A stretch of DNA of 64,000 bases from an uncultured Aminicenantes bacterium (GCA_965195285.1 CBDAFS010000015.1:64001-128000), one strand, 5' to 3'; counted from the first letter of the stretch, positions 1 to 64,000 are shown. The notes: generated from the sequence alone by a model not told the origin. Made by a program: numbers and translations.

Positions 1-123
1 AGTTGGCTTTTTCATTGTGATTGGAATAGTTAAGTCAAGATGGGCGTTGAGCATATAACCATGCATATCTGTTTGCCTGAGCATTCCGAGTAAAAGTAAT
101 TTACGTTCATTAATCATAGACAT
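1..123 (-). CDS. PadR-family transcriptional regulator, N-terminal part (runs off window start)
   Basis: Hand translation of the minus strand from ATG at 123 gives MSMINERKLLLLGMLRQTDMHGYMLNAHLDLTIPITMKKPT, with the LLGML...MHGY PadR wHTH start. Not in the ORF track. Confidence 0.75.
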   Translation of the reverse strand, partial: MSMINERKLLLLGMLRQTDMHGYMLNAHLDLTIPITMKKPT

Positions 124-135
124 TATAAATCCTTA

Positions 136-185
136 TAGTCAGTTCTGACTGTTTATAGTTTAGTCAAAACTGACTATATTGTCAA
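136..185 (-). promoter_or_regulatory. sigma70 promoter of the padR-like gene with two palindromic operators
   Basis: Minus strand TTGACA (180-185), 17 bp spacer, TAAACT (157-162). Palindromes TAGTCA-N4-TGACTG (136-151) and TAGTCA-N4-TGACTA (161-176). Confidence 0.7.
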
Positions 186-215
186 GTAGGTAGAATAATT
201 TTTTTATTTTTTTTC

Positions 216-263
216 AAAAGGGGGGTGACGAAAAGGGGGTGACGCTAAAGGGGGTGACGGTGC
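216..263 (+). repeat. Three tandem AAAGGGGGTGACG motifs, the last extended to GGGGTGACGGTGC
   Basis: Read directly. The reverse complement GCACCGTC(A/C)CC recurs at 49297, 57330 and 63384. Confidence 0.8.
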
Positions 264-530
264 TTGTAAACTTGTATTTATCTCACCTCAGCTTTTCAAC
301 CGCACTTTTCTTTTCCCTCTTATTGTATTGATGGATGGTGTGATTTGAACTTAACTTCAGGATATTCATTTGCTTTCGGTTCTGTCGGATACCACACTTA
401 CACCCAGCATAAGAGCCGCTGGGATTTGGAAGAGAGAAATCAGAGCGGGAATCAACCGTTGCACAATTGAATCAAAAAAAATTTAAAAGCTTAATTGTGA
501 AGATGAGAAGTTAAGAAGTTGAGAAAATGA

Positions 531-1328
531 CTATTTTTCTATGAGGATATTTTTTAGTTCTTTCAGGTTTCTGACTGCCTGGCCTTTATAGTGGTTGTTG
601 CCGGAGACAAAGATGGTCCGGGCTAATTTTTTTAATTTTTTCATCTTTTCAGCAATTTGAGTGAGTTCTTGAGTGCTGTAAGAGTAGTTGTAGCGGGCAT
701 CCCGCCCCTGATTGGAAAACCAGGACTGGTAATTGCGGCCGTGCAGCCGGAAATAGGATATCTCGGGGTGGGTCAGGTGCCAGGTCAGGGGAAGTGATTG
801 GGAGATAACCGGCTGGTCAATGTTGACCCAGATCATCCGGTTCTGCTTGAAAGCATCCATGGTTTCTTCCCGGTTCCAGCTGTTGTGGCGGAATTCAACG
901 GCAAAAGTATGAGACTGGAAATACTTCTGCAGGTTCATTAAGTAATCGAAATTATCGGTTGATAACTTGAATGAATACGGAAACTGAGCCAGGAATCCTG
1001 CCAGTTTATTGGATTGAATCAGGGGCTGGCAGGAATTAAAAAAATCCTTCATGTCATTTTCAGCCCATTCCCGTTTGTGGGTAAAATGTTGATAAATCTT
1101 TATCCAGAACGAAAAGTGCGGGAGTGATTCTGTTTTTGATACCCATCCGTTTGTCAGTTTCAAGGAGGGAATCCGGTAAAATGTGGTGTTTACTTCAACA
1201 AAATCAAAATCTCGGGAAAGAAACAGCAGCGGGTTAAAAAAAGGTTCCCTGGGGACGGGGTAGACAGTGTCCTCCCAGTCTTTATAACTCCATCCGGCGG
1301 TTCCAAACAGATACTGTGCGTCGGTCAT
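531..1328 (-). CDS. DUF72 (YecE-like) domain protein
   Basis: GTAGWSYKDW, VEVNTTFY, EFRH.SW, YFRLHGRN and RYNYSYS motifs. Confidence 0.9.
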   Translation of the reverse strand: MTDAQYLFGTAGWSYKDWEDTVYPVPREPFFNPLLFLSRDFDFVEVNTTFYRIPSLKLTNGWVSKTESLPHFSFWIKIYQHFTHKREWAENDMKDFFNSCQPLIQSNKLAGFLAQFPYSFKLSTDNFDYLMNLQKYFQSHTFAVEFRHNSWNREETMDAFKQNRMIWVNIDQPVISQSLPLTWHLTHPEISYFRLHGRNYQSWFSNQGRDARYNYSYSTQELTQIAEKMKKLKKLARTIFVSGNNHYKGQAVRNLKELKNILIEK

Positions 1329-1332
1329 TGGA

Positions 1333-1749
1333 TCAGGGTTTTAAATTCAGCAGGTCGGACAAAAGCTTTTCCTGAAGTTTTTCCATTTCTCCGGTGTCCT
1401 GTTCATGATCGTAGCCGGCCAGGTGGAGAATGCCGTGGATCATCAGCCTCAATAATTCGTTATTTGGGGGAATGTCGAATTTTTGAGCCTGTTCATGTGC
1501 CAGGGGAAAGCAGATGAAGATATCTCCCAGGTAAAATCCCCCGGGGAGTTGTTGCTGAAGGGGAAAACTCAACACATCGGTGGGATAATCTTTTTGTAAA
1601 TATTCCAGGTTTAAGGCCTGAGATTCCTGGCTGGATCCCAGTTTTATGGAAATGTCTCCCTTGAGGTCCAGTATCCGGGAAAGTTCGGATAATCTGGAAA
1701 CAAAGTATTTCTCATCTATTTTATGCCTATTTTTGATTAGATTTATCAT
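1333..1749 (-). CDS. ybeY: rRNA maturation endoribonuclease YbeY
   Basis: PTDVLSF, LGDI and HGILHLAGYDH metal motif. Start moved to the ATG at 1749. Confidence 0.93.
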   Translation of the reverse strand: MINLIKNRHKIDEKYFVSRLSELSRILDLKGDISIKLGSSQESQALNLEYLQKDYPTDVLSFPLQQQLPGGFYLGDIFICFPLAHEQAQKFDIPPNNELLRLMIHGILHLAGYDHEQDTGEMEKLQEKLLSDLLNLKP

Positions 1750-4021
1750 GATGGTGGTTTTCTTTAAAGTCAAAGCCGGGATACGATATTCTCATATTGT
1801 AAATAGAGGATAATTTTTTTAAAAATCCATTGGCGATGATATTTAAGGCTTTGAAGGTGATGCCTTCACCGGCATCAAATTGTTTTTCTTCTATATTGGT
1901 GTCGATTATTTGTTGAATGACATTTCGAATCTCTTCATCAGTGGGAGAGGCCAGGCTTTTGGAGGCCGCTTCCACCTGGTCGGCCAGCATAATAATGGCA
2001 TTTTCAATGTTCTGAGGTTTTTCCCCCGGATATTTGAAATTTTTTTCATCAATTTCCTCGGCTTCGGCATCATTCTGTTCCAGGGCCTTATCGTAAAAAA
2101 AATGAACCAGTTTGGTTCCGTGATGCTGGGATATAGAAGAAGATACCACCTGGGGGATTTTCAGTTTCTTGGCGATTTCAAGCCCGTCAGGAATATGGGC
2201 GATGATCATTTTGGCACTTTCCTGAGGTGACAGCTTGTCATGGGGGTTATCCGGATAAAGGGTGTTGTTTTCGGTAAAAAACTGCGGGGTTTCAATTTTA
2301 CCGATATCATGGTAAAGAGCCATGGCTGTAATCAGGTAAGGAGATAATTTTAAATCGAGAGCAGCGGTTTCCGAGAGTGTGGCCACCATCAGGGAATGAT
2401 GGTAGGTGCCCGGAGCCTTTTCCAGCATTTCCCGGAATATCGGGAGATTCAAATTGTTGAGCTCAATGAGCTTCAAATCACTGATCAGATTAAAAATAAC
2501 TTCCCAGAGGGGGATGATGAAATTGGCTAAAATAGCCGAGAGAATGGCTGATATACCGCCCATGAACAGATTGAATGCCATCAGGGACACATCCATATTT
2601 GGATCGGTCAGGTTAAAGAGCAATATGAAAAAAATGTTAATAGGAATCAGCCAGAAGATACTGGCCTTCAGGATAGGGGAACGTTTGATTCGCTGGTAGT
2701 ATTCAATGGCATAGGTAATGAACAGGTTTCCTACCAGTATATAAAGAACAATGGATAAATCCCAATCGCATATAATACCGCCGATAATGGAATTGATAAA
2801 GGAATATATAACCGCGCTTTCAAGAGTAAAGATGAACGCAATAAGCAGGGCGCTGAAACCAAAGGGAATGGCAAAGTATATACTGTCAATGTTGTAGTTT
2901 AGGTCAAAAGAAATATTTTTCAGAATCAAAGGAAATAAAAATATCGATATCCGGTAGATGACTGCACTCAAAAAGAGGGTGGTACAGGTGACAACGAACA
3001 GTTTGTGCCGGTTTAAATCACCGGATTTCCAGGTATTGAAAAATTTGGCAATAAACAGGAATAAGAATCCCATTATGGCCAGTATCAGATAATAACTGGA
3101 CAGTTTTTTCCCCCTTATTTTTTGCTCTGACGCAATCAATTTGATTATTTTAATATCTTCCGGGCTGATTTCATCTCCCTTTCTCAGAATGACTTTACCG
3201 GATTTTAGTTTGATGATAACCGGATTTATTTGAGCAGAGGCGTTGGCTTCCTCTTCTCGGGTAAGGGTTATTGAATAGGCCAGATTCACATCGATAAATT
3301 CCATGAAGATCAATGACAGAATCTCGATTTCCTGAGGAGATAGTTGCTGATCCTTGAGAAAAGCATTCAATAAAATCTGGACATCCCTCAAATCTTTGAC
3401 ATCCTCTATTTTGAGGATTTGCTGTTCACGGTTCTTGGAAACCACCTTGATGGTTCCTTCTTTGCTTTTTTTGGCACCTAATGTTGAAGCCAGAATTCCG
3501 GCTTTTTCAATCTGATCGATAAATTCAAACAGCTTATTCAGATTGACTTTAAAAAATGGATTGGAAAGCAGGATGTATTTCAGCTGTTTTTCATTGATCA
3601 CAATCCCGAAGGTTTTTTCAATGGTAGACTTGATACCGGGAAGTTCCTTTCGGTTTTTTATGTACTTTTTACGCGATTGTCGGAGCAACTGATACCATTC
3701 ATTGATGAGTCCTTTGGCTTTTCCCTGGTTTTCCGCATAGTATTCGTAAACCGGGGTTACATTTTCAATGGCGGCTTTTCTTTTTTCATTGGTGCTTATT
3801 TTGTCTTCAACCGTGATATCTTTTTTAATGATAATATTCTCTTTGACGATATTTCCGGCTTTGAACGTATGATCCGCGATGGGTTTTTCCTGGGGAATAT
3901 ATAAAACATAAGAAATAGCCAGAATAAAGGCCATGGCAACCAGAATTTTTATCAACGAAGGGCGCTTCCGCTTACCTTCGGTGGAATTATAATTTTTGAA
4001 GAAATTCAGCTCAAATTTCAT
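1727..4021 (-). CDS. pgpH: 7TM-HD membrane phosphohydrolase (PgpH/YqfF-like, probable c-di-AMP phosphodiesterase)
   Basis: N-terminal TM, large extracytoplasmic domain and several TM helices, then APGTYHHS, YHDIGK, HHGT and IIMLAD. Classical phoH-yqfF-ybeY synteny. Confidence 0.85.
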   Translation of the reverse strand: MKFELNFFKNYNSTEGKRKRPSLIKILVAMAFILAISYVLYIPQEKPIADHTFKAGNIVKENIIIKKDITVEDKISTNEKRKAAIENVTPVYEYYAENQGKAKGLINEWYQLLRQSRKKYIKNRKELPGIKSTIEKTFGIVINEKQLKYILLSNPFFKVNLNKLFEFIDQIEKAGILASTLGAKKSKEGTIKVVSKNREQQILKIEDVKDLRDVQILLNAFLKDQQLSPQEIEILSLIFMEFIDVNLAYSITLTREEEANASAQINPVIIKLKSGKVILRKGDEISPEDIKIIKLIASEQKIRGKKLSSYYLILAIMGFLFLFIAKFFNTWKSGDLNRHKLFVVTCTTLFLSAVIYRISIFLFPLILKNISFDLNYNIDSIYFAIPFGFSALLIAFIFTLESAVIYSFINSIIGGIICDWDLSIVLYILVGNLFITYAIEYYQRIKRSPILKASIFWLIPINIFFILLFNLTDPNMDVSLMAFNLFMGGISAILSAILANFIIPLWEVIFNLISDLKLIELNNLNLPIFREMLEKAPGTYHHSLMVATLSETAALDLKLSPYLITAMALYHDIGKIETPQFFTENNTLYPDNPHDKLSPQESAKMIIAHIPDGLEIAKKLKIPQVVSSSISQHHGTKLVHFFYDKALEQNDAEAEEIDEKNFKYPGEKPQNIENAIIMLADQVEAASKSLASPTDEEIRNVIQQIIDTNIEEKQFDAGEGITFKALNIIANGFLKKLSSIYNMRISYPGFDFKENHHHDKSNQK

Positions 4022-4958
4022 TTTTCTTGGTTTCGTAGGCTTCTATGATTTTTTGAACCAATTCATGTCTCACCACATCGGTGGCATTCAGGTGAACGAT
4101 TTTGATTCCTTTAATTGGTTTGAGTATTTTAAGGGCTTTAAATATACCTGATTTTTTAGGTTCATTCAAATCAATCTGGGAAATGTCAGCAGTGACCACG
4201 ACTTTTGAATGTTGTCCAAATCGGGTGAGAAACATCTTCATCTGGGCTCTGGAGGTATTTTGACCTTCATCCAGGATAATAAAGGCATTGTTGATAGTCC
4301 TGCCCCGCATATAGGCCAGGGGAGCGATTTCTATGATTCCTTTGTCGATAAATTCCGAAGTTTTATCAAAACCGATGAAATAATACAATGCGTCATAAAG
4401 GGGCCTGAAATAAGGATTTACCTTCTGTTGGATGTCACCCGGCAGAAATCCCAGTTTTTCTCCGGCTTCCACGACCGGTCGGGTCAGTACAATTCGCTCT
4501 ACTCTTTTTTTCAGTAAATATTGAAGTGCTACGGCAATGGCCAGGAAGGTTTTTCCGGTACCGGCCGGCCCGATGCTAAAGGCCAGATCATTGTCTAACA
4601 TAGCCTTGATATAGTTATTTTGATTATGGGTTTTGGGAGAGACTTCTTTTCCATTCAGTTTGAGCACGGATCTGGATTTTATTTCTTTCTCCATCAATTC
4701 GATTTTTCCATCATTGGCCAGGCTGAGACTGATTTTGAAATCATCTTCAGTGAAACTTCCGTTTTGTTTCAACGATTTCAGGATTTGTTTTATATATAGC
4801 CTGAAATTTTTTTTATCCCGGATTTGACCGTCAAACATAATCTTGTTTCCCCTCAGGGCAATATCTACATTAAACATGGATTCCAGTTGGGCAGTATATT
4901 TATTAATGATGGGAACTAGATCCTGGAAATGTGGATCCGGGTAGATTATTTCTTCCAT
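4011..4958 (-). CDS. phoH: PhoH family ATPase
   Basis: GPAGTGKT, LTRPVVEAGEKLGFLPGD, PLAYMRGRT and VVRHELV. Confidence 0.95.
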   Translation of the reverse strand: MEEIIYPDPHFQDLVPIINKYTAQLESMFNVDIALRGNKIMFDGQIRDKKNFRLYIKQILKSLKQNGSFTEDDFKISLSLANDGKIELMEKEIKSRSVLKLNGKEVSPKTHNQNNYIKAMLDNDLAFSIGPAGTGKTFLAIAVALQYLLKKRVERIVLTRPVVEAGEKLGFLPGDIQQKVNPYFRPLYDALYYFIGFDKTSEFIDKGIIEIAPLAYMRGRTINNAFIILDEGQNTSRAQMKMFLTRFGQHSKVVVTADISQIDLNEPKKSGIFKALKILKPIKGIKIVHLNATDVVRHELVQKIIEAYETKKNEI

Positions 4959-4991
4959 ATTTGATTGTTCCGTACCAAAATCATTATCTTA

Positions 4992-5020
4992 ATTATAAAT
5001 CTCAAAACCACATTTGTCAA
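4992..5020 (-). promoter_or_regulatory. Consensus sigma70 promoter of the phoH operon
   Basis: Minus strand TTGACA (5015-5020), 17 bp, TATAAT (4992-4997): a perfect consensus. Confidence 0.8.
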
Positions 5021-5141
5021 ATTCACAACCGGGATTCATCTGTGGTGTAAATGCGAAGCCAAGGGCGGGGTCCGAAAATCAAAAATAAAAAATTCAATTT
5101 TTTAAATTTATTATAATATTATAATAGCAGGAATAACAAAA

Positions 5142-6659
5142 ATGATTCGAAAGCAAATCTGTTATCTTTGTCTATTTTTTGTTTTTTCATCTACGTTGAT
5201 ATTCGCCAAGAGTAATGTCAAGTTAAAGCTCCCGGTTAGAATTTTTGTTGAAACCAGCCAGGTAAAAGAATTTGATAAAGAGAAATTCACACTATTTATA
5301 AATAATAAAAAAATCAAAATATTTAATATTTTAACAAAAAATAAATCCATTAGTAAAAAATCCGATATGGGGAGGAATTTCATACTCTCCTTTCAAACAA
5401 CCGAATATGATCAACAAGTATCTACTGGTATTTTTCACTTTATTACCCAAATTTTAGATACAACAGACCGTTTAATAATATTGACTCCTCTGAAAATTCA
5501 TAAGATGGAGGTTTCCAGAAATAAGATCAGCATGTTGGTAAAAATTGAGAAATTATTAAGAAATGATTTTCTTACCTGTAAACAATTAAAATTTTCTGTA
5601 GAGGAAGCTTTAAAAAATAAAATAATCAAATTGAAAAGAAGTTTGATCGATTCATACAAAAATATCTTTAATTTTAGTCAAAGTAATAAAGATGCCATCC
5701 AATTTCTAAACACTTATCCGAAAGAATTCCAGAATTTCAAGAATGAATTTTTGGTGCCTAACTACAGAATTATCAAGTTGATCACAGAGTTAATGGCCAC
5801 AAGTGGTGGAGAGAGGTGGTGGATACACTTTCAACACCGAGATATCTCTCCACTATTTTCCATGACAAAAGTCATCATTAACATGATTAAGGATTATGAA
5901 TCTCTACATTATAACAAATTGAATATTGATCAAAGTATTGCTCAGCTTAAAAAACAGTTACAATTTTCCAGTTCTTTTCCACAATATCAGTTTTCAAAAG
6001 AACTCATAAATAACCATATTAATTATAATGTTATTATGATGGGGAAACCAATAGATTGTGAATTACGTTCCTCCGTTGCTGAGTTTTTGGATCTCGAAAA
6101 AATCTTCAAAAATCTAACCCTTTATACTGGCGGTATGATGGTCTGTACAACAGATGTGATTGACGGATTAAAAAATATTTCCAGACATACGGATTATTAC
6201 TATGAGCTGGTTTATAATTTTAATGGGCAATTTGAGAGGAAAAATATTCGAGTCGGTATACCGGATCAGAAAAAGAGTTTATATTACAGGAAATCATTCA
6301 GCAGAGATGAGATGGAATCATTAATTACTTTCCTTACCACACAAAAAATTCATATTGAAAAATTTTCCTTCCATGAAAAATATTTCAATTTTTTAGTTAC
6401 AAAATTCAAATTAGATGAAACTGGAAATTTTGGAATTTTAAAAATATTTGTTCGTGTGTTGGATTATCAAAAAAATGTGGTTTACAAAGAGGAAAAAATT
6501 CTCAGGACATTCAAGGATAAAGTTTCAATATCTCTTCCTCATCCCTCTTTGAAAACAGGAACTTATGAACTCATATTATCTGTATACGATTTGATTGCAA
6601 ACCATTATGCATCTCTACAGCATAATTTTTATTTTACTGAAAAATATGAATCCGAGTGA
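5142..6659 (+). CDS. Secreted VWA-like protein of Acidobacteria/Aminicenantes type, with C-terminal Ig-like domain
   Basis: Signal peptide, then PVRIF...F.LF.N, RNFILSF, TGG and YYELVY. Same layout as 31590..33197. Confidence 0.6.
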   Translation: MIRKQICYLCLFFVFSSTLIFAKSNVKLKLPVRIFVETSQVKEFDKEKFTLFINNKKIKIFNILTKNKSISKKSDMGRNFILSFQTTEYDQQVSTGIFHFITQILDTTDRLIILTPLKIHKMEVSRNKISMLVKIEKLLRNDFLTCKQLKFSVEEALKNKIIKLKRSLIDSYKNIFNFSQSNKDAIQFLNTYPKEFQNFKNEFLVPNYRIIKLITELMATSGGERWWIHFQHRDISPLFSMTKVIINMIKDYESLHYNKLNIDQSIAQLKKQLQFSSSFPQYQFSKELINNHINYNVIMMGKPIDCELRSSVAEFLDLEKIFKNLTLYTGGMMVCTTDVIDGLKNISRHTDYYYELVYNFNGQFERKNIRVGIPDQKKSLYYRKSFSRDEMESLITFLTTQKIHIEKFSFHEKYFNFLVTKFKLDETGNFGILKIFVRVLDYQKNVVYKEEKILRTFKDKVSISLPHPSLKTGTYELILSVYDLIANHYASLQHNFYFTEKYESE

Positions 6660-6660
6660 C
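6486..6660 (+). repeat. Direct repeat copy 1 (3' end of the VWA-like gene); copy 2 is at 7705-7864
   Basis: About 170 bp near-identical, starting aaagaggaaaaaattctcaggacattcaa. Copy 2 carries two small deletions. Confidence 0.95.
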
Positions 6661-6702
6661 TAACATTGATGATGTGTAATCGTTCCAAAAGGGAGGTATA
6701 AT

Positions 6703-7149
6703 ATGAAAGGAACCAGGGTGTATGCTTTAATGACAGTATTTTTTGTTCTTGCCATGACAGGGTCCGGTGGGGCAGGACCTGTAAAAAAAGATTTTATCAA
6801 TACGCTGGGCATGAAATTTGTGTACATTCCCGCGGGAAATTTTGTAATGGGAGCAGTCGAGATTATTGAGGATGACAATACCCCCACCCATAAAGTAACT
6901 ATCAGTAAAGGATTCTACCTGGGTATTCAGGAGGTAAACGCAGATCAATGGTATGCGGTGATGAAGAAGTATCCCGATGACAGTCGGGGTAAACTGCCGG
7001 TGGCCAATGTCTCCTGGCAGGATGTTCAGGCCTTTATCAATAAACTCAATGAGTTGGAAAAAACAACAAAATACCGGCTGCCCACCGAGGCCGAGTGGGA
7101 ATATGCTGCCCCTGCCGTAACCATTTTTTATGGTTTCATCCATAATTGA
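6703..7149 (+). pseudogene. Truncated formylglycine-generating-enzyme (FGE-sulfatase/SUMF1) domain protein
   Basis: Signal peptide, MKFVYIPAGNFVMG, PVANVSWQD and RLPTEAEWEYAA, then abrupt end. The GLYDMxGNVWEW half is missing. Confidence 0.8.
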
Positions 7150-7179
7150 ATTTATATTCCTTATATGATATCCTAAAAC

Positions 7180-7701
7180 ATGAAAAATCCAAATGACATT
7201 ATTGCAGTAATCGGTACCAATAAAGGTACTATTAAAATTAAACTTTTTTGGGAAGAAACACCAGTAACTTCTGGAAGTTTTGTGAATTTGATTCAACGAG
7301 GTTATTATAATGGGTTGATCTTTCACAGAGTTATTCCTGACTTCATGGTTCAGGGTGGTTGTCCTGATGGAATGGGAACAGGTGGACCGGGATATAATTT
7401 TGAAGATGAGTTTGTTTCAGAACTCAGACACGACAGCCCTGGAGTCTTGTCAATGGCAAATGCCGGTCCCGGTACAAACGGAAGTCAATTTTTTATTACT
7501 CATCTAAAAACCCCATGGTTAGATGATCATCATACTGTTTTTGGGAAAGTCCTTTCAGAAGATGACCAGACTGTAATAGACTCAATTGAAGGAAATGACA
7601 AAATTGAATCAATCCGTATTGAAGGTGATCCAGCAAAAATATTGAAAAAAATTGAAAATAGATTAACAGAATGGAATAAAATACTAGATAAAAAAGTTTA
7701 A
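7180..7701 (+). CDS. Cyclophilin-type peptidyl-prolyl cis-trans isomerase
   Basis: [33 protein letters not shown] and [10 protein letters not shown]. Confidence 0.95.
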
Positions 7702-7704
7702 AAT

Positions 7705-7864
7705 AAAGAGGAAAAAATTCTCAGGACATTCAAAGATAAAGTTTCAATATCTCTTCCACTTTGAAAACAAGTACTTATGAACTCATACTATCTGTATACG
7801 ATTTGATTGCAAACCATTATGCATCTCTACAGCACTTTTTTTATATTCATGAAAAATGAGTGAC
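7705..7864 (+). repeat. Direct repeat copy 2 (decayed duplicate of the VWA-like gene 3' end)
   Basis: Aligns with 6486-6660 and begins 3 bp after the cyclophilin stop. Confidence 0.95.
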
Positions 7865-7900
7865 ATAAAATAAAAATCAAAAAACAAAATAGATTTTGTA

Positions 7901-8536
7901 TTAATACTTAATCCCTCGGGCCACCACAAAAGAACCCCTGCCGTAACCATTTTTTACCGGCTCGATCTGGCATATCTCATCAAGGGGATTGAATAATGTT
8001 TGAACAAATAAAATATCTTCAAAAGAGGCATTGCCCAGTAATTCCGTGAGTTCTTCGGGAGAATAAAAAGTTGCCTGCTTGAAGAATATACTTACCTCTT
8101 TTTCCTGCTGGTATTTCATACCCAGGGGACTGAGTCTGTCAATAAATCCAATGACCAGATGCCCTCCGGCGGTCAGAATTCGATTGGCCTCTTTTAAACT
8201 ACTTTTTATATCATTTAAAAAACAAATGGTGGTAACCATCAGCACCAGATTAAAGGATTCATTGCGGAAAGGCAGTGTTTCGGCCACACCCTGGATAACA
8301 TGAATATCCCTGGCTCTGGCCAGTTTCAGCATGTTTTTGCTCGGATCAACCCCGGTTTTGATATTGAAGGAGCTGGAAAAACGGCCGGTTCCTACCCCGA
8401 TCTCCACAGCATTTGCACGTCGCGGCAGTAGCCGCTCCACAGCAAATACCTCGCTCTGATAAACCCAGTGGTATTTCTCATACCACCGGTCGTATTTTTC
8501 AGCAAAATTATTGAAAGGCTCGATTGCTTGACTCAT
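7901..8536 (-). CDS. Class I SAM-dependent methyltransferase (Methyltransf_11 type)
   Basis: VEIGVGTGRF, GVDPS, GVAETLPF and VTTICF. Confidence 0.9.
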   Translation of the reverse strand: MSQAIEPFNNFAEKYDRWYEKYHWVYQSEVFAVERLLPRRANAVEIGVGTGRFSSSFNIKTGVDPSKNMLKLARARDIHVIQGVAETLPFRNESFNLVLMVTTICFLNDIKSSLKEANRILTAGGHLVIGFIDRLSPLGMKYQQEKEVSIFFKQATFYSPEELTELLGNASFEDILFVQTLFNPLDEICQIEPVKNGYGRGSFVVARGIKY

Positions 8537-8724
8537 GTAGCTGGAATTTTTTTCTTCCGCATAAATTCAATCAGGTTTAAAATGGCCATCATACATTTTA
8601 AAGATGATTGATCCGCCTGTCAATTGAAACCTTCATTTCTGAAATAAGTAATATAAATATTACCAATTGAACCTTGAACATAATATCAGGCGATGTTCTG
8701 GAGTAGGTGTGAGTTTGCTGCGTC

Positions 8725-8753
8725 TTGACATTTTGGAGTGTTTATTTTATAAA
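8725..8753 (+). promoter_or_regulatory. sigma70 promoter of the ACP-kbl-kbl operon
   Basis: TTGACA, 17 bp, TATAAA. This implies the ORF-track TTG start at 8725 is not the real start. Confidence 0.7.
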
Positions 8754-8808
8754 AGATCATGCTGTTCAGGATAATTCAATATCTTTTGAAAAACCAAAGG
8801 AGATGCCC

Positions 8809-9060
8809 ATGCCGGATTTAAAAGAGGATATTTTAGATTATATCAAAGAGGAATATCTGGATGAAGACGAAGATATTGAAATCGGCTATGAAACCCACTT
8901 GATATCCGGTGGATTTGTCGATTCTTTTTCCATGGTGTCCTTAAAACGTTTCCTGGAAACCAATTATAAAATTCAAATTCCCGATGGCAAGGCCTCACCA
9001 GAGGCTTTTGATACGGTCAATAATATAGTCAAGCTTTTAAATGAATTCGGAATTCGATAA
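8809..9060 (+). CDS. Discrete acyl carrier protein
   Basis: 83 aa, acidic, with phosphopantetheine site LISGGFVDSFSMV. RBS AAGGAG lies 6 nt before ATG 8809. Confidence 0.88.
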   Translation: MPDLKEDILDYIKEEYLDEDEDIEIGYETHLISGGFVDSFSMVSLKRFLETNYKIQIPDGKASPEAFDTVNNIVKLLNEFGIR

Positions 9061-9069
9061 ATCAATCAC

Positions 9070-10317
9070 ATGGCCTACGGTAAAATCGAACAAGACCTTT
9101 TCAAAGAGGAACTGAATTCCATAAAGAAAGCGGGAATTTTTAAAGAGGAACGCATCATTCATACACCCCAGAATTCAAAAATCGGAGTGGTTTTTCCCCA
9201 TGGCTCAGCGCAAAAAGAATTAATCAACATGTGTTCCAACAATTATCTGGGCTTGTCATCTCATCCGGACGTGGTTCAGGCTGCCCATAGGGGATTGGAT
9301 AGCAGAGGGTATGGTTTGTCTTCGGTCAGGTTTATCTGCGGAACCCAGGACATTCACAAGCAACTGGAGGACAAATTGACCCGATTTCTGGGAACCGAAG
9401 ACACCATTCTGTTTCCTTCCTGTCTGGATGCCAATGCCGGTGTATTTGAGGCCCTGCTCAGTGAAGAGGATGTAATGATTGCGGACCGTCTGGTTCATGC
9501 ATCAATTGTGGATGGAATGCGTCTGGCCAGGGCCCAGACCGATACCTTCAAACATTCTGACATGAATCATCTGGAAAAGAAGCTTCGGCTTCATCGGGAT
9601 AAACGCCTGAAAGTTATTATTACGGATGGTGCTTTTTCAATGGATGGTGACCTGGCAAAGCTGGACCAGATTTCCCGGCTGGCCGATGTCTACCAGGCCC
9701 TGGTTTTCGTAGATGATTCCCATGCCACCGGTTTTATCGGGAAGAATGGCCGGGGAACTCATGAGTATTTTAAGGTGGTGGAGAAAATTGATATCATTAC
9801 CACCACTCTGGGGAAAGCCCTGGGAGGAGCTTCGGGTGGATGTGTTTCCGGGCGCAGAGAGATTGTGGAAATCTGTCGGCAGAAAGCCAGGCCTTACCTG
9901 TTTTCCAATACCATTGCTCCGGTCATTGTCTATGCAGCCAACCAGGTGATGGATATGATATCAAAAACTTCCGAAGCCAAAGACAGGCTGCAAAAGAATA
10001 CCGACTTCTGGAGAAAGGGATTGCAGGAGGCCGGATTTATCATAAAAGAGGGTCAAACACCGATTGTTCCGGTAATGCTATTCAATGCCAGTTTATCCCA
10101 GGATTTTGCCTCTGAATTATATAACCAGGGGATTTATGCCATTGGATTCTTTTTCCCGGTGGTGCCCAGAGGTCAGGCCAGAATCCGAACCCAATTGTCA
10201 GCATCCCACCAGATGACCGATCTGGAAAAAGCACTGGATGCCTTTGTCAAAATCGGTAAAAAGTTTGATATTTTATTTAAATCCAAACAGGAAGTTATTG
10301 AGATGTACGGAAACTGA
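9070..10317 (+). CDS. kbl: PLP-dependent alpha-oxoamine synthase, glycine C-acetyltransferase (Kbl)-like paralog 1
   Basis: NNYLGL, SVRFICGTQ, FSMDG, DDSH, TLGKALGG and ARIR. Has variant DRLVHAS. Confidence 0.8.
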   Translation: MAYGKIEQDLFKEELNSIKKAGIFKEERIIHTPQNSKIGVVFPHGSAQKELINMCSNNYLGLSSHPDVVQAAHRGLDSRGYGLSSVRFICGTQDIHKQLEDKLTRFLGTEDTILFPSCLDANAGVFEALLSEEDVMIADRLVHASIVDGMRLARAQTDTFKHSDMNHLEKKLRLHRDKRLKVIITDGAFSMDGDLAKLDQISRLADVYQALVFVDDSHATGFIGKNGRGTHEYFKVVEKIDIITTTLGKALGGASGGCVSGRREIVEICRQKARPYLFSNTIAPVIVYAANQVMDMISKTSEAKDRLQKNTDFWRKGLQEAGFIIKEGQTPIVPVMLFNASLSQDFASELYNQGIYAIGFFFPVVPRGQARIRTQLSASHQMTDLEKALDAFVKIGKKFDILFKSKQEVIEMYGN

Positions 10318-10334
10318 TCAATCATGGAGGCGTC

Positions 10335-11579
10335 ATGTATGAAAAAATCGGGAAAGAATTAAGTGAAGAACTCAAGCAAATAAAGCAGGCCGGGCTCTTC
10401 AAAGAGGAGCGAATTATACTGACCGACCAGAAAGCCAATATTCAGGTATCCTACCCGGCCGGTTCCGAGGCTAAATCGGTGCTCAATTTTTGTGCCAACA
10501 ATTATCTGGGGCTTGCCAATCACCCGGAACTGGTTCAGGCAGCCAGGCAGGCCCTGGATAAATATGGCCTGGGTTTGGCTTCGGTTCGTTTTATCTGCGG
10601 TACCCAGAATATTCACACCCAGCTGGAAAAGATCATTTCCGATTTCTATCAGACCGATAACACCATTCTATATACTTCCTGTTATGATGCCAATGGCGGT
10701 CTTTTTGAAGGGATTTTAAGACCGGAAGATGCCATCGTGACCGATGAGTTAAACCATGCCAGTATTATTGATGGCATACGTTTGTGTAAAGCCAAAAGGT
10801 TTATTTTCAAACATGGAGATATGAATTCTCTGGAGGAAAGTTTACAGAATGCCCGTGAAGGCGAAAGGGATGAAAGTGTTTCTGTTTCCAGAAGAATTCT
10901 GGTTGCTACTGACGGTGTATTTTCCATGGATGGAAACATTGCCAATTTGAGAGGTATTGTGGACCTGGCTAAAAAATATCAGGCCCTGGTGATGGTAGAT
11001 GATTCTCATGCCACCGGTTTTCTGGGTAAAACCGGCCGCGGATCTCTTGAGTACTGCAATGTACTGGGAGAAATTGATATTGTTACTTCCACACTGGGAA
11101 AGGCAATGGGCGGGGCTTCCGGTGGCTTCACCACCGGCAGACAGGAAATTGTCGATATGTTGCGACAGCGCTCCAGGCCCTATTTATTTTCCAACACCCT
11201 GGCACCGGCTCTGGTGTCGGCAGCGATCCGGGCATTTCAACTACTGGATAAAAGCGATGATCTCAGGCAAAAGCTGATGGAGAATACCCGATTCTTCCGG
11301 CAGAAAATGATTGACCTGGGTTTTGACATTATCCAGGGGAGTCACCCGATTGTCCCGGTCATGTTCAGGAAATTTGATGATGATGCCTTGCTGGCCCAAC
11401 AGGTTTCTAAAGATCTTTATGAAATGGGAATCTATGTGATCGGCTTTTTCTATCCCGTGGTACCCAGAGGTCAGGCCAGGATACGGGTACAGGTATCAGC
11501 CGCCCATACCCGGGAACAACTCCAAAAGGCGATAGATGCCTTCAAAACGGTTGGTAAAAAACATGGGGTTATCCAGTAA
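10335..11579 (+). CDS. kbl: Glycine C-acetyltransferase (2-amino-3-ketobutyrate CoA ligase), paralog 2
   Basis: FCANNYLGL, SVRFICGTQ, DELNHASIIDG, TLGKAMGG and RSRPYLFSN. Confidence 0.9.
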   Translation: MYEKIGKELSEELKQIKQAGLFKEERIILTDQKANIQVSYPAGSEAKSVLNFCANNYLGLANHPELVQAARQALDKYGLGLASVRFICGTQNIHTQLEKIISDFYQTDNTILYTSCYDANGGLFEGILRPEDAIVTDELNHASIIDGIRLCKAKRFIFKHGDMNSLEESLQNAREGERDESVSVSRRILVATDGVFSMDGNIANLRGIVDLAKKYQALVMVDDSHATGFLGKTGRGSLEYCNVLGEIDIVTSTLGKAMGGASGGFTTGRQEIVDMLRQRSRPYLFSNTLAPALVSAAIRAFQLLDKSDDLRQKLMENTRFFRQKMIDLGFDIIQGSHPIVPVMFRKFDDDALLAQQVSKDLYEMGIYVIGFFYPVVPRGQARIRVQVSAAHTREQLQKAIDAFKTVGKKHGVIQ

Positions 11580-11608
11580 TCCGCCTGTTCAACGGTTTTG
11601 GCAAGGGG

Positions 11609-13069
11609 TTAGAGTCGACATGTCGGTTTTGATTTGAAAATAGCCTGATATTGTTTTTCAAAATCACTCTTTCCACACAATAAAAGACTGGCAAGCGGCA
11701 TAATATTTTTAACCTGATCCAACAATGTATGGGCCAGTGATTTAATATCCCATTGGGCGTGTTGGTCATCTCTCAAGCGAATAAAATGATACAATTCCCG
11801 AAGGTTCATTTTCATGATTACCATCCGCCGGTGGGAGTTGGTCAGGATATAATCAGCGGCTTCTCCATAGCGTTCCCTCAACCTCTTGTAAACGAAGTTG
11901 GTAGTCTCTATGATATGCATAAATTCTTTTTCAAGGTGATTCAGGCAGATACTTTCCGGAACGGTATTTCCGAGTTGGATGTCATAATCCCCGCTTATTA
12001 AGGTAGCCATTCGGTGTCTTTTAAGCTGGGCAAAGTTGGATGCACTGATAAAGGCCTGGAAGGTTATTGAAGGGAGTTCGAATTCCCGGGGAGGGGTATC
12101 AAAGAATTCCATTTTTTTGAAAAGGTTTTTGAAAATATCCTTTTTTTGATCCGATGATAATTTTTTTATCGTCTCAAGGGTTTTCGGGTAATCAGTTGAA
12201 TGGTGCAGACTTAAAAAGGCAGCCAGAATTATATCATCGCCTCGGGGTGTGAATTGGATGATTTTGGGCTCTGAAAAAGCTGACGAAGGTGTGGAGAGTG
12301 TTTTCCACTGATTTTTCAAGGTCTGCTTCAAGGCACAATCATAATCCGATGGTTCCGGGAAGAGAATAATCGAAGGGGCGACATTTTTTATCAGATTAAA
12401 GATTTTTTCTCCCATATTCCTGACTTCCTGACTCAGGCTCAAAGAAAATCTTCTCAGCAGATGTTCAATATTCCGGGCGTTAATGGTCATTCCCATCTGT
12501 CCCTGAGTGGCCAGGGAAAGGATATATCTGGCATCCTCTTTGGCCCAGTTTTCCAGAAGGCGTTTTTTGCCCTTCTTTTCGATCAGTCGGGGGTATTTTG
12601 AAACAAGATATTTCTTTAAAACCAGATATGCTTTTTGGTAAAATTGGTTCTGAACATTGATGGTATCTTTAAATTGAGATATCGATTCCCTATCCTTGAT
12701 TTCCGATGGAAGGACATAATCTCCCTTGAGGGTGACATAACGCTGAGATTTTTCGGTATAAGATGCCAGACGGAATTTTTCGATTTCCTCCAGTGCAAGT
12801 CGTGATATTCCGATAACATCGAAATTAAATACGGCATGTTCAGCCACTGAATGATGTCCCATTTCAAAAATGATGATTCGATTGGATTTTCGGGCTTTTT
12901 CCACATCTTCCCGTGCTTTTTTGCGCAGGGTGGTGATATCATCTGAACTGCGACTGATACGGGCATAGGCAGCGCTGAAGGTTTCAGGAGTTAAAATTTC
13001 ATTTTTGCCTGTTTTCAAATGTTCCAGGATCTCTGTATCCACATTGTAACCGGCTAATTCAATTTTCAA
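11609..13069 (-). CDS. thyX: FAD-dependent thymidylate synthase with two tandem ThyX domains
   Basis: Domain 1: GHHSVAEH, SYTEKSQRY, EDARY. Domain 2: QLKRHR, MNLRELYHFIRLR, HAQWDI. RBS GGAGGA. Confidence 0.85.
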   Translation of the reverse strand: MKIELAGYNVDTEILEHLKTGKNEILTPETFSAAYARISRSSDDITTLRKKAREDVEKARKSNRIIIFEMGHHSVAEHAVFNFDVIGISRLALEEIEKFRLASYTEKSQRYVTLKGDYVLPSEIKDRESISQFKDTINVQNQFYQKAYLVLKKYLVSKYPRLIEKKGKKRLLENWAKEDARYILSLATQGQMGMTINARNIEHLLRRFSLSLSQEVRNMGEKIFNLIKNVAPSIILFPEPSDYDCALKQTLKNQWKTLSTPSSAFSEPKIIQFTPRGDDIILAAFLSLHHSTDYPKTLETIKKLSSDQKKDIFKNLFKKMEFFDTPPREFELPSITFQAFISASNFAQLKRHRMATLISGDYDIQLGNTVPESICLNHLEKEFMHIIETTNFVYKRLRERYGEAADYILTNSHRRMVIMKMNLRELYHFIRLRDDQHAQWDIKSLAHTLLDQVKNIMPLASLLLCGKSDFEKQYQAIFKSKPTCRL

Positions 13070-13134
13070 TATTCCTCCATCTTGTCAATACTTTATTCAA
13101 ATCCCAGGGGAATTTCTTTTGAAGGCCCGGTTAT

Positions 13135-13719
13135 TCAAGATTGTTGAAATTCAGAGATATGTTTGATAATATCGTGGGCACTTTCGTCCACAGAATTATT
13201 ATTCCAGATTTCGATCACCTTCAGGTTGTCATCCTTTATGGTCTGCAGGTAAAAAGATTCCGTTTCCTTGAAATAGTCCAGACTGGGTAGTTCTAATTTT
13301 TTGGTATCTTTCCTGTTTTCCAGAATTTTGGGGTCTACCCTGATAAAAAAAATAATGTCGTAGGTCCTGATCCAGAAATGATAAAGGTTTTTCAGCAGGT
13401 TGTTTTTTTCCTCGGAATGGTTATTGGTCTCAACATCGGAAATGTATTTTTTATAGCGAATCCATTGATCCAGTATAGAAGTGTCACATAATAACAAATC
13501 CGGTGATGTCAATGCCTTCAGGTTCTCTTCATTTATCTGGTTTGTCAATGAATAAAACTGGCCGACAAAGTTCAATTTATTGTCGGTATCAAAGGGGTTT
13601 TTCTGGGATAGGTATTCAATGGATTCCACTTCCTCCTTCAATGAAAGAATTTTTTTGCCTTCATTCAGAATGGAAGTTTTGCCAGTACCCGTACAACCTG
13701 AAAATGAAATTTTTATCAT
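13135..13719 (-). CDS. P-loop nucleoside/nucleotide kinase-like protein (AAA_28/dNK/TMPK fold)
   Basis: ISFSGCTGTGKTS, LLLCD.S.LD and YDIIFFIR. Confidence 0.65.
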   Translation of the reverse strand: MIKISFSGCTGTGKTSILNEGKKILSLKEEVESIEYLSQKNPFDTDNKLNFVGQFYSLTNQINEENLKALTSPDLLLCDTSILDQWIRYKKYISDVETNNHSEEKNNLLKNLYHFWIRTYDIIFFIRVDPKILENRKDTKKLELPSLDYFKETESFYLQTIKDDNLKVIEIWNNNSVDESAHDIIKHISEFQQS

Positions 13720-13804
13720 AGGGCAATTTTAATCTGAAAAAGAATAAAAGTCAAATTCCAACATTGATTAAATATACCAATTTATGATACATTCTTACCT
13801 TGTG

Positions 13805-15985
13805 ATGAAAGTAAAAGCCAGAGTGATGATTGTTGTTTTTCTACTCAGTATCTCTTTCTACTGTTTTGGAGAAAAAATTGTTATCCAGGCTCAAAAAAAA
13901 GAATTTATTGATGATATATTCAAGGCTGAGGGTGATGTTGAGGTGATCTGGGGAGATTATCACATTTTTGCCCAGTATGTGGAGTATAATAAAAAAACCG
14001 GTATTGTGATAGCCCGGGGACGCGTGACCATGTCCTCCAAAGACAGTATTATAAGCGGGGAGGAAATGACCTTTAATACCAAAGATAAAACCGGAGAGAT
14101 CATTGATGCTTACGGAATGATGAAGCCCACCATCCGTTATGAAACCGATCATTTAAAACAAATTGATGATGATACCCTGACCTTTGATAAAATGGACTTC
14201 ACCTCCTGTTCCCAGTTAAAACCCAGATGGAAGATTACCTGTAAAGAGGGAAAAATAAAAAAGGAAAAATATGTGGAGATGAAGCATGCGGTTTTCTGGA
14301 TTAAAAAGATTCCTTTTTTTTATATTCCATATATCAAATATCCGGTGGATAAAGACGGCCGGGCTACCGGTTTCTTATTTCCAAACTTCGGTTATTCAGA
14401 TCTCAGGGGGTATTATATTTTGAATGCTTTTTTCTGGGAACTTAATTCCAATTTGGATTTGACCATCGGTCTGGATTATTATTCACAGGTTGGCTTGGGT
14501 AGCCATGAAGAACTGCGTTATCTTTATCGGAATATGAGTGGTTTTGTCAAGTTTTACTATTTCAATTATTCGGAAGACAGTGTGTTTCAAACCGACTCCG
14601 AATACGATTACTATATAAAGGCGGAACATTTACAGAATATTAATTTTTTAAATACCAAAGTTATTTTCAAGGTCAATTACCCTAGCGACCCCAATTTTCT
14701 AAGGCAATTTAACAATAACTTTGACACGATTCTCAGTACCAATTTCAATTCGTCATTTGCCCTGACATCATCTTTTTCGATTTTTAATTTTTCAATTTCC
14801 GCCTCTCGGTATGAAACATATATTCTTCAGGAGGAGGTCAATGATTTGGGCGAGGTGGAGCTGGTGGGTTCTTCCAAGTATAACTTAACGCTTCCATCCA
14901 TTTCCCTGAATGTCAAGCAAAAGAAAATCGGAAAGCTTCCCGGTTATTTTTCTCTGAACTCAACCTATGAAAGTACAGAAAGAGGCGGTCTGGTACTGGA
15001 AGGAGAGCCGGAATTTGATTCTGATGAACGTTCGAACCGGTTCATTGTTATTCCTCAATACACCTTGAGTTTGGTTAAACTTCCCTGGTTAAACGCAAGT
15101 GTAACACTGGATTCCCACAACAGTTTTTACGGAAGGAGTAAAGATCCTGAAACCGAGGAAGTGGTTGATGTGCCCTTGCGTATCAGTTATCAGGAAGCCA
15201 AATTTGTGCTGAAGGGTCCCATTTTTTATAAAATTTTCGATTCAAAAAAGAAGAAAACCAAGCATCTGATTGAACCCCAGGTGACCTTTCGTTATGCTAC
15301 TTCTATTCCTGAGGAAGACCGGGAAAGAATGTTGATGGTTGATCTCAAGGACTACCCATCTTACTCTTATGTTGGGTTCAGTTTGACCAGCCGGTTGATT
15401 ACCAAAGACAGAGCCGGGAATGAATCTCCTAGAGAAATTTTGAGCTTTAGTCTGAGCCAGGAATATTATCTGGACCCGGAAGAAGCCAACCATAACAAGA
15501 CGATCAACGATACCTATCCGGAATTTTCCGATTTGAGGGCAAGCTTGAGGTTCAAACCCTTTAAGAATTTCTCTCTGAATGTCAACGTGTCTTATAATTA
15601 TTTTATCGAAGATTTTACCAGGATCAATGCCAAAATCGCTTATGATAATGAGAATAGTGTGGTCAACGGATATTTTTCTTATTCCAAGACCCGAAATGCC
15701 TATACAGCTGCTGATTATTTTTTCAACCGAGAGATCATTCGCGCCCTTGTTAATTTGAATTTAAAGGGGTTTCCCTTGAAGCTTTCATCGGATATCAACT
15801 ATGATATCACGGAAAAGGAATTCCGTTCAGCCTCAATCAAGGCAATTCTGGATTATCAGTGTGTGATCATCAATGCAGAATTCAAGATTTTTTCATATTG
15901 GGGTCGGGAAGAGACTCAGTTTAATATCGGGGTGAGTTTCGGAAACCTGGGAATGGTATCCAATTTTTTTGGTGAGGGTGAGTAA
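13805..15985 (+). CDS. lptD: LPS-assembly protein LptD
   Basis: Signal peptide, OstA-like N-domain (AEGDV, FTSC..P.W), RATGFLFP and KHLIEP. Aromatic-rich barrel ending YQC...F. Confidence 0.8.
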   Translation: MKVKARVMIVVFLLSISFYCFGEKIVIQAQKKEFIDDIFKAEGDVEVIWGDYHIFAQYVEYNKKTGIVIARGRVTMSSKDSIISGEEMTFNTKDKTGEIIDAYGMMKPTIRYETDHLKQIDDDTLTFDKMDFTSCSQLKPRWKITCKEGKIKKEKYVEMKHAVFWIKKIPFFYIPYIKYPVDKDGRATGFLFPNFGYSDLRGYYILNAFFWELNSNLDLTIGLDYYSQVGLGSHEELRYLYRNMSGFVKFYYFNYSEDSVFQTDSEYDYYIKAEHLQNINFLNTKVIFKVNYPSDPNFLRQFNNNFDTILSTNFNSSFALTSSFSIFNFSISASRYETYILQEEVNDLGEVELVGSSKYNLTLPSISLNVKQKKIGKLPGYFSLNSTYESTERGGLVLEGEPEFDSDERSNRFIVIPQYTLSLVKLPWLNASVTLDSHNSFYGRSKDPETEEVVDVPLRISYQEAKFVLKGPIFYKIFDSKKKKTKHLIEPQVTFRYATSIPEEDRERMLMVDLKDYPSYSYVGFSLTSRLITKDRAGNESPREILSFSLSQEYYLDPEEANHNKTINDTYPEFSDLRASLRFKPFKNFSLNVNVSYNYFIEDFTRINAKIAYDNENSVVNGYFSYSKTRNAYTAADYFFNREIIRALVNLNLKGFPLKLSSDINYDITEKEFRSASIKAILDYQCVIINAEFKIFSYWGREETQFNIGVSFGNLGMVSNFFGEGE

Positions 15986-15987
15986 CC

Positions 15988-16923
15988 ATGCACCGCATTC
16001 TGGTTACTGGCTGTTCCGGATTCTTGTCCCGTTATTTAATCGATCTGCTGAAAGACAAAAAAGGATATGAGATCCATGGCCTCACTGAGGTAGAAGATTT
16101 CAAATCAAGTCAGTGCCGGGTATATCATTTAGACTTAAGGGACCCGGATAAAATGAGCCGGGTCATTAAGTCGGTCAAGCCAGAAATTGTCTATCATCTG
16201 GCAGCGGTTTCCAATGTAGGATACAGCTGGAAAAACCAGCGATTGACCTATGAAGTAAATTTTATCGGCAGTTCGAATATGCTTGAGAATCTGTGGCAGC
16301 ATTGTCCTGAATCCAGGATTATTCTCATGAGTTCAGCGGAACTCTACGGTGGAGGCGGTAAAAAGCCGATAAAAGAAAACCTGCCAACTGATATTCGGAA
16401 CCCCTATGCGCTTTCCAAGCTGGCCATGGAAATGGTCGGAGATATGTATTTCAACTCATTGGGTATGGATATCATCAAGGTGAGATCCTTTAATTTTACC
16501 GGTCCCGGTCAGGACAAAAATTTTGTCTGTTCTGATTTTGCCTGTCAAATTGCGGAAATTGAAAGAAGCAGAAGAGATCCGGTTATCCGAGTGGGTAATC
16601 TGGCTGCAGTGAGAGATTTTTCGGATGTGAGGGATATTGCCGGTTATCTCATTGCTATTGGGGAACAGGGCGAGAGGGGGAGTTTATATCATGTTTGCTC
16701 GGGGACCGGTTATTCCATAGACTCAATGCTGGAAACTTTGCTCTCATTTTCAAAGATAAAAATTGAGGTAGAGGTTGACCGGTCAAAGTTCAGGCCGGTC
16801 GATATTCCGTTTCTGGTCGGAGATTGTAGTTTGATCAGAAAAAAGTTTAATTGTAATCCCCGATTTGATTTACGTCAGACCCTGCTGGATGTTTTAAATT
16901 ACTGGAGAAACCGAATCAGATGA
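15988..16923 (+). CDS. GDP-mannose dehydratase / GDP-6-deoxy-4-keto-mannose reductase (Rmd-like) extended SDR
   Basis: ILVTGCSGF, HLAAVS, YALSK, RSFNFTGPGQ and VRDFSDVRD. Confidence 0.8.
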   Translation: MHRILVTGCSGFLSRYLIDLLKDKKGYEIHGLTEVEDFKSSQCRVYHLDLRDPDKMSRVIKSVKPEIVYHLAAVSNVGYSWKNQRLTYEVNFIGSSNMLENLWQHCPESRIILMSSAELYGGGGKKPIKENLPTDIRNPYALSKLAMEMVGDMYFNSLGMDIIKVRSFNFTGPGQDKNFVCSDFACQIAEIERSRRDPVIRVGNLAAVRDFSDVRDIAGYLIAIGEQGERGSLYHVCSGTGYSIDSMLETLLSFSKIKIEVEVDRSKFRPVDIPFLVGDCSLIRKKFNCNPRFDLRQTLLDVLNYWRNRIR

Positions 16924-18053
16924 ACGTTCATATGATAACCGACAGATTTTCGATGGGCGGCGGTGCGGAGCATATATTTCAGGTGGTGAAGGGCATCAGA
17001 GAGATTGATTTCAGGATCTTCGCATATCCGGCCAGCTCCGGCCATCCGGCGGAATCCGAACGGGTAATGTCCAAGTTCAAGGCATTGAATAATGTGCTAT
17101 TGGATGATGAGGGGTATGTACCGGGATCTGTTTTACAAAACAAGCCGGACATCATTCATTTTCATCACCTGCTTCCACTGTTTCATTTTTATAAAAATCC
17201 GTTCAGGCAACATAAAGTACCGGTAATATTTACTGCCCATGGTTTGCATATTCACAAGTATGAATTCTCCAACCAACAGTGGCTCCAAAAAGCATCCAGC
17301 CGGATAAAATATATTTTGCGTTTCATACTGGAAAAATATTTACTCAAACAGGTTGACCGGATCATAGCGGTTTCAAGAGAGGATGAGCTATTTATACAAT
17401 CGGAATACCAACTGAATAATGTGACTTATCTCACCAATGGGATCGCCATTGATTGCCTGGGTATATCTGATAGTGTTTCCAGAACTGAGTTGAGAAAGTC
17501 ATTGAATTTACCGGTTGATTGTTTTTTGTTCATGACCGTGGCCCGGTTCAATTTTCAGAAGGCCTATGATTTTCTGATCAATACGATTGGCCCCATTGGA
17601 GGATTTTTAAAGGAAAACAAAGTTCGATTTATTCTGGTCGGGGGCGGAGCCGAATTCGATCGTATTCAGAAAATGGTGGTTGATCTTGGATTATCTTCAT
17701 TCGTTTCTTTCCTGGGTGAGAGAACCGATAGTCTTAAGTTGATCAAAGCCGGAGATATTTTTCTGTTGCCATCACGGTGGGAGGGACTTCCGATTGTGCT
17801 TTTGGAGTGCGGATTGTTGCAGGTGCCGGTGATTGCTTCCGATACTTATGGTAACCGAGAAATCATCGGGCAGGACAATGGAATTCTATTCAAGAATTTG
17901 GATGGTCCGGAATTGATTAAGGTGATAAAAAAAGCGGTAAATAGAGAGTACGACTGGGATCCGCTGATTAAAAACCTGAAACGGGAAGTACAACAGAACT
18001 ACAGCATTGAAAAAATGCTCGCCGGATTGAGAGCCATTTACAATTCTTTCTGA
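16920..18053 (+). CDS. Glycosyltransferase family 4
   Basis: GGAE, TAHG, VARF..QK and PSRWEGLPIVLLE. Confidence 0.9.
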   Translation: MNVHMITDRFSMGGGAEHIFQVVKGIREIDFRIFAYPASSGHPAESERVMSKFKALNNVLLDDEGYVPGSVLQNKPDIIHFHHLLPLFHFYKNPFRQHKVPVIFTAHGLHIHKYEFSNQQWLQKASSRIKYILRFILEKYLLKQVDRIIAVSREDELFIQSEYQLNNVTYLTNGIAIDCLGISDSVSRTELRKSLNLPVDCFLFMTVARFNFQKAYDFLINTIGPIGGFLKENKVRFILVGGGAEFDRIQKMVVDLGLSSFVSFLGERTDSLKLIKAGDIFLLPSRWEGLPIVLLECGLLQVPVIASDTYGNREIIGQDNGILFKNLDGPELIKVIKKAVNREYDWDPLIKNLKREVQQNYSIEKMLAGLRAIYNSF

Positions 18054-18101
18054 ATAAAATCCATTTCATCTCCTTCTTTTGCCGGATTGACGGTTTTTTC
18101 T

Positions 18102-19790
18102 TTAATATAATCCCAGGTTATTCAACTGAATAGTGCCTTGGGTATCCGGGTAGGCGATGGCATTGTTGATGGAAATGAAAATAGCATAAATTTTGGACAT
18201 ATCCGGTTTGACTACTGGGCCGTGAATCAAATGAAATTTATGAAAAGGTATGGAATGGTGGTTCCAGTCCGGTTCAACCAGAAAGGAATGCCTGAACCAG
18301 CTTTCTCCCTGCTGGGTTCTGATCCTGAACTCAATCCAGAGGCGGGATGTGTTTTTTCCCCGACTCTGGAAGGCAAATCCCGAATAGTTACTCAGGTCAA
18401 ACCGGTTTCTGGCAGTAAGAGCAGCCCAAAAATCTTTTTGATCGGAGGTTTTTTTCAATTCGTAATCGAAGCGGGTTTGCCAATCCTGTGTAGGCAATTG
18501 TCGGGTGGAAACCGATCCACTGGACATGGAATTGGTCTCAATTGAAAAAAAATCCTCACGATTTACCAACAACTTGCTGATGAGATGTCTCTGGCGGGGC
18601 CGATCCGGATACTCCTTGCCGATATAAAAGGGATTGGTAAGTATCCAGGGGATTTTCCTGAAGCTGTTGTCGCTGACAAAAATCTCTGCCCGGTAAATCC
18701 CCGGGCCTGATATTTTATAGGACAGGTTTTTTTTGAGATTTCGGGTTGTTTTCTGGAAGAGGGTACCGTCTTTTTTTATGACAATATCGGTTTCAAAGTC
18801 AAAAGGCAACCTCAGGTGGATGGTCCCTTCGGTTGTCCCGGTGGATTCACCCATTTCAAGCATATCTCCTGTTGAATTGGCAAAATAAATTTTAAAACCA
18901 TTGGCCGGTGCAATGGCTTCCACCACATTGAAAAAATGGCCTTGTTTAATGGCCTTAGTGATGATGGAAGCAGATTGGTGGGGATCCTGGCTGAGATTAC
19001 GATCGATTTTAACATAGGTGTTGAATATTTCAAACATGGACTGGTAAGAGGGGAAATGCAATTTGATGTTCCGAGAAATAGGCAGAACTGCATGGGCATC
19101 GCAGGCATAAATGGCCAAATATTTTCCACTTTGACTCAGTGAATCCCAGAAATCAATGTGCCTCTGCGGGTAATACAGGGTTTTTAGCAGGGCATAGCGT
19201 TTATTGAATAAATATTGAAGCGGGAATGTTAACAATTTGAACCATCCCCTCTTCCGGGCAAAACTGTAAGAATTGAATACTTCAATGCCGCTGAACTCAT
19301 GAATATCCCAATCAGTCCAGGGAATCTTGTCGTCGAAGGGATGGGATATAAAGCTGACTCCTTGATCCCGGTTGATATCATCAATGGCCTCCTGCGGTTC
19401 GGGGGGGAAGTGATAATTGGGGACTTTGAAGCCAAAAACCGCCAGATGGCCCGAATTTAACGAGAGTTCTGATCCTCCGATGAGCAACACATCGTTCATC
19501 CATGATGTGGATTTCGAACACATTAGGTTGGGTTCGCCATGGTCGGTTAGAATGATAAAATCCTGTTTCGCTTGTTTGGCAGCCCGGGTTATTTCATCCA
19601 CTGAACCTTTGCCATCTGAAAAATTGGAATGGACATGATAAACACCCTTAACATATCCGGAAGACATGGGAAGGGTATTGATTTCCTGGTGATAAAAAAG
19701 TGGAGGTAAAACAATTATTAATAAGAATATAATAACCAGGTAAAGCCCGTAGCGGAGAAGTTTCTTGCCTTTTTCTTTTGGCTGGTCCAT
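18102..19790 (-). CDS. Membrane-anchored PHP-family metallohydrolase with C-terminal CIA30/CBM11-like domain
   Basis: HVHSNFSDG, LTDH, SHP, IEVFN and DAH. C-terminus has DLSNYSGFAF..RG and W....IPF..F. Confidence 0.7.
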   Translation of the reverse strand: MDQPKEKGKKLLRYGLYLVIIFLLIIVLPPLFYHQEINTLPMSSGYVKGVYHVHSNFSDGKGSVDEITRAAKQAKQDFIILTDHGEPNLMCSKSTSWMNDVLLIGGSELSLNSGHLAVFGFKVPNYHFPPEPQEAIDDINRDQGVSFISHPFDDKIPWTDWDIHEFSGIEVFNSYSFARKRGWFKLLTFPLQYLFNKRYALLKTLYYPQRHIDFWDSLSQSGKYLAIYACDAHAVLPISRNIKLHFPSYQSMFEIFNTYVKIDRNLSQDPHQSASIITKAIKQGHFFNVVEAIAPANGFKIYFANSTGDMLEMGESTGTTEGTIHLRLPFDFETDIVIKKDGTLFQKTTRNLKKNLSYKISGPGIYRAEIFVSDNSFRKIPWILTNPFYIGKEYPDRPRQRHLISKLLVNREDFFSIETNSMSSGSVSTRQLPTQDWQTRFDYELKKTSDQKDFWAALTARNRFDLSNYSGFAFQSRGKNTSRLWIEFRIRTQQGESWFRHSFLVEPDWNHHSIPFHKFHLIHGPVVKPDMSKIYAIFISINNAIAYPDTQGTIQLNNLGLY

Positions 19791-20037
19791 TTTATCAGTT
19801 TAAAAAAAAATAAATCGGATAACTTATTATTATATCATCAGCCCGAAACAAAGTCAAAATTATGGCGGTCTTTAATTGTAAAATGAACCTGGATACAGGT
19901 CCTCGGATCTTGTGGATATGGGACGCTGGAACGGGTACCGGCTTGATTTTTTCAGCAAAATAGGATATAAATCTATTTGAAATTATACCGGTTGGGACTA
20001 TGCGTCATTTCTGAAATTACTACAAAATCAGATCATT

Positions 20038-20892
20038 ATGGATGATTATTATAAAAATTTAACCGACTGCGTTAACCAATCTCTCCTTCAGGGAATTAAT
20101 CCCAGCAAAAATTACCTGGAGGGAGCGGTTTACTATTCACTTTCTGTGAAGGGAAAGCGATTTCGTCCCCTGTTATTTCTCAGCTTGATCGAGGGATTTG
20201 GTCAATCACCCACCCAATACATTGATATTGCCTGTGGAATTGAATATATTCATACCTATTCACTGATTCATGATGACCTGCCAACCATGGACAATGATGA
20301 TTTTCGTCGCGGCATGCCCACAGTACATAAACAGTTTAATGAACCGATTGCACTGCTGGCCGGAGACACACTCCTGACCCTGGCCATTGAAAGGGTTTCC
20401 CAGGCCAATATTTCGGAGCAAAAGACTGTCAGAATTATAAGGATATTGACTTCCTGTATCGGCCTCAGAGGCATGGCAGGCGGGCAGGCAATGGATCTGG
20501 AGTTCAAAGGGGAGAAGGAAAAAATTTTCAGGATTCAACGGATGAAAACAGCTGATTTGATCAGGGGAACACTATTGTCCGCTGCAGAGGTTTTGGATAT
20601 GACCGATGTTCAAAAAAAAGCACTGGATATGGCCGGAGTGTTCATCGGAATTGCATTTCAGATGGCCGATGATTTACTGGATGTTATCGGCGATGAGCAT
20701 GAAGTGGGGAAAAAGCTGCATAAAGATGCACTCAATAAGAGTCCGAATTCCGTGGTTTTTTACGGCAGGGAATTTATCGAGGAAAAAATTGATTTTTTAT
20801 ACCAAAAAACCATGGAAAAATTAAAAGAAATCAAGATTGAATTTCCACCTTTTTTAAATTTAATAAAAAAAATGGCCTACCGGAGCCGATAA
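20038..20892 (+). CDS. ispA: Geranyltranstransferase / farnesyl diphosphate synthase
   Basis: GKRFRP, SLIHDDLPTMDNDDFRRG, GQAMD and FQMADDLLD. Upstream of dxs. Confidence 0.92.
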   Translation: MDDYYKNLTDCVNQSLLQGINPSKNYLEGAVYYSLSVKGKRFRPLLFLSLIEGFGQSPTQYIDIACGIEYIHTYSLIHDDLPTMDNDDFRRGMPTVHKQFNEPIALLAGDTLLTLAIERVSQANISEQKTVRIIRILTSCIGLRGMAGGQAMDLEFKGEKEKIFRIQRMKTADLIRGTLLSAAEVLDMTDVQKKALDMAGVFIGIAFQMADDLLDVIGDEHEVGKKLHKDALNKSPNSVVFYGREFIEEKIDFLYQKTMEKLKEIKIEFPPFLNLIKKMAYRSR

Positions 20893-22808
20893 TGGGGATA
20901 CTGGACAAGGTTAATTTTCCATCTGATCTCAAGAAACTGTCATTTCAGGAATTAGATCGATTATCCGCAGAAATCCGGGATGTCATTATCGATGTGGTAT
21001 CCCGAAGCGGTGGCCATCTGTCATCCAATCTGGGTGTGGTTGATTTGACTTTATCGCTCCATCTGGCTTTCAATACTCCCCGGGACAAAATAATCTGGGA
21101 TGTTGGACATCAGAGCTATACCCATAAAATCATAACCGGAAGAAAGGAAAGTATCTTTACCATCAGACAGAAGGGCGGTCTGGCCGGATATCCGGATATT
21201 CATGAGTCTGAACATGATTGCCTGAATACCGGACATGCGTCAACCTCACTGGCTTTTGCATCGGGTATGGCAGTGGCCAGGGATATGAATAAAAAAGATT
21301 TTCATATCATTGCCGTACTGGGTGACGGGGCGTTAACCGGTGGTATGGCTCTGGAGGCCCTGAGTCACATCGGTCAGGTGAAACAGAGATTGATTATTGT
21401 ATTGAATGACAACAAAATGTCCATCTCTCCGAATGTGGGGGGGATATCCAAGCATTTGAATTATCTGGTTGCCGGCAGGCCCTATATCCGTTTAAAGGAA
21501 ATGCTGCAATCCGTTATGGGTTCCATTCCCGGAATTGGCAAGTCCATGGTTGAAGTGGCCCGGAAGATTGAAGTGTTGATGCGAACCATGATGGTACCCG
21601 GATCATTATTCGATGAACTGGGTGTAAAATATATCGGTCCCATTAATGGTCACAACATCAAGGAGATGATTAAAGAATTTGAAGAGGCCAAAAAGTATGA
21701 TTTTCCGGTCCTGTTGCATGTGGTGACCAAAAAGGGAAAAGGATATCAGCCAGCTGCCGATAATCCGGTATCTTTTCACTCATCGGCTCCTTTTGATATT
21801 CAGAACGGAAAATTCATTAAGCCGGGAAATAAACCTTCTTACTCAAAAATTTTCGGCCAGACGGTCCTGGAGTTGGTCAGGAAGGATAACAAAATTATAG
21901 CCCTTACCGCAGCCATGCCCGAAGGTACGGGTCTGGATATTGTTCAGAAGGAGTTCCCCGATAACTTTTTCGATGTGGGCATTGCCGAGCAATACATGTT
22001 TGATTTTGCCGGTGGGCTTTCGCTGGGAGGAATGAAACCGGTAATTGGAATATATTCCACTTTCATGCAGCGGGCCATTGATCAGATTATTCATGATTTC
22101 ACCTTGATGGATATCCCGGTAGTTGTAGGGATAGATCGGGCCGGTCTGGTCGGCGGCGACGGAAGTACCCATCAGGGCATTTATGATATTGCCATGCTCA
22201 GATCACTACCCAATGTGGTGATGATGGCTCCAAAGGATGAAAATGAACTTCAACATATGATTTATACCGGGACCCGGTTGAACCGGATAGTTTTCATCCG
22301 ATATCCAAAAGAACCGGGGGTGGGAGTGGACCTGGATAAACGGTATAATGAGATCCCTTTTTCCAAAGCTGAAATCATGAGGGATGGCCGGGATGCGGTG
22401 GTTTTTGCGGTGGGTCCGCTGGTATACCAGGTTATAGAGGCTGCGGAGAAGCTGGCCAAGAAGGATCGGATAAATATCACCGTGGTTAATATCCGATATG
22501 TTAAGCCTTTTGACAAGGAATTGATTCTCAAGCTGGTCAGGAAAACCCGCAAGATTATAACCGTTGAGGATGGAATCAAGAACGGTGGATTTGGTTCAAT
22601 GATCCAGGAGTTGCTAATTTCCGAGAGTATAAAAAAATACAACATTTTATCCCTGGGTGTTTCAGAAGGGATTATTGAAGTGGCTTCCCGACAAGAACTA
22701 CTGGAGAAATATCACCTGGATTCGGGGGGTCTGGTCAGAGAAATCAGGAATTTTTTGAAAAAAAATATTATAAACCGAATTTTAAATCCCAATATAGACA
22801 GAAGGTAA
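20892..22808 (+). CDS. dxs: 1-deoxy-D-xylulose-5-phosphate synthase
   Basis: GGHLSSNLG, WDVGHQSY, GDGALTGG, LNDN and DRAGLVGGDGSTH. Confidence 0.97.
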   Translation: MGILDKVNFPSDLKKLSFQELDRLSAEIRDVIIDVVSRSGGHLSSNLGVVDLTLSLHLAFNTPRDKIIWDVGHQSYTHKIITGRKESIFTIRQKGGLAGYPDIHESEHDCLNTGHASTSLAFASGMAVARDMNKKDFHIIAVLGDGALTGGMALEALSHIGQVKQRLIIVLNDNKMSISPNVGGISKHLNYLVAGRPYIRLKEMLQSVMGSIPGIGKSMVEVARKIEVLMRTMMVPGSLFDELGVKYIGPINGHNIKEMIKEFEEAKKYDFPVLLHVVTKKGKGYQPAADNPVSFHSSAPFDIQNGKFIKPGNKPSYSKIFGQTVLELVRKDNKIIALTAAMPEGTGLDIVQKEFPDNFFDVGIAEQYMFDFAGGLSLGGMKPVIGIYSTFMQRAIDQIIHDFTLMDIPVVVGIDRAGLVGGDGSTHQGIYDIAMLRSLPNVVMMAPKDENELQHMIYTGTRLNRIVFIRYPKEPGVGVDLDKRYNEIPFSKAEIMRDGRDAVVFAVGPLVYQVIEAAEKLAKKDRINITVVNIRYVKPFDKELILKLVRKTRKIITVEDGIKNGGFGSMIQELLISESIKKYNILSLGVSEGIIEVASRQELLEKYHLDSGGLVREIRNFLKKNIINRILNPNIDRR

Positions 22809-22846
22809 AGACATTTTTATTGGTTGGACCGGGTTTCCCCGGATGA

Positions 22847-24130
22847 TCAATCCGGTATCAATTGTCCGGTTAGCTGAATCAATTCAATTTCCTTTAATTT
22901 GGCTTCGTATTTGGCAGTGGATACATTACTGCGGGAACGAATAAGGTTGATCTGGGCTTCCCGGAACTGGGTAGTGGTTACCTGTCCCAGATTATACAAT
23001 TCTTGGGTTCGCTTGAAATTCAATTCTGCTGCCTCAACATATTGCTTTTGCAGGTCCAGCTCTAGCAAATTGTTCTTGTAGGCTTCATAGACATTAATAA
23101 CCTTTTTTTCAAGAGTCAAGCGCTGGTCACGAACGGTTAATTCCTGGTTTTTCAATTCAATTTTGGCAATTTTTCTCTGCACGACGTTTTTGAAACCGTC
23201 GAAGAGATTTAGCTGGAGATTCAGGCCGATGCGGGTATTTTCTTGGGGATCGTTAAGTGAAATTCCCCAGCCTCCTATACTCTGGTTGAGTCCATAGGAA
23301 GCGGAAAAAACCAGACGCGGATAGAATACCGAACTCGAAATTTTCACATCCAGTTGCAATTGTCTGAGATATTCCAGGGTTGACAAATAAGATGCATTAC
23401 TGGATAGTGCGCGGACTTTCAGGTTTTCCAGTTGCAGATCTGTCTGGAAACTGACTGCGGTTTCCACCCGAAAGGGATGATTTACCTCACGATTCAACAG
23501 TACATTCAGATTACGGCAGGCTTCTTCCCAGAGAAAACGTGTCCGGTTAAGGATTACCTGATCTGCGGCAAAATCCACCTGAGCAGATAAAACCTCAATG
23601 GTTGTAGCCCTTCCGTATAATGAGCGTTTCCGGGCCCGTACCAGGCGCTCTTGAGAAATCTGCAGCATCTCCTCGGAAATAATCATCTGTTCATATGCCG
23701 ATGCAGATGAATAATAGGCTGCACTCACCTCCAATAATATCAGTTCGACTTGGTTGCGGGCCTCCAGATGTCCCAGACGTTTTCCGGACTGTAATTTCTT
23801 CCAGTTGAAGATATTTCCCAGGCCATCAAAAAGGGTATAACTGGCCTGAATCTGGGTGCTGGTGGTGGTGCTGGTTTCTCTCTCATCGAATCCGATGCCA
23901 CCTTCTTGATAGCTGGCATCTCCGCTTAGTTCCAGCTTAGGAAGCAATCCGGCATTGCCGATATGGGCATTGCGGTTGGCAATCAGGATATTATTCCTGG
24001 CCATTCTAATCTTCAAATTTTCCTTCAGGGCAATGGAAAGCGCTCTGGAATAGTTCAAATGATCGACTTCAGCCGGCAGCCAGAGAACCGTTAAACTCAG
24101 TAATATAATCAGGGTCATTGGTTTGTTCAT
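22847..24130 (-). CDS. TolC-family outer membrane efflux protein
   Basis: Signal peptide and OEP repeats (LLPKL, YTLFDG, FYPRL, LNLFDGF). ATGA overlap with the RND gene. Confidence 0.88.
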   Translation of the reverse strand: MNKPMTLIILLSLTVLWLPAEVDHLNYSRALSIALKENLKIRMARNNILIANRNAHIGNAGLLPKLELSGDASYQEGGIGFDERETSTTTSTQIQASYTLFDGLGNIFNWKKLQSGKRLGHLEARNQVELILLEVSAAYYSSASAYEQMIISEEMLQISQERLVRARKRSLYGRATTIEVLSAQVDFAADQVILNRTRFLWEEACRNLNVLLNREVNHPFRVETAVSFQTDLQLENLKVRALSSNASYLSTLEYLRQLQLDVKISSSVFYPRLVFSASYGLNQSIGGWGISLNDPQENTRIGLNLQLNLFDGFKNVVQRKIAKIELKNQELTVRDQRLTLEKKVINVYEAYKNNLLELDLQKQYVEAAELNFKRTQELYNLGQVTTTQFREAQINLIRSRSNVSTAKYEAKLKEIELIQLTGQLIPD

Positions 24131-27100
24131 TTGTCTTCCCCGCAAATAATGTCGGACTGTTCCCTGGCGAAAATTTCTTCACGAATGGCCGGCTCAACAT
24201 CCTCCCGGGTCAGGTTCTTCTTGGAAATCTTTACTGAAAAATAAAAACGGGTGTTGTTTAATAAGGTGAGCATGGAGGGAAGCATCAGCAGGGTTAACAG
24301 CGTAGCGTACAACAACCCATAGGCAACAGAGATGGCCATTGGCGATAGGAATTGGGCCTGGTGACTCTTCTCGAAGATCAGTGGTCCCAGTCCGGCTATG
24401 GTGGTCAGGGAGGTCAGGAGAACCGGGCGAAATCTGGAGAGTCCGGTATCGAAGAGAGCCTCTTTGAATTTTTTCCCCTGCTTGAGCATTCGGTTGAGGG
24501 TACTGACCAGCACCAGTGAATCGTTCACCACTATTCCGGCCAGGGCAATGGCCCCGAACCAGGACAGAATACTAACAATATATCCCTGAATAAAATGTCC
24601 CCAGAGGACACCCACAATACTGAATGGAATCAATATGATTACTACCAGGGTCTGGCTGAAACTTCGAAAAGTGATGACGATTATCAAAAACATCAGGATG
24701 AAAATCGGAGGAGCAATACGTCCGATGGCTTTCATGGTTTTTAAATTTTCACGGCTCTGACCCTCGAACAAGAACTGTATGTCGGGATAACGGACTGCAA
24801 TATCCGGTAGAATATCTTTTTTGATATCGGCAATGGTATCCGGGACTGATTCTTTTGGATTGGTGATGTCCGCCTCCACATTGACCACCCGTTGGCCATC
24901 GATGTGGTTAATCGTCATCACCCCGCGATGGATGGAAAAATCGGCAATTTCGCCCAGAGGGTATTCCTTGTTGCCGGGTAACCGGATCCGCATGTTCTCC
25001 AGTTTTTGAATGGTGGAACGGTCTTTCTGGGTATAACGCACCCAAATCTTGACTTCATCGATTCCACGCAGTATTCTCTGGGCCTCTCCGCCAAAAAAAC
25101 CGGAGCGAACCTGACTGAGAACATCGGCAGTGGTTAAACCCAGGGCATGGGCACTTTCTTTTAATCTAATGTTGACTTCCCTCAATCCCGGGGGATCGTC
25201 ATCCACCACATCCTTTAATTTTTCAATTTTTCTCAATTCCGCTTTGAGGGTTTCTTTGGCTTCCCGCAACTGGCCTAAATTATTGCTGGCCAGGGCAATG
25301 GATATGGGCTTCCCCCACCATCCCCGACCCCCGAATTCTAGTTTCTCCGCACCCGGGATCTTGCCCACCTGTTTCCGGATACGGTTGGTGGCCTTCATGT
25401 GATTCCAATCCCTTAGTTCACTGCTGATCAGGGTGATCGCGAGGTTGCCCTGGTGGGTTCCCGGTCCGATACGGCGAGCGATTGAGAGTATCAAATTCTG
25501 ACGGTCCTGATGTTGTTTTTTATAGATGTCATTAACCTGCCAGACCTTTTGCTCTATTCCGGACAGCAATGTATCGGTGATGGAATCCGGAGTGCCCGCA
25601 GGCATTTCCAGGATCACATCCACATTTCTACGCTCAATGATGGGAAAAAAAGTGGTCTTGATCAAACTTCCCTGGAGGGCACCCAGGGTAATGATAAAGA
25701 GTGCCAGAGGCACTGCAATTCCGATCAATGGATACTGAATCACAAATTTAAGCGCAGGGCCATATACTCTTGTACGAATGGTTTTCAGGGTTTTGTCCGA
25801 TACCCTTTCGATAATATTTTTACGCCGGGTATGATTGCACAGGGCCCGGGAATGGGCAATGTGGGCCGGAAGGATAAAGGTGGCTTCCACCAGTGAGAAT
25901 AAAAGGGTGGCCACCACAACAAAAGCCAGATCGCGGGTTCGGTCTCCCAGGCCGCCTTCAAGGAAGAAAAATGTGGTGAAAATCACCACCGTGGTTAAAA
26001 TGGAAGCCACAACCGAAGGCAGTACTTCAACGGTTCCCTTGACTGCTGCCTGGATCGGCTTTTCGCCCCGTTCGTGATGCTGGTAGATATTTTCCCCGAT
26101 GACGATTCCATCATCAACCAGAATACCCAGAACCAGAATCATACCCAGCAAGGACATAACATTGATAGTCAGATTGTAAAAAGGACCGAATATCAACATG
26201 CCGGCAAAGGAAACCGGAATGGCCAGGGCCACCCAAAAAGACATACGGGTATTCAGGGAAAGGGAAAGGAACAATAAAACCAGAAACATGCCCAGGAGAC
26301 CATTGCTGGAGAGAACGTCAATCCGCTCCTGGATGATTTCCGATCCGTCCCGAACCACATAGGCCTGAACATCCGGGTGGATCTGGTTGTAATTTTTGAT
26401 ATAGGCCTTTACCTGTTTGGTGATATGGAAGAGATCTTCACGGTTGGTGTTCTGTATGGTGACTCGGACTGCCGGATTTCCGTTGTGATAAACCCGGTTG
26501 GGATTTTCTGACCAACGGTCCTTTAAATCCGCCACATCTTTGAGACGGATGATTACACCATCGTCGGTGGCTTTCAGCATATGGTTGGCCAGATCCCGGG
26601 CATAGTATCCCTTGACATTGGCCCGGATCAGCAACTCTTCCTGCTGTCCTTTAATTTTTCCCCCGGTCATACGGATATTGGCTTTCTGAATGGCAGAGAT
26701 GACTTCCTGGAAGGTCAGTCCGTAGGCTCTCAGGTCCTTTTCTCTCAGTGCAATTTCGATTTCTTCGTCAGGGAAGCCGCTGAGGGAAATCTTGGAAATT
26801 CCCTCTTTTGACAACAGGTCTCGCTCCACACGGCGGGACTCTTGTTTTAATCGAGCCAGGCTCACTTTTCCGAACAGAACAAAATCAATAGCAAAGTTTC
26901 GTGTTTCCCGGCGGTAAATAGTTAACCGCTCCATACCGACCGGAAAGGAGCTGACCTGATTAACCGCATTCTTGACATCCTGCAGAACCACATTGACATC
27001 ATACCCGGTTAAAACCGTAATCGTTATCAGACAGGAATTTTCGCTGGAGACCGATGTGACCCGTTCCAGGCCGGTCACTCCTTTCAGGTTGTCCTCGATC

Positions 27101-27300
27101 TTCAAAACAATGGCCTCTTCAATTTCCTCGGGCGCGGCACCGGGATAAGAAGCCTGAATCATAATGATCTTGCTGGGTATAATGGGAAAAAAGGTGGTTT
27201 TCATATTCTTGAATCCCACCCAGCCGAATAGGAACATGGCTACCAGGAGCACATTTCCCAGGATTGGGTATTTAATGAATAGTTGAATGGCCTTTTTCAT
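24127..27300 (-). CDS. RND efflux permease (AcrB/AcrD/AcrF family)
   Basis: YPGAAPEEIE, GILVDDGIVIGENI, GIVVNDSLVLV and RFRPVLLTSLTT. Confidence 0.95.
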   Translation of the reverse strand: MKKAIQLFIKYPILGNVLLVAMFLFGWVGFKNMKTTFFPIIPSKIIMIQASYPGAAPEEIEEAIVLKIEDNLKGVTGLERVTSVSSENSCLITITVLTGYDVNVVLQDVKNAVNQVSSFPVGMERLTIYRRETRNFAIDFVLFGKVSLARLKQESRRVERDLLSKEGISKISLSGFPDEEIEIALREKDLRAYGLTFQEVISAIQKANIRMTGGKIKGQQEELLIRANVKGYYARDLANHMLKATDDGVIIRLKDVADLKDRWSENPNRVYHNGNPAVRVTIQNTNREDLFHITKQVKAYIKNYNQIHPDVQAYVVRDGSEIIQERIDVLSSNGLLGMFLVLLFLSLSLNTRMSFWVALAIPVSFAGMLIFGPFYNLTINVMSLLGMILVLGILVDDGIVIGENIYQHHERGEKPIQAAVKGTVEVLPSVVASILTTVVIFTTFFFLEGGLGDRTRDLAFVVVATLLFSLVEATFILPAHIAHSRALCNHTRRKNIIERVSDKTLKTIRTRVYGPALKFVIQYPLIGIAVPLALFIITLGALQGSLIKTTFFPIIERRNVDVILEMPAGTPDSITDTLLSGIEQKVWQVNDIYKKQHQDRQNLILSIARRIGPGTHQGNLAITLISSELRDWNHMKATNRIRKQVGKIPGAEKLEFGGRGWWGKPISIALASNNLGQLREAKETLKAELRKIEKLKDVVDDDPPGLREVNIRLKESAHALGLTTADVLSQVRSGFFGGEAQRILRGIDEVKIWVRYTQKDRSTIQKLENMRIRLPGNKEYPLGEIADFSIHRGVMTINHIDGQRVVNVEADITNPKESVPDTIADIKKDILPDIAVRYPDIQFLFEGQSRENLKTMKAIGRIAPPIFILMFLIIVITFRSFSQTLVVIILIPFSIVGVLWGHFIQGYIVSILSWFGAIALAGIVVNDSLVLVSTLNRMLKQGKKFKEALFDTGLSRFRPVLLTSLTTIAGLGPLIFEKSHQAQFLSPMAISVAYGLLYATLLTLLMLPSMLTLLNNTRFYFSVKISKKNLTREDVEPAIREEIFAREQSDIICGEDK

Positions 27301-27311
27301 AATAGAATTTC

Positions 27312-28418
27312 CTAATTTTCTGATACCCGAGCACCTTCCCGGGCTTCGACCCAGGTTTCACCCAGTATTCGAGTACCATCTGACAGGCCCCTTACAATCA
27401 CCCGATCACCCATTTCCCCGACAATTTCCACTTTTTTGAGTACCAGCCGGTTATCTTTAACCACATAAACCTGGTCATTGTCTACCATTAAATCCTTGGC
27501 CAGGGTAAAGGCCATGGCAATGGGGGTTCCCCGGGCATGTCCGTTCATATACATACCCTCCTTTAACAGTGGATCTGAAAGATGGATGTAAACCTTTACT
27601 GTCATGGAATTGCGGTCAATTACCCGGTTGATCCGCTGTATTCGACCTTTGAAGTCTCCGTTTACATCCTGGGTTTTCAAGTTGACTGTCTGGCCGACTC
27701 GAATCCGGCTCAGGTCAAAAAGACCGACCGGTGCTTCCAGTTCGTACAACTTGGTATTGGTGAATTCACCCAGTTTCTGACCGATCCTCACCAGGGTACC
27801 GGGATTGATGTTGGACTGAGTCACCAGGCCGGAAAAAGGGGCATTTATGGTATATTTGGCCAGAGTGGCTTCCATGCTTTTAATGTTGTAGAAAGAATTG
27901 AAAATATTACGTGAAGCGATATAATATCGTTCCTTTTCATTGGCGGGTTCCGGAAGCAGCGCTAAAGGTTTATCCAATTGGAATTGCCGTAAGTATTTTT
28001 CCCAGCGTTTGGCACTGGCGGGGAAATCAATGCTTAGATCGGGTAAAAGCAGGGTCAGTTGGTTCAGCAAGCTGCTTTTCTGGGCCAGTACATTGTTGAG
28101 GTATACCTGATCGTCAATCATGATAAGCGTCTCTCCTTTACGAAAGGCGGTACCTTCTCTGAACTGTTTGCCGGTTCTTAGCAGGATTCCCGAGACCTCT
28201 GCATATATCTCCAGTTTGTCATACGCATAGAGGTGGCCGCTGATTTCAATAGGGGCATGGATGTTTTTGTTAACAACTGTGATTAACCTGGGTAAGGTGG
28301 CCTGACTGGCGGAAGGTTTTCGGCGCATGGGTTCCTTCTGATTACTGAGTATATTTCCGATGACAAAACTGATAACAACAATAGCCAGGGCTATTAATCC
28401 GATCCATTTCTTATTCAA
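27312..28418 (-). CDS. RND periplasmic adaptor (membrane fusion protein)
   Basis: N-terminal TM, AEVSG and INAPFSGLV. First gene of the MFP-RND-TolC operon, RBS AGGAGGAG. Confidence 0.9.
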   Translation of the reverse strand: MNKKWIGLIALAIVVISFVIGNILSNQKEPMRRKPSASQATLPRLITVVNKNIHAPIEISGHLYAYDKLEIYAEVSGILLRTGKQFREGTAFRKGETLIMIDDQVYLNNVLAQKSSLLNQLTLLLPDLSIDFPASAKRWEKYLRQFQLDKPLALLPEPANEKERYYIASRNIFNSFYNIKSMEATLAKYTINAPFSGLVTQSNINPGTLVRIGQKLGEFTNTKLYELEAPVGLFDLSRIRVGQTVNLKTQDVNGDFKGRIQRINRVIDRNSMTVKVYIHLSDPLLKEGMYMNGHARGTPIAMAFTLAKDLMVDNDQVYVVKDNRLVLKKVEIVGEMGDRVIVRGLSDGTRILGETWVEAREGARVSEN

Positions 28419-28571
28419 CTTGGCTCCTCCTGTTTTAGATAAAAAACCAATTAAACAAATCTATAAAGGAAATCTTTCAGTTTTTTTTAACGAAACAATT
28501 CTCATTCTATCACATGTTTCTGCCTTAAACAAGAAGTTGAAAAGAGGACCAAATCGCTATGGACACTGGAG

Positions 28572-29171
28572 TCATAAACCCAGTATATCTGTTATCCGTT
28601 TCAATATGGTTTTTAAATCCTGGTTGCCATCTATAATGTGAATGTTTTTCCCGGTAAGAGCCAGATAATTTTTTCTGACCTTTTTCAAAAATTTTTTCTG
28701 CTCAAAAAGCTTTACCCGGGAATTACGGCTCTTTTTTATACGGTTCATACCAATATTTACATCTACATCAATAATAAAGGTGATATCCGGCTCCGGGGCG
28801 AATTCCCGGTTCATCTGAATAATCTCGTCCATGTTCATTCCCCGGGCTCCCTGATAACAGGCGGTTGAATAGTAATAACGATCCAAAATCACGGTTTTGT
28901 TCTGACTGAGGGCCGGCTTAATATTATGGGATACATTGAATTTTCTATCTTTAATGAAATAATTTAGTTCTTCTTCCAGGGGGATACTACTTTTAAACCT
29001 GGATATTTCTCTTATTTTTTTCCCCCAATTGGAATCAGAGGGTTCCCGCAGCCAGGCGACCGGAAGATTTTTTTCTTTCATATAATCAAAAAGCATTTTG
29101 GATACAGTGGTTTTGCCGGAACCGTCAATTCCTTCAAAGACAATTAGTTTGTGTGGTATTATTTCAGACAT
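28572..29171 (-). CDS. tmk: Thymidylate kinase
   Basis: FEGIDGSGKTT, REP, DRYYYST.CYQG and PDITF. Confidence 0.95.
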   Translation of the reverse strand: MSEIIPHKLIVFEGIDGSGKTTVSKMLFDYMKEKNLPVAWLREPSDSNWGKKIREISRFKSSIPLEEELNYFIKDRKFNVSHNIKPALSQNKTVILDRYYYSTACYQGARGMNMDEIIQMNREFAPEPDITFIIDVDVNIGMNRIKKSRNSRVKLFEQKKFLKKVRKNYLALTGKNIHIIDGNQDLKTILKRITDILGL

Positions 29172-29235
29172 TTATTTTATTCATTCAGGATCAAAAATAT
29201 ATCATAATTATCGGTATTAATAAATACGGTAAATA

Positions 29236-31047
29236 TCAAATGAATTCTGCCAGTTTCATTTCCACCTTTTTTTCAACGGTTTTCAATGCATCTGCCAATT
29301 GATAATCCGGTGATGATTCAATTGACAGGCGCTCCTGCTTGAGAAAGTCGTAAGCGGTCTTTAGAGCCCGGACATAATCCCCCTTTTTGATGACATCCAG
29401 AAAACCGGGTGATTGATGTAATGATTGATTGTTCAGCAGATTGTTCAGATAATCAAACCGGGTTTCAACCTGATTAACCAATGGAAAATGAAATACGCTT
29501 CTGTCGGCTCTCAATATGGTTTTGGTTTTAATCTGTCCTTTGAACCGCTCATTACTGTTCAACAGCTCAAAGAGGGGTGTACTGGAATACGGAATGAGGA
29601 ATGGAGAGTGGGCCAGTATAAAAAATGAAGGGAATTTCATTTTCAAATGAATGATGAGAAGAAACTCCCGGATGAACTCCTCCCAGCTGGAATCATGGTC
29701 ACTGCTGATCCAGTAATGGTAGTTGAGGATACCCTTATTTTCAAATGCATCCAGGAGGGTTTCGATCTGATTTTGATTCGGGATCCATTTTCCCAGTTTT
29801 TTTCCCCTTTTTTTCAAAAAAGTATCGGTGCCCAACCAGAGGAGGGGCCGGTTTTTTACAAACAGGGATGGATCCGAGAGCATTTCTACGATTTCAGGGG
29901 TTAGCTGTTGTTTCCGGTTGAAAAAAGAAGCGATTGAAGTCTGGACTCCCCATAATTTGAAATGGTTTTTTTTGATGGCATGAAAGACTCCAGACGCAAA
30001 GTGAGGATCCTGCAGGATATCATCGTCATTGATATTAATGGTTTTGGCTGGTTCTGGGGCAATTTTATGGAATTTCAGTTTTTCTGAAAATGTTTCCAGC
30101 AAACCGGATATTTTTTCCAGAGGGATTTGTCTCAATGTCCGGCCCTGAACCCGGGAGCAGAATATACAGCCCCGGTTGCACCCCCGGGTTACATTCAATT
30201 CAAGCCCGTTTCCGAAATGGCTGGCATCCAGAAAATCCAGGTTGAAATGAAATTTGCTGAAATTCTGCGGTTGGTTTATATAATCAAAGTCGGAAATAAT
30301 CATTGTCCCTTGGCTTTGAAACAGAAACCCCCTCCATTTGAACAGTTCATCGATATTATTCAGGTGAATGGCCTTCAACAAAGAAGGTAAAATGAATTCT
30401 GATTCTCCCCGGATCATTAAATTGATTTCAGGCAGATGATAAGCGGATTGAAGGGGATTCAGGCTGATTAAGGGTCCACCGGCTACAATCAGGCCCTGGT
30501 ACTGCGGCCTGATTAAATTCAGAAATTCCGAAATATCCATCAAGGAATCTTCATACAGAGTTAATCCCAAGGCATCATAATAGTTCCAGTTCAGGTTCGG
30601 TGGAACAGCGGGAAGCGGGATAATGCGGGTATGGACTTCAAATTCCGCTTCCGATAGAGAAGATCCGAGAAACAGCCAGGCAGTGGGTATTTGGATGGAC
30701 TTCCACCTAATATCTGAGAGCATTGAGGGGTAAATAAGGAGTACTCTGTTTAGAGAATAAGAAAGGGAAATATTCTTTTTCAAGGTAAAGGTATCATGAA
30801 TATCTCTTTTGATGTTGGAAAATCTATGGTCTTTCATTTGAATGCTCATTATATTTTTGTTTATATAAATGGAATTGGAGGAATGGTTTTTATCCAGGTT
30901 GACCTTGATAAAGGTGCAGTGCTTTTCATTCAGTTCTCGCCACTGCTGGATATCCAACAGAATTTCCATCACCTGTGGCGGAGAAAAATCCAGGGGATGA
31001 TACGAAATCAGCCACTTCCCGGTCAATGCATCCTTAAAATTACTCAT
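29236..31047 (-). CDS. Cobalamin-binding-domain radical SAM protein (divergent)
   Basis: IVAGGPLIS and IRGESE, then TRGCNRGCIFC (CxxxCxxC) and INDD. Confidence 0.75.
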   Translation of the reverse strand: MSNFKDALTGKWLISYHPLDFSPPQVMEILLDIQQWRELNEKHCTFIKVNLDKNHSSNSIYINKNIMSIQMKDHRFSNIKRDIHDTFTLKKNISLSYSLNRVLLIYPSMLSDIRWKSIQIPTAWLFLGSSLSEAEFEVHTRIIPLPAVPPNLNWNYYDALGLTLYEDSLMDISEFLNLIRPQYQGLIVAGGPLISLNPLQSAYHLPEINLMIRGESEFILPSLLKAIHLNNIDELFKWRGFLFQSQGTMIISDFDYINQPQNFSKFHFNLDFLDASHFGNGLELNVTRGCNRGCIFCSRVQGRTLRQIPLEKISGLLETFSEKLKFHKIAPEPAKTININDDDILQDPHFASGVFHAIKKNHFKLWGVQTSIASFFNRKQQLTPEIVEMLSDPSLFVKNRPLLWLGTDTFLKKRGKKLGKWIPNQNQIETLLDAFENKGILNYHYWISSDHDSSWEEFIREFLLIIHLKMKFPSFFILAHSPFLIPYSSTPLFELLNSNERFKGQIKTKTILRADRSVFHFPLVNQVETRFDYLNNLLNNQSLHQSPGFLDVIKKGDYVRALKTAYDFLKQERLSIESSPDYQLADALKTVEKKVEMKLAEFI

Positions 31048-31206
31048 GGTTTGCTCTCATTATACACCAAATGGATCGGGTGTTGGACTTGACAATCAAA
31101 ATCAAGGTTCTATAAGTAACTATAAATTACCATGTTTGTTGAGATCCGAAACTCTGGTTTGCGTTATTGATTAAATTGAACTATAGTGGTTGTATTGGTA
31201 TGTGAA

Positions 31207-31581
31207 ATGGAAGATTATATACTTAGCGCTAAAAATTCGGGTTTTAAAACCTGTTCGGTTTGCCGTCAAACCTGGAATGACCGGGCGGAGTTTTTGGCTG
31301 ATCCGGACCTTGAAATAATCGGTTACCAGGTTCATTTCAAAGATTTGAAAAAGGGACTTTTCATGTTCAATCACAGTTGCAATACCAGCCTGGCCATACC
31401 TGCCGAGAAATTTACCGACCTTTACCATGGTGAGATAGTGAAGGAAAGGAAAACCGGGACCGAGGAATGCCCGGGTTACTGCCTGCATAAGGATGAGTTG
31501 CAACCCTGCCCGGCGATATGCGAATGTGCCTATGTCAGGGACATCATTCAGATCATACGCAACTGGCCCAAGAGGGATTAA
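31207..31581 (+). CDS. Small Cys/His-rich putative metal-binding protein
   Basis: CSVC, NHSC and CPGYCLH...CPAICEC in about 124 aa. Confidence 0.7.
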   Translation: MEDYILSAKNSGFKTCSVCRQTWNDRAEFLADPDLEIIGYQVHFKDLKKGLFMFNHSCNTSLAIPAEKFTDLYHGEIVKERKTGTEECPGYCLHKDELQPCPAICECAYVRDIIQIIRNWPKRD

Positions 31582-31589
31582 TCAAAAAG

Positions 31590-33197
31590 TTAGAGTAACA
31601 GATGTAAATATTTAAAGGCTGATTTTTGGGTATAAAGATCTTCTACGTCAATAATAAAGTTATATTTCCCCTTTTTCATCCAATCCATACTTATTTTTAT
31701 GTTTACCTCGGTATTTTCAGGTTTCAGACTTTTGTTTTGGTCGTAAAGCGTTTTATTGTCTTCACCCTTTATTTGAACATGGACATTTACCATTCCCGAT
31801 TTTTTCCCTTCAATTTCCTTTACCAAAAGATCAATTATTGTGAAATAGAGAATGTTGTTTTCAAATTTTACCTTTTCAAGCTTAATATCTGTTATTTCTG
31901 ATTTTCTTTTTTTCAAATAGGTGGATATATAGTCTGCCCTTATATTATCATCATAAAAAACATTATATTTTTTGTTATTTACCTTCACCTTTATCTTTCC
32001 GATTTTATTCGGATTATCAGGGGCATATGTGAGTATATAATAGACATCCACGGTTTCAACTACTCTCTTTAATGAAGTATCCAGTTTATTTGAGACCAGC
32101 AGTTCCCCTCCGGTTTTTTCAGTGATCAGGCGAAGACAGTTTTCCAGATCGGTATTGATTTCACTGAATTCCAGATCTTTGGATAACACATTGTTATAGG
32201 ATGTGAAAAAAAGTGAGTGAAATGTGGCATTGGCTTTATAAAAAAGTTTACTGATTTCTTCGGAGGGAAAATCATTTGAAACCTTTAATTCCCGATCTGC
32301 GGTATTTAATAGCTTTGAAATGATTCTTGATTTGACAGCATCCTCACTTCTTCCCATTTGCAAGTTCATGATCAAAGCCCGGATTGACGATCTCATTTCT
32401 CCGGTGAATTTGAGTTCGGGAAATTTTTCAAACTGATAAAAGGAAATGACCCATTTTTCCAGGTCGATTTTTTCAAGCAAATGGGCGAAATTATAAAACG
32501 TATCAATATCGGGAATCAAATATTTCTTTTTATACTCTTTCCAGATAGCCAAATAGTTATTCATAAACAGGATGACATCATTGGCATTCATTCCCCCTTC
32601 TTGATTTCTGTTCGACAATAAAACTTTTAAACGGCTAAGATCAATAGCATGACTTACCCGTTGAAAATATGTATTGAAGCGGATTCTGGCATTTTTGCAT
32701 TGTAATTTTAATACCTTTTCGATAATAGGATATAACTCAGAAATGTCCGGTATTTGATTGAAATACATGGTTTTATCATTTATAAATAACAGCAACTTGT
32801 CCTCTTTGTACAAAATATTTTGGATGAAATTTTTGATGCTTTTTTTTAAATTGGGATTAAAATTCGAAACCCGGAAAACCAGGACAAAATATCTGGGTTT
32901 TCTTTTTACGACTCTATCGGCTGTCAGATCATATTTTTGATGCTTGATTATTTTTCTTACCGAATAAAATCCATGGATATCCTGTTCTATTCCGTTTTCA
33001 TATAGTTTGAAATCGGATTTTTTGAGGTTGGCAATCGCTTTCCCCTTGATCATGATCCTGACTGGCACTTCTACGTTCACGACTCTTACCTCTTCTCTGA
33101 TTTCATCCTGACCATGTTGGGCAAGAACCATCGGGGTAGAGAGGGCCATCAATAAAATAAACAGAAGCAAATAAAAAATGTTTATGATTTTACCCAT
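31590..33197 (-). CDS. Secreted VWA-like protein of Acidobacteria/Aminicenantes type
   Basis: Signal peptide, EEVRVVNVEVPVR, L.KSDFKLYENG.EQ, TGG and YYILTY.P. Confidence 0.7.
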   Translation of the reverse strand: MGKIINIFYLLLFILLMALSTPMVLAQHGQDEIREEVRVVNVEVPVRIMIKGKAIANLKKSDFKLYENGIEQDIHGFYSVRKIIKHQKYDLTADRVVKRKPRYFVLVFRVSNFNPNLKKSIKNFIQNILYKEDKLLLFINDKTMYFNQIPDISELYPIIEKVLKLQCKNARIRFNTYFQRVSHAIDLSRLKVLLSNRNQEGGMNANDVILFMNNYLAIWKEYKKKYLIPDIDTFYNFAHLLEKIDLEKWVISFYQFEKFPELKFTGEMRSSIRALIMNLQMGRSEDAVKSRIISKLLNTADRELKVSNDFPSEEISKLFYKANATFHSLFFTSYNNVLSKDLEFSEINTDLENCLRLITEKTGGELLVSNKLDTSLKRVVETVDVYYILTYAPDNPNKIGKIKVKVNNKKYNVFYDDNIRADYISTYLKKRKSEITDIKLEKVKFENNILYFTIIDLLVKEIEGKKSGMVNVHVQIKGEDNKTLYDQNKSLKPENTEVNIKISMDWMKKGKYNFIIDVEDLYTQKSAFKYLHLLL

Positions 33198-33339
33198 ATC
33201 CTTATCTCCTTATGTTCAGAATAAATGTAAAAGTCAATTTTTGTTTAATATTTAATTACCGTTTAATTGGATATAAAGTTAGTCGATTTCTGAAACAGAC
33301 GAATAGTGTGGGGGTTTTTTCAGTACAGTCCTTGTCGGA

Positions 33340-34233
33340 TTATCGTACATTCTCATTTGTTATTAAAATATCGATTATTTCCTGTATGATATTTTCAGAT
33401 TGTGATTTGGAAAAACTGCAGGATCCGGCCCCGTGATGTCCCCCGCCACCGAACCGGGAACAGAGCGCTCCGATATTCACCTGACAGGTTTTGTTAAAAA
33501 TACTGTGTCCGATACTGACAATAACCGTATCCCGGTTTGTTACATCAAAACGGATTTTCAGGTTAACCGACGTGTCTGGATAGATTGAAAAAACCAGGAA
33601 ACGGTTGCCACCGGGATAGGTTTCAAATGATCTGAAATCGGTTATACTCACCTGTTTGATGATACGGGTATTCTCCTGCAGTACTTTTAAATATTTGCGG
33701 TTTTCAACGATTACGGATTTGGCGCGTTTTTTTACCTCCGGGTCTTTGAGAATTTGATTGATATCTTTAAATCTGAGCAGATTGACCAGCCGGTCCCAGT
33801 AGGGACGGTCACTGACTCTAAAACTGTGAATGGTGCTGGATAGCATGATATAAGGGTAATTTTCCGGATTAAGAACTTCATTAAGGCTTAAATCCGCCGA
33901 ATCGATTTTATCAGTAGCTTGAACCAGAGGGTTGAAATCCCTGATAAATTCTTTGTGGTAGTATTCAAAGATAATTCGGGCTGCAGAGGGGGAAACCCGG
34001 AAACAGCCCTGGAAAGGCCGGTCTATGCGGTTGGAGAGATGGTGGTCGAACCATAAGGAACACCTTTCATCAAAGGCCATATTGGCAATGATGTCTCCCG
34101 ATTGAATATCGATCAAACCCCGATGTATCTGATTGGGTTCCACCCATTCCACGGGACCCGTGATATCCAGAGCCTCGATCAAAAGTACAGCGCAAACAAT
34201 ACCGTCAAAATCAGGACGGGTAACAATTCTCAC
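33340..34233 (-). CDS. DHH/DHHA1 phosphoesterase (exopolyphosphatase/nanoRNase-like)
   Basis: TRPDFDG, FDHH, PSAAR and GGGGHHGAG. Confidence 0.85.
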   Translation of the reverse strand: MRIVTRPDFDGIVCAVLLIEALDITGPVEWVEPNQIHRGLIDIQSGDIIANMAFDERCSLWFDHHLSNRIDRPFQGCFRVSPSAARIIFEYYHKEFIRDFNPLVQATDKIDSADLSLNEVLNPENYPYIMLSSTIHSFRVSDRPYWDRLVNLLRFKDINQILKDPEVKKRAKSVIVENRKYLKVLQENTRIIKQVSITDFRSFETYPGGNRFLVFSIYPDTSVNLKIRFDVTNRDTVIVSIGHSIFNKTCQVNIGALCSRFGGGGHHGAGSCSFSKSQSENIIQEIIDILITNENVR

Positions 34234-34267
34234 GCCAAAGACTCTTTAGATTGCTGGCTATAAAATA

Positions 34268-34540
34268 TTATGATGATTCGGGTTTTTCCGGGGGTTTATA
34301 ATCATCAAAATTTTCAATGATTTCTAAATTGAACCGTCTTTTTTGTTTCATGCCGGCAGCTGCCAGAATGATTCGGATGGCCCTTGCCGTTCTGCCCTGC
34401 TTGCCAATGACCTTGCCGAGATCGGATTGGTGTACCCTCAATTCCAGAATACTGGTTTGTTCACCGTCGATCTGGGTGACCTTGACATCATCGGGCATGT
34501 CAACCAATGCCTTACATACTGTTTCCACGAGTTCTTTCAC
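34268..34540 (-). CDS. khpA: KH-domain RNA-binding protein KhpA
   Basis: ALVD.PDDV and [26 protein letters not shown] before GTG. Confidence 0.93.
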
Positions 34541-34738
34541 TTTGGTCTCCTTATTGATCGGATTTTGCTTTCATTGTGTAGAATTTACCGCTGGAATCAC
34601 CAAACACCTATTAGGAAAATCCATTCTAACCATATAATTATTGTGCAATAAATCTTTCAGGTTGTCAATCTAAATCATAGAAAATCAATTTTATTCCGTA
34701 AATTTGTAAACAGGCCCTCTTTCTGCTATACTCTGGTC

Positions 34739-36916
34739 ATGAAAATATTAAAGCGTAACCAATCAATGTTGTTGTGTATTATCATGTTTACCGTGGTGTT
34801 GTTTGTCCAGAATCCCTTTCTGAAAGCAGACAATCAGGAAAACCAGAAGGAAGCGGTTGTTCAGGACCAACCCGTGGCCGATAATCCTTTTTTCAAGCCA
34901 TTTGACACTCCCTTTGGATTGCCACCATTTGATCAGATTCGGAATGAGCATTTTTTCCCTACCTTTGTTAAAAGTATGCAGGATGAAGTGGCTGAAATCG
35001 AGGTCATTATCAACAATCCGGAAGCACCTACCTTTGAAAATACGCTGGAAGCCATGGAAAAGACCGGTGAGTTGTTATCAAATGTGGCTCAGGTTTTTTT
35101 CCATTTATACGGTGTGGATAACAATGATGAACGAAAACAGATCGCCGTAAAAGTGATTCCCCTGTTGAGCAAACACCGCAGTTTTATCACCTTAAATGAT
35201 AAATTGTTTGCCAGGGTCAAAGCGGTTCATAAGCAGAAAGACAATCTTGAATTGAAAGCGGAACAGAAAAAATTACTTGAAGAAACTTACAAGGCGTTTG
35301 TACGCAGCGGTGCAAACCTGGATCCCGATGGTAAGGAAAAGGTAAAGAAAATAGATGCGGAATTGTCTGTTCTTGGGTTGAAATTCAGAAATAATCTTTT
35401 AACCGAAACCAACAGCTTCAAGATGTTTCTGGATAAAGAAGAAGATCTGGAAGGCCTTCCTTCCTCGGTAATCGAAGCAGCGGCCGTAGTAGCTGAAAAA
35501 GCCGGGCACAAGGGAAAATGGTTGTTTACCCTGCACAAACCGAGTTGGATACCCTTTCTCCAGTATTCCAAGAAGCGGGAACTCAGGGAAAAGCTGTACA
35601 AGGGGTATATCAATCGCGGGGACAATGATAATGAATTTGATAACAAGAAGATCATTGCCAAAATAGCCTCCCTCCGGGTCAAGAAAGCCCATATCATGGG
35701 ATACAAAACACATGCCGATTTCAGGCTGGAAGTCAATATGTCCAAGACCCCGGCCAATGTGTATAAGCTGCTCGATCAGTTGTGGATCCCGACTCTGAAA
35801 ATGGCCAAGAACGAGGCCAAGATCCTTCAGTCCATGATTGACAAAAAGGGTGGTGATTTCAAACTTCAATCCTGGGACTGGTGGTACTATACGGAAAAAC
35901 TGAGAAAGGAAACATATGCACTGGATGATGATCTGCTCAGACCATATTTTGAGCTTAACAATGTCAGGGAGGGTGCTTTCTATGTGGCCAACAAACTGTA
36001 CGGCCTTCAATTTGTGGAAAAAACCGATATCCCCAATTATCATAAGGATGCCCAGGTTTTTGAAGTACTGGAAGCCGATGGCAGCCATCTCGGTATCCTC
36101 TATACCGATTATTACTATCGGGAAAGCAAACGGGGTGGAGCCTGGTGTGGAGGATTGAGGGATCAATCCAATATCAGCGACAAGAAAGTCCATCCGGTGG
36201 TAACCAATGTGTGCAACTTTTCTCCCCCTGTGGGTGACAAACCCTCTCTGCTAACCTATGAACAAGTTTCTACTCTGTTTCATGAATTCGGACATGCCCT
36301 TCATGCCCTGTGCAATAAAACCACTTATCCAAGCCTGGCTTATCCGCCCTGGGATTTTATTGAATTGCCTTCCCAGATTATGGAGCACTGGTGTGCCGAG
36401 CCTGAAGTCATGAAGATTTATGCCCGTCACTATAAAACCAATGAAGTCATTCCCCAGGAATTGATAGAAAAACTGCAGAATAGCAGCCTATTTAACCAGG
36501 GTTTCATCACTCTGGAATACCTGGCTGCCTGTTACCTGGATCTGAACTGGCATACCTTATCCGAACCCATTGAAATGGATACCGAAAGTTTTGAAGACAG
36601 CTACCTCAAAAAAATCGGTTTGATACCCGAGATTATTTCCCGTTACCGCAGCACCTATTTTGCCCATATTATCGGTGGATATGATGCCGGTTATTACGCT
36701 TATATCTGGGCCGAAGTCTTGGATTGTGATGCCTTTGAGGCATTCAAGGAAACCAGTCTGTTTGATAAGGAAACCGCCAAGCGTTTTCGGGATAATGTTC
36801 TGGCCAAAGGCGGAATGGAAGATCCCATGGTCCTGTACAAACGGTTTCGGGGAGCAGAACCCAAGATAGACGGGCTGTTGGAAAAACGTGGACTGAACCA
36901 GAAAACAGAAGAATAA
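34739..36916 (+). CDS. dcp: M3-family metallopeptidase (peptidyl-dipeptidase Dcp-like), secreted
   Basis: Signal peptide, KRGGAW, FHEFGHALH, ELPSQ and YAYIWAEVL. Confidence 0.9.
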   Translation: MKILKRNQSMLLCIIMFTVVLFVQNPFLKADNQENQKEAVVQDQPVADNPFFKPFDTPFGLPPFDQIRNEHFFPTFVKSMQDEVAEIEVIINNPEAPTFENTLEAMEKTGELLSNVAQVFFHLYGVDNNDERKQIAVKVIPLLSKHRSFITLNDKLFARVKAVHKQKDNLELKAEQKKLLEETYKAFVRSGANLDPDGKEKVKKIDAELSVLGLKFRNNLLTETNSFKMFLDKEEDLEGLPSSVIEAAAVVAEKAGHKGKWLFTLHKPSWIPFLQYSKKRELREKLYKGYINRGDNDNEFDNKKIIAKIASLRVKKAHIMGYKTHADFRLEVNMSKTPANVYKLLDQLWIPTLKMAKNEAKILQSMIDKKGGDFKLQSWDWWYYTEKLRKETYALDDDLLRPYFELNNVREGAFYVANKLYGLQFVEKTDIPNYHKDAQVFEVLEADGSHLGILYTDYYYRESKRGGAWCGGLRDQSNISDKKVHPVVTNVCNFSPPVGDKPSLLTYEQVSTLFHEFGHALHALCNKTTYPSLAYPPWDFIELPSQIMEHWCAEPEVMKIYARHYKTNEVIPQELIEKLQNSSLFNQGFITLEYLAACYLDLNWHTLSEPIEMDTESFEDSYLKKIGLIPEIISRYRSTYFAHIIGGYDAGYYAYIWAEVLDCDAFEAFKETSLFDKETAKRFRDNVLAKGGMEDPMVLYKRFRGAEPKIDGLLEKRGLNQKTEE

Positions 36917-37176
36917 GTCCTATAAGATAGCGGGAATTTTAGCGGTCAGGGAAGTTTTCCTGTCCATATAATAATCAAATAGCCGTCAACTGTCGAATTT
37001 CAGATACAGTTTGTTGTTAAATGTCTCAATCCTTTCCGGAACAGGGTGGAAAACAAATTGGTTCCCCGGACGTATTAAGGATGGGCATCAGTAAGCGGAA
37101 GGCCAAATGATCAAAAAAACACCGGTTTTTTTACTCTCATCATTCAGGCGGTAAATCATGAATGGGGTATTGGCGA

Positions 37177-37911
37177 TCAGATTACGTCGATAACCCCGGC
37201 CAGTGGTCCTTCGAAATCGGGTACAGGCAGGGGCTGGGAGGAATTACTACGGATTTGGGCGGACAGGGAGAATGAGGTATACCCCTGGATCTGGGAATCG
37301 GTGGTCATGTAAGTCTTCATTCCGGTTTCACCGGCAATCATGTCATTCAGGGGATCATTGCCCACCATAAGGCAGTGTTCTGGCTGAAGGCCGATTTTTT
37401 GACAGATTTCCCGGAAATATTTAGGCTGGGGTTTACAATAAACACTGTTCTCGATGTGGGTAATCCATGAGTAGGGCAGGGTATCCACCCCGGCCCAGGC
37501 CAGGCGGATCATCTGGACTGACAGCGGCCAGAGGGGATTTGAGGCGGCAACCAGTTTGATACCCCGCTCACTGATGGTTTTCAGCAGGTCATGGGTTCCC
37601 TTGATCGTTTCGACCATGGTGCCCAACTGATCGAATTCCGTGGCATAGAAATCCTCAAAGCGGCTCCAGAATTCCGGTTTCAGGTTTTCCATATCCCGGC
37701 TGAAATGATTCAGGTAATAATCGGCATTGGATATCAGGCCCTGGTTGTCCAGCAGGGCCCTGGTGGCTCCGATCAGGCGCTTTTGGAAAGTGTCGGCAGT
37801 GAAAATGTCAAGGAATTTCGGGGTCAGCCGGGTCATATAGGCCTTGAAAAAGGCATTTTCATCGAATAGAATCAGGGTGTTGTCGATATCAAACAGCACG
37901 GCTTCTATCAT
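37177..37911 (-). CDS. HAD-superfamily hydrolase
   Basis: AVLFDIDNTL, ASNP, KPQP and MVGND..ND. Start moved to ATG 37911. Confidence 0.88.
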   Translation of the reverse strand: MIEAVLFDIDNTLILFDENAFFKAYMTRLTPKFLDIFTADTFQKRLIGATRALLDNQGLISNADYYLNHFSRDMENLKPEFWSRFEDFYATEFDQLGTMVETIKGTHDLLKTISERGIKLVAASNPLWPLSVQMIRLAWAGVDTLPYSWITHIENSVYCKPQPKYFREICQKIGLQPEHCLMVGNDPLNDMIAGETGMKTYMTTDSQIQGYTSFSLSAQIRSNSSQPLPVPDFEGPLAGVIDVI

Positions 37912-38028
37912 CGGTTTCTCCTGAAGTGAATTCAATATATATTGATTACTTGCTGGGTACATTGATATTTTAAGAAGAAGTTGAATAGAAATCAATCCAA
38001 AAAAGTAAAAAAATAAACAATCTGGAAT

Positions 38029-38283
38029 TCAAATATTGCTGAGATAGGTGATTTTTTTGATTCGAGATAGTTTTTTGGTATGGTATTCAATCTGATAGGC
38101 CTTTTTCTTGTTCAGGGTCCGGGTATTAACCAGCAACCGCACTGGCCAGCGGGAGCGGGTATATTTGGAGCCGGTTCCCCGGTTGTGTTCCTGAATTCGA
38201 TCCGTTAAGCGAATGGCCTGGCAGGTACCGCAGTAGTAAGTATGATCCGAACATTCCAGTAAATAAACGGTCCAAGTTTCCAT
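38029..38283 (-). CDS. Small GIY-YIG nuclease (UPF0213/YazA-like)
   Basis: VYLLECSDHTYYCG, RI.EHN.G.GSKYTRSR.PV and A..IE...K. Confidence 0.85.
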   Translation of the reverse strand: METWTVYLLECSDHTYYCGTCQAIRLTDRIQEHNRGTGSKYTRSRWPVRLLVNTRTLNKKKAYQIEYHTKKLSRIKKITYLSNI

Positions 38284-38679
38284 TTTGGGGTTTTCTTACA
38301 TCAAATTATATAGAGAAATCTATTGAAAATCAAAAAATTTATTTGAATTTTTTGGCAAAAATTTGGCACAGTTTATGATAATGTAATAATGAAAGAACTA
38401 ACCCCAGAATTTTTTATTGTTTTTTGTTATTATTTATGTTATCTTTGCTAAGAAAAAAATGTGACAGTTGTAATCCCTCCGCTTTATGATATAAGTGCAG
38501 TTCTGAATATTCTTGAACATAAACATATTTTTTTGAGCTTTAAGAAAAAGCATCAACATTTACCGACATTTATCAAACTTCCTTTAGCTGCTTTTACTCA
38601 AAAATACCTTGGTCAAATTAATCGTGGATAGTGGTAAGAACATAGACCAAAATTCTCTATAGTTCACGTGTAGCTAATC

Positions 38680-39174
38680 ATGAGCGCTTACCTTAATGAA
38701 CTATGGAAAATGGTTGTTTTTATTGGAATCCAATATACATTGGGTCGCAGGGGATCTTACCCCTATGGCTTACTGGTTCATTTCAGTCTGGTAAAGATCA
38801 CCATAATTGTAGTGATTAGCGATGTCATTCAGACGATTGCATTGCTATACCTTTTTGAATATTCTTTTGACAAAATTCCAATATTAAAAAAATTAAAGCA
38901 CTGCCTGACAAAAAAAAAAAAAAAGAAATATCCAAATGGAAAATCAAAAAAATCCTTTTGGGAAAAAATTACAAAATGGAGAGAAGTCGGTGTTGTCATT
39001 ATTGCTGCCTTGCCTTACGGTGGAGGAGCATTATCCGGAAGTATCCTGGCTTATTCCATGAAAATGAAGAAAAAAAAGGCATTTTTTTTTATTATTCTTG
39101 GTTGTATTATCGGTTCAACGCTCTATTACCTGGGCTTTTATGGAATAATTGAGATAATAGATAAAATTAAATAA
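38680..39174 (+). CDS. Small multi-drug-export-like membrane protein
   Basis: About 4 hydrophobic segments and ALPYGGGALSGSILAY. Contains an A15 run. Confidence 0.55.
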   Translation: MSAYLNELWKMVVFIGIQYTLGRRGSYPYGLLVHFSLVKITIIVVISDVIQTIALLYLFEYSFDKIPILKKLKHCLTKKKKKKYPNGKSKKSFWEKITKWREVGVVIIAALPYGGGALSGSILAYSMKMKKKKAFFFIILGCIIGSTLYYLGFYGIIEIIDKIK

Positions 39175-39224
39175 CATGGGTAGGTCAGAGGAAATTGATA
39201 TCGGGTAAAATCGATACCATTTTT

Positions 39225-39495
39225 TTAAGATAATAAAACCTTCTCATAACTTCTTAAAAGTGCTAAATTAACTGATTGCCAACTCTTGTTTTTGGCAGAC
39301 TCTTTTGCCACTTCTCCCATCAGTTTCATACTACTTGTGTCTTTTAATAAAAACTCAATTTTTTCAACAAAATCTCTCGGTGAATTGGCTTTGGCAATAA
39401 GGTCATCGAGATCTTTTTCTTTGACCAATCGGCCAACATATAACAGAATGGGGTGGTCATTTGCATTTATAGATTTCCGTATATCATCGTTTTTT
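39225..39495 (-). pseudogene. Glycosyltransferase family 4 remnant with internal deletion
   Basis: The frame reads ...PILLYVGRLVKEKDLDDLI fused directly to AKANSPRDFVEKIEFLL...SWQSV. No N-domain and no Ex7E motif. Confidence 0.7.
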
Positions 39496-39693
39496 CTGGT
39501 CTATCATCTATTCAATCATCTGTCTTATTTTGTGATGTTTTCTATCAATTTGTTTTGTTTTTAAACAATATTATACTATTTATTGATTCTGTTTTCGAGA
39601 GGCATTACCAATAAAAATCGCTCAATATAATTATAAAAGCATAGCAAAGAATTGGAAAAATATTTTACTTAGGCTAAAATTAGATTTGAAAAA

Positions 39694-41247
39694 ATGAAGA
39701 TAAAAACCAGAAGGAAAAAGAAAGATAAAAAAATGCTAAGGCGCTTTCTGAATTTTGTGGAAAAAGCTGGTAATCGGCTTCCCCATCCTGGAACTCTGTT
39801 TGCCTTATTTGCAGTTGGTGTTATTCTGGCTTCCGAAATTGCTGTTCAGTTGAATCTATCTGTGATCCATCCCGGTACCAAAGAAATTGTCATGCCTTTC
39901 AGCCTTCTCTCCATCAAGGGGCTTCACTTGATTCTCACCAAAATGGTGGATAATTTTACCAGTTTTGCTCCGCTGGGAACTGTTTTGGTGGCCATGCTGG
40001 GGATTGGTCTGGCCGAAAAAACCGGATTAATAGGAGCCGCTTTAAAAAAATTGGTACTATCGGCCCCATCTCATTTACTCACCTTTGTGATTATTTTTGC
40101 AGGGGTAATGTCCAATATTGCCAGCGGGGTAGGATATGTATTACTGGTGCCTTTGGCTGCCATTATATTTAAGTCGGTGGGTAGGAATCCGCTGGCAGGG
40201 ATTGCCGCTGCATTTGCAGGTGTTTCCGGAGGATACAGCGCCAATCTACTGTTGGGTACCATTGATCCATTACTGGCAGGAATTTCTCAGGAGGCGGCTC
40301 AAATTGTAGACCCAATGTATCAGGTTAATCCTGCATGCAATTATTTTTTTATGGTTGTATCCTCTTTTATCATTGCCGGTGTCGGAACCTGGGTGACAGA
40401 AAAAGTTATAGAGCCTCGTTTGGGAAAATCAGGGTCTTTCAAAGTTAAAAAGAATGCCAAGGAAGAAATGGCAGTATTAACTCCTGAGGAGAGTAGGGGG
40501 TTGAGATTCACACTGTTGACATTAATTTTTATCGTCGGGATTTTACTCTGGGGGATATTGCCATCAAACGGTTTTTTAAGGGATGCAGATACAGGCGGGC
40601 TCTTGAAATCACCTTTCCTATCTGGCATTGTGGCCCTAATCTTTCTTATTTCCCTTGTGTTAAGCATTGCCTATGGCATCGGAGCCCGAACCCTGAAAAA
40701 TGATAAAGAGATCATGAAGGGTATGGCCCAGTCCATGTCTACCATGGGTACTTACATCGTACTGGTTTTTTTTGCCGCCCAATTTGTTGCCTTCTTTGAC
40801 TGGTCCAACATTGGCATCATAGTCGCGGTTAAAGGGGCAGGCTTTTTGGAATCTTCCGGAATGAAGGGAATCCTTTTAATGTTACTGTTTGTGTTGATTG
40901 CAGCCTTAATCAATCTGGTGATGGGCAGTGCTTCTGCCAAATGGGCTATCATGGCACCGGTGTTCATCCCAATGTTTATGATTCTGGGATATTCTCCGGA
41001 GTTTGTTCAGGTTGTTTATCGGATCGGAGACAGTGTCAGTAATATCATTTCTCCGATGATGGCCTACTTTGCACTCATTGTTGCTTTTGTGGAAAAATAT
41101 GATAAAAGAGCGGGAATCGGTTCGGTTATTGCATTGATGCTTCCTTATACCATTGCTTTCTTGGTGGTCTGGTCAGTTTTATTAGTTATATGGATGCTGC
41201 TGGGAATACCTGTGGGTCCCGGTGCACCCATCCATTTGGCAACATGA
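39694..41247 (+). CDS. abgT: AbgT-family transporter (p-aminobenzoyl-glutamate transporter-like)
   Basis: [32 protein letters not shown] and RIGDS. Confidence 0.9.
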
Positions 41248-41357
41248 CTATTCCATAATCTGACCGGTCATGAGAGGTAAAAATCAGGGCTATGATGACC
41301 AAAGATCTTGTCGAAATCAAAAAAAAGACAGAAACCATGCACCCGGATATTCGATCT

Positions 41358-43037
41358 TTAACGGTTTTTTAATTTTTTCTTTTTTTTTCTACTGGTTTTT
41401 CCCTTCTGGGAGAGGGAGTGTTTTTTGATATCCTCTTTGGGAGAGGCAATCCTGATGGATGCCCCCCCGACAATCTTGTCAAAGGATTTGAGTATCAAAT
41501 CCGTATATTTTTTTTCCACTTCCACAAAGGAAAAAGAATTGAAAATATCTATTTTGCCGATATCTACCTGCCGGTCTCCGGTAACATCGATCATCATGCC
41601 GATCAGAGCCTGAGGAAGGACATTATCCTTTTTGCCAAGTCTGATAAAAAAGCGGGTCATATCAGATCGTTGAAAATCCGTTGCCTTTTTTTTCCGGTCA
41701 TCTTTTTTTAGTGGTTCGTTCAGATCCACTGTGTCCTTGTAGTATGATAAAAATCGGTTAAATTCCAGAGCAACGAATTGTTTGATCAGCTGTTCTTTGT
41801 TCAGCCATTCAAGTTTTTTATATATCACTGTTAAATATGGGTCGATTTGCGAGTCGTCCACTTCCACCTGCTCCATTTTATTAATAAGGCTAAAGAGTTG
41901 TTTTTCACAGATGGCCTGGCCATTGGGGATGGGAGCATATTCAAATTTTTTATTGATTAGTTTTTCGATTTGTTTGATTTTAAATTTCTCTTTTTGATGA
42001 ATGATGACAATGGATATGCCTCTCTTGCCCGCACGCCCGGTTCTACCGCTCCTGTGGGTATATACCAGCAGTTCGTCAGGAAGGTTGTAGTTGATTACAT
42101 GGCTTAAATCTTCCACATCTAACCCCCGGGCTGCTACATCGGTGGCCACCAGGATTTGAAGGGTTTTTTGCCGGAACCGGTGCATTACATAATCCCGTTG
42201 AGCCTGGGAGAGGTCGCCATGCAGGGCATCGGCATTGTATCCGTCCTTAATCAACTGATCAGCCACCTCCTTGGTTTCGATGCGGGTGCGGCAGAATACG
42301 ATACCATAAATATCAGGATTATGGTCCACGATCCGTTTTAATGCCAGGTAGCGGTTTTTTGCCTGAACCATATAGTATATGTGAGAAACATGCTCGGCAC
42401 CGACGTTCCTCTGGCCAATGGTTATTTCAATGGCCTCTTTCATATGGGTGCCGGCCAGTTCAACCACATCCCGCGGCATGGTGGCTGAGAAAAGGTAAGT
42501 GTGTTTGTTTTTAGAGGTTTTTTCCAGAATAGCGGTAAGATCCTCTTTGAATCCCATTTTCAACATTTCGTCAGCTTCATCCAGCACCAGGGAATCGATA
42601 ACTGAAATATCAACTTTTTTCCGGTTCATTAGATCCAGCAGCCGGCCCGGAGTGGCCACAATAATTTGCGGCCCTTTTTTTAACCGTCTGATCTGTTCTT
42701 CGATGTTGGCTCCACCGTAGATGGCCAGGATATGGATTTTTTTCAGGTAGCGGGCATAATCGATTAAATCCCCGGTCACCTGCACACACAACTCCCGGGT
42801 GGGACAGAGGATTAGTTTTTTTACCCTCTTTTCTCTCTCATCTGTCTTCTGAATTAAGGGCAGGCCAAAGGCAGCGGTTTTTCCGGTGCCGGTCTGAGCC
42901 AGTCCCACCAGGTCTCCCTGCCGCTCCAGTATGATGGGAATCACCTTGGATTGAATGGGCATAGGTTCCTTAAAGCCGAGGTCCTCTATGCTGTCCAGTA
43001 AAGGTTGGCATATACCCATTTCTTTAAATTTATTCAT
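41358..43037 (-). CDS. deaD: DEAD-box RNA helicase with C-terminal DbpA-type RNA-binding domain (DeaD/CsdA-like)
   Basis: AQTGTGKT, PTREL, LDEADE, SAT, ARGLD and HRSGRTGRAG. Confidence 0.9.
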   Translation of the reverse strand: MNKFKEMGICQPLLDSIEDLGFKEPMPIQSKVIPIILERQGDLVGLAQTGTGKTAAFGLPLIQKTDEREKRVKKLILCPTRELCVQVTGDLIDYARYLKKIHILAIYGGANIEEQIRRLKKGPQIIVATPGRLLDLMNRKKVDISVIDSLVLDEADEMLKMGFKEDLTAILEKTSKNKHTYLFSATMPRDVVELAGTHMKEAIEITIGQRNVGAEHVSHIYYMVQAKNRYLALKRIVDHNPDIYGIVFCRTRIETKEVADQLIKDGYNADALHGDLSQAQRDYVMHRFRQKTLQILVATDVAARGLDVEDLSHVINYNLPDELLVYTHRSGRTGRAGKRGISIVIIHQKEKFKIKQIEKLINKKFEYAPIPNGQAICEKQLFSLINKMEQVEVDDSQIDPYLTVIYKKLEWLNKEQLIKQFVALEFNRFLSYYKDTVDLNEPLKKDDRKKKATDFQRSDMTRFFIRLGKKDNVLPQALIGMMIDVTGDRQVDIGKIDIFNSFSFVEVEKKYTDLILKSFDKIVGGASIRIASPKEDIKKHSLSQKGKTSRKKKKKLKNR

Positions 43038-43308
43038 ATTTACACTTCCTGTTAAATCTCATTTAGAAAAAATATGGTAAAATCGATAAACCGGGAAATT
43101 AATATTTCTCCTACCTTATGAAAAGTAAAATGTTTTATAAATCAATTGGGTTACTATTTTCCAAACTATATTATATCCAAAAAATCAATTTTCATCAAGA
43201 TAAAAAAATGACCCCTAAAAGAATCGAATCTTTATTTCTCTTTTATGTAAAAAAAAGAGAACCAAGCGAATTTCAATACTTCAAAAGACCGTCCCTTTTC
43301 ATCTCTAT

Positions 43309-43337
43309 TTGACAATCTCAATGTTATTAGCTAAACT
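43309..43337 (+). promoter_or_regulatory. sigma70 promoter of the metal uptake operon
   Basis: TTGACA, 17 bp, TAAACT. The spacer holds AATGTTAT, a possible Zur/Fur-like half site (weak). Confidence 0.6.
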
Positions 43338-43372
43338 TTGCCCTCATCACTTTGTTAAATGGAGGACAGTTA

Positions 43373-44587
43373 ATGATGAAAAAAATCCTTGTTGTATTAA
43401 TAATAATACCAATAACAATCAGCACTCTTTATACCCAGAGCCAAAAGATATCATCACCTTTTTCACAGGCCAAATTTGTACCTAACATTTCTGCTATCCT
43501 TGATTTTTCATATATTTACACAGATATTGATGATATGGAATTCGGCAGAATGTATTTGCCAGGATATTCAACCATTACTGACGATTATAATTATGGATTG
43601 AATGGCTTTTCCTTCACCTATTTTGAGCTGGCCCTTGAATCGGTTGTGGATCCTTATTTTGATCTTTTTGCGGTTTTTCAATTTGCAATCGGTGAATTTT
43701 CAATAGAGGAAGCCTTTTTTAGAACCAGGAGCCTTCCGGCAGGTTTTCAAATCAAAGGGGGAAAATTTTTCAGTGGTTTGGGAAGACTAAATTCCCAGCA
43801 TGATCACAGATGGAATTTTTGTGACCAGCCCCTCATCTATAAATCAATTTTTGGAGCCATCAATCTTAATGACCTGGGTATTCAGTTGAATTGGGTAGCC
43901 CCAACTGATTTGTTTTTAAAGTTGGGTCTCGAGGTATTCCAAGGGCAAAACCAGGAATCTTATTCGTTTCATAACGAAGATATGTTCATCGGTGATATCC
44001 TATATGAAAAATCACCTGTTCCCCTGTTTGTCACCTTTCTTAAAACTTCCACAGATATTGGAAATTTTGTTTTTCTTGGAGGTATAGCTTATGTAAATGG
44101 AAAGATTAATAAGTCCTATGATGATGCCGGATATGGGTTGTCTGGGACCAGTCAGGTTTTGGGAATTGATTTCACTGTTAAATATTTAATAGATTCATAT
44201 CGTTATCTTAATTTACAGAGTGAATTTTTTTATCGACATATAAAAGGAGACAGAGTTACCGGGGCAGATACCCAAAATATAAAAAAAAGCCATCAGGGAT
44301 TCTATACAGAACTTATCTGGCGCTACAACCGGAGATGCCGGTGTGGAATAAGGTATGATCTGGTAAAGGGAGGCGATAATTTATACCTGGATGAAAACAG
44401 TATTATTACAGGGGATCTGAATAAATATTCAGCCATGATTGAATTTAATGCCACTGAGTTTTCAAGAATTAGGATTCAGTATAATTACAGTAAAGCCAAG
44501 GTGTTGGATAATGAATTAAAGACATTTTCTGAAATATTCATCAACTGTAATTTTGCTATTGGTGCCCATGGTGCCCACACATTTTAA
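43373..44587 (+). CDS. Outer-membrane beta-barrel protein associated with Zn/Mn uptake
   Basis: Signal peptide, VDPYF, EEAF, GRLNSQHDH.W.F.DQP and EFSRIRIQY. C-terminus GAHGAHTF. Confidence 0.7.
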   Translation: MMKKILVVLIIIPITISTLYTQSQKISSPFSQAKFVPNISAILDFSYIYTDIDDMEFGRMYLPGYSTITDDYNYGLNGFSFTYFELALESVVDPYFDLFAVFQFAIGEFSIEEAFFRTRSLPAGFQIKGGKFFSGLGRLNSQHDHRWNFCDQPLIYKSIFGAINLNDLGIQLNWVAPTDLFLKLGLEVFQGQNQESYSFHNEDMFIGDILYEKSPVPLFVTFLKTSTDIGNFVFLGGIAYVNGKINKSYDDAGYGLSGTSQVLGIDFTVKYLIDSYRYLNLQSEFFYRHIKGDRVTGADTQNIKKSHQGFYTELIWRYNRRCRCGIRYDLVKGGDNLYLDENSIITGDLNKYSAMIEFNATEFSRIRIQYNYSKAKVLDNELKTFSEIFINCNFAIGAHGAHTF

Positions 44588-44603
44588 ATTGAGGAGTTGA
44601 CCT

Positions 44604-45491
44604 ATGAAAAAGACAGTTATCATATTGATATGTTTTTTATTTTCTTTTAGCCTGTTTTCTAAGTTAAGGGTGGTTACTACTTATCCCTATATGAAAGATA
44701 TCACCGATCGAATTGGAAAAGATAAGGTTAATGTTATTGCCCTATCTCCGGGCAACTGGGATCCCCATGTTATCATACCCAAACCCTCACTGATTGCTCA
44801 GGTCAGAAGAGCTGATCTATTGATCATTAATGGTGGACAACTGGAAATCGGATGGATCCCCCCGGTAATCAGACAGGCAAATAATGCCAAGGTCTTGCCA
44901 TCCAAAAAAGGTTTTTTAGATCTCTCAAATTTTGTCAAGATGATCCAGGTGCCGGATAGTGTCTCAAGGGAACAGGGTGATATTCATCCAGCGGGAAATC
45001 CCCATTATCATCTGGATCCCCATAATATTCCTCTTTTGATAGATGCAATTGCCGACAAGCTGATTGACCTGGACCCTGATAATATGGAATATTACAATAA
45101 AAATAAAGAAGAATTCCTCAATTTATGGAAAATAAAGATTGTTGAATGGGAGAAAAAATTGGCCCCGTTGAAGGGGACGAAATACCTTGAGTTTCACAAA
45201 AATTTTGATTATTTCTTACAAAGATTTGGCCTGATTGTTATAGACACTATTGAACCTTTGCCCGGGATACCGCCCACCTCTAGGCACACGATTGATCTGA
45301 TTAAAAAGTTAAAAACCGAAAAAGTGGCTAAAATTTTACATGATGTCTATCACTCATCCAAATGCACCAAATTAATCTCTAAAAAAACCAGTGTCCCCTG
45401 GGTTATCATCCCGCATGATGTTTTGGCCATTAATAAAGTTAAAGATCTCTTTTCATTATATGATGAAATAGTTGATAGGCTGATCAAATGA
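44604..45491 (+). CDS. Zn/Mn ABC-type substrate-binding protein (ZnuA/TroA family)
   Basis: VVTT, DPH, GQLEIGW, GDIHPAGNPHYHLDP and PGIPP. Confidence 0.9.
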   Translation: MKKTVIILICFLFSFSLFSKLRVVTTYPYMKDITDRIGKDKVNVIALSPGNWDPHVIIPKPSLIAQVRRADLLIINGGQLEIGWIPPVIRQANNAKVLPSKKGFLDLSNFVKMIQVPDSVSREQGDIHPAGNPHYHLDPHNIPLLIDAIADKLIDLDPDNMEYYNKNKEEFLNLWKIKIVEWEKKLAPLKGTKYLEFHKNFDYFLQRFGLIVIDTIEPLPGIPPTSRHTIDLIKKLKTEKVAKILHDVYHSSKCTKLISKKTSVPWVIIPHDVLAINKVKDLFSLYDEIVDRLIK

Positions 45492-46237
45492 TTGAAATTT
45501 TGGATATCTTGGCCCCCGCCTTTTTGCTATCCATTGTTTTACTCGGTATTCACTCCTATTTCGGACTGGAAATAATCAAACGCGGTATCATTTTTACTGA
45601 TCTGGCCATTGGACAGATGGCGGCATTGGGGACGGCTGTATCACTTTTGATATGGGAAACTGAATATTATATGGTGTCGCTGGTTTTTGCACTCACAGGA
45701 GCCCTGCTGATCGCTTATGCCTCCAAAAGGGTCAAAAACTTGGAGGCTTATATCGGACTGCTATATGCTTTTGCTGTCTCGTCTGTGGTTATCCTGCTTT
45801 CCCATTCTGCTCATGGAATGGAAAAATTCCACGAGCTAATGGCTGCTGATATACTTTTTACTCCCATAAATGAAGTTTACAAAACGGCTGTTTTTTATGC
45901 ATTGCTGGGAATAGGCATCTATTATGCTATGAAAAAAACCACTGGATTCATAAGAGATATACTCTTTTTTGTCACCTTTGCGGTCACCGTAACCAGTTCG
46001 GTAAAACTGGCGGGCGTACTGGTTATTTTCGCCATTCTGATTTCACCGGCACTCATTGCCACTATATTAAAGGCCAAAAGGCCGATTTTTTTTGCATGGG
46101 GTATTGGATTGATTATTAACCTTATTTCAATTTCAGTTTCTTATTTAATAGATCTCCCTACTGGTTATACCCTGGTATTTTTCCATGCGCTGTGCTCAAT
46201 TATTGTCTGTCTGATAAAACCAACAACAAGCGATTGA
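45488..46237 (+). CDS. Zn/Mn ABC-type permease (ZnuB/ABC-3 family)
   Basis: RGIIFTDLAIGQMAALG, EAYIG and SSVKLAGVLVIF..LI.PA. Confidence 0.85.
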   Translation: MIEILDILAPAFLLSIVLLGIHSYFGLEIIKRGIIFTDLAIGQMAALGTAVSLLIWETEYYMVSLVFALTGALLIAYASKRVKNLEAYIGLLYAFAVSSVVILLSHSAHGMEKFHELMAADILFTPINEVYKTAVFYALLGIGIYYAMKKTTGFIRDILFFVTFAVTVTSSVKLAGVLVIFAILISPALIATILKAKRPIFFAWGIGLIINLISISVSYLIDLPTGYTLVFFHALCSIIVCLIKPTTSD

Positions 46238-46277
46238 CTGTTCTGAATATTTAAGTTATGAATTTATCTTTGTTTGA

Positions 46278-46850
46278 TTAACGTTGCCAAAAAGGAGAGT
46301 ATCTGGTGTTGTTTCTCAATCCCCTTCCTCTACCACGTCCATTGTAGAAGCTCATATTTCGACCCCTACCACGTGCACGTCCAAAGCCTCTACCATAACC
46401 CATACCATAACCTCTGCCAAAACCTGTACGGTAACCTCTACCCAGATTAATTCCCAGACAGGAGTCAGAAGGAAGTAATACAATCTGTTCAGTGGTTAGT
46501 ATGCCCAAGGTGTCAAGACGGTAATCCAATATCTTTTCTTGGAATTTCTGTTGCAGAGCAGAAATTTCTTTTTGTTTGGTTATGATAGCGGTATTGTCCG
46601 GAGGTGATTTGAAAAGTAAGGTTCGAAGTTCCAAAGACTTGGAGGTTAAGTGATTTTGGATTGGAATAATTTCTTTTGTGAAATTCAGCTGAAGATTTTC
46701 AAATTTTACTTTTTGTTCTGTGGTTAAATTCAACATTGAAGTATAGTTAGTCCAGGGGCACCATGGTGTCCAGCCGGGGGATTGGGCTGATAGAAAAGAA
46801 TATGATACCAGTATTAGAATGATGCTGAATAAAGTAAGCGACTTTTTCAT
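46278..46850 (-). CDS. Spy/CpxP-like periplasmic protein with Gly/Arg-rich tail
   Basis: Signal peptide, LNLTTEQ and ILTTEQ (LTxxQ) motifs, C-terminal GRGYG/GRG repeats. Confidence 0.75.
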   Translation of the reverse strand: MKKSLTLFSIILILVSYSFLSAQSPGWTPWCPWTNYTSMLNLTTEQKVKFENLQLNFTKEIIPIQNHLTSKSLELRTLLFKSPPDNTAIITKQKEISALQQKFQEKILDYRLDTLGILTTEQIVLLPSDSCLGINLGRGYRTGFGRGYGMGYGRGFGRARGRGRNMSFYNGRGRGRGLRNNTRYSPFWQR

Positions 46851-47022
46851 AATTAACTCCTTTATATTTTATTAGTCATGTTAGGTAATAGTTGCATTTA
46901 ATCTTCTATATATTAATACAGATGTTGGCTGTTTTTTCTTTCATTTTTTTTAAAAAAGGAAGGGATTATTTAAATAATCATTTGGGTTAACACTTTTTAT
47001 TTAAATGAAGATTAACGGTTGG

Positions 47023-47778
47023 TTATTGTGTCCGATTTCTTCTTTTGTGCCAAAATCCTCTGATTTCATGCTTTCTGCCATAACCACGGCCAAATAAAGG
47101 TCGAATTTCGCTGGCTATAAATTTGTTATCCCCTGTCTTATTTCCAATGAGCTTTATCTTTAACCCGATTTCCGGTCTACGTTTTCCTCGCCATAGCGTG
47201 TTTGAAATATCGATTTCCCAAACAATACCCTGCAAATCTTTGACATTTATTTCTTGCGAAGATACTAATTTTACAATTTCTCCGGCTAACAGTCCTTTTT
47301 GGGGAGACATCCACATTCTGTGCCTGCCAGAATTTATCATGCGATAAATCGGGATATTTTTTTGAAATACAGATTCGAGCCTTTCTGAAAAACCGGTTTG
47401 ATATAAGAGGAGTCCGCCAATAATTGAAAGTAAAATACTGGATAGAATTATGATTGTCGTGTTGATCCGATACCCTTTCTCTGTGCGTCTAAAATAGTAA
47501 TAAGCCACTACTAAAAAAAAGAATAAAAAAACAAACCAGAAATAGGGAAGTATTAAGATTACATAACCCAACAACGTATAATTCAGAAGATGATATAAAT
47601 CCCAGTCAACATGCTTTATTTGGAAAATAACCACACTGCTGGCAATAATTCCGAGCAGGATTGATAATCCAAACAGCGTCCAGGTAACTGATTTTTTCAA
47701 AATAAAATATTTTTTAGGATACGGTTTGAGTTTCTCTTTTTTGATTTTTTTGATGACATTTTTACTTATCTCAGTCAT
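47023..47778 (-). CDS. Putative membrane anti-sigma factor with periplasmic OB-fold-like domain
   Basis: Three TM segments, overlaps the ECF sigma stop (ATGA). Confidence 0.55.
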   Translation of the reverse strand: MTEISKNVIKKIKKEKLKPYPKKYFILKKSVTWTLFGLSILLGIIASSVVIFQIKHVDWDLYHLLNYTLLGYVILILPYFWFVFLFFFLVVAYYYFRRTEKGYRINTTIIILSSILLSIIGGLLLYQTGFSERLESVFQKNIPIYRMINSGRHRMWMSPQKGLLAGEIVKLVSSQEINVKDLQGIVWEIDISNTLWRGKRRPEIGLKIKLIGNKTGDNKFIASEIRPLFGRGYGRKHEIRGFWHKRRNRTQ

Positions 47779-48386
47779 TGTTCACCCTTTAACCAATAAT
47801 GTTTTATTAGTTTTTTAAATTTTGATTTTGCCCGGTTAATCAACGTGGCAACGGTTCCGGGAGGTTTTCGTAAAATATCGCTTATTTCGGTATATTTTTT
47901 ATCTTCAAGGTATCGAAGAACCAGTACTTCTCGATATTTATGGGGAAGTTTTGAGAGTAACTCTCTAATGTTGTCCGCTTTTTCTCTTGATATTAATGCC
48001 TGATAAGGATAGCTCTCATCATTAATAATGTGGGATAAGTTAATAATATCACTATGGTTGAGTTGCAAATGGGACTTGGGTAATCGGGATTCACTTTTTT
48101 TATAGAAATTTATTATTTCATTATGTGCAATACGGTAAATCCAACTGGAAAATTTTAACTTTTGATTGAATCCATTAAGATTACAATAAACTTTGATAAA
48201 AATGTCCTGTAAAATATCTTCTGATTCCGGATGGGTAATATCTGATATTCGATTAATATAACGCAATAATTTCCTTTCATACCTTTTGATCAAATAGTAA
48301 AAATATTTTTTATTTCTCAAAGAAAGTTGCACCAATTCTTCATCGGTCAGTTTTTCAATTTTTCTAACTGTTGAGTTTTCAGACAT
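47775..48386 (-). CDS. ECF RNA polymerase sigma factor
   Basis: DEELV, EDILQDIFIK, FSSWIYRIAHN and LP.KYREVLVLRY.....Y.EIS.IL..P.GTV...INRA. Confidence 0.92.
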   Translation of the reverse strand: MSENSTVRKIEKLTDEELVQLSLRNKKYFYYLIKRYERKLLRYINRISDITHPESEDILQDIFIKVYCNLNGFNQKLKFSSWIYRIAHNEIINFYKKSESRLPKSHLQLNHSDIINLSHIINDESYPYQALISREKADNIRELLSKLPHKYREVLVLRYLEDKKYTEISDILRKPPGTVATLINRAKSKFKKLIKHYWLKGEQ

Positions 48387-48401
48387 GAGTAAAACCAATT
48401 G

Positions 48402-48803
48402 TTATCCAGATTTCTCAGAAGTTGAATCAATGAGCTTTTCCAAGAGGCGGCGTTCTTTCTTAGTCGGTCGGCCGCTGCCTTTTCCTCTGGCAGCGAAAAT
48501 CAGACCCAGAGGGTTGTTTCTGGCCTGATCCAGTTTTTCAAGGTCGGCGACCGGGGTGATCTCCTCGACCAATTCGCGAGCCATGGCAGCCGAGACTCTT
48601 TTGACTGCAAGGTTCTTAACCAGGTATTGGCGCACGATCGGCGGCTGCTTGATGAATATGATTTCCCCGGCCCGGATCGGACGGGAGGGCTTGACCGCGC
48701 TTCCGGCAACCTGGACGCGACCGCCGCGGCAAACCCTGTTGGCCAGGCTCCTGGTCTTGAAAAGCCGCGCGGCCCACAACCATTGATCGATCCGAGTTGA
48801 CAT
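48402..48803 (-). CDS. hslR: Ribosome-associated heat shock protein Hsp15 (S4 domain)
   Basis: RIDQWLWAARLFKTRSLA, KPSR and GRPTKKERR. Confidence 0.92.
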   Translation of the reverse strand: MSTRIDQWLWAARLFKTRSLANRVCRGGRVQVAGSAVKPSRPIRAGEIIFIKQPPIVRQYLVKNLAVKRVSAAMARELVEEITPVADLEKLDQARNNPLGLIFAARGKGSGRPTKKERRLLEKLIDSTSEKSG

Positions 48804-48889
48804 TGTTCTTGCTTGTATTATATAACAAGGCAGGTGAAAAATAAACAGACTTGCTGCTTCGCAAAAGAAAAAGAAAAGAAGAAGAAGAA

Positions 48890-48941
48890 GGGGTCAGAAG
48901 AAGGGGTCAAGTCTTTAATCAGAAGGGGTCAAGTCTTTAAT
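48890..48941 (+). repeat. Three tandem AAGGGGTCA(AGTCTTTAAT) motifs downstream of the RAYT fragment
   Basis: GGGGTCAG at 48890 and GGGGTCAAGTCTTTAAT at 48903 and 48925. The inverted partner AAAGACTTGACCCC is at 49232-49245. Confidence 0.85.
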
Positions 48942-48972
48942 TCACGTTTCGTGATAAGCCTCATTATTTCAA

Positions 48973-49194
48973 TCACCTTATTCTCAACCGAGGAGTATTT
49001 ATTAACATATGATAATGGTTAGGTTTCAAAGCAAACGCATATATATTAACAGACCATAATTCTGATGCCTGGGAAAGCAAGTCAATAAAAGTTTGGTAAT
49101 CCTCATCATCTAAATAAATTATCTCCAATCTCCTTCCCCTGTTCATAACATGATACCAGGCTCCAGGATATTCAATTCTTAAAGGCCTGCTCAT
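48973..49194 (-). pseudogene. Truncated REP-associated tyrosine transposase (RAYT, HUH Y1 family)
   Basis: MSRPLRIEYPGAWYHVMNRG, then YAFALKPNHYHML (HUH), then a stop before the catalytic Tyr helix. Confidence 0.88.
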
Positions 49195-49516
49195 GACAAT
49201 ACAATATCATTATATTCTTGAAACGAAGTCCAAAGACTTGACCCCTTTATTTATTATGTGATACGATTAGCAGGTGCAAAAGAGTAATAAAGTAAGGCAC
49301 CGTCCCCGTAATTTAATTATTGATTGTAAACAGAGATTTGACTTTCTTAAATTGTTAAATTAGTATAGTTAGTAAAAGCATAGTCTTCCATTTAGAGCTC
49401 TATTTTGGAGAGAATGTCATTATGAGTACAATTTTTTCCTTAAAAAAATCGCGGAGGTGAACGATGGGGTTATTTTTTGATTTTAACAAAACATTTAATG
49501 AAATGGGTAGGGCATT

Positions 49517-49641
49517 TGTGCGTGGTCACCAGGTTTGAGACTTTTCTGGTCATGAGGTTTGAGACTTTATTAAAGTTAATATTTTCAGAAAAGTTTTAAA
49601 CCTTTTATCCCCAAAAGTTTAAAAACTGGTGTTCACGCACA
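49517..49641. mobile_element. 125-bp non-autonomous element with IS21-like ends
   Basis: Ends TGTGCGTG...CACGCACA. Each end carries two AG(G/T)TTT.A.ACTTT motifs at about 24-bp period. No ORF and no clear target duplication. Confidence 0.55.
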
Positions 49642-49681
49642 ACAACATAAAGAAAATATTATGGATCTGTAAATTAAAAAA

Positions 49682-50839
49682 ATGGAAATCATCAATATGG
49701 CACAACTCTTAACAATCGGCGTGATTGGAAAAACACTAAAAGAAAACGAAAAACGAGTAGCCATTCATCCGGAACATATAAAAAGCATTCCAAAGGGATT
49801 ACGAAAACAAATCACTTTTGAAGAAGGTTATGGATTGAGATTTGGCATGGATGATAACACTTTAGCCAAACTTACATCAGGGCGAGTTGCTTCCAGAGAA
49901 GAAATACTGAAAGGTTTTGATTGTGTGCTAATACCCAAACCTTTGGCAAAAGATTTGTCTCAGGTACGAGCAGGTGCAATTGTCTGGGGTTGGCCGCATT
50001 GTGTACAACAGAAAGAAATGACGCAAGTATCAATTGAAAGAAAATTAACCCTTATTGCCTGGGAAGAAATGTTTACATGGAGCCGAACAGGTGATAAAAA
50101 TATGCATATTTTTTATAAAAACAATGAAATAGCAGGCTATGCCAGTGTAAATCATGCGATAAGTCTTATCGGAGTTGTCGGGAATTATGGAAAACCCCGA
50201 AAAGCAGTGGTACTCAGTTTTGGATCGGTGAGTCGAGGGGCAGTATATGCATTGCAAGGTCAAGGATCTCGAGATATCACGGTCTACACCTGTCGCGCAT
50301 CAACAAATGTGAGTGATCAATTGCCTACAATATCTTTTAAACAAATGAAGAATGACGATTCAGGAAATTTGCTTGCAGTTGAATCTGACGGCAGTACTCG
50401 CCCATTTGCAGAAGCATTATCAGATGTGCAAATAATTGTTAATGGAACCCTTCAAGATGTTGACCATCCAAAAATGTTTGTACCTGAAGATGAGGCTGAT
50501 AAATTGATGAAAGGCACTCTTATTATTGATATAAGCTGTGATGAGGGAATGGGTTTTTGGTGTGCCAAACCAACATCCTTTGAATACCCAATGTTTGAAG
50601 TGGCGGGTAAATTTTATTATTCAGTGGATCACAGTCCAAGTTATTATTGGAATTCTGCCTCATGGGAAATTTCAAAAGCATTACTTCCATTTTTACCCAT
50701 AGTTATTGGGGGACCAAATAAATGGGAAAAGAACAAAACCATTTCAAAAGCAATAGAAATATGCAATGGAGTAATTCAAAATCCGAAAATTCTTTCATTC
50801 CAAAATCGAGAGAAAGATTATCCACACCAATTTCGTTAA
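49682..50839 (+). CDS. N5-(carboxyethyl)ornithine synthase-like protein (AlaDh/PNT superfamily)
   Basis: KENEKRVAIHP, FEEGYG.RFG, WGWPHCVQ, NNEIAGY, SFGSVSRGA, DISCD and VDHSPS. Start may be ATG 49697. Confidence 0.82.
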   Translation: MEIINMAQLLTIGVIGKTLKENEKRVAIHPEHIKSIPKGLRKQITFEEGYGLRFGMDDNTLAKLTSGRVASREEILKGFDCVLIPKPLAKDLSQVRAGAIVWGWPHCVQQKEMTQVSIERKLTLIAWEEMFTWSRTGDKNMHIFYKNNEIAGYASVNHAISLIGVVGNYGKPRKAVVLSFGSVSRGAVYALQGQGSRDITVYTCRASTNVSDQLPTISFKQMKNDDSGNLLAVESDGSTRPFAEALSDVQIIVNGTLQDVDHPKMFVPEDEADKLMKGTLIIDISCDEGMGFWCAKPTSFEYPMFEVAGKFYYSVDHSPSYYWNSASWEISKALLPFLPIVIGGPNKWEKNKTISKAIEICNGVIQNPKILSFQNREKDYPHQFR

Positions 50840-50875
50840 TGAATTCTATTACAATGAAAATTACATCGTAAAACA
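50819..50875 (+). repeat. 57-bp direct repeat copy 1 (CEOS 3' end); copy 2 is at 51786-51842
   Basis: Hand alignment gives 48/57 identical with no gaps. Confidence 0.9.
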
Positions 50876-50936
50876 TAGGGTTTAAGAAAACTTGTAAAAC
50901 AAGAAAAGACATGGAAAAATTCAGGGAATATTTATA

Positions 50937-51758
50937 ATGGGCATAATAATTAATAAAGAACTTAACAGATTACGAACAATAATCGAAAAAAATAGAGTTG
51001 CATTTACTGATGTGGCTAATATTCAACAGCTACAAGTTGGATATGATGTTAGGGCAGACAATTATAGCAAAGAAAGCCAAAGCAGGCCGGATAAAGTACA
51101 TCAGACTACTTTAACAGAGAGGTTCTTTCTTGAAGAACTGAGAGGATTAATAAGCGGCAAAAGAATTGCTTATTTGGATGTTGGCTGTGCAGATGGCAGA
51201 AGAACTAAGAGGTTTTTCAACGAACTGGAGGATTTTTGCCAAATTGACAGACTTTGTGCAATCGACTACTCAAGAGAAATGGTTGCACAAGCACAAGGAA
51301 TTCTGGGACATTCAAAAGTTGCATGGGGAAATATTACTGATTTACCTTTTCAGGCTGAATTCAATGTAGTTACCTGTATGTATGGCGTTATTGGACATTT
51401 ACCGGAGGATTTGATTCAACAAGCTATTAATAATCTATCTCAGACTCTCGTAGATGGAGGCATTCTCTGCATAGATGTTCTTGGAAGAGATCAGAAGTTT
51501 CTTAAACAATACCGTTATAACGAAGTCAATAGTAATCATGGGAAATATGTTGCATATTTTGTTAAAGTAGGAGGGAGTCCGTTAATGAATGGCAAAGACC
51601 AGCGAATAGTCTATACTATGCGGATGTTTACTCCGGGAGAAATAAAAACTTACGCTAAGAATACAGGTCTTAGACCAGTAGCAGATAAAGAAATTTATCC
51701 GGTTGAAAGAGGGGTTAATGAAATGGAATATGCATTAGTACTTAAAAAAGAGTGCTAA
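50937..51758 (+). CDS. Class I SAM-dependent methyltransferase
   Basis: YLDVGCADG, IDYSREM, GNITDLPF and L..GGILCID. Confidence 0.85.
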   Translation: MGIIINKELNRLRTIIEKNRVAFTDVANIQQLQVGYDVRADNYSKESQSRPDKVHQTTLTERFFLEELRGLISGKRIAYLDVGCADGRRTKRFFNELEDFCQIDRLCAIDYSREMVAQAQGILGHSKVAWGNITDLPFQAEFNVVTCMYGVIGHLPEDLIQQAINNLSQTLVDGGILCIDVLGRDQKFLKQYRYNEVNSNHGKYVAYFVKVGGSPLMNGKDQRIVYTMRMFTPGEIKTYAKNTGLRPVADKEIYPVERGVNEMEYALVLKKEC

Positions 51759-51834
51759 CAAATCTATTTGTTTGCTTCGATAGAATATCCATACCAATTT
51801 CGTTAATGAATTTTATGACAAAAAATTTTACATT

Positions 51835-51886
51835 GTATAACACTGTGTATAGCGCATTAAAACGCGCCATACACTAACCGTTAGGC
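51835..51886 (+). other. attC-like recombination site
   Basis: GTATAAC...GTTAGGC outer boxes with an inner inverted pair GTGTATAGCG / CGCCATACAC. It is 52 bp, shorter than canonical attC. Confidence 0.45.
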
Positions 51887-51929
51887 GAAATATTATTCGG
51901 TCATTACGGAGCTACATATTTATAGAGAG

Positions 51930-52169
51930 ATGTATATGAAAATTTTAAAGCCGCACTTAGATTCAATTTTTGATATTGCTGGTTCAGACGAAAATGCACT
52001 CACAAAATCATTTGGCGTAATTCTGAGAAAAGATAAGACATTACTGAGTAATTTTTTGTCGGTTGCTATGAAAAAATCTTACTCAATATCAAAGCAGTTA
52101 TTTGACAGAACTCATTTTTATTTTGAAAAAAGTTATTCTGGGGGGCGAACTGATTATCTTCTCCGTTGA
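51930..52169 (+). pseudogene. N-terminal fragment of a PD-(D/E)XK-type nuclease
   Basis: ENALTKSF...EKSYSGGRTD, then the frame runs into IS-derived DNA before any E-x-K motif. Confidence 0.5.
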
Positions 52170-52252
52170 GTACTTCTTTCTGCTCATTCTGCCTCCTCAG
52201 ATCCAGATAAATACTAACATAAAAACTGGATCAGTTTATGGGGGGCAGGTGT
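52152..52252 (-). mobile_element. Left-end remnant of an IS3-family (IS407-group-like) element
   Basis: Minus strand reads ACCTGCCCCCCATAAACTGATCCAG...GAGGAGG-ATG(52187), translating MSRKKYSTEKII, typical of an OrfA start. Confidence 0.65.
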
Positions 52253-52277
52253 ACGCATAATCGGGGTCAGGTCTAAA

Positions 52278-53921
52278 CAGGCTGTTGCCCAAATAAGGTT
52301 TTTTATATTTAAGGGTTGAGGGAAAATATTCCGAAAAGGCCTATAATATTGATTAATTAAGCATTTCATGGTATAATATTGTTTTTTGAGGTGTTTAAAA
52401 ATGATGGGTAACGAAGAGAGTCAAGAGGACAAATTCATTTACAATTTTCGTCTCAGTAAACGTATACCTTTGGATCATCCTTTAAGAAAGATAAGGGATA
52501 TGCTTGATCTTGATTTTCTGTATGATCTTCTAAAGAGAAAGTACGGAACCAGGGGCAATGTATCAGTACCGCCTCCGGTATTGATGAAGATGATGTTGTT
52601 GTTGGTATTTTACAATGTTCGTTCGGAGCGAGAGTTGATGCGAACCATACCTATGAGATTAGATTGGATTTGGTTTTTAGGATATGACCTGGACGATGAT
52701 ATTCCGCATCATAGTGTATTATCCAAAGCCAGGAAGCGTTGGGGAGAGGCAGTATTTAAAGAGTTATTCGAACGAATACTGCTTCAGGCTGCCGAATCCG
52801 GTTTGGTAGATGGGGGTAAGCTTTTTGCGGATTCTTCATTGGTTGAGGCAGATGCATCGAGGAATTCGGTAAAAAGGATAAGCAATATGAAATTAGCCTC
52901 CACTTATAAGGAGTTGTTAAACAGGTTGGATGAAGGAGAGTCAGAGGATGAAGAGGAGCCGGGGGATAAAGGGAATGAAGGAGGCCGATACAGTAAAGTA
53001 AATAAGATACATAAGAGTGACACCGATCCTGAAGCAACCATAGTTCGTCAGCAGGGGAGTTCAGATCTTTATTATAAAGTTCACCGCAGTGTAGATGAGA
53101 GGTGTGAAGTGATAACCTGTTGTCATACGACAACCGGAATAGTGAATGAGGCTCATGTTCTGAAAGATCTGATAGATGGTCATAAGGCGATTTTAGGTTG
53201 TGATCCGGGAATAATTGTGGCAGACAGCAAATATGGTACAAAGGAGAATTTTGTTAAATTAAAGAAGAGGGGGATCAAGACTCATATCAAAGATTTATCC
53301 ATGGCCCAGAAAGAAGGAGGGTCAAGGAAAGGGAAATTTTCGAAGGAAGATTTTGAATATAACATTGAGGGGGATTATTTTGTATGTCCAGGTGGAGAGA
53401 AATTAAAAAAGAGGTCCTATAATCCCAATCGTGGTTGGTACGAATACAAAGCGAGTAAGAATAAATGTGATGTATGCCGCCTTCGATTACAGTGCACAGC
53501 TGACAAAAATGGTCGTAGTTTGAAGAGGCACCCGGAGGAAAAATATTTACAGTTGGCCAAACAGGATGCCCATAGTATTGGAGCGAAAGCTGATTTAAAG
53601 AAGAGGCAGCACTTAATGGAAAGGAGCTTTGCGACCGGTATCCGTTATGGCTATAAAAGAGCCAGGTGGAGGAATATGTGGCGAGTATCGATTCAGCAGT
53701 ATTTAATAGCAACTGTCCAGAACCTTCAGAAGATTTTCATTTATGGAGGGGATTTAAGACATAATAAGGCAATTTATCTTAATTTGTTACAAAAATTTAG
53801 CTTAAAAAATTGTATATTTGGAATATTAACAAAAATTAATCTCAATCTCAGTGTTTTAAATTTAAAAGTATAGTAAATTTATAAATGTGGTGTTTAAGAT
53901 TATGGTTTAGGCAACAGCCTG
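52278..53921 (+). mobile_element. IS1182-family insertion sequence, 1644 bp
   Basis: Terminal IRs CAGGCTGTTGCCCAAA / TTTAGGCAACAGCCTG (15/16). A 4-bp target duplication TAAA lies at 52274-52277 and 53922-53925. Confidence 0.92.
52386..53873 (+). CDS. IS1182-family DDE transposase
   Basis: IPLDHPLRKI, RSERELM, WFLG...IPHHSVLSK.R.R, ADSKYG, CPGG, C..C.LR.QC and ERSFA. Start is probably ATG 52401. Confidence 0.92.
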   Translation: MRCLKMMGNEESQEDKFIYNFRLSKRIPLDHPLRKIRDMLDLDFLYDLLKRKYGTRGNVSVPPPVLMKMMLLLVFYNVRSERELMRTIPMRLDWIWFLGYDLDDDIPHHSVLSKARKRWGEAVFKELFERILLQAAESGLVDGGKLFADSSLVEADASRNSVKRISNMKLASTYKELLNRLDEGESEDEEEPGDKGNEGGRYSKVNKIHKSDTDPEATIVRQQGSSDLYYKVHRSVDERCEVITCCHTTTGIVNEAHVLKDLIDGHKAILGCDPGIIVADSKYGTKENFVKLKKRGIKTHIKDLSMAQKEGGSRKGKFSKEDFEYNIEGDYFVCPGGEKLKKRSYNPNRGWYEYKASKNKCDVCRLRLQCTADKNGRSLKRHPEEKYLQLAKQDAHSIGAKADLKKRQHLMERSFATGIRYGYKRARWRNMWRVSIQQYLIATVQNLQKIFIYGGDLRHNKAIYLNLLQKFSLKNCIFGILTKINLNLSVLNLKV

Positions 53922-54331
53922 TAAAGAATAAAGAAATCGATTGTCCAAGAATATGGTTTTCCTACAAATCAACAGTACTTTTTTCAACTAAAAAGTAATT
54001 GATTTTTAAATAAAACATTTCTACATTTGTGTGCGTCGTCCCCCTTTTTCAGCATTTTAAATATTCCTATTTAATTGGGATGTTAAATTTGACGGGAGCG
54101 AAAGGGATGAGTTGGAAAAATAAAAAATTGTAGAAAGAGTGAACAAGGAAATTCGACATCGAGTATTGGAATGAAAAACATTACAGACAAATCTTTATTC
54201 TTTAGACTTGACCCCTAAGATTTTTTTTTTGAATTAGATGGATGGTGTTTTGTGGGGCTGATATTGTTATTTCGTAACCACTCTATCAAAGACTAGATGC
54301 ATATCTTTGCTGAAGTAGGATAGGGGGTTTA

Positions 54332-54460
54332 TCAATATGGGCCAGCTGGTCCCTGATTTATATTTTTTTCTTTTTTCTGTTTTCGTTTTTCTTTTTGGGT
54401 GAGTTTGCCCTTTTTTTGATGTTCTCGTTTGCTTTTATCTTTTTTCCCTTTATCGCCCAT
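54332..54460 (-). CDS. Small lysine-rich basic protein (42 aa)
   Basis: Hand translation MGDKGKKDKSKREHQKKGKLTQKEKRKQKKEKNINQGPAGPY, with RBS AAGGGGGA. Below the ORF-track cutoff. Confidence 0.6.
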   Translation of the reverse strand: MGDKGKKDKSKREHQKKGKLTQKEKRKQKKEKNINQGPAGPY

Positions 54461-54612
54461 ATTTATTCCCCCTTACCTGTTTAATTTTATTAATAATTTT
54501 AATATATAACCATATGAATTTTATAAAATCGGGGACAGATTGTCAATTTATTAATTTTTTTAAAATACCTTATCTTGCTAACTCCACCTCAAATCCCTAT
54601 ATAGGCATAAAA

Positions 54613-55629
54613 CTAAACTAACTTGTTTAAATATCTTTCAGTGAACTTTATTATATTATTCATCATGTCAACTGCCTCAACCGGATATTTTCCCACAGCT
54701 GATTCAGCCGAAAGCATAACAAAGTTACTCCCGTCTATTATAGCGTTGGCCACATCGCTTACCTCCGCGCGGGTAGGGATGCGGTTTTCGGTCATACTCT
54801 CCAGCATCTGCGTCGCGGTTATAACAAACTTTCCGGCGCGCCTGCATTTTTTGATAATTGTCTTTTGTATAACAGGGATTTCGTAAACTGGCAACGACAC
54901 CCCCATATCTCCGCGCGCTATCATGATGCCGTCCGAAACCTTGATTATTTCATCAATATTTTTTATACCATCCCGATTCTCTATTTTGGCAATAACCCGG
55001 CACCGCGAACCTCCTCCAAGTACCTTTCTTACATCCATGATATCCTTTTTCGTGCACACGAATGACTGTGCGATATATTCAACACCTTGCTTTTCACAAA
55101 AGAGTATATCCTTTATATCCTTCTGGCTTATACTACCAAATTCCAGCCGTGCCTCCGGGATATTTACGCCCTTATGTCCTTTAAGCAAGCCGCCGAATAC
55201 CACTTTGACCTTTAAGCTGTTTTTAACCCGGGCAATCACTTCTAAAACGATATTTCCGTCATCTATGAATATTTGGTGGCCGTTCTTAATAGGGTGTAAC
55301 GGGCATTGATAATCAAAAGGTATTTTTTTATGCGATCCATTTGTTTTTTGCTGGGTAAGCCACACTATCTGGTCTTTTTTAAGCAAAATTGGAGCAATAA
55401 GATCACCTACCCTTATGCGATGGCCTTGCAAGTCACCAAGAAGCTTAACGCTCCTATGATATTTTTTATTTAAAAGCCGAATGAGTCCTATTCTATGAAG
55501 CAATTCTTGCGGCTTGCTGTGGGAAAAATTCAGACGCCCAACATCCATGCCGGCAAGCATCATTTTTTTAAGCACCGTCTCGCTCGACGACACTGGGCCA
55601 AGCGTACAGATTATCTTAGTCTTAACCAT
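54613..55629 (-). CDS. pyk: Pyruvate kinase lacking the C-terminal regulatory domain
   Basis: [52 protein letters not shown] and MLSAESAVG. Ends at 338 aa. Confidence 0.88.
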
Positions 55630-56170
55630 AAAATTTATTCATATTACATTTCACTCTCGTCAGCTCCATAACTAAACCCTCGGGCGATTGGACCACGTTG
55701 CTCGCTTGACAAACTGAAACGTTTCAACCTGCCGTCGTCTTCTATTAAGGCTTCCGAATAAAACCGACTTTCCGGATAGTTCTGGATGAAATCTTCATAC
55801 GCCTGAATGGAATTGTTTTTAGTCACAATAGGAAAATCGTTTTTCCATCCTGTTAAAAAAATATTAGAGAATTGGCTATCCATTGTCAAGCAATTGAGTG
55901 AAATATGTTTCATGGAAAGGACCGGGTGCAGAAATGTAATTTTAATGAGAAACCTTTTGGATTTTTACCTGGCTGCCTTATACAATAAAAGAGAAAAACA
56001 AAAAATGTAGAAAATTAAATTTTCTACACAAATCCGGAATATTTCAAGTAATATTGAAATGCAAAACCTGATCCCACTCATTCCATTAATGTATAAGTGG
56101 AGATTTTTTGGGAACCCGGACGATACTGGAACCGTTATAAGTTTATTATGCAGGAATTAAGGAGAATCAG

Positions 56171-57196
56171 ATGAAGAAAATTCTAATACTATCATTTATT
56201 TTAATTTCGTCATTATTAATCAATATTTATGCATCGGAACCGGTGGAACTGCCGGAGCTTACCCGACCGTCAATGTTCATTATTAATTATGACCGGATAT
56301 ATGTCCTGGAAGAGGCAACGGTTCGCGTCTATTCCCTTGAAGATTTTACATTAATAAAAAAGTTCGGCAGGGCAGGGGAAGGGCCCAAAGAGTTCAAGTA
56401 CAGCGGTGGAGACGGCAGGCCGTTGTCGATGAGTTTTTTTAAGGGGCAGTTGATCGTGAACAGTGTGATGAAGATGTCTTTTTTTGATAAGGATGGGGTT
56501 TATATCACGGAAACAAAGGTGGCTGTGGACAGACTCCTCTTTCCCATTAACGGCAAGTATCTGGGTATCGGCCCCACTGCAACTGAAAAAAATGCTCAAT
56601 GCATCGGATTTACCATCTATGACGGTCAGTTTAAATCACCACAAGTTATATTCATAAGCGATGTTGAAATTAACAATCCAACCAGATTTGTGCTGCCCAT
56701 TACAAGCTTCACCTACAAACCCGTCTATAAAGAAAAGATATTTGTGAATTCAAGCTCCGATGATTTCAGGATTAATGTATTTAATAGTGAAGGGAAAAAA
56801 GAATATACCATAGAGAAAAAATATCCGAAAATTAAAATACCGGGTCATTTCAGAACTGAAGCGTTGGCGTTCTTCAAAAAAAGCCCGGTGTTCAAAAGTG
56901 CCTTTGAATATCTGAAAAAGATTTTGATTATAAGAGAATATTATCCTCCAATCAGGGACCTTCAAATCGTTGATGATCACCTATACGTTCTTACCTTCAA
57001 ACGAAAGGGTGACCTCTGGGAATTAATTAAACTTGATCTGAAAGGTGATGAGAAAGGCCGATTATTCATACCTCTGACTGAATATGAATATTTCACCTGG
57101 TATCCGGTCTTCTACTCTGTTTATAAGGGAAAGGTTTATACACTGGTGGAAGATGAGGAAGACGAAGTCTGGAAGATTTACATAAACACATTTTAA
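56171..57196 (+). CDS. Secreted 6-bladed beta-propeller protein
   Basis: Signal peptide and FGRAGEGPKEF motif. RBS AAGGAG. Confidence 0.7.
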   Translation: MKKILILSFILISSLLINIYASEPVELPELTRPSMFIINYDRIYVLEEATVRVYSLEDFTLIKKFGRAGEGPKEFKYSGGDGRPLSMSFFKGQLIVNSVMKMSFFDKDGVYITETKVAVDRLLFPINGKYLGIGPTATEKNAQCIGFTIYDGQFKSPQVIFISDVEINNPTRFVLPITSFTYKPVYKEKIFVNSSSDDFRINVFNSEGKKEYTIEKKYPKIKIPGHFRTEALAFFKKSPVFKSAFEYLKKILIIREYYPPIRDLQIVDDHLYVLTFKRKGDLWELIKLDLKGDEKGRLFIPLTEYEYFTWYPVFYSVYKGKVYTLVEDEEDEVWKIYINTF

Positions 57197-57236
57197 ACAA
57201 AAAAATCCCAATGTCCTAACGGATCGTGCAAAATAC

Positions 57237-57341
57237 AAGACCTGACCCTATTAAACTTCATAGATCAATAATACTTTTTTCAAATAAAAAGTAATTGATT
57301 TTTAAATACAGCATTTCTACAATTTGTGTGCACCGTCACCC
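57237..57341 (-). repeat. Two G4 motifs flanking a ~77-bp segment shared with element copy A
   Basis: AAGACCTGACCC at 57237. Segment 57264-57341 aligns with 53968-54044 and ends GCACCGTCACCC. Confidence 0.8.
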
Positions 57342-57496
57342 TTGTCATAGACTGCGGAGATGCAATGCTTCTTCTTGGAGAGATTGGTGATGTTAGGGCA
57401 ATCGACCCAATAATGAATTTTGACGCGAACGTTGGGCAATTCCTAACATACAAGAACGCCGCTCTTGACAAGCTTCGGAAGGCTAAGCATAGTTAG
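57341..57496 (+). pseudogene. 3' fragment of a HEAT/PBS-lyase repeat protein
   Basis: The frame reads LVIDCGDAMLLLGEIGDVRAIDPIMN...AALDKLRKAKHS*. LGEIGD.RAI.P matches the HEAT_PBS pattern. Confidence 0.55.
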
Positions 57497-57608
57497 AAGA
57501 GGGTTTGCGTGAAAGAGTTTCCCTTATTATTGGGAATGGGGGGATTTGACAAAGAAAAATCATTTCTATAACATTTTATTTTGGTAACATAAAAAAGGAG
57601 AATGGAGA

Positions 57609-58577
57609 ATGTTAACCAGAAAATGTCTTAATTGCGGTGTCCCATTGGCACTCAGAGAAGACCAGGTCGAATTAGAAGTAGAGATGCGTAAAGTAAATCC
57701 TGAATTTGAATTGCCTGTCTGGTGTGCAATCTGTGAAAGAAAGTTAAAGAAAAAAAAATTGAATATTGTCAATTTTATTTATGATGTCTTATCTATTTTA
57801 ATTGCATTGGGTATTCTTGCATTAATTATTAACATCGGTGAAAAGAGTCCCAATCTCTTTACAAAAGTGATTTTAAACCTTAATTTACTTTCCTACATGA
57901 CGCTTAATATCGGTGTAGGATTTTTATCCAGTTTGCTTTTTGTGGTTTTGCTTGAGAATTACAATCCGAGAGGACATGCTATTGATAAATCACATCTATG
58001 GGTGCACAAAGATACAAAAACCAAACAAAGTGATGCCACCAAGCGTGATGTATATGAACATTATCATGGCTATGGCAGCTGGGAAAAAAAGTCAAAAGCT
58101 GAATGGAAAATTATCCATATAATTGGACTCATTTTTGCCGGATGTGGAGGTTTTTTTGTTGCGCTTTTGAAAGAAAAAGCCTATAACATACCGGTTGTAT
58201 TGATAGCGGGTGTTATTGGTGTGTTGATTTACATCCTTATTCACAAGTTATTGGATATTGAATTTTTAACCCATGATAATTCCAGTAACTCGCTTCAGCC
58301 TGTTAGCATGGATTTTTCCAATTTATTTAAAGGGCAAACTTCAGGTTCGATGTTATATTACGGGATAGCATTTTTCATCATATTTGTTTTCAGTATTGTG
58401 GTCTCAATATATTGGGTGATATATTTTTTCATATTACATAAAGAAAGTACAATATTATTAAATCCTCCCCTGATACAGCTATATACCATCTCGCTGAGAT
58501 TGATGGGGATATTAATACTCTTTTTATTGGGGGAATGGTTGTTGTTAAAGCAAAAAGAAAGAAAAGCCAAGAGTTAA
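57609..58577 (+). CDS. Hypothetical multi-pass membrane protein with N-terminal CxxC...CxxC Zn ribbon
   Basis: CLNC and CAIC, about 6 hydrophobic segments. RBS AAGGAG/GGAG. Confidence 0.7.
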   Translation: MLTRKCLNCGVPLALREDQVELEVEMRKVNPEFELPVWCAICERKLKKKKLNIVNFIYDVLSILIALGILALIINIGEKSPNLFTKVILNLNLLSYMTLNIGVGFLSSLLFVVLLENYNPRGHAIDKSHLWVHKDTKTKQSDATKRDVYEHYHGYGSWEKKSKAEWKIIHIIGLIFAGCGGFFVALLKEKAYNIPVVLIAGVIGVLIYILIHKLLDIEFLTHDNSSNSLQPVSMDFSNLFKGQTSGSMLYYGIAFFIIFVFSIVVSIYWVIYFFILHKESTILLNPPLIQLYTISLRLMGILILFLLGEWLLLKQKERKAKS

Positions 58578-58686
58578 TAGAAAAAAGGATTGAAAAAAAG
58601 CTATTAGGCTTAAGAAAAATCACTCGACTTTTTTTCTACCCCTTCTCGCAAGAGACCGGAAATGGTATCAAATCTAAAAGTTAACC

Positions 58687-58889
58687 GGGGTCAGGTCTAA
58701 AGAATAAAGAAATCGATTGCACACCGCATTTTAAATATTCCTATTTAATTGGGATGTTATATTTGACGGGGGCGAAAGGGATGTGTTGTAAAAATAAAGA
58801 ATAGTAGAAAGAGTGAACAAGGATATTCGACATCGAGTATTGGAATGAAAAACATTACAGACAAATCTTTATTCTTTAGACCTGACCCC
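58687..58889. repeat. REPIN/MITE-like element copy B (intact, 203 bp)
   Basis: Perfect 24-bp terminal IR GGGGTCAGGTCTAAAGAATAAAGA / TCTTTATTCTTTAGACCTGACCCC. Confidence 0.92.
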
Positions 58890-58903
58890 CAAGATGTTCA
58901 AAA

Positions 58904-61867
58904 CTATTTATTACCTTCCAGCTCTTTCACCCTTTTTCTGGCATCTTCAACCAGGGGCTGGAACTGTTGATCGCAATCTTTCCATAAATCGATAAATTTA
59001 TTGTAGTTTTCAATGGCCTTGCCTTTCCAGCCTTTTTGTTCATATATTTTCCCCAGCATGTAAAAGCTTTTAGCATAGATATCTCCAAAGATGAGCCTGC
59101 CGGTGGTTAGAGATAGGATCTTTTCATACTGTTCCTGAGCTTTTTCAAAATCTCCCTTTATATAAAAAGCCGCGGCCAGGGGTTCGATAAACAAAGCATG
59201 CTGATCTGCTGAGTACATCTTATGTTGATGGGGCAGCAAAGTTATGGCTTTTTTAAAATATTCTACAGCTTTTGAAGAATTGTTTCTTTTTGATTCGATC
59301 ATTCCCATAAGATGAAAATAAAATCTTGTACGCTTTTGGTTCATTCCTTTTTTGATCAATTCCCTGAGTTCATCTGCGGTTTTTTGGGCTAAATCCAGTG
59401 ATCTTTTAGCAGCCAACACAACTCCCTTATAATACAATATCGATGTTTGATTCCCCAGGTTCTTTCCTTTGACTGCCCTGTCCCATTCAATTTTGCACTC
59501 TTTTAATGCCTCACTGTGATTTCCTGATTTGAGATATTTGTAAATTAAAGATCTCTTGAAGATTAAATGCCAGGCCCACTGACCGGACCTTTTGGCCAGT
59601 TTGAGTCCCAATCTTACCTGGTTTAGCGATTCATTGAATTTTCCTGATAATAAAAACAAAGAGGATAACATCAACCTGCCATACAATTTATTTGGTGTTC
59701 CACCGGATTCAAGAAGTTTCCGGTATTCCCGTTCCGATTTAATCATATCTCCTTTATAAATATAAATATCACCCTTTAAACGGAAATCATAAAAAGAATC
59801 AGGGTTTATAGAAGATGCCTTGTCTGCTTCAGCAATGGCAAGTTCATATTTGTTCTGGAGAATATAAATATGGGCCAGTCGGCGGCGAATAAAGGCATTG
59901 TCCGAAATATTATTGAGATAAAAACTTAGTAATTCCTCTGCCCTGTCATATAAACCCTTTGCTTCATATGCTTCTGCTAAAGTATAATATGACGTTATAC
60001 TTTCAGCACTTAAAGAGATTTTGAATTTTTCTATGGCCTTGTCCCACTCTTCCAAATCGCTGTATAAGAGCCCCAACTGGTGGTGGCCGGATAAATCTTC
60101 AGGGTAAAATTGCAGCAATTTTTTATAGGCTGCCATGGCTTTTTTATCGTTGTTTTCCACATTTAAATAGAACTCAGCCTGGTTTCGGTAACGCTCTCTA
60201 TCTGATATCCTGTCACTCAATTCAAAGGATTTCTTTACATATCTTTTCATAGCATTAAAATCACCTATATTATAGGAAGCCATTGCCAGTGACCGGTAAG
60301 CAGTGGCAAACCTGGGATCAATGGCTATAGCTTTCTTGTAATAGGGGATAGCTTTTCGGTAATTTCCGTTTTGATATAATTTTCCAGCTGTAATGTAGTT
60401 TTTATATGCTTCAAGAGACGAGGTGGTAATGGTCCCGATATTCCTGTCGATATCTTCAGAAATTACCTGCTCGGAAAGATCGAAATTCAATTTGATCTTT
60501 TTTGTGACCTCATCCACCTTTGATAAGACATTTTTTTCTCCCCTGGACTCTACGGTTAATGAGTTAATAATGTCACCTGAATCGGCTTTATAAATCATTA
60601 TGTTGATACGAAAATTTTCACCGATTTTGATATAGTTTCCCCTGATTATGTGATTTGTTTTCCCACGGGCAGCGACTTTTAATAAATCCTCGGTAGAGTA
60701 TTTTTTTGATTCCAGTAGATTCAATTTTTTCAGGATACCGAAGAGTCTGTCTCCTGGTAAAACATTGATCAGTTTTGACTGGGATAAGTCTGTGATAAGT
60801 AACTCTGCAAGAGCGCTGCGCCAGTAATCCAGTTTCTCATCTCCTGTGTTGTTCTCAAAGTATACAATGGCAATTGAGGGTTTTTCCCCTGGTTTAATTA
60901 CAGGTGTTTCTGGTTTCGGTTTTCCTTTGAATATAAAATAACCGGCAATGATGATAACCGCAATAAAAATACTTCCCAGAATCAAAACTTTTTGAGAGGC
61001 TTTCAGGGTGATCTCCGGACTGGTTTTTTTTCTGGAAACGCTTACATCCGGCGTTGAGTCCTTTTTCAGTTTTTCCAGGTCAACCATCATATCATCCACA
61101 TGCTGGTACCTTTCAGAAGGATCTTTGACCAGGGCCTTGTTAATAATCCGCTCCAGTTCCTGGGGAACTCCGGTGCGTATAGCAGTGACAGGCTCCGGAT
61201 CCTCGTTTAAAATGGCATATACAACTGCCTGTTCATAATCCCCTTTAAAAGGTAATTGACCCGTAACCATTTCATAGAGCAATACGCCCAGGGACCAGAT
61301 ATCAGTCCTGTGATTCACCTTCTTGCCCATGGACTGTTCGGGTGACATGTAGGATGTGGTTCCCACCGTGGTGCCGACTTTGGTTAATTTGGATTTTCCC
61401 TTTAGCTTGGCCAGACCGAAATCCATGATCTTCACCTGGCCTTTTTCATTTATCATGATATTAGCACTTTTGATATCTCTGTGAACAATCCCCTTCTCAT
61501 GTGCTTCCTGCAGGCCTTCTGCAATCTGAAATGCAATTTTTAAGGATTCATCTATTTTTAAAGGACCAGATTCGATCTTTTCTTTTAGGTTCTGGCCTTC
61601 AATATAACTCATGGCTATAAAAATCTGGTCTTCCTGTTCATCTATCTCATAAATTGAGCAAATATTCTGGTGTTCCAGAGCAGCCGAAGCTTGAGCTTCT
61701 ATAAAAAACCTTTCCTTGGAATCCTTATCTCTGGTAAACTCGGGAGGCAGAAATTTCAGGGCAACTGTACGTTTTAGTTTTGTATCCTCAGCCTTATAAA
61801 CAACTCCCATTCCACCTTCACCGAGTTTCTCAAGGATTTTGTAGTGGGAAATGGTTTTTCCGATCAT
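58904..61867 (-). CDS. Hanks-type Ser/Thr protein kinase with TM, TolB_N/FlgO-like domain and TPR repeats
   Basis: LGEGGMGVVY, VALK, HRDIKSAN, DFGLA and YMSPEQ. Then a TM, SIAIVYFEN and multiple TPRs. Confidence 0.93.
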   Translation of the reverse strand: MIGKTISHYKILEKLGEGGMGVVYKAEDTKLKRTVALKFLPPEFTRDKDSKERFFIEAQASAALEHQNICSIYEIDEQEDQIFIAMSYIEGQNLKEKIESGPLKIDESLKIAFQIAEGLQEAHEKGIVHRDIKSANIMINEKGQVKIMDFGLAKLKGKSKLTKVGTTVGTTSYMSPEQSMGKKVNHRTDIWSLGVLLYEMVTGQLPFKGDYEQAVVYAILNEDPEPVTAIRTGVPQELERIINKALVKDPSERYQHVDDMMVDLEKLKKDSTPDVSVSRKKTSPEITLKASQKVLILGSIFIAVIIIAGYFIFKGKPKPETPVIKPGEKPSIAIVYFENNTGDEKLDYWRSALAELLITDLSQSKLINVLPGDRLFGILKKLNLLESKKYSTEDLLKVAARGKTNHIIRGNYIKIGENFRINIMIYKADSGDIINSLTVESRGEKNVLSKVDEVTKKIKLNFDLSEQVISEDIDRNIGTITTSSLEAYKNYITAGKLYQNGNYRKAIPYYKKAIAIDPRFATAYRSLAMASYNIGDFNAMKRYVKKSFELSDRISDRERYRNQAEFYLNVENNDKKAMAAYKKLLQFYPEDLSGHHQLGLLYSDLEEWDKAIEKFKISLSAESITSYYTLAEAYEAKGLYDRAEELLSFYLNNISDNAFIRRRLAHIYILQNKYELAIAEADKASSINPDSFYDFRLKGDIYIYKGDMIKSEREYRKLLESGGTPNKLYGRLMLSSLFLLSGKFNESLNQVRLGLKLAKRSGQWAWHLIFKRSLIYKYLKSGNHSEALKECKIEWDRAVKGKNLGNQTSILYYKGVVLAAKRSLDLAQKTADELRELIKKGMNQKRTRFYFHLMGMIESKRNNSSKAVEYFKKAITLLPHQHKMYSADQHALFIEPLAAAFYIKGDFEKAQEQYEKILSLTTGRLIFGDIYAKSFYMLGKIYEQKGWKGKAIENYNKFIDLWKDCDQQFQPLVEDARKRVKELEGNK

Positions 61868-62238
61868 GTATCATCTCTCCGATGAATTTTATAGCATATA
61901 GATATTTTATTTTCAATAAAAGGGGATTAACTTTTGATTTTAATTTATCATAGAAAAAAAATGTCCCATGAAGGAATCAAATCCCTTCAATTCTGGCCAG
62001 ATCCGGCCTATCCACCACCTCCTCCCCTGATCGCCCAATCCCGCAAAATGCACACTATCTGCCTCACCTTTGGGACCGGTGGCATCCGGTGGGGAATGGG
62101 GGGGGTGGGTATTCCTATACAGTATAGTGCAATTCTTCATGAATTTCACAAGTATATTGAACTATAACATTTTCTTGACTTTCATTTTAAAACTCCCTAA
62201 AATATCTTCGTGTTTATATTTGAAATGGAGGAGGAGAA

Positions 62239-62835
62239 ATGAAATCAACACTTAGAGCTTTACTCTATTTTATTTTTCTTTTAGGATTGATTTATCATCT
62301 GGGTTGTTCAACGACCGGTGAGGTGGATAATCAATATATTCTCACCGTGAGTTTGGCGAATGGAGTTTCCGGAATTCCGGCAACAGGTACATATGTGTAT
62401 GATGAAAATCAAACCGTTACGTATAGTTATACCCTTGAGGTCGGATTTAGAAATCTGGTGGTTTTCCTGAATGATGTGGCCATTGCCGATTCTGGAATTA
62501 TTACCATGGATAATAACCATGTACTTAGGGTGGTGGCGGATCCGCCATTCGATGTTACCGGCGAATGGCATGGTTATTTAGAGGGGGGGTTGGCAAGAGA
62601 ATTCTGGGTGACTTTTTTTGAAGATAATTATTGCATCGGCATACTGGAAAATTATTCCGGTGAATTCGATCAAAGCAATTACCAGATTTCAGACGGGCAT
62701 ATTTCTATCGATCTGGATAGTGGATCGCGTGATTTTTTGATGGAGGGAACTATCGAAAACGACAATCGGATGAGTGGTACCTGGTATTCATATTTTTATG
62801 GAACGAACGGAACCTGGTGGTTGGAAAGAGATTAG
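62239..62835 (+). CDS. Lipoprotein with a beta-sandwich repeat-like domain
   Basis: Lipobox LGC, YILTV....GVSG.P..G and V.Y.Y. RBS GGAGGAG. Confidence 0.7.
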   Translation: MKSTLRALLYFIFLLGLIYHLGCSTTGEVDNQYILTVSLANGVSGIPATGTYVYDENQTVTYSYTLEVGFRNLVVFLNDVAIADSGIITMDNNHVLRVVADPPFDVTGEWHGYLEGGLAREFWVTFFEDNYCIGILENYSGEFDQSNYQISDGHISIDLDSGSRDFLMEGTIENDNRMSGTWYSYFYGTNGTWWLERD

Positions 62836-62910
62836 GTTCATGTGTTGGGTCTGGTCTTTCGAAATCAATTTCATAAGAATCATGTCATCAGTATTGAGGG
62901 ATTCGATATT

Positions 62911-63162
62911 ATGAAAATTACCAAACAAGATGTGGTTTGGGCATATCGGCTTATGCTGGACAGAGATCCGGAGAGAGAAGAGGTTATTGAGAACTATATT
63001 AAAATATGCAATACGCCGGAGCAACTCAGGGATATAATATTATCCTCGGAAGAATTCAATGAAAGAAATCCGACTTTTGCCCAAAACTATATCAAGATTC
63101 CATTTCCGCCGGAAGAGCTGATGCACTTGGTGGCTGGATTGTATGACTGGGGTCAGGTCTAA
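62911..63162 (+). pseudogene. 5' fragment of a gene (DUF4214-like N-terminus, probably a methyltransferase) cut by repeat copy C
   Basis: AYRLMLDRDPE...ILSSEEF and PFPPEELMHLVAG. The stop TAA lies inside GGGGTCAGGTCTAA. Confidence 0.65.
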
Positions 63163-63394
63163 AGAATAAAGAAATCAATTGTTTCCGTCATTTTTAAGGA
63201 TCCACATTTAAATGGGATGATTTGTTTATTTGAAGGGTCGAAAAGGAGAAATTGTAAAAAAAATGATCCAATTATCTTAATATTATATGTTGTAATGTAA
63301 AATTTGTCCCCAGTCTATGTAAACTATACAAAAATGCCCAAAATTGCAAAAAAGGTCAAATAAGATTAAACTCAAGAACTCAAGCACCGTCCCC
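63149..63394. repeat. REPIN/MITE-like element copy C (diverged, with a different right end)
   Basis: Same 24-bp left arm and about 110 bp of diverged body. Ends with TTGTCCCC (63304) and GCACCGTCCCC (63384-63394). Confidence 0.8.
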
Positions 63395-63710
63395 ATCAGT
63401 AGTAACCTGGTTTAGAATGTATGGAGTGTTTTTAGGTTAATATATGTAAGTGTCAAATAAAGTACATCTTCACAAGATTACCTTATGCCAAAACTTCTAT
63501 TGATTGTGAGGCCCTCATGGCACAAGAGAGTTTACGGCGGAAAAAGGTAGCAACCAAAGTAATATCAATGGTTTCGGGAGTATTTAAGCCTACAATAAAC
63601 CGCACTATCCATAGTTAGATATGGTAAACTCGATTTTAGGCCTGGAAACCCTTTATTATCAACGGTTTCAAATGTGGTTTTTGGGAGTTTGATATGAAAA
63701 TTAAAATTCT

Positions 63711-64000
63711 CTATAAACTATCCGGGAATTTTTCTTCCTTAGGTTCAGTTTTAATGTTTTTCAGTTCATTCATTATTGCTAAGGTTTCCCTATATTCTTT
63801 GGCTTCAGCTACTTTGGTAAATTCTATCTCCTCGTGCTCAGATCTTACTTTTTTTTCGATATCTTCTAATTCAACTTGAAAGAATTCTTTCCTAAAATTA
63901 ACCTGATTCAATCGAGTTGCTTTAAATTCCTGGTGTAATATAGCTTCCAATTCTGGAGCGTTTTCAGAATAAATCATCGCATGAACATCAAATGCAAATG
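63711..64000 (-). CDS. C-terminus of a DUF4041 / T5orf172 (GIY-YIG-like) domain protein (runs off window end)
   Basis: FAFDVHAMIYSENAPELEAILHQEF...RLNQVNFRKEFF. Confidence 0.8.
   Translation of the reverse strand, partial: FAFDVHAMIYSENAPELEAILHQEFKATRLNQVNFRKEFFQVELEDIEKKVRSEHEEIEFTKVAEAKEYRETLAIMNELKNIKTEPKEEKFPDSL

Follow-up and report, generated by a model that had tools for sequence, protein, structure and literature searches.

Heads, elements and genes of the accessory region

The window, the whole 64,000-nucleotide stretch of DNA that was analysed, comes from a Candidatus Aminicenantes-like sediment genome. In its first 48 kb, 26 of the 33 ORFs of at least 180 aa belong to Pfam families of ordinary cell functions, among them PhoH, ThyX, LptD, DXP synthase, RND efflux and thymidylate kinase, and none of the 33 encodes a transposase. 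The contrast between orderly housekeeping genes and a subsequent patchwork, drawn in the original prediction, is thus real. Core genes (PFOR, M17 peptidase) resume past the window, and the stretch between the two sets of core genes is an accessory-gene region of about 16 kb. No tRNA genes were observed in the window, hence it contains no tRNA-type integration site.

The region is punctuated by short GGGG-headed motifs (heads), and all 16 positions listed in the original prediction are occupied. The type I head, GGGGTCA(A/G)GTCT, is exact at 48903, 48925, 49245rc, 52263, 54215rc, 58687, 58889rc and 63149, and a partial copy of 7 nt lies at 48890; the copy listed as 57248rc ends at 57249 and reads AGGGTCAGGTCT, with one mismatch. 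The type II heads are GGGGACGGTGC (both 49307rc and 63394rc), GGGGGACGACGC (54044rc) and GGGTGACGGTGC, with three G (57341rc). The GGGGACA(G/A) heads at 54531 and 63311rc are further, diverged ends. With at most one mismatch, the type I 12-mer has 9 matches in the window, all between 48903 and 63160, whereas 100 dinucleotide-preserving shuffles of the window averaged 0.37 matches and had at most 3, none of them reaching 9. Genome-wide there are 36 exact copies of this 12-mer, and looser type I and type II patterns yield 110 heads across the 3.28-Mb draft genome. The genome-wide scan proposed with the original prediction singles out this very stretch (48.9-63.2 kb) as the densest head cluster, with 13 heads per 14.5 kb starting at position 112904 of contig C15 (window 48904), compared to 7 and 6 in the runner-up clusters and a genome mean of 0.49. 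Shorter forms of the motif do not stand out: the genome has 409 occurrences of GGGGTCA and 519 of GGGGWSAS, the latter with 7 in the first 48.9 kb of the window and 7 in the island.

The window contains one internally deleted TIRtron (an element in which long terminal inverted repeats bracket the gene of a RAYT-like Y1/HUH enzyme, or TIRYT), three gene-less miniature elements and five solo ends. Every motif continues into the family-specific interior of a TIRtron remnant, a miniature element or a solo end. The first solo end, of type IIa, lies far upstream of the cluster (216..290, plus strand); it has three stacked heads GGGG(G)TGAC (222, 236, 251), which explain the long match reported at 216-263, and its interior matches the right repeat of the TIRtron C15:51363-52360. 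The cluster proper begins with a junction stutter (48890..48936, plus strand) consisting of the partial GGGGTCA at 48890 and two full heads GGGGTCAAGTCT at 48903 and 48925, each preceded by a repeated piece of the flank. It is followed by a type Ia TIRtron of 321 bp (48925..49245, minus strand), which matches both ends of the intact TIRtron C46:20630-21668: positions 48990-49246 correspond to the 5' 257 nt and 48923-49008 to the 3' 87 nt, and about 695 nt of the gene are deleted. The remaining gene fragment (48973..49194, minus strand, 73 aa, Y1_Tnp match with E 2.8e-5) retains the N-terminus and the HUH motif and has no catalytic Tyr region; the RAYT remnant of the original prediction is therefore genuine. 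The next element, GGGGACGGTGCCTTACTTTATTACTC (49283..49309, minus strand), is a solo end repeat of type IIb, the same kind as in the TIRtron C49:48791-49769.

The type Ib miniature element E3 (52263..54215) is interrupted by two nested insertions, so that its own parts are 52263-52277, 53922-53943 and 54052-54215. One insertion is a DDE-type insertion sequence (IS) of the IS1182/IS5 type (52278..53921, plus strand), present in one copy in the assembly. Its transposase ORF 52386-53873 matches DUF772 (E 5.7e-19) and DDE_Tnp_1_6 (E 1.7e-17). The insertion sequence has inverted repeats in 52272-52293 and 53906-53927 and is flanked on either side by TAAA, a target duplication of 4 nt. The other is an insertion of about 108 nt (53944..54051, minus strand) with the terminal type II-like head GGGGGACGACGCACACAAAT (54044rc). 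Its 80-nt core, 53968-54046, recurs with 89% identity as a second copy at 57264..57343 (minus strand) with the type II-like head GGGTGACGGTGCACACAAAT (57341rc). Next to the latter there is a solo type Ic-like head, AGGGTCAGGTCT followed by TGTATTTTGCA (57238..57249, minus strand). The solo head GGGGACAGATTGTCAA (54531..54565, plus strand) belongs to a further family with copies at C24:3501-3535 and C12:113529-113573, for which no cognate gene was found in this assembly. Element E6 (58687..58889) is an intact type Ib miniature of 203 bp with perfect 24-nt terminal inverted repeats GGGGTCAGGTCTAAAGAATAAAGA. The miniature element E7 (63149..63311) has a left head of type Ib and a diverged right head GGGGACAAATTTTACATTAC (63311rc), and its homologue C55:112099-112263 has one Ib and one Id head. 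The last solo end repeat, GGGGACGGTGCTTGAGTTCTTGAGTTTA, is of type IIb-like sequence (63367..63394, minus strand).

The passengers are ordinary accessory genes lying between the elements, not captured cassettes. Genes of an AlaDH/PNT-like protein (385 aa) and a class I methyltransferase (273 aa) occupy 49682..51758 (plus strand) and have no DNA match in 30 relatives. The block 54613..57196 encodes a pyruvate-kinase-like protein (338 aa), an 89-aa ORF and a 341-aa protein of no known family. The pyruvate-kinase-like protein is short and consists of the barrel domain only, yet it is full length for its kind, and truncation of its gene can be ruled out. The block 57609..63162 encodes a 322-aa membrane protein, a 987-aa Ser/Thr kinase that has TPR repeats and belongs to a large family of paralogues, a protein of 198 aa and an ORF of 106 aa. 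Fifteen ORFs in 48.4-64 kb were scanned with Pfam, and not one matches an integrase or recombinase.

Two genes had been described as broken at a motif. One is a 50-codon open frame with an unconvincing start that abuts the 80-nt element (57344..57496, plus strand). It could possibly be a C-terminal piece of a HEAT-repeat protein, but the HEAT_PBS score of 19.2 bits is below the cut-off of 20.9, which makes the family call a weak one. The other, said to end at 63149, is the ORF 62842-63162. It does run into E7, with the stop codon inside the repeat; as no homologue was found in 30 relatives or among longer proteins, there is nothing to compare its length with, and E7 may or may not have truncated it.

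TIRYT genes and their end repeats in the genome

Each motif type heads the terminal inverted repeats of one particular subfamily of RAYT-like Y1/HUH genes. The Ia repeats flank TIRYT genes at C14:33136-34171 and C46, the Ib repeats the gene of the element C47:23077-24135 (intact ORF C47:23118-24080, 320 aa; ends with the same 24 nt as those of the miniature element), the Id repeats genes at C3 and C61, the IIa/IIb repeats genes at C15:51363-52360, C26, C27, C50 and C49, and the IIc repeats a gene at C12. Inverted repeats of 12-31 nt are present at 12 of the 18 TIRYT loci of the genome; the remaining loci are truncated or miss one end. The type I head goes with the subfamilies MSRPLRIEY, MARPIRIEY and MARPLRIEF, and the type II head with MRRAR(I/V)TY and its relatives. 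The assignment of the motifs to a RAYT-like HUH/Y1 system is thereby confirmed, and intact enzymes that could be supplied in trans exist as well: elsewhere, the genome has 13 complete ORFs, 290-326 aa long, in which both the HUH motif and the catalytic Tyr are present.

Four paralogues analysed with Pfam match Y1_Tnp with E between 1e-10 and 2e-14. The C-termini are diverse: Bac_DnaA_C was found in the C46 and C47 proteins (E 5e-10 and 9e-8), the C61 protein has a weak MarR-type HTH match, and no Pfam C-terminal family was found in the type II protein C15:51416. A profile of 14 paralogues matches E. coli TnpA_REP (4ER8, E 1.8e-6), in an alignment that covers the HUH and Tyr regions, and DnaA domain IV (1J1V, E 7.4e-5); a phmmer search with a single TIRYT against PDB sequences gave no match at E 0.01. 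His62 and Tyr119 are invariant in all 14 paralogues and His60 is conserved in 13 of them, at an overall identity of 25-47%. The NCBIfam model REP_Tyr_transpos scores 71.2 and 69.1 bits, under its cut-off of 80. There are 21 TIRYT matches in this genome and 0-15 in each of the 30 relatives.

The genome has 103 family-assigned ends versus 13 intact genes. The right part of E6, about 100 nt, is 87% identical to the 3' end of the Ib TIRtron C47:23077-24135, and as single-stranded DNA E6 is predicted to form a hairpin with a 24-bp stem (-33.1 kcal/mol, z -5.4). Judging by such similarities, the miniature elements are derivatives of gene-bearing TIRtrons. Copies of miniature elements differ by 6-12%, and together with the low identity of the paralogues this gives no sign of recent bursts.

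A genome-wide survey of matched inward-facing repeat pairs within 8 kb yielded 24 pairs. Thirteen enclose a TIRYT gene or remnant, eight are elements of 45-202 nt, and three are long and represent composites of separate elements; none of the 24 encloses a cargo cassette. The passenger genes of the window sit between outward-facing ends, and the arrangement GGGG...CCCC is seen around them on neither strand. Among 25 neighbouring pairs of heads at most 300 nt apart, 10 face inward, 15 point in the same direction (11 of these join different families), and none are back to back. Elsewhere in the genome, two TIRtrons are flanked by long direct repeats, 87 and 42 nt. The idea that these represent target duplications of general occurrence can be dismissed, since they are found at 2 of 42 elements and the others are at the control level; a simple single-strand cut-and-paste model does not predict them.

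Boundary duplications, relatives and strains

About a quarter of the ends, both here and in distant phyla, have short tandem duplications across the outer boundary, compared to 0-2% in controls. In 29 of 48 such duplications the partial copy stops precisely behind GGGGTCA, pointing to a site-specific break there. From this fixed end we infer that the enzyme breaks DNA 6-7 nt into the head; the predicted cut falls between nucleotides 6 and 7 or 7 and 8 of the head GGGGTCAGGTCT. The duplications appear to be new as a feature: the parts of PMC3733652 and PMC6006769 available to us make no mention of boundary duplications with a fixed break after GGGGTC(A). An initial bias of the stutters towards the repeat at the 3' end of the gene (13 of 16) disappeared in a wider listing, with 9 loci upstream and 8 downstream.

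The loci from other phyla were collected with an alignment of five type I proteins, and the sample is biased to type I relatives. Of the 69 loci in this sample that could be evaluated, 32 have repeats; the head is of the GGG(G)WSAS form in 24, and the 12-nt head GGGTCAGGTCT occurs in 20 of the 32. Closer to home, the 24-nt Ib repeat is present in all four genomes of the genus and in none of the 57 other genomes of the family.

Positions 45000-64000 were compared with 30 relatives by DNA search, and with G001:C37 by tblastx. One informative adjacency resulted. In the relative G001, the homologue of the 341-aa protein gene (56171-57196) directly adjoins an S4-domain gene, and the 7.3 kb that here separate these two genes, from the TIRtron remnant on, are missing. 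On its other side it has a different neighbour, a homologue of 41358-43037. Gene order differs widely among the relatives, the genomes of the genus are fragmented (270-520 contigs), and intergenic alignment defined no breakpoints; with such poor general synteny even to the nearest relatives, the comparison cannot show how the region was built.

Evidence on strains and reads came from Logan contigs. Those of the sample X14 are at least 99.6% identical to the window over 45000-57254. Overlapping contigs keep the window order over 45000-52212 and 54154-57254 and depart from it at 57206 and 57254, beside the head 57238-57249. The original expectation that the region differs between relatives and strains was therefore correct. 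There is next to no X14 cover of 57680-58313, 58948-61483 and 62118-62751, which is not evidence of absence. An apparent X14 joint 49306->63367 was rejected, as it rests on 24 letters of shared repeat. The stutter tract 48855-48920 has 25 letters in X14 versus 66 here; this may be a real difference in stutter length or an assembler collapse of tandem repeats. In one X14 contig 52273 is followed directly by 53922, 4 letters being compatible with either side; this contig thus represents the IS-free site. The DDE-type IS is the only insertion with demonstrated polymorphism, and it is not an HUH event; no empty sites of TIR elements were seen in the contig data.

Interpretation and comparison with known systems

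In our opinion, with a probability of roughly 85%, the GGGG heads are the inverted end repeats of TIRYT genes and their miniature derivatives, piled up in an accessory region, and not integron-like joints. The TnpA_REP enzymes of E. coli and Marinomonas cut REP DNA in its single-stranded form and join it again, and by analogy the intact TIRYTs would mobilise gene-less derivatives in trans. The break would lie 6-7 nt into the head, as the fixed end of the boundary duplications indicates. Fresh copies would land next to, or just within, existing ends. Such landing would account both for the stacks of same-orientation heads from mixed families and for the clustering.

The original prediction treated the heads as recombination joints at which an HUH enzyme acting in trans captures, truncates and reassorts passengers in the manner of an integron. 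The density of the cluster, the existence of intact enzymes, the lack in G001 of the 7.3 kb starting at the TIRtron remnant, the departure of X14 contigs near the head 57238-57249 and the possible gene fragment adjoining the head at 57344 all fit this model. Nevertheless, we consider it very improbable. The survey found no passenger between matched inward-facing heads, and the window genes are flanked by outward ends; every head runs on into element sequence; the X14 joint 49306->63367 is no more than shared repeat; and no scanned ORF resembles an integrase or recombinase. Moreover, since G001 differs on the other side too, rearrangement is not confined to the island. With no cargo pairs and an untruncated pyruvate-kinase-like gene, integron-like capture is unsupported.

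An assembly artefact, in which the metagenome assembler joined unrelated blocks at repeats of about 200 bp and so produced part of the patchwork, is improbable too, if slightly less so. Several contigs of the genome end in one and the same repeat (C15:1-141, C18, C23, C47, C57). Contigs of X1, the likely source run, end at or in the repeats (48854, 54081/54178, 58711/58852, 62986/63149), and the intervals 58711-58852 and 62986-63149, that is E6 and E7, are unbridged among the matches listed (30 of 493 pieces), so that the block order at these two elements rests on the original assembly. However, with 30 of 493 pieces listed the absent bridges prove nothing, X1 record 5 crosses 54178-58711 in one piece, and the independent sample X14 follows the window order over both of its long intervals and across the IS site. 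Somewhat better placed, and still unlikely, is the possibility that the repeats are domesticated and serve the host as REP-like terminators, mRNA stabilisers or protein-binding sites, the TIRYTs being inherited vertically and the local density reflecting abundant intergenic DNA. The parts of PMC5581495 available to us describe RAYT-type genes as more housekeeping-like than IS-like, the Ib repeat is unchanged throughout the genus, and the heads are intergenic, often just downstream of genes. On the other hand, remnants, nested insertions, solo ends and boundary duplications resemble decay and turnover, the excess of heads over the genome mean goes far beyond what extra intergenic space would give, and the number of paralogues is high and uneven among relatives (0-21 matches).

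The elements of this genome can be assigned to the TIRtrons/TIRYTs with GGGGWSAS-headed repeats, and binding and cleavage of the repeats by the enzymes are predicted. TIRtrons and TIRYTs were described by Di Nocera, De Gregorio and Rocco in 2013 (PMC3733652), and the TIRYT class corresponds to TnpA_Y1 subclass 2.1 of Quentin et al. 2018 (PMC6006769), as far as the available parts of both papers go; it largely coincides with RAYT group 1 of Bertels et al. 2017. TIRYTs are RAYT-like Y1 (HUH) enzymes with a length of about 300-326 aa and often with a DnaA-domain-IV-like or HTH C-terminus. In the same parts, the consensus of their flanking inverted repeats is the GGGG[AT][CG]A[CG] that the original prediction had named. 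The system considered here shares with them the Y1/HUH core with a C-terminal Bac_DnaA_C or HTH domain, the long terminal inverted repeats that bracket the gene with no REP hairpins, heads fitting GGGGWSAS, moderately abundant solo, dimeric and clustered repeats, and several diverged paralogues per genome. It differs in the number of intact ORFs (13 versus three in Koribacter among the published examples in those parts), in the 203-bp gene-less derivative with perfect 24-nt ends that is traceable to one gene-bearing element, and in the tandem duplications at the boundary, where the break is fixed after GGGGTC(A).

The REP/REPIN-RAYT systems (TnpA_REP groups 2 and 3) were reportedly described by Nunvar in 2010, Bertels and Rainey in 2011 and Ton-Hoang in 2012. 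They have a homologous enzyme (the profile match to 4ER8), own inverted repeats flanking the gene, clustered repeats and gene-less hairpin-forming doublets, of which the 47-nt palindrome C31:81037-81085 is an example here; target duplication, as in these systems, is absent in 40 of the 42 elements of this genome. However, the heads GGGGTCA... or GGGG(T)GACG... are not self-complementary and contain neither the GTAG/GTGG tetranucleotide nor a stem within a single repeat, and no GT[AG]G stem-loop was found. The repeats, about 12-30 nt, pair solely with the opposite end, and the paralogues are numerous, whereas REP/REPIN-RAYT genomes have a single gene for each repeat family. Enzymes of REP groups 2 and 3 cleave at C|T or C|A beside the hairpin, whereas cleavage by TIRYTs is a prediction from sequence. 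Corneloup 2021, in the part available to us, is a further source on REP/REPIN-RAYT systems.

The IS200/IS605 elements share the Y1 HUH catalytic core and the general absence of target duplication, and single-strand, strand-specific action is likely for TIRYTs as well. Unlike them, a TIRYT is twice as long and has a DNA-binding C-terminus, and its element ends are inverted repeats, not different subterminal hairpins; no adjoining TnpB partner was seen among the TIRYT genes examined. As in integrons, short recurring sites punctuate a run of unrelated genes. However, no integrase was found in the 15 ORFs scanned at this locus, the sites are element ends with their own interior rather than cassette-borne attC, they occur in both orientations, and no cassette is bounded by matched sites.

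Thus, the finding does not hold up as a gene-capture system. The enzyme class to which the motifs belong has been described but hardly studied, and this genome is a rich natural example of it: there are 13 intact paralogues with a separate repeat variant for each, along with gene-less derivatives and nested insertions. A more far-reaching and rather doubtful proposal is that the heads are break sites of TIRYTs in vivo (GGGGTC/A|G), and that breakage and error-prone repair at clustered heads could produce duplications, deletions truncating neighbouring genes and gene turnover between strains. If true, this would make the region a zone of HUH-driven plasticity, in a weaker version of the original idea, and the break site would be the first prediction of where the transposases of a whole domesticated-looking subclass, found across many phyla, cleave DNA. 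The recurrence of boundary duplications in distant phyla makes the site of TIRYT action a concrete, testable prediction. Should it hold, the role in the cell of RAYT-like enzymes with inverted-repeat ends would become directly testable.

A bounded, motif-dense region

The window covers positions 64001-128000 of contig C15, and all motif sites of the original prediction were located in its sequence. With at most one mismatch, GGGGTCARGTCT has nine matches in the window, every one within 48903-63160, whereas shuffled windows contain 0.37 matches on average and nine were reached in none of 100 shuffles. The draft genome (3.28 Mb, 62 contigs) contains 36 exact copies of GGGGTCARGTCT, and looser type I and type II patterns yield 110 heads, the GGGG-starting tips of terminal inverted repeats. 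In a genome scan the densest 14.5-kb stretch starts at window position 48904 and holds 13 heads, the runners-up having 7 and 6 and the mean being 0.49. The first 48 kb are orderly, as described originally: Pfam places 26 of the 33 long ORFs in core-function families, and mobile-element genes are absent (0/33). Core genes (PFOR, M17 peptidase) appear again approximately 2-5 kb past the end of the window. Therefore, given the motif sites, their density and the core genes on both sides, this is a real, bounded accessory region of about 16 kb. The window contains no tRNA genes.

TIRYT genes and their repeats

The original prediction correctly linked the motifs to a RAYT-like HUH system, as they are the heads of repeats around intact Y1 genes. 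The 73-aa gene remnant of the window, used as a tblastn query, identified 19 loci in the draft genome, itself included. Thirteen are open for 290-326 aa, and are thus the intact RAYT-like paralogs that had been sought; one is open for 223 aa and five are partial (one at a contig edge). The encoded proteins, TIRYTs, have a Y1_Tnp core, to which type I members add a Bac_DnaA_C or HTH tail. Two residues, His62 in the HUH motif and Tyr119, do not vary among the paralogues, and a profile of 14 of them matches E. coli TnpA_REP (4ER8, E 1.8e-6) and DnaA domain IV (7.4e-5). In the full-length paralogue of 322 aa at C30:32107-33075 (locus L042), RFH replaces the first His of the HUH motif, and judging from the sequence this protein may be catalytically altered.

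Each intact gene lies between inverted repeats (12-31 nt) starting with the predicted motifs. This agrees with the arrangement, including GGGGWSAS as the repeat consensus, for which Di Nocera et al. introduced the names TIRtron (gene with its repeats) and TIRYT (PMC3733652). The corresponding passages of Quentin et al. assign TIRtron/TIRYT, DnaA-like tail included, to TnpA_Y1 subclass 2.1 (PMC6006769). Within the literature searched, these two works alone use the family name. At the loci of the draft genome the heads sort according to protein subfamily. The head GGGGTCAAGTCT accompanies the MSRPLRIEY... genes, GGGGTCAGGTCTAAAGAATAAAGA the MARPIRIEY... gene at C47:23077-24135, GGG(G)TCAG(G/T)TCTTTCATT the MARPLRIEF... 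genes, and GGGG(T)GACGGTGC..., the original type II, the MRRAR(I/V)TY... genes; GGGGGACGTTGCTTGACA and GGGACACATCC are the heads of the loci on contigs C12 and C8, respectively. The 5' end of the Ib TIRtron is found both where contig C47 ends (C47:23997-24135) and where contig C15 starts (C15:1-141). These contigs are probably neighbours, or the Ib TIRtron is present twice. A near-perfect 47-nt palindrome at C31:81037-81085 is a REPIN-like doublet of two type Ic heads placed face to face (GGGGTCAGGTCTTGCATT...AATGCAAGACCTGACCCC).

The 24-nt Ib repeat occurs in all four genomes of the genus, whereas 57 other genomes searched in the family lack it, and the best match of the Ib protein outside the draft genome (91%) lies on a contig titled Candidatus Aminicenantes bacterium. 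The draft genome has 21 TIRYT matches versus 0-15 in 30 relatives, with at least one in 29 of the 31 genomes. Scanning one genome per species for a sequence pattern gave at least 551 relatives from at least 608 candidate stretches. The best 80 of these at least 551 loci were surveyed by a simple search for repeats of at least 12 nt: 11 are at contig edges, 37 have no such repeat and 32 have one, with the head GGG(G)WSAS in 24 and GGGTCAGGTCT in 20. Loci with these heads belong to Nitrospirota, Desulfuromonadia, Gammaproteobacteria, Bipolaricaulota and others. One TIRYT relative, with the repeat head (T)AAGGGTCAGGTCT, is on a contig titled Promethearchaeota archaeon MAG (L089); its occurrence on this Asgard-binned contig may reflect a binning error or transfer.

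Elements of the window and gene shuffling

Element E1 (48925-49245), with stacked extra heads at 48890-48936, is a type Ia TIRtron whose gene lacks about 695 nt, the 73-aa ORF being the TIRYT remnant; both ends match an intact element of contig C46. A solo type IIb end (49283-49309) follows in the same direction 62 nt beyond E1. Element E3 (52263-54215) is a type Ib miniature, that is, a gene-less derivative, with two interruptions. One (52278-53921) is of IS1182/IS5 type (DUF772 and DDE_Tnp_1_6), with its own inverted repeats and a duplicated TAAA; the other, of about 108 nt, has an 80-nt core that recurs at 57264-57343 and a type II-like head at its end. The IS has one copy in the draft assembly and forms a separate contig in X14, a run from another sample. 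Solo heads of a further family and of an Ic-like type are at 54531-54565 and 57238-57249, respectively. E6 (58687-58889) is an intact Ib element, 203 bp long, whose 24-nt ends are perfect; over 100 nt its right arm is 87% identical to the Ib TIRtron at the latter's 3' end. As single-stranded DNA, E6 is predicted to fold into a hairpin with a 24-bp closing stem (-33.1 kcal/mol, z -5.4). Its relative E7 (63149-63311) has one Ib head and one diverged head. There are two more solo ends, one of type II at 63367-63394 and one of type IIa, in which three heads are stacked, at 216-290.

The heads were originally proposed to be integron-like, HUH-based joints capturing and truncating passenger DNA. Genome-wide there are 24 matched inward-facing repeat pairs at most 8 kb apart. 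Thirteen surround a TIRYT gene or remnant, eight are elements of 45-202 nt, and the other three, on contigs C53 (5.4 kb) and C55 (4.4-4.6 kb), are each formed by two separate elements; no cassette-like unit with foreign cargo is among the 24. The passenger genes of the window sit between outward-facing ends. As every matched inward pair is a TIRYT gene or remnant, a short element or a composite, integron-like capture by the heads is not supported: the stretch is a rich instance of TIRtron repeats and their derivatives, and not such a capture device.

Of the two genes said originally to break at a motif, the ORF at 62842-63162 does read into E7. The presumed HEAT fragment is an open frame of 50 codons whose match to HEAT_PBS is below threshold. 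No homologue of ORF 62842-63162 was detected in the 30 relatives or among longer proteins. The pyruvate-kinase-like ORF 54613-55629 (minus strand; 338 aa) has the barrel domain only, without the C-terminal domain. Truncation was considered and ruled out, because its counterpart in a relative's genome (356 aa) ends at the same place; it is a natural short paralogue. In that relative the S4-domain gene adjoins the homologue of 56171-57196, with 48.9-56.1 kb absent between them, and the next gene is the homologue of 41358-43037, so the gene order differs widely.

Contigs of X14, from a different study, keep the window order at 45000-52212 and 54154-57254 with very few differences, and a single contig joins 52273 to 53922, the empty site of the DDE IS. 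Two contigs depart from the window order, one at 57206 and one at 57254, next to the 57238-57249 head. These observations are consistent with a strain-variable region in which breakpoints can fall at repeats; contigs also end at repeats for technical causes. E6 and E7 are not bridged by any contig listed for the likely source run. Contigs of X14 and of another run, X2, skip 105 nt (35 codons; 55664-55768) of ORF 55644-55913.

Of the 25 pairs of neighbouring heads at most 300 nt apart in the genome, 10 are inward, 15 have the same direction and none is back to back. Different families are combined in 11 of the 15 same-direction pairs, and nested insertions are present within E3. The same-direction pairs and this nesting suggest that new copies land at existing ends: they would settle beside or just inside them, in a fixed orientation. 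Such landing is expected of strand-specific Y1 enzymes recognising a head-like sequence. The gene content of the region is likely dispensable, and thus insertions there are likely tolerated. At its right edge is a strong homologue of PD-Lambda-1, a single-gene anti-phage defence system (PADLOC model, E 1.9e-173). This protein has 440 aa, carries DUF4041 and T5orf172/MUG113 domains and is encoded on the minus strand from 63711-64000 on to C15:129033 (L125:711-2033).

The 987-aa Ser/Thr kinase with TPR repeats (58904-61867, minus strand) matches the PADLOC PD-T4-6 kinase models in the kinase domain only (E 2e-99). This part has DNA-level paralogues on more than 10 contigs, several of the paralogues being near other head clusters (C55, C12). 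A 73-nt direct repeat (50812-50884 and 51779-51851, 79% identical) brackets a methyltransferase gene, which looks as if it had been inserted with duplication; the first copy is the 3' end of an AlaDH/PNT-like ORF, and no GGGG head is involved.

Duplications at element boundaries

At many ends the outer boundary is adjoined or spanned by a short tandem duplication, which can be written [flank x + GGGGTCA][flank x + GGGGTCAGGTCT...]. Such duplications were observed in the draft genome at 29 of 103 family-assigned ends, with a unit of 5-23 nt, compared to 6 of 397 shifted and 59 of 5000 random control positions. They are present too in other species of the genus, and at 16 of 64 ends of TIRtrons from other phyla (controls 0/125). 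In a pooled set of 150 distinct type I ends (draft genome, genus and other phyla), searched up to 60 nt outside, there are 48 partial head copies. Exactly 7 nt (GGGGTCA) are copied in 29 of these; the remainder have 6 nt (six copies), 8 nt (three), 9 nt (two) or 14-30 nt (eight). Type II ends, in small numbers, have the same pattern, the partial copies mostly stopping after GGG(G)TGACG or GGG(G)ACG.

One fixed and one variable boundary are the expected trace of imprecise restart or fill-in after a site-specific strand break. Because the duplications have such boundaries, we infer from these sequences that the DNA break made by TIRYTs lies 6-7 nt inside the head. Alternatively, the duplications could originate from a replication block at a bound protein. 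The predicted TIRYT break, GGGGTC|A, compares with the cleavage at C|T or C|A beside a hairpin that is described for TnpA_REP of groups 2 and 3 in the pertinent passages of PMC8266576.

Target duplications are at control level in 40 of 42 TIRtrons. The exceptions are two intact TIRtrons of the draft genome (C15:51257-52449 and C8:11250-12105), flanked by long direct repeats of 87 nt (98.9%) and 42 nt in otherwise unique DNA. The passages on TIRtron and TIRYT consulted in PMC3733652 and PMC6006769 make no mention of boundary duplications, and this signature, together with the break site that it implies, may be new.
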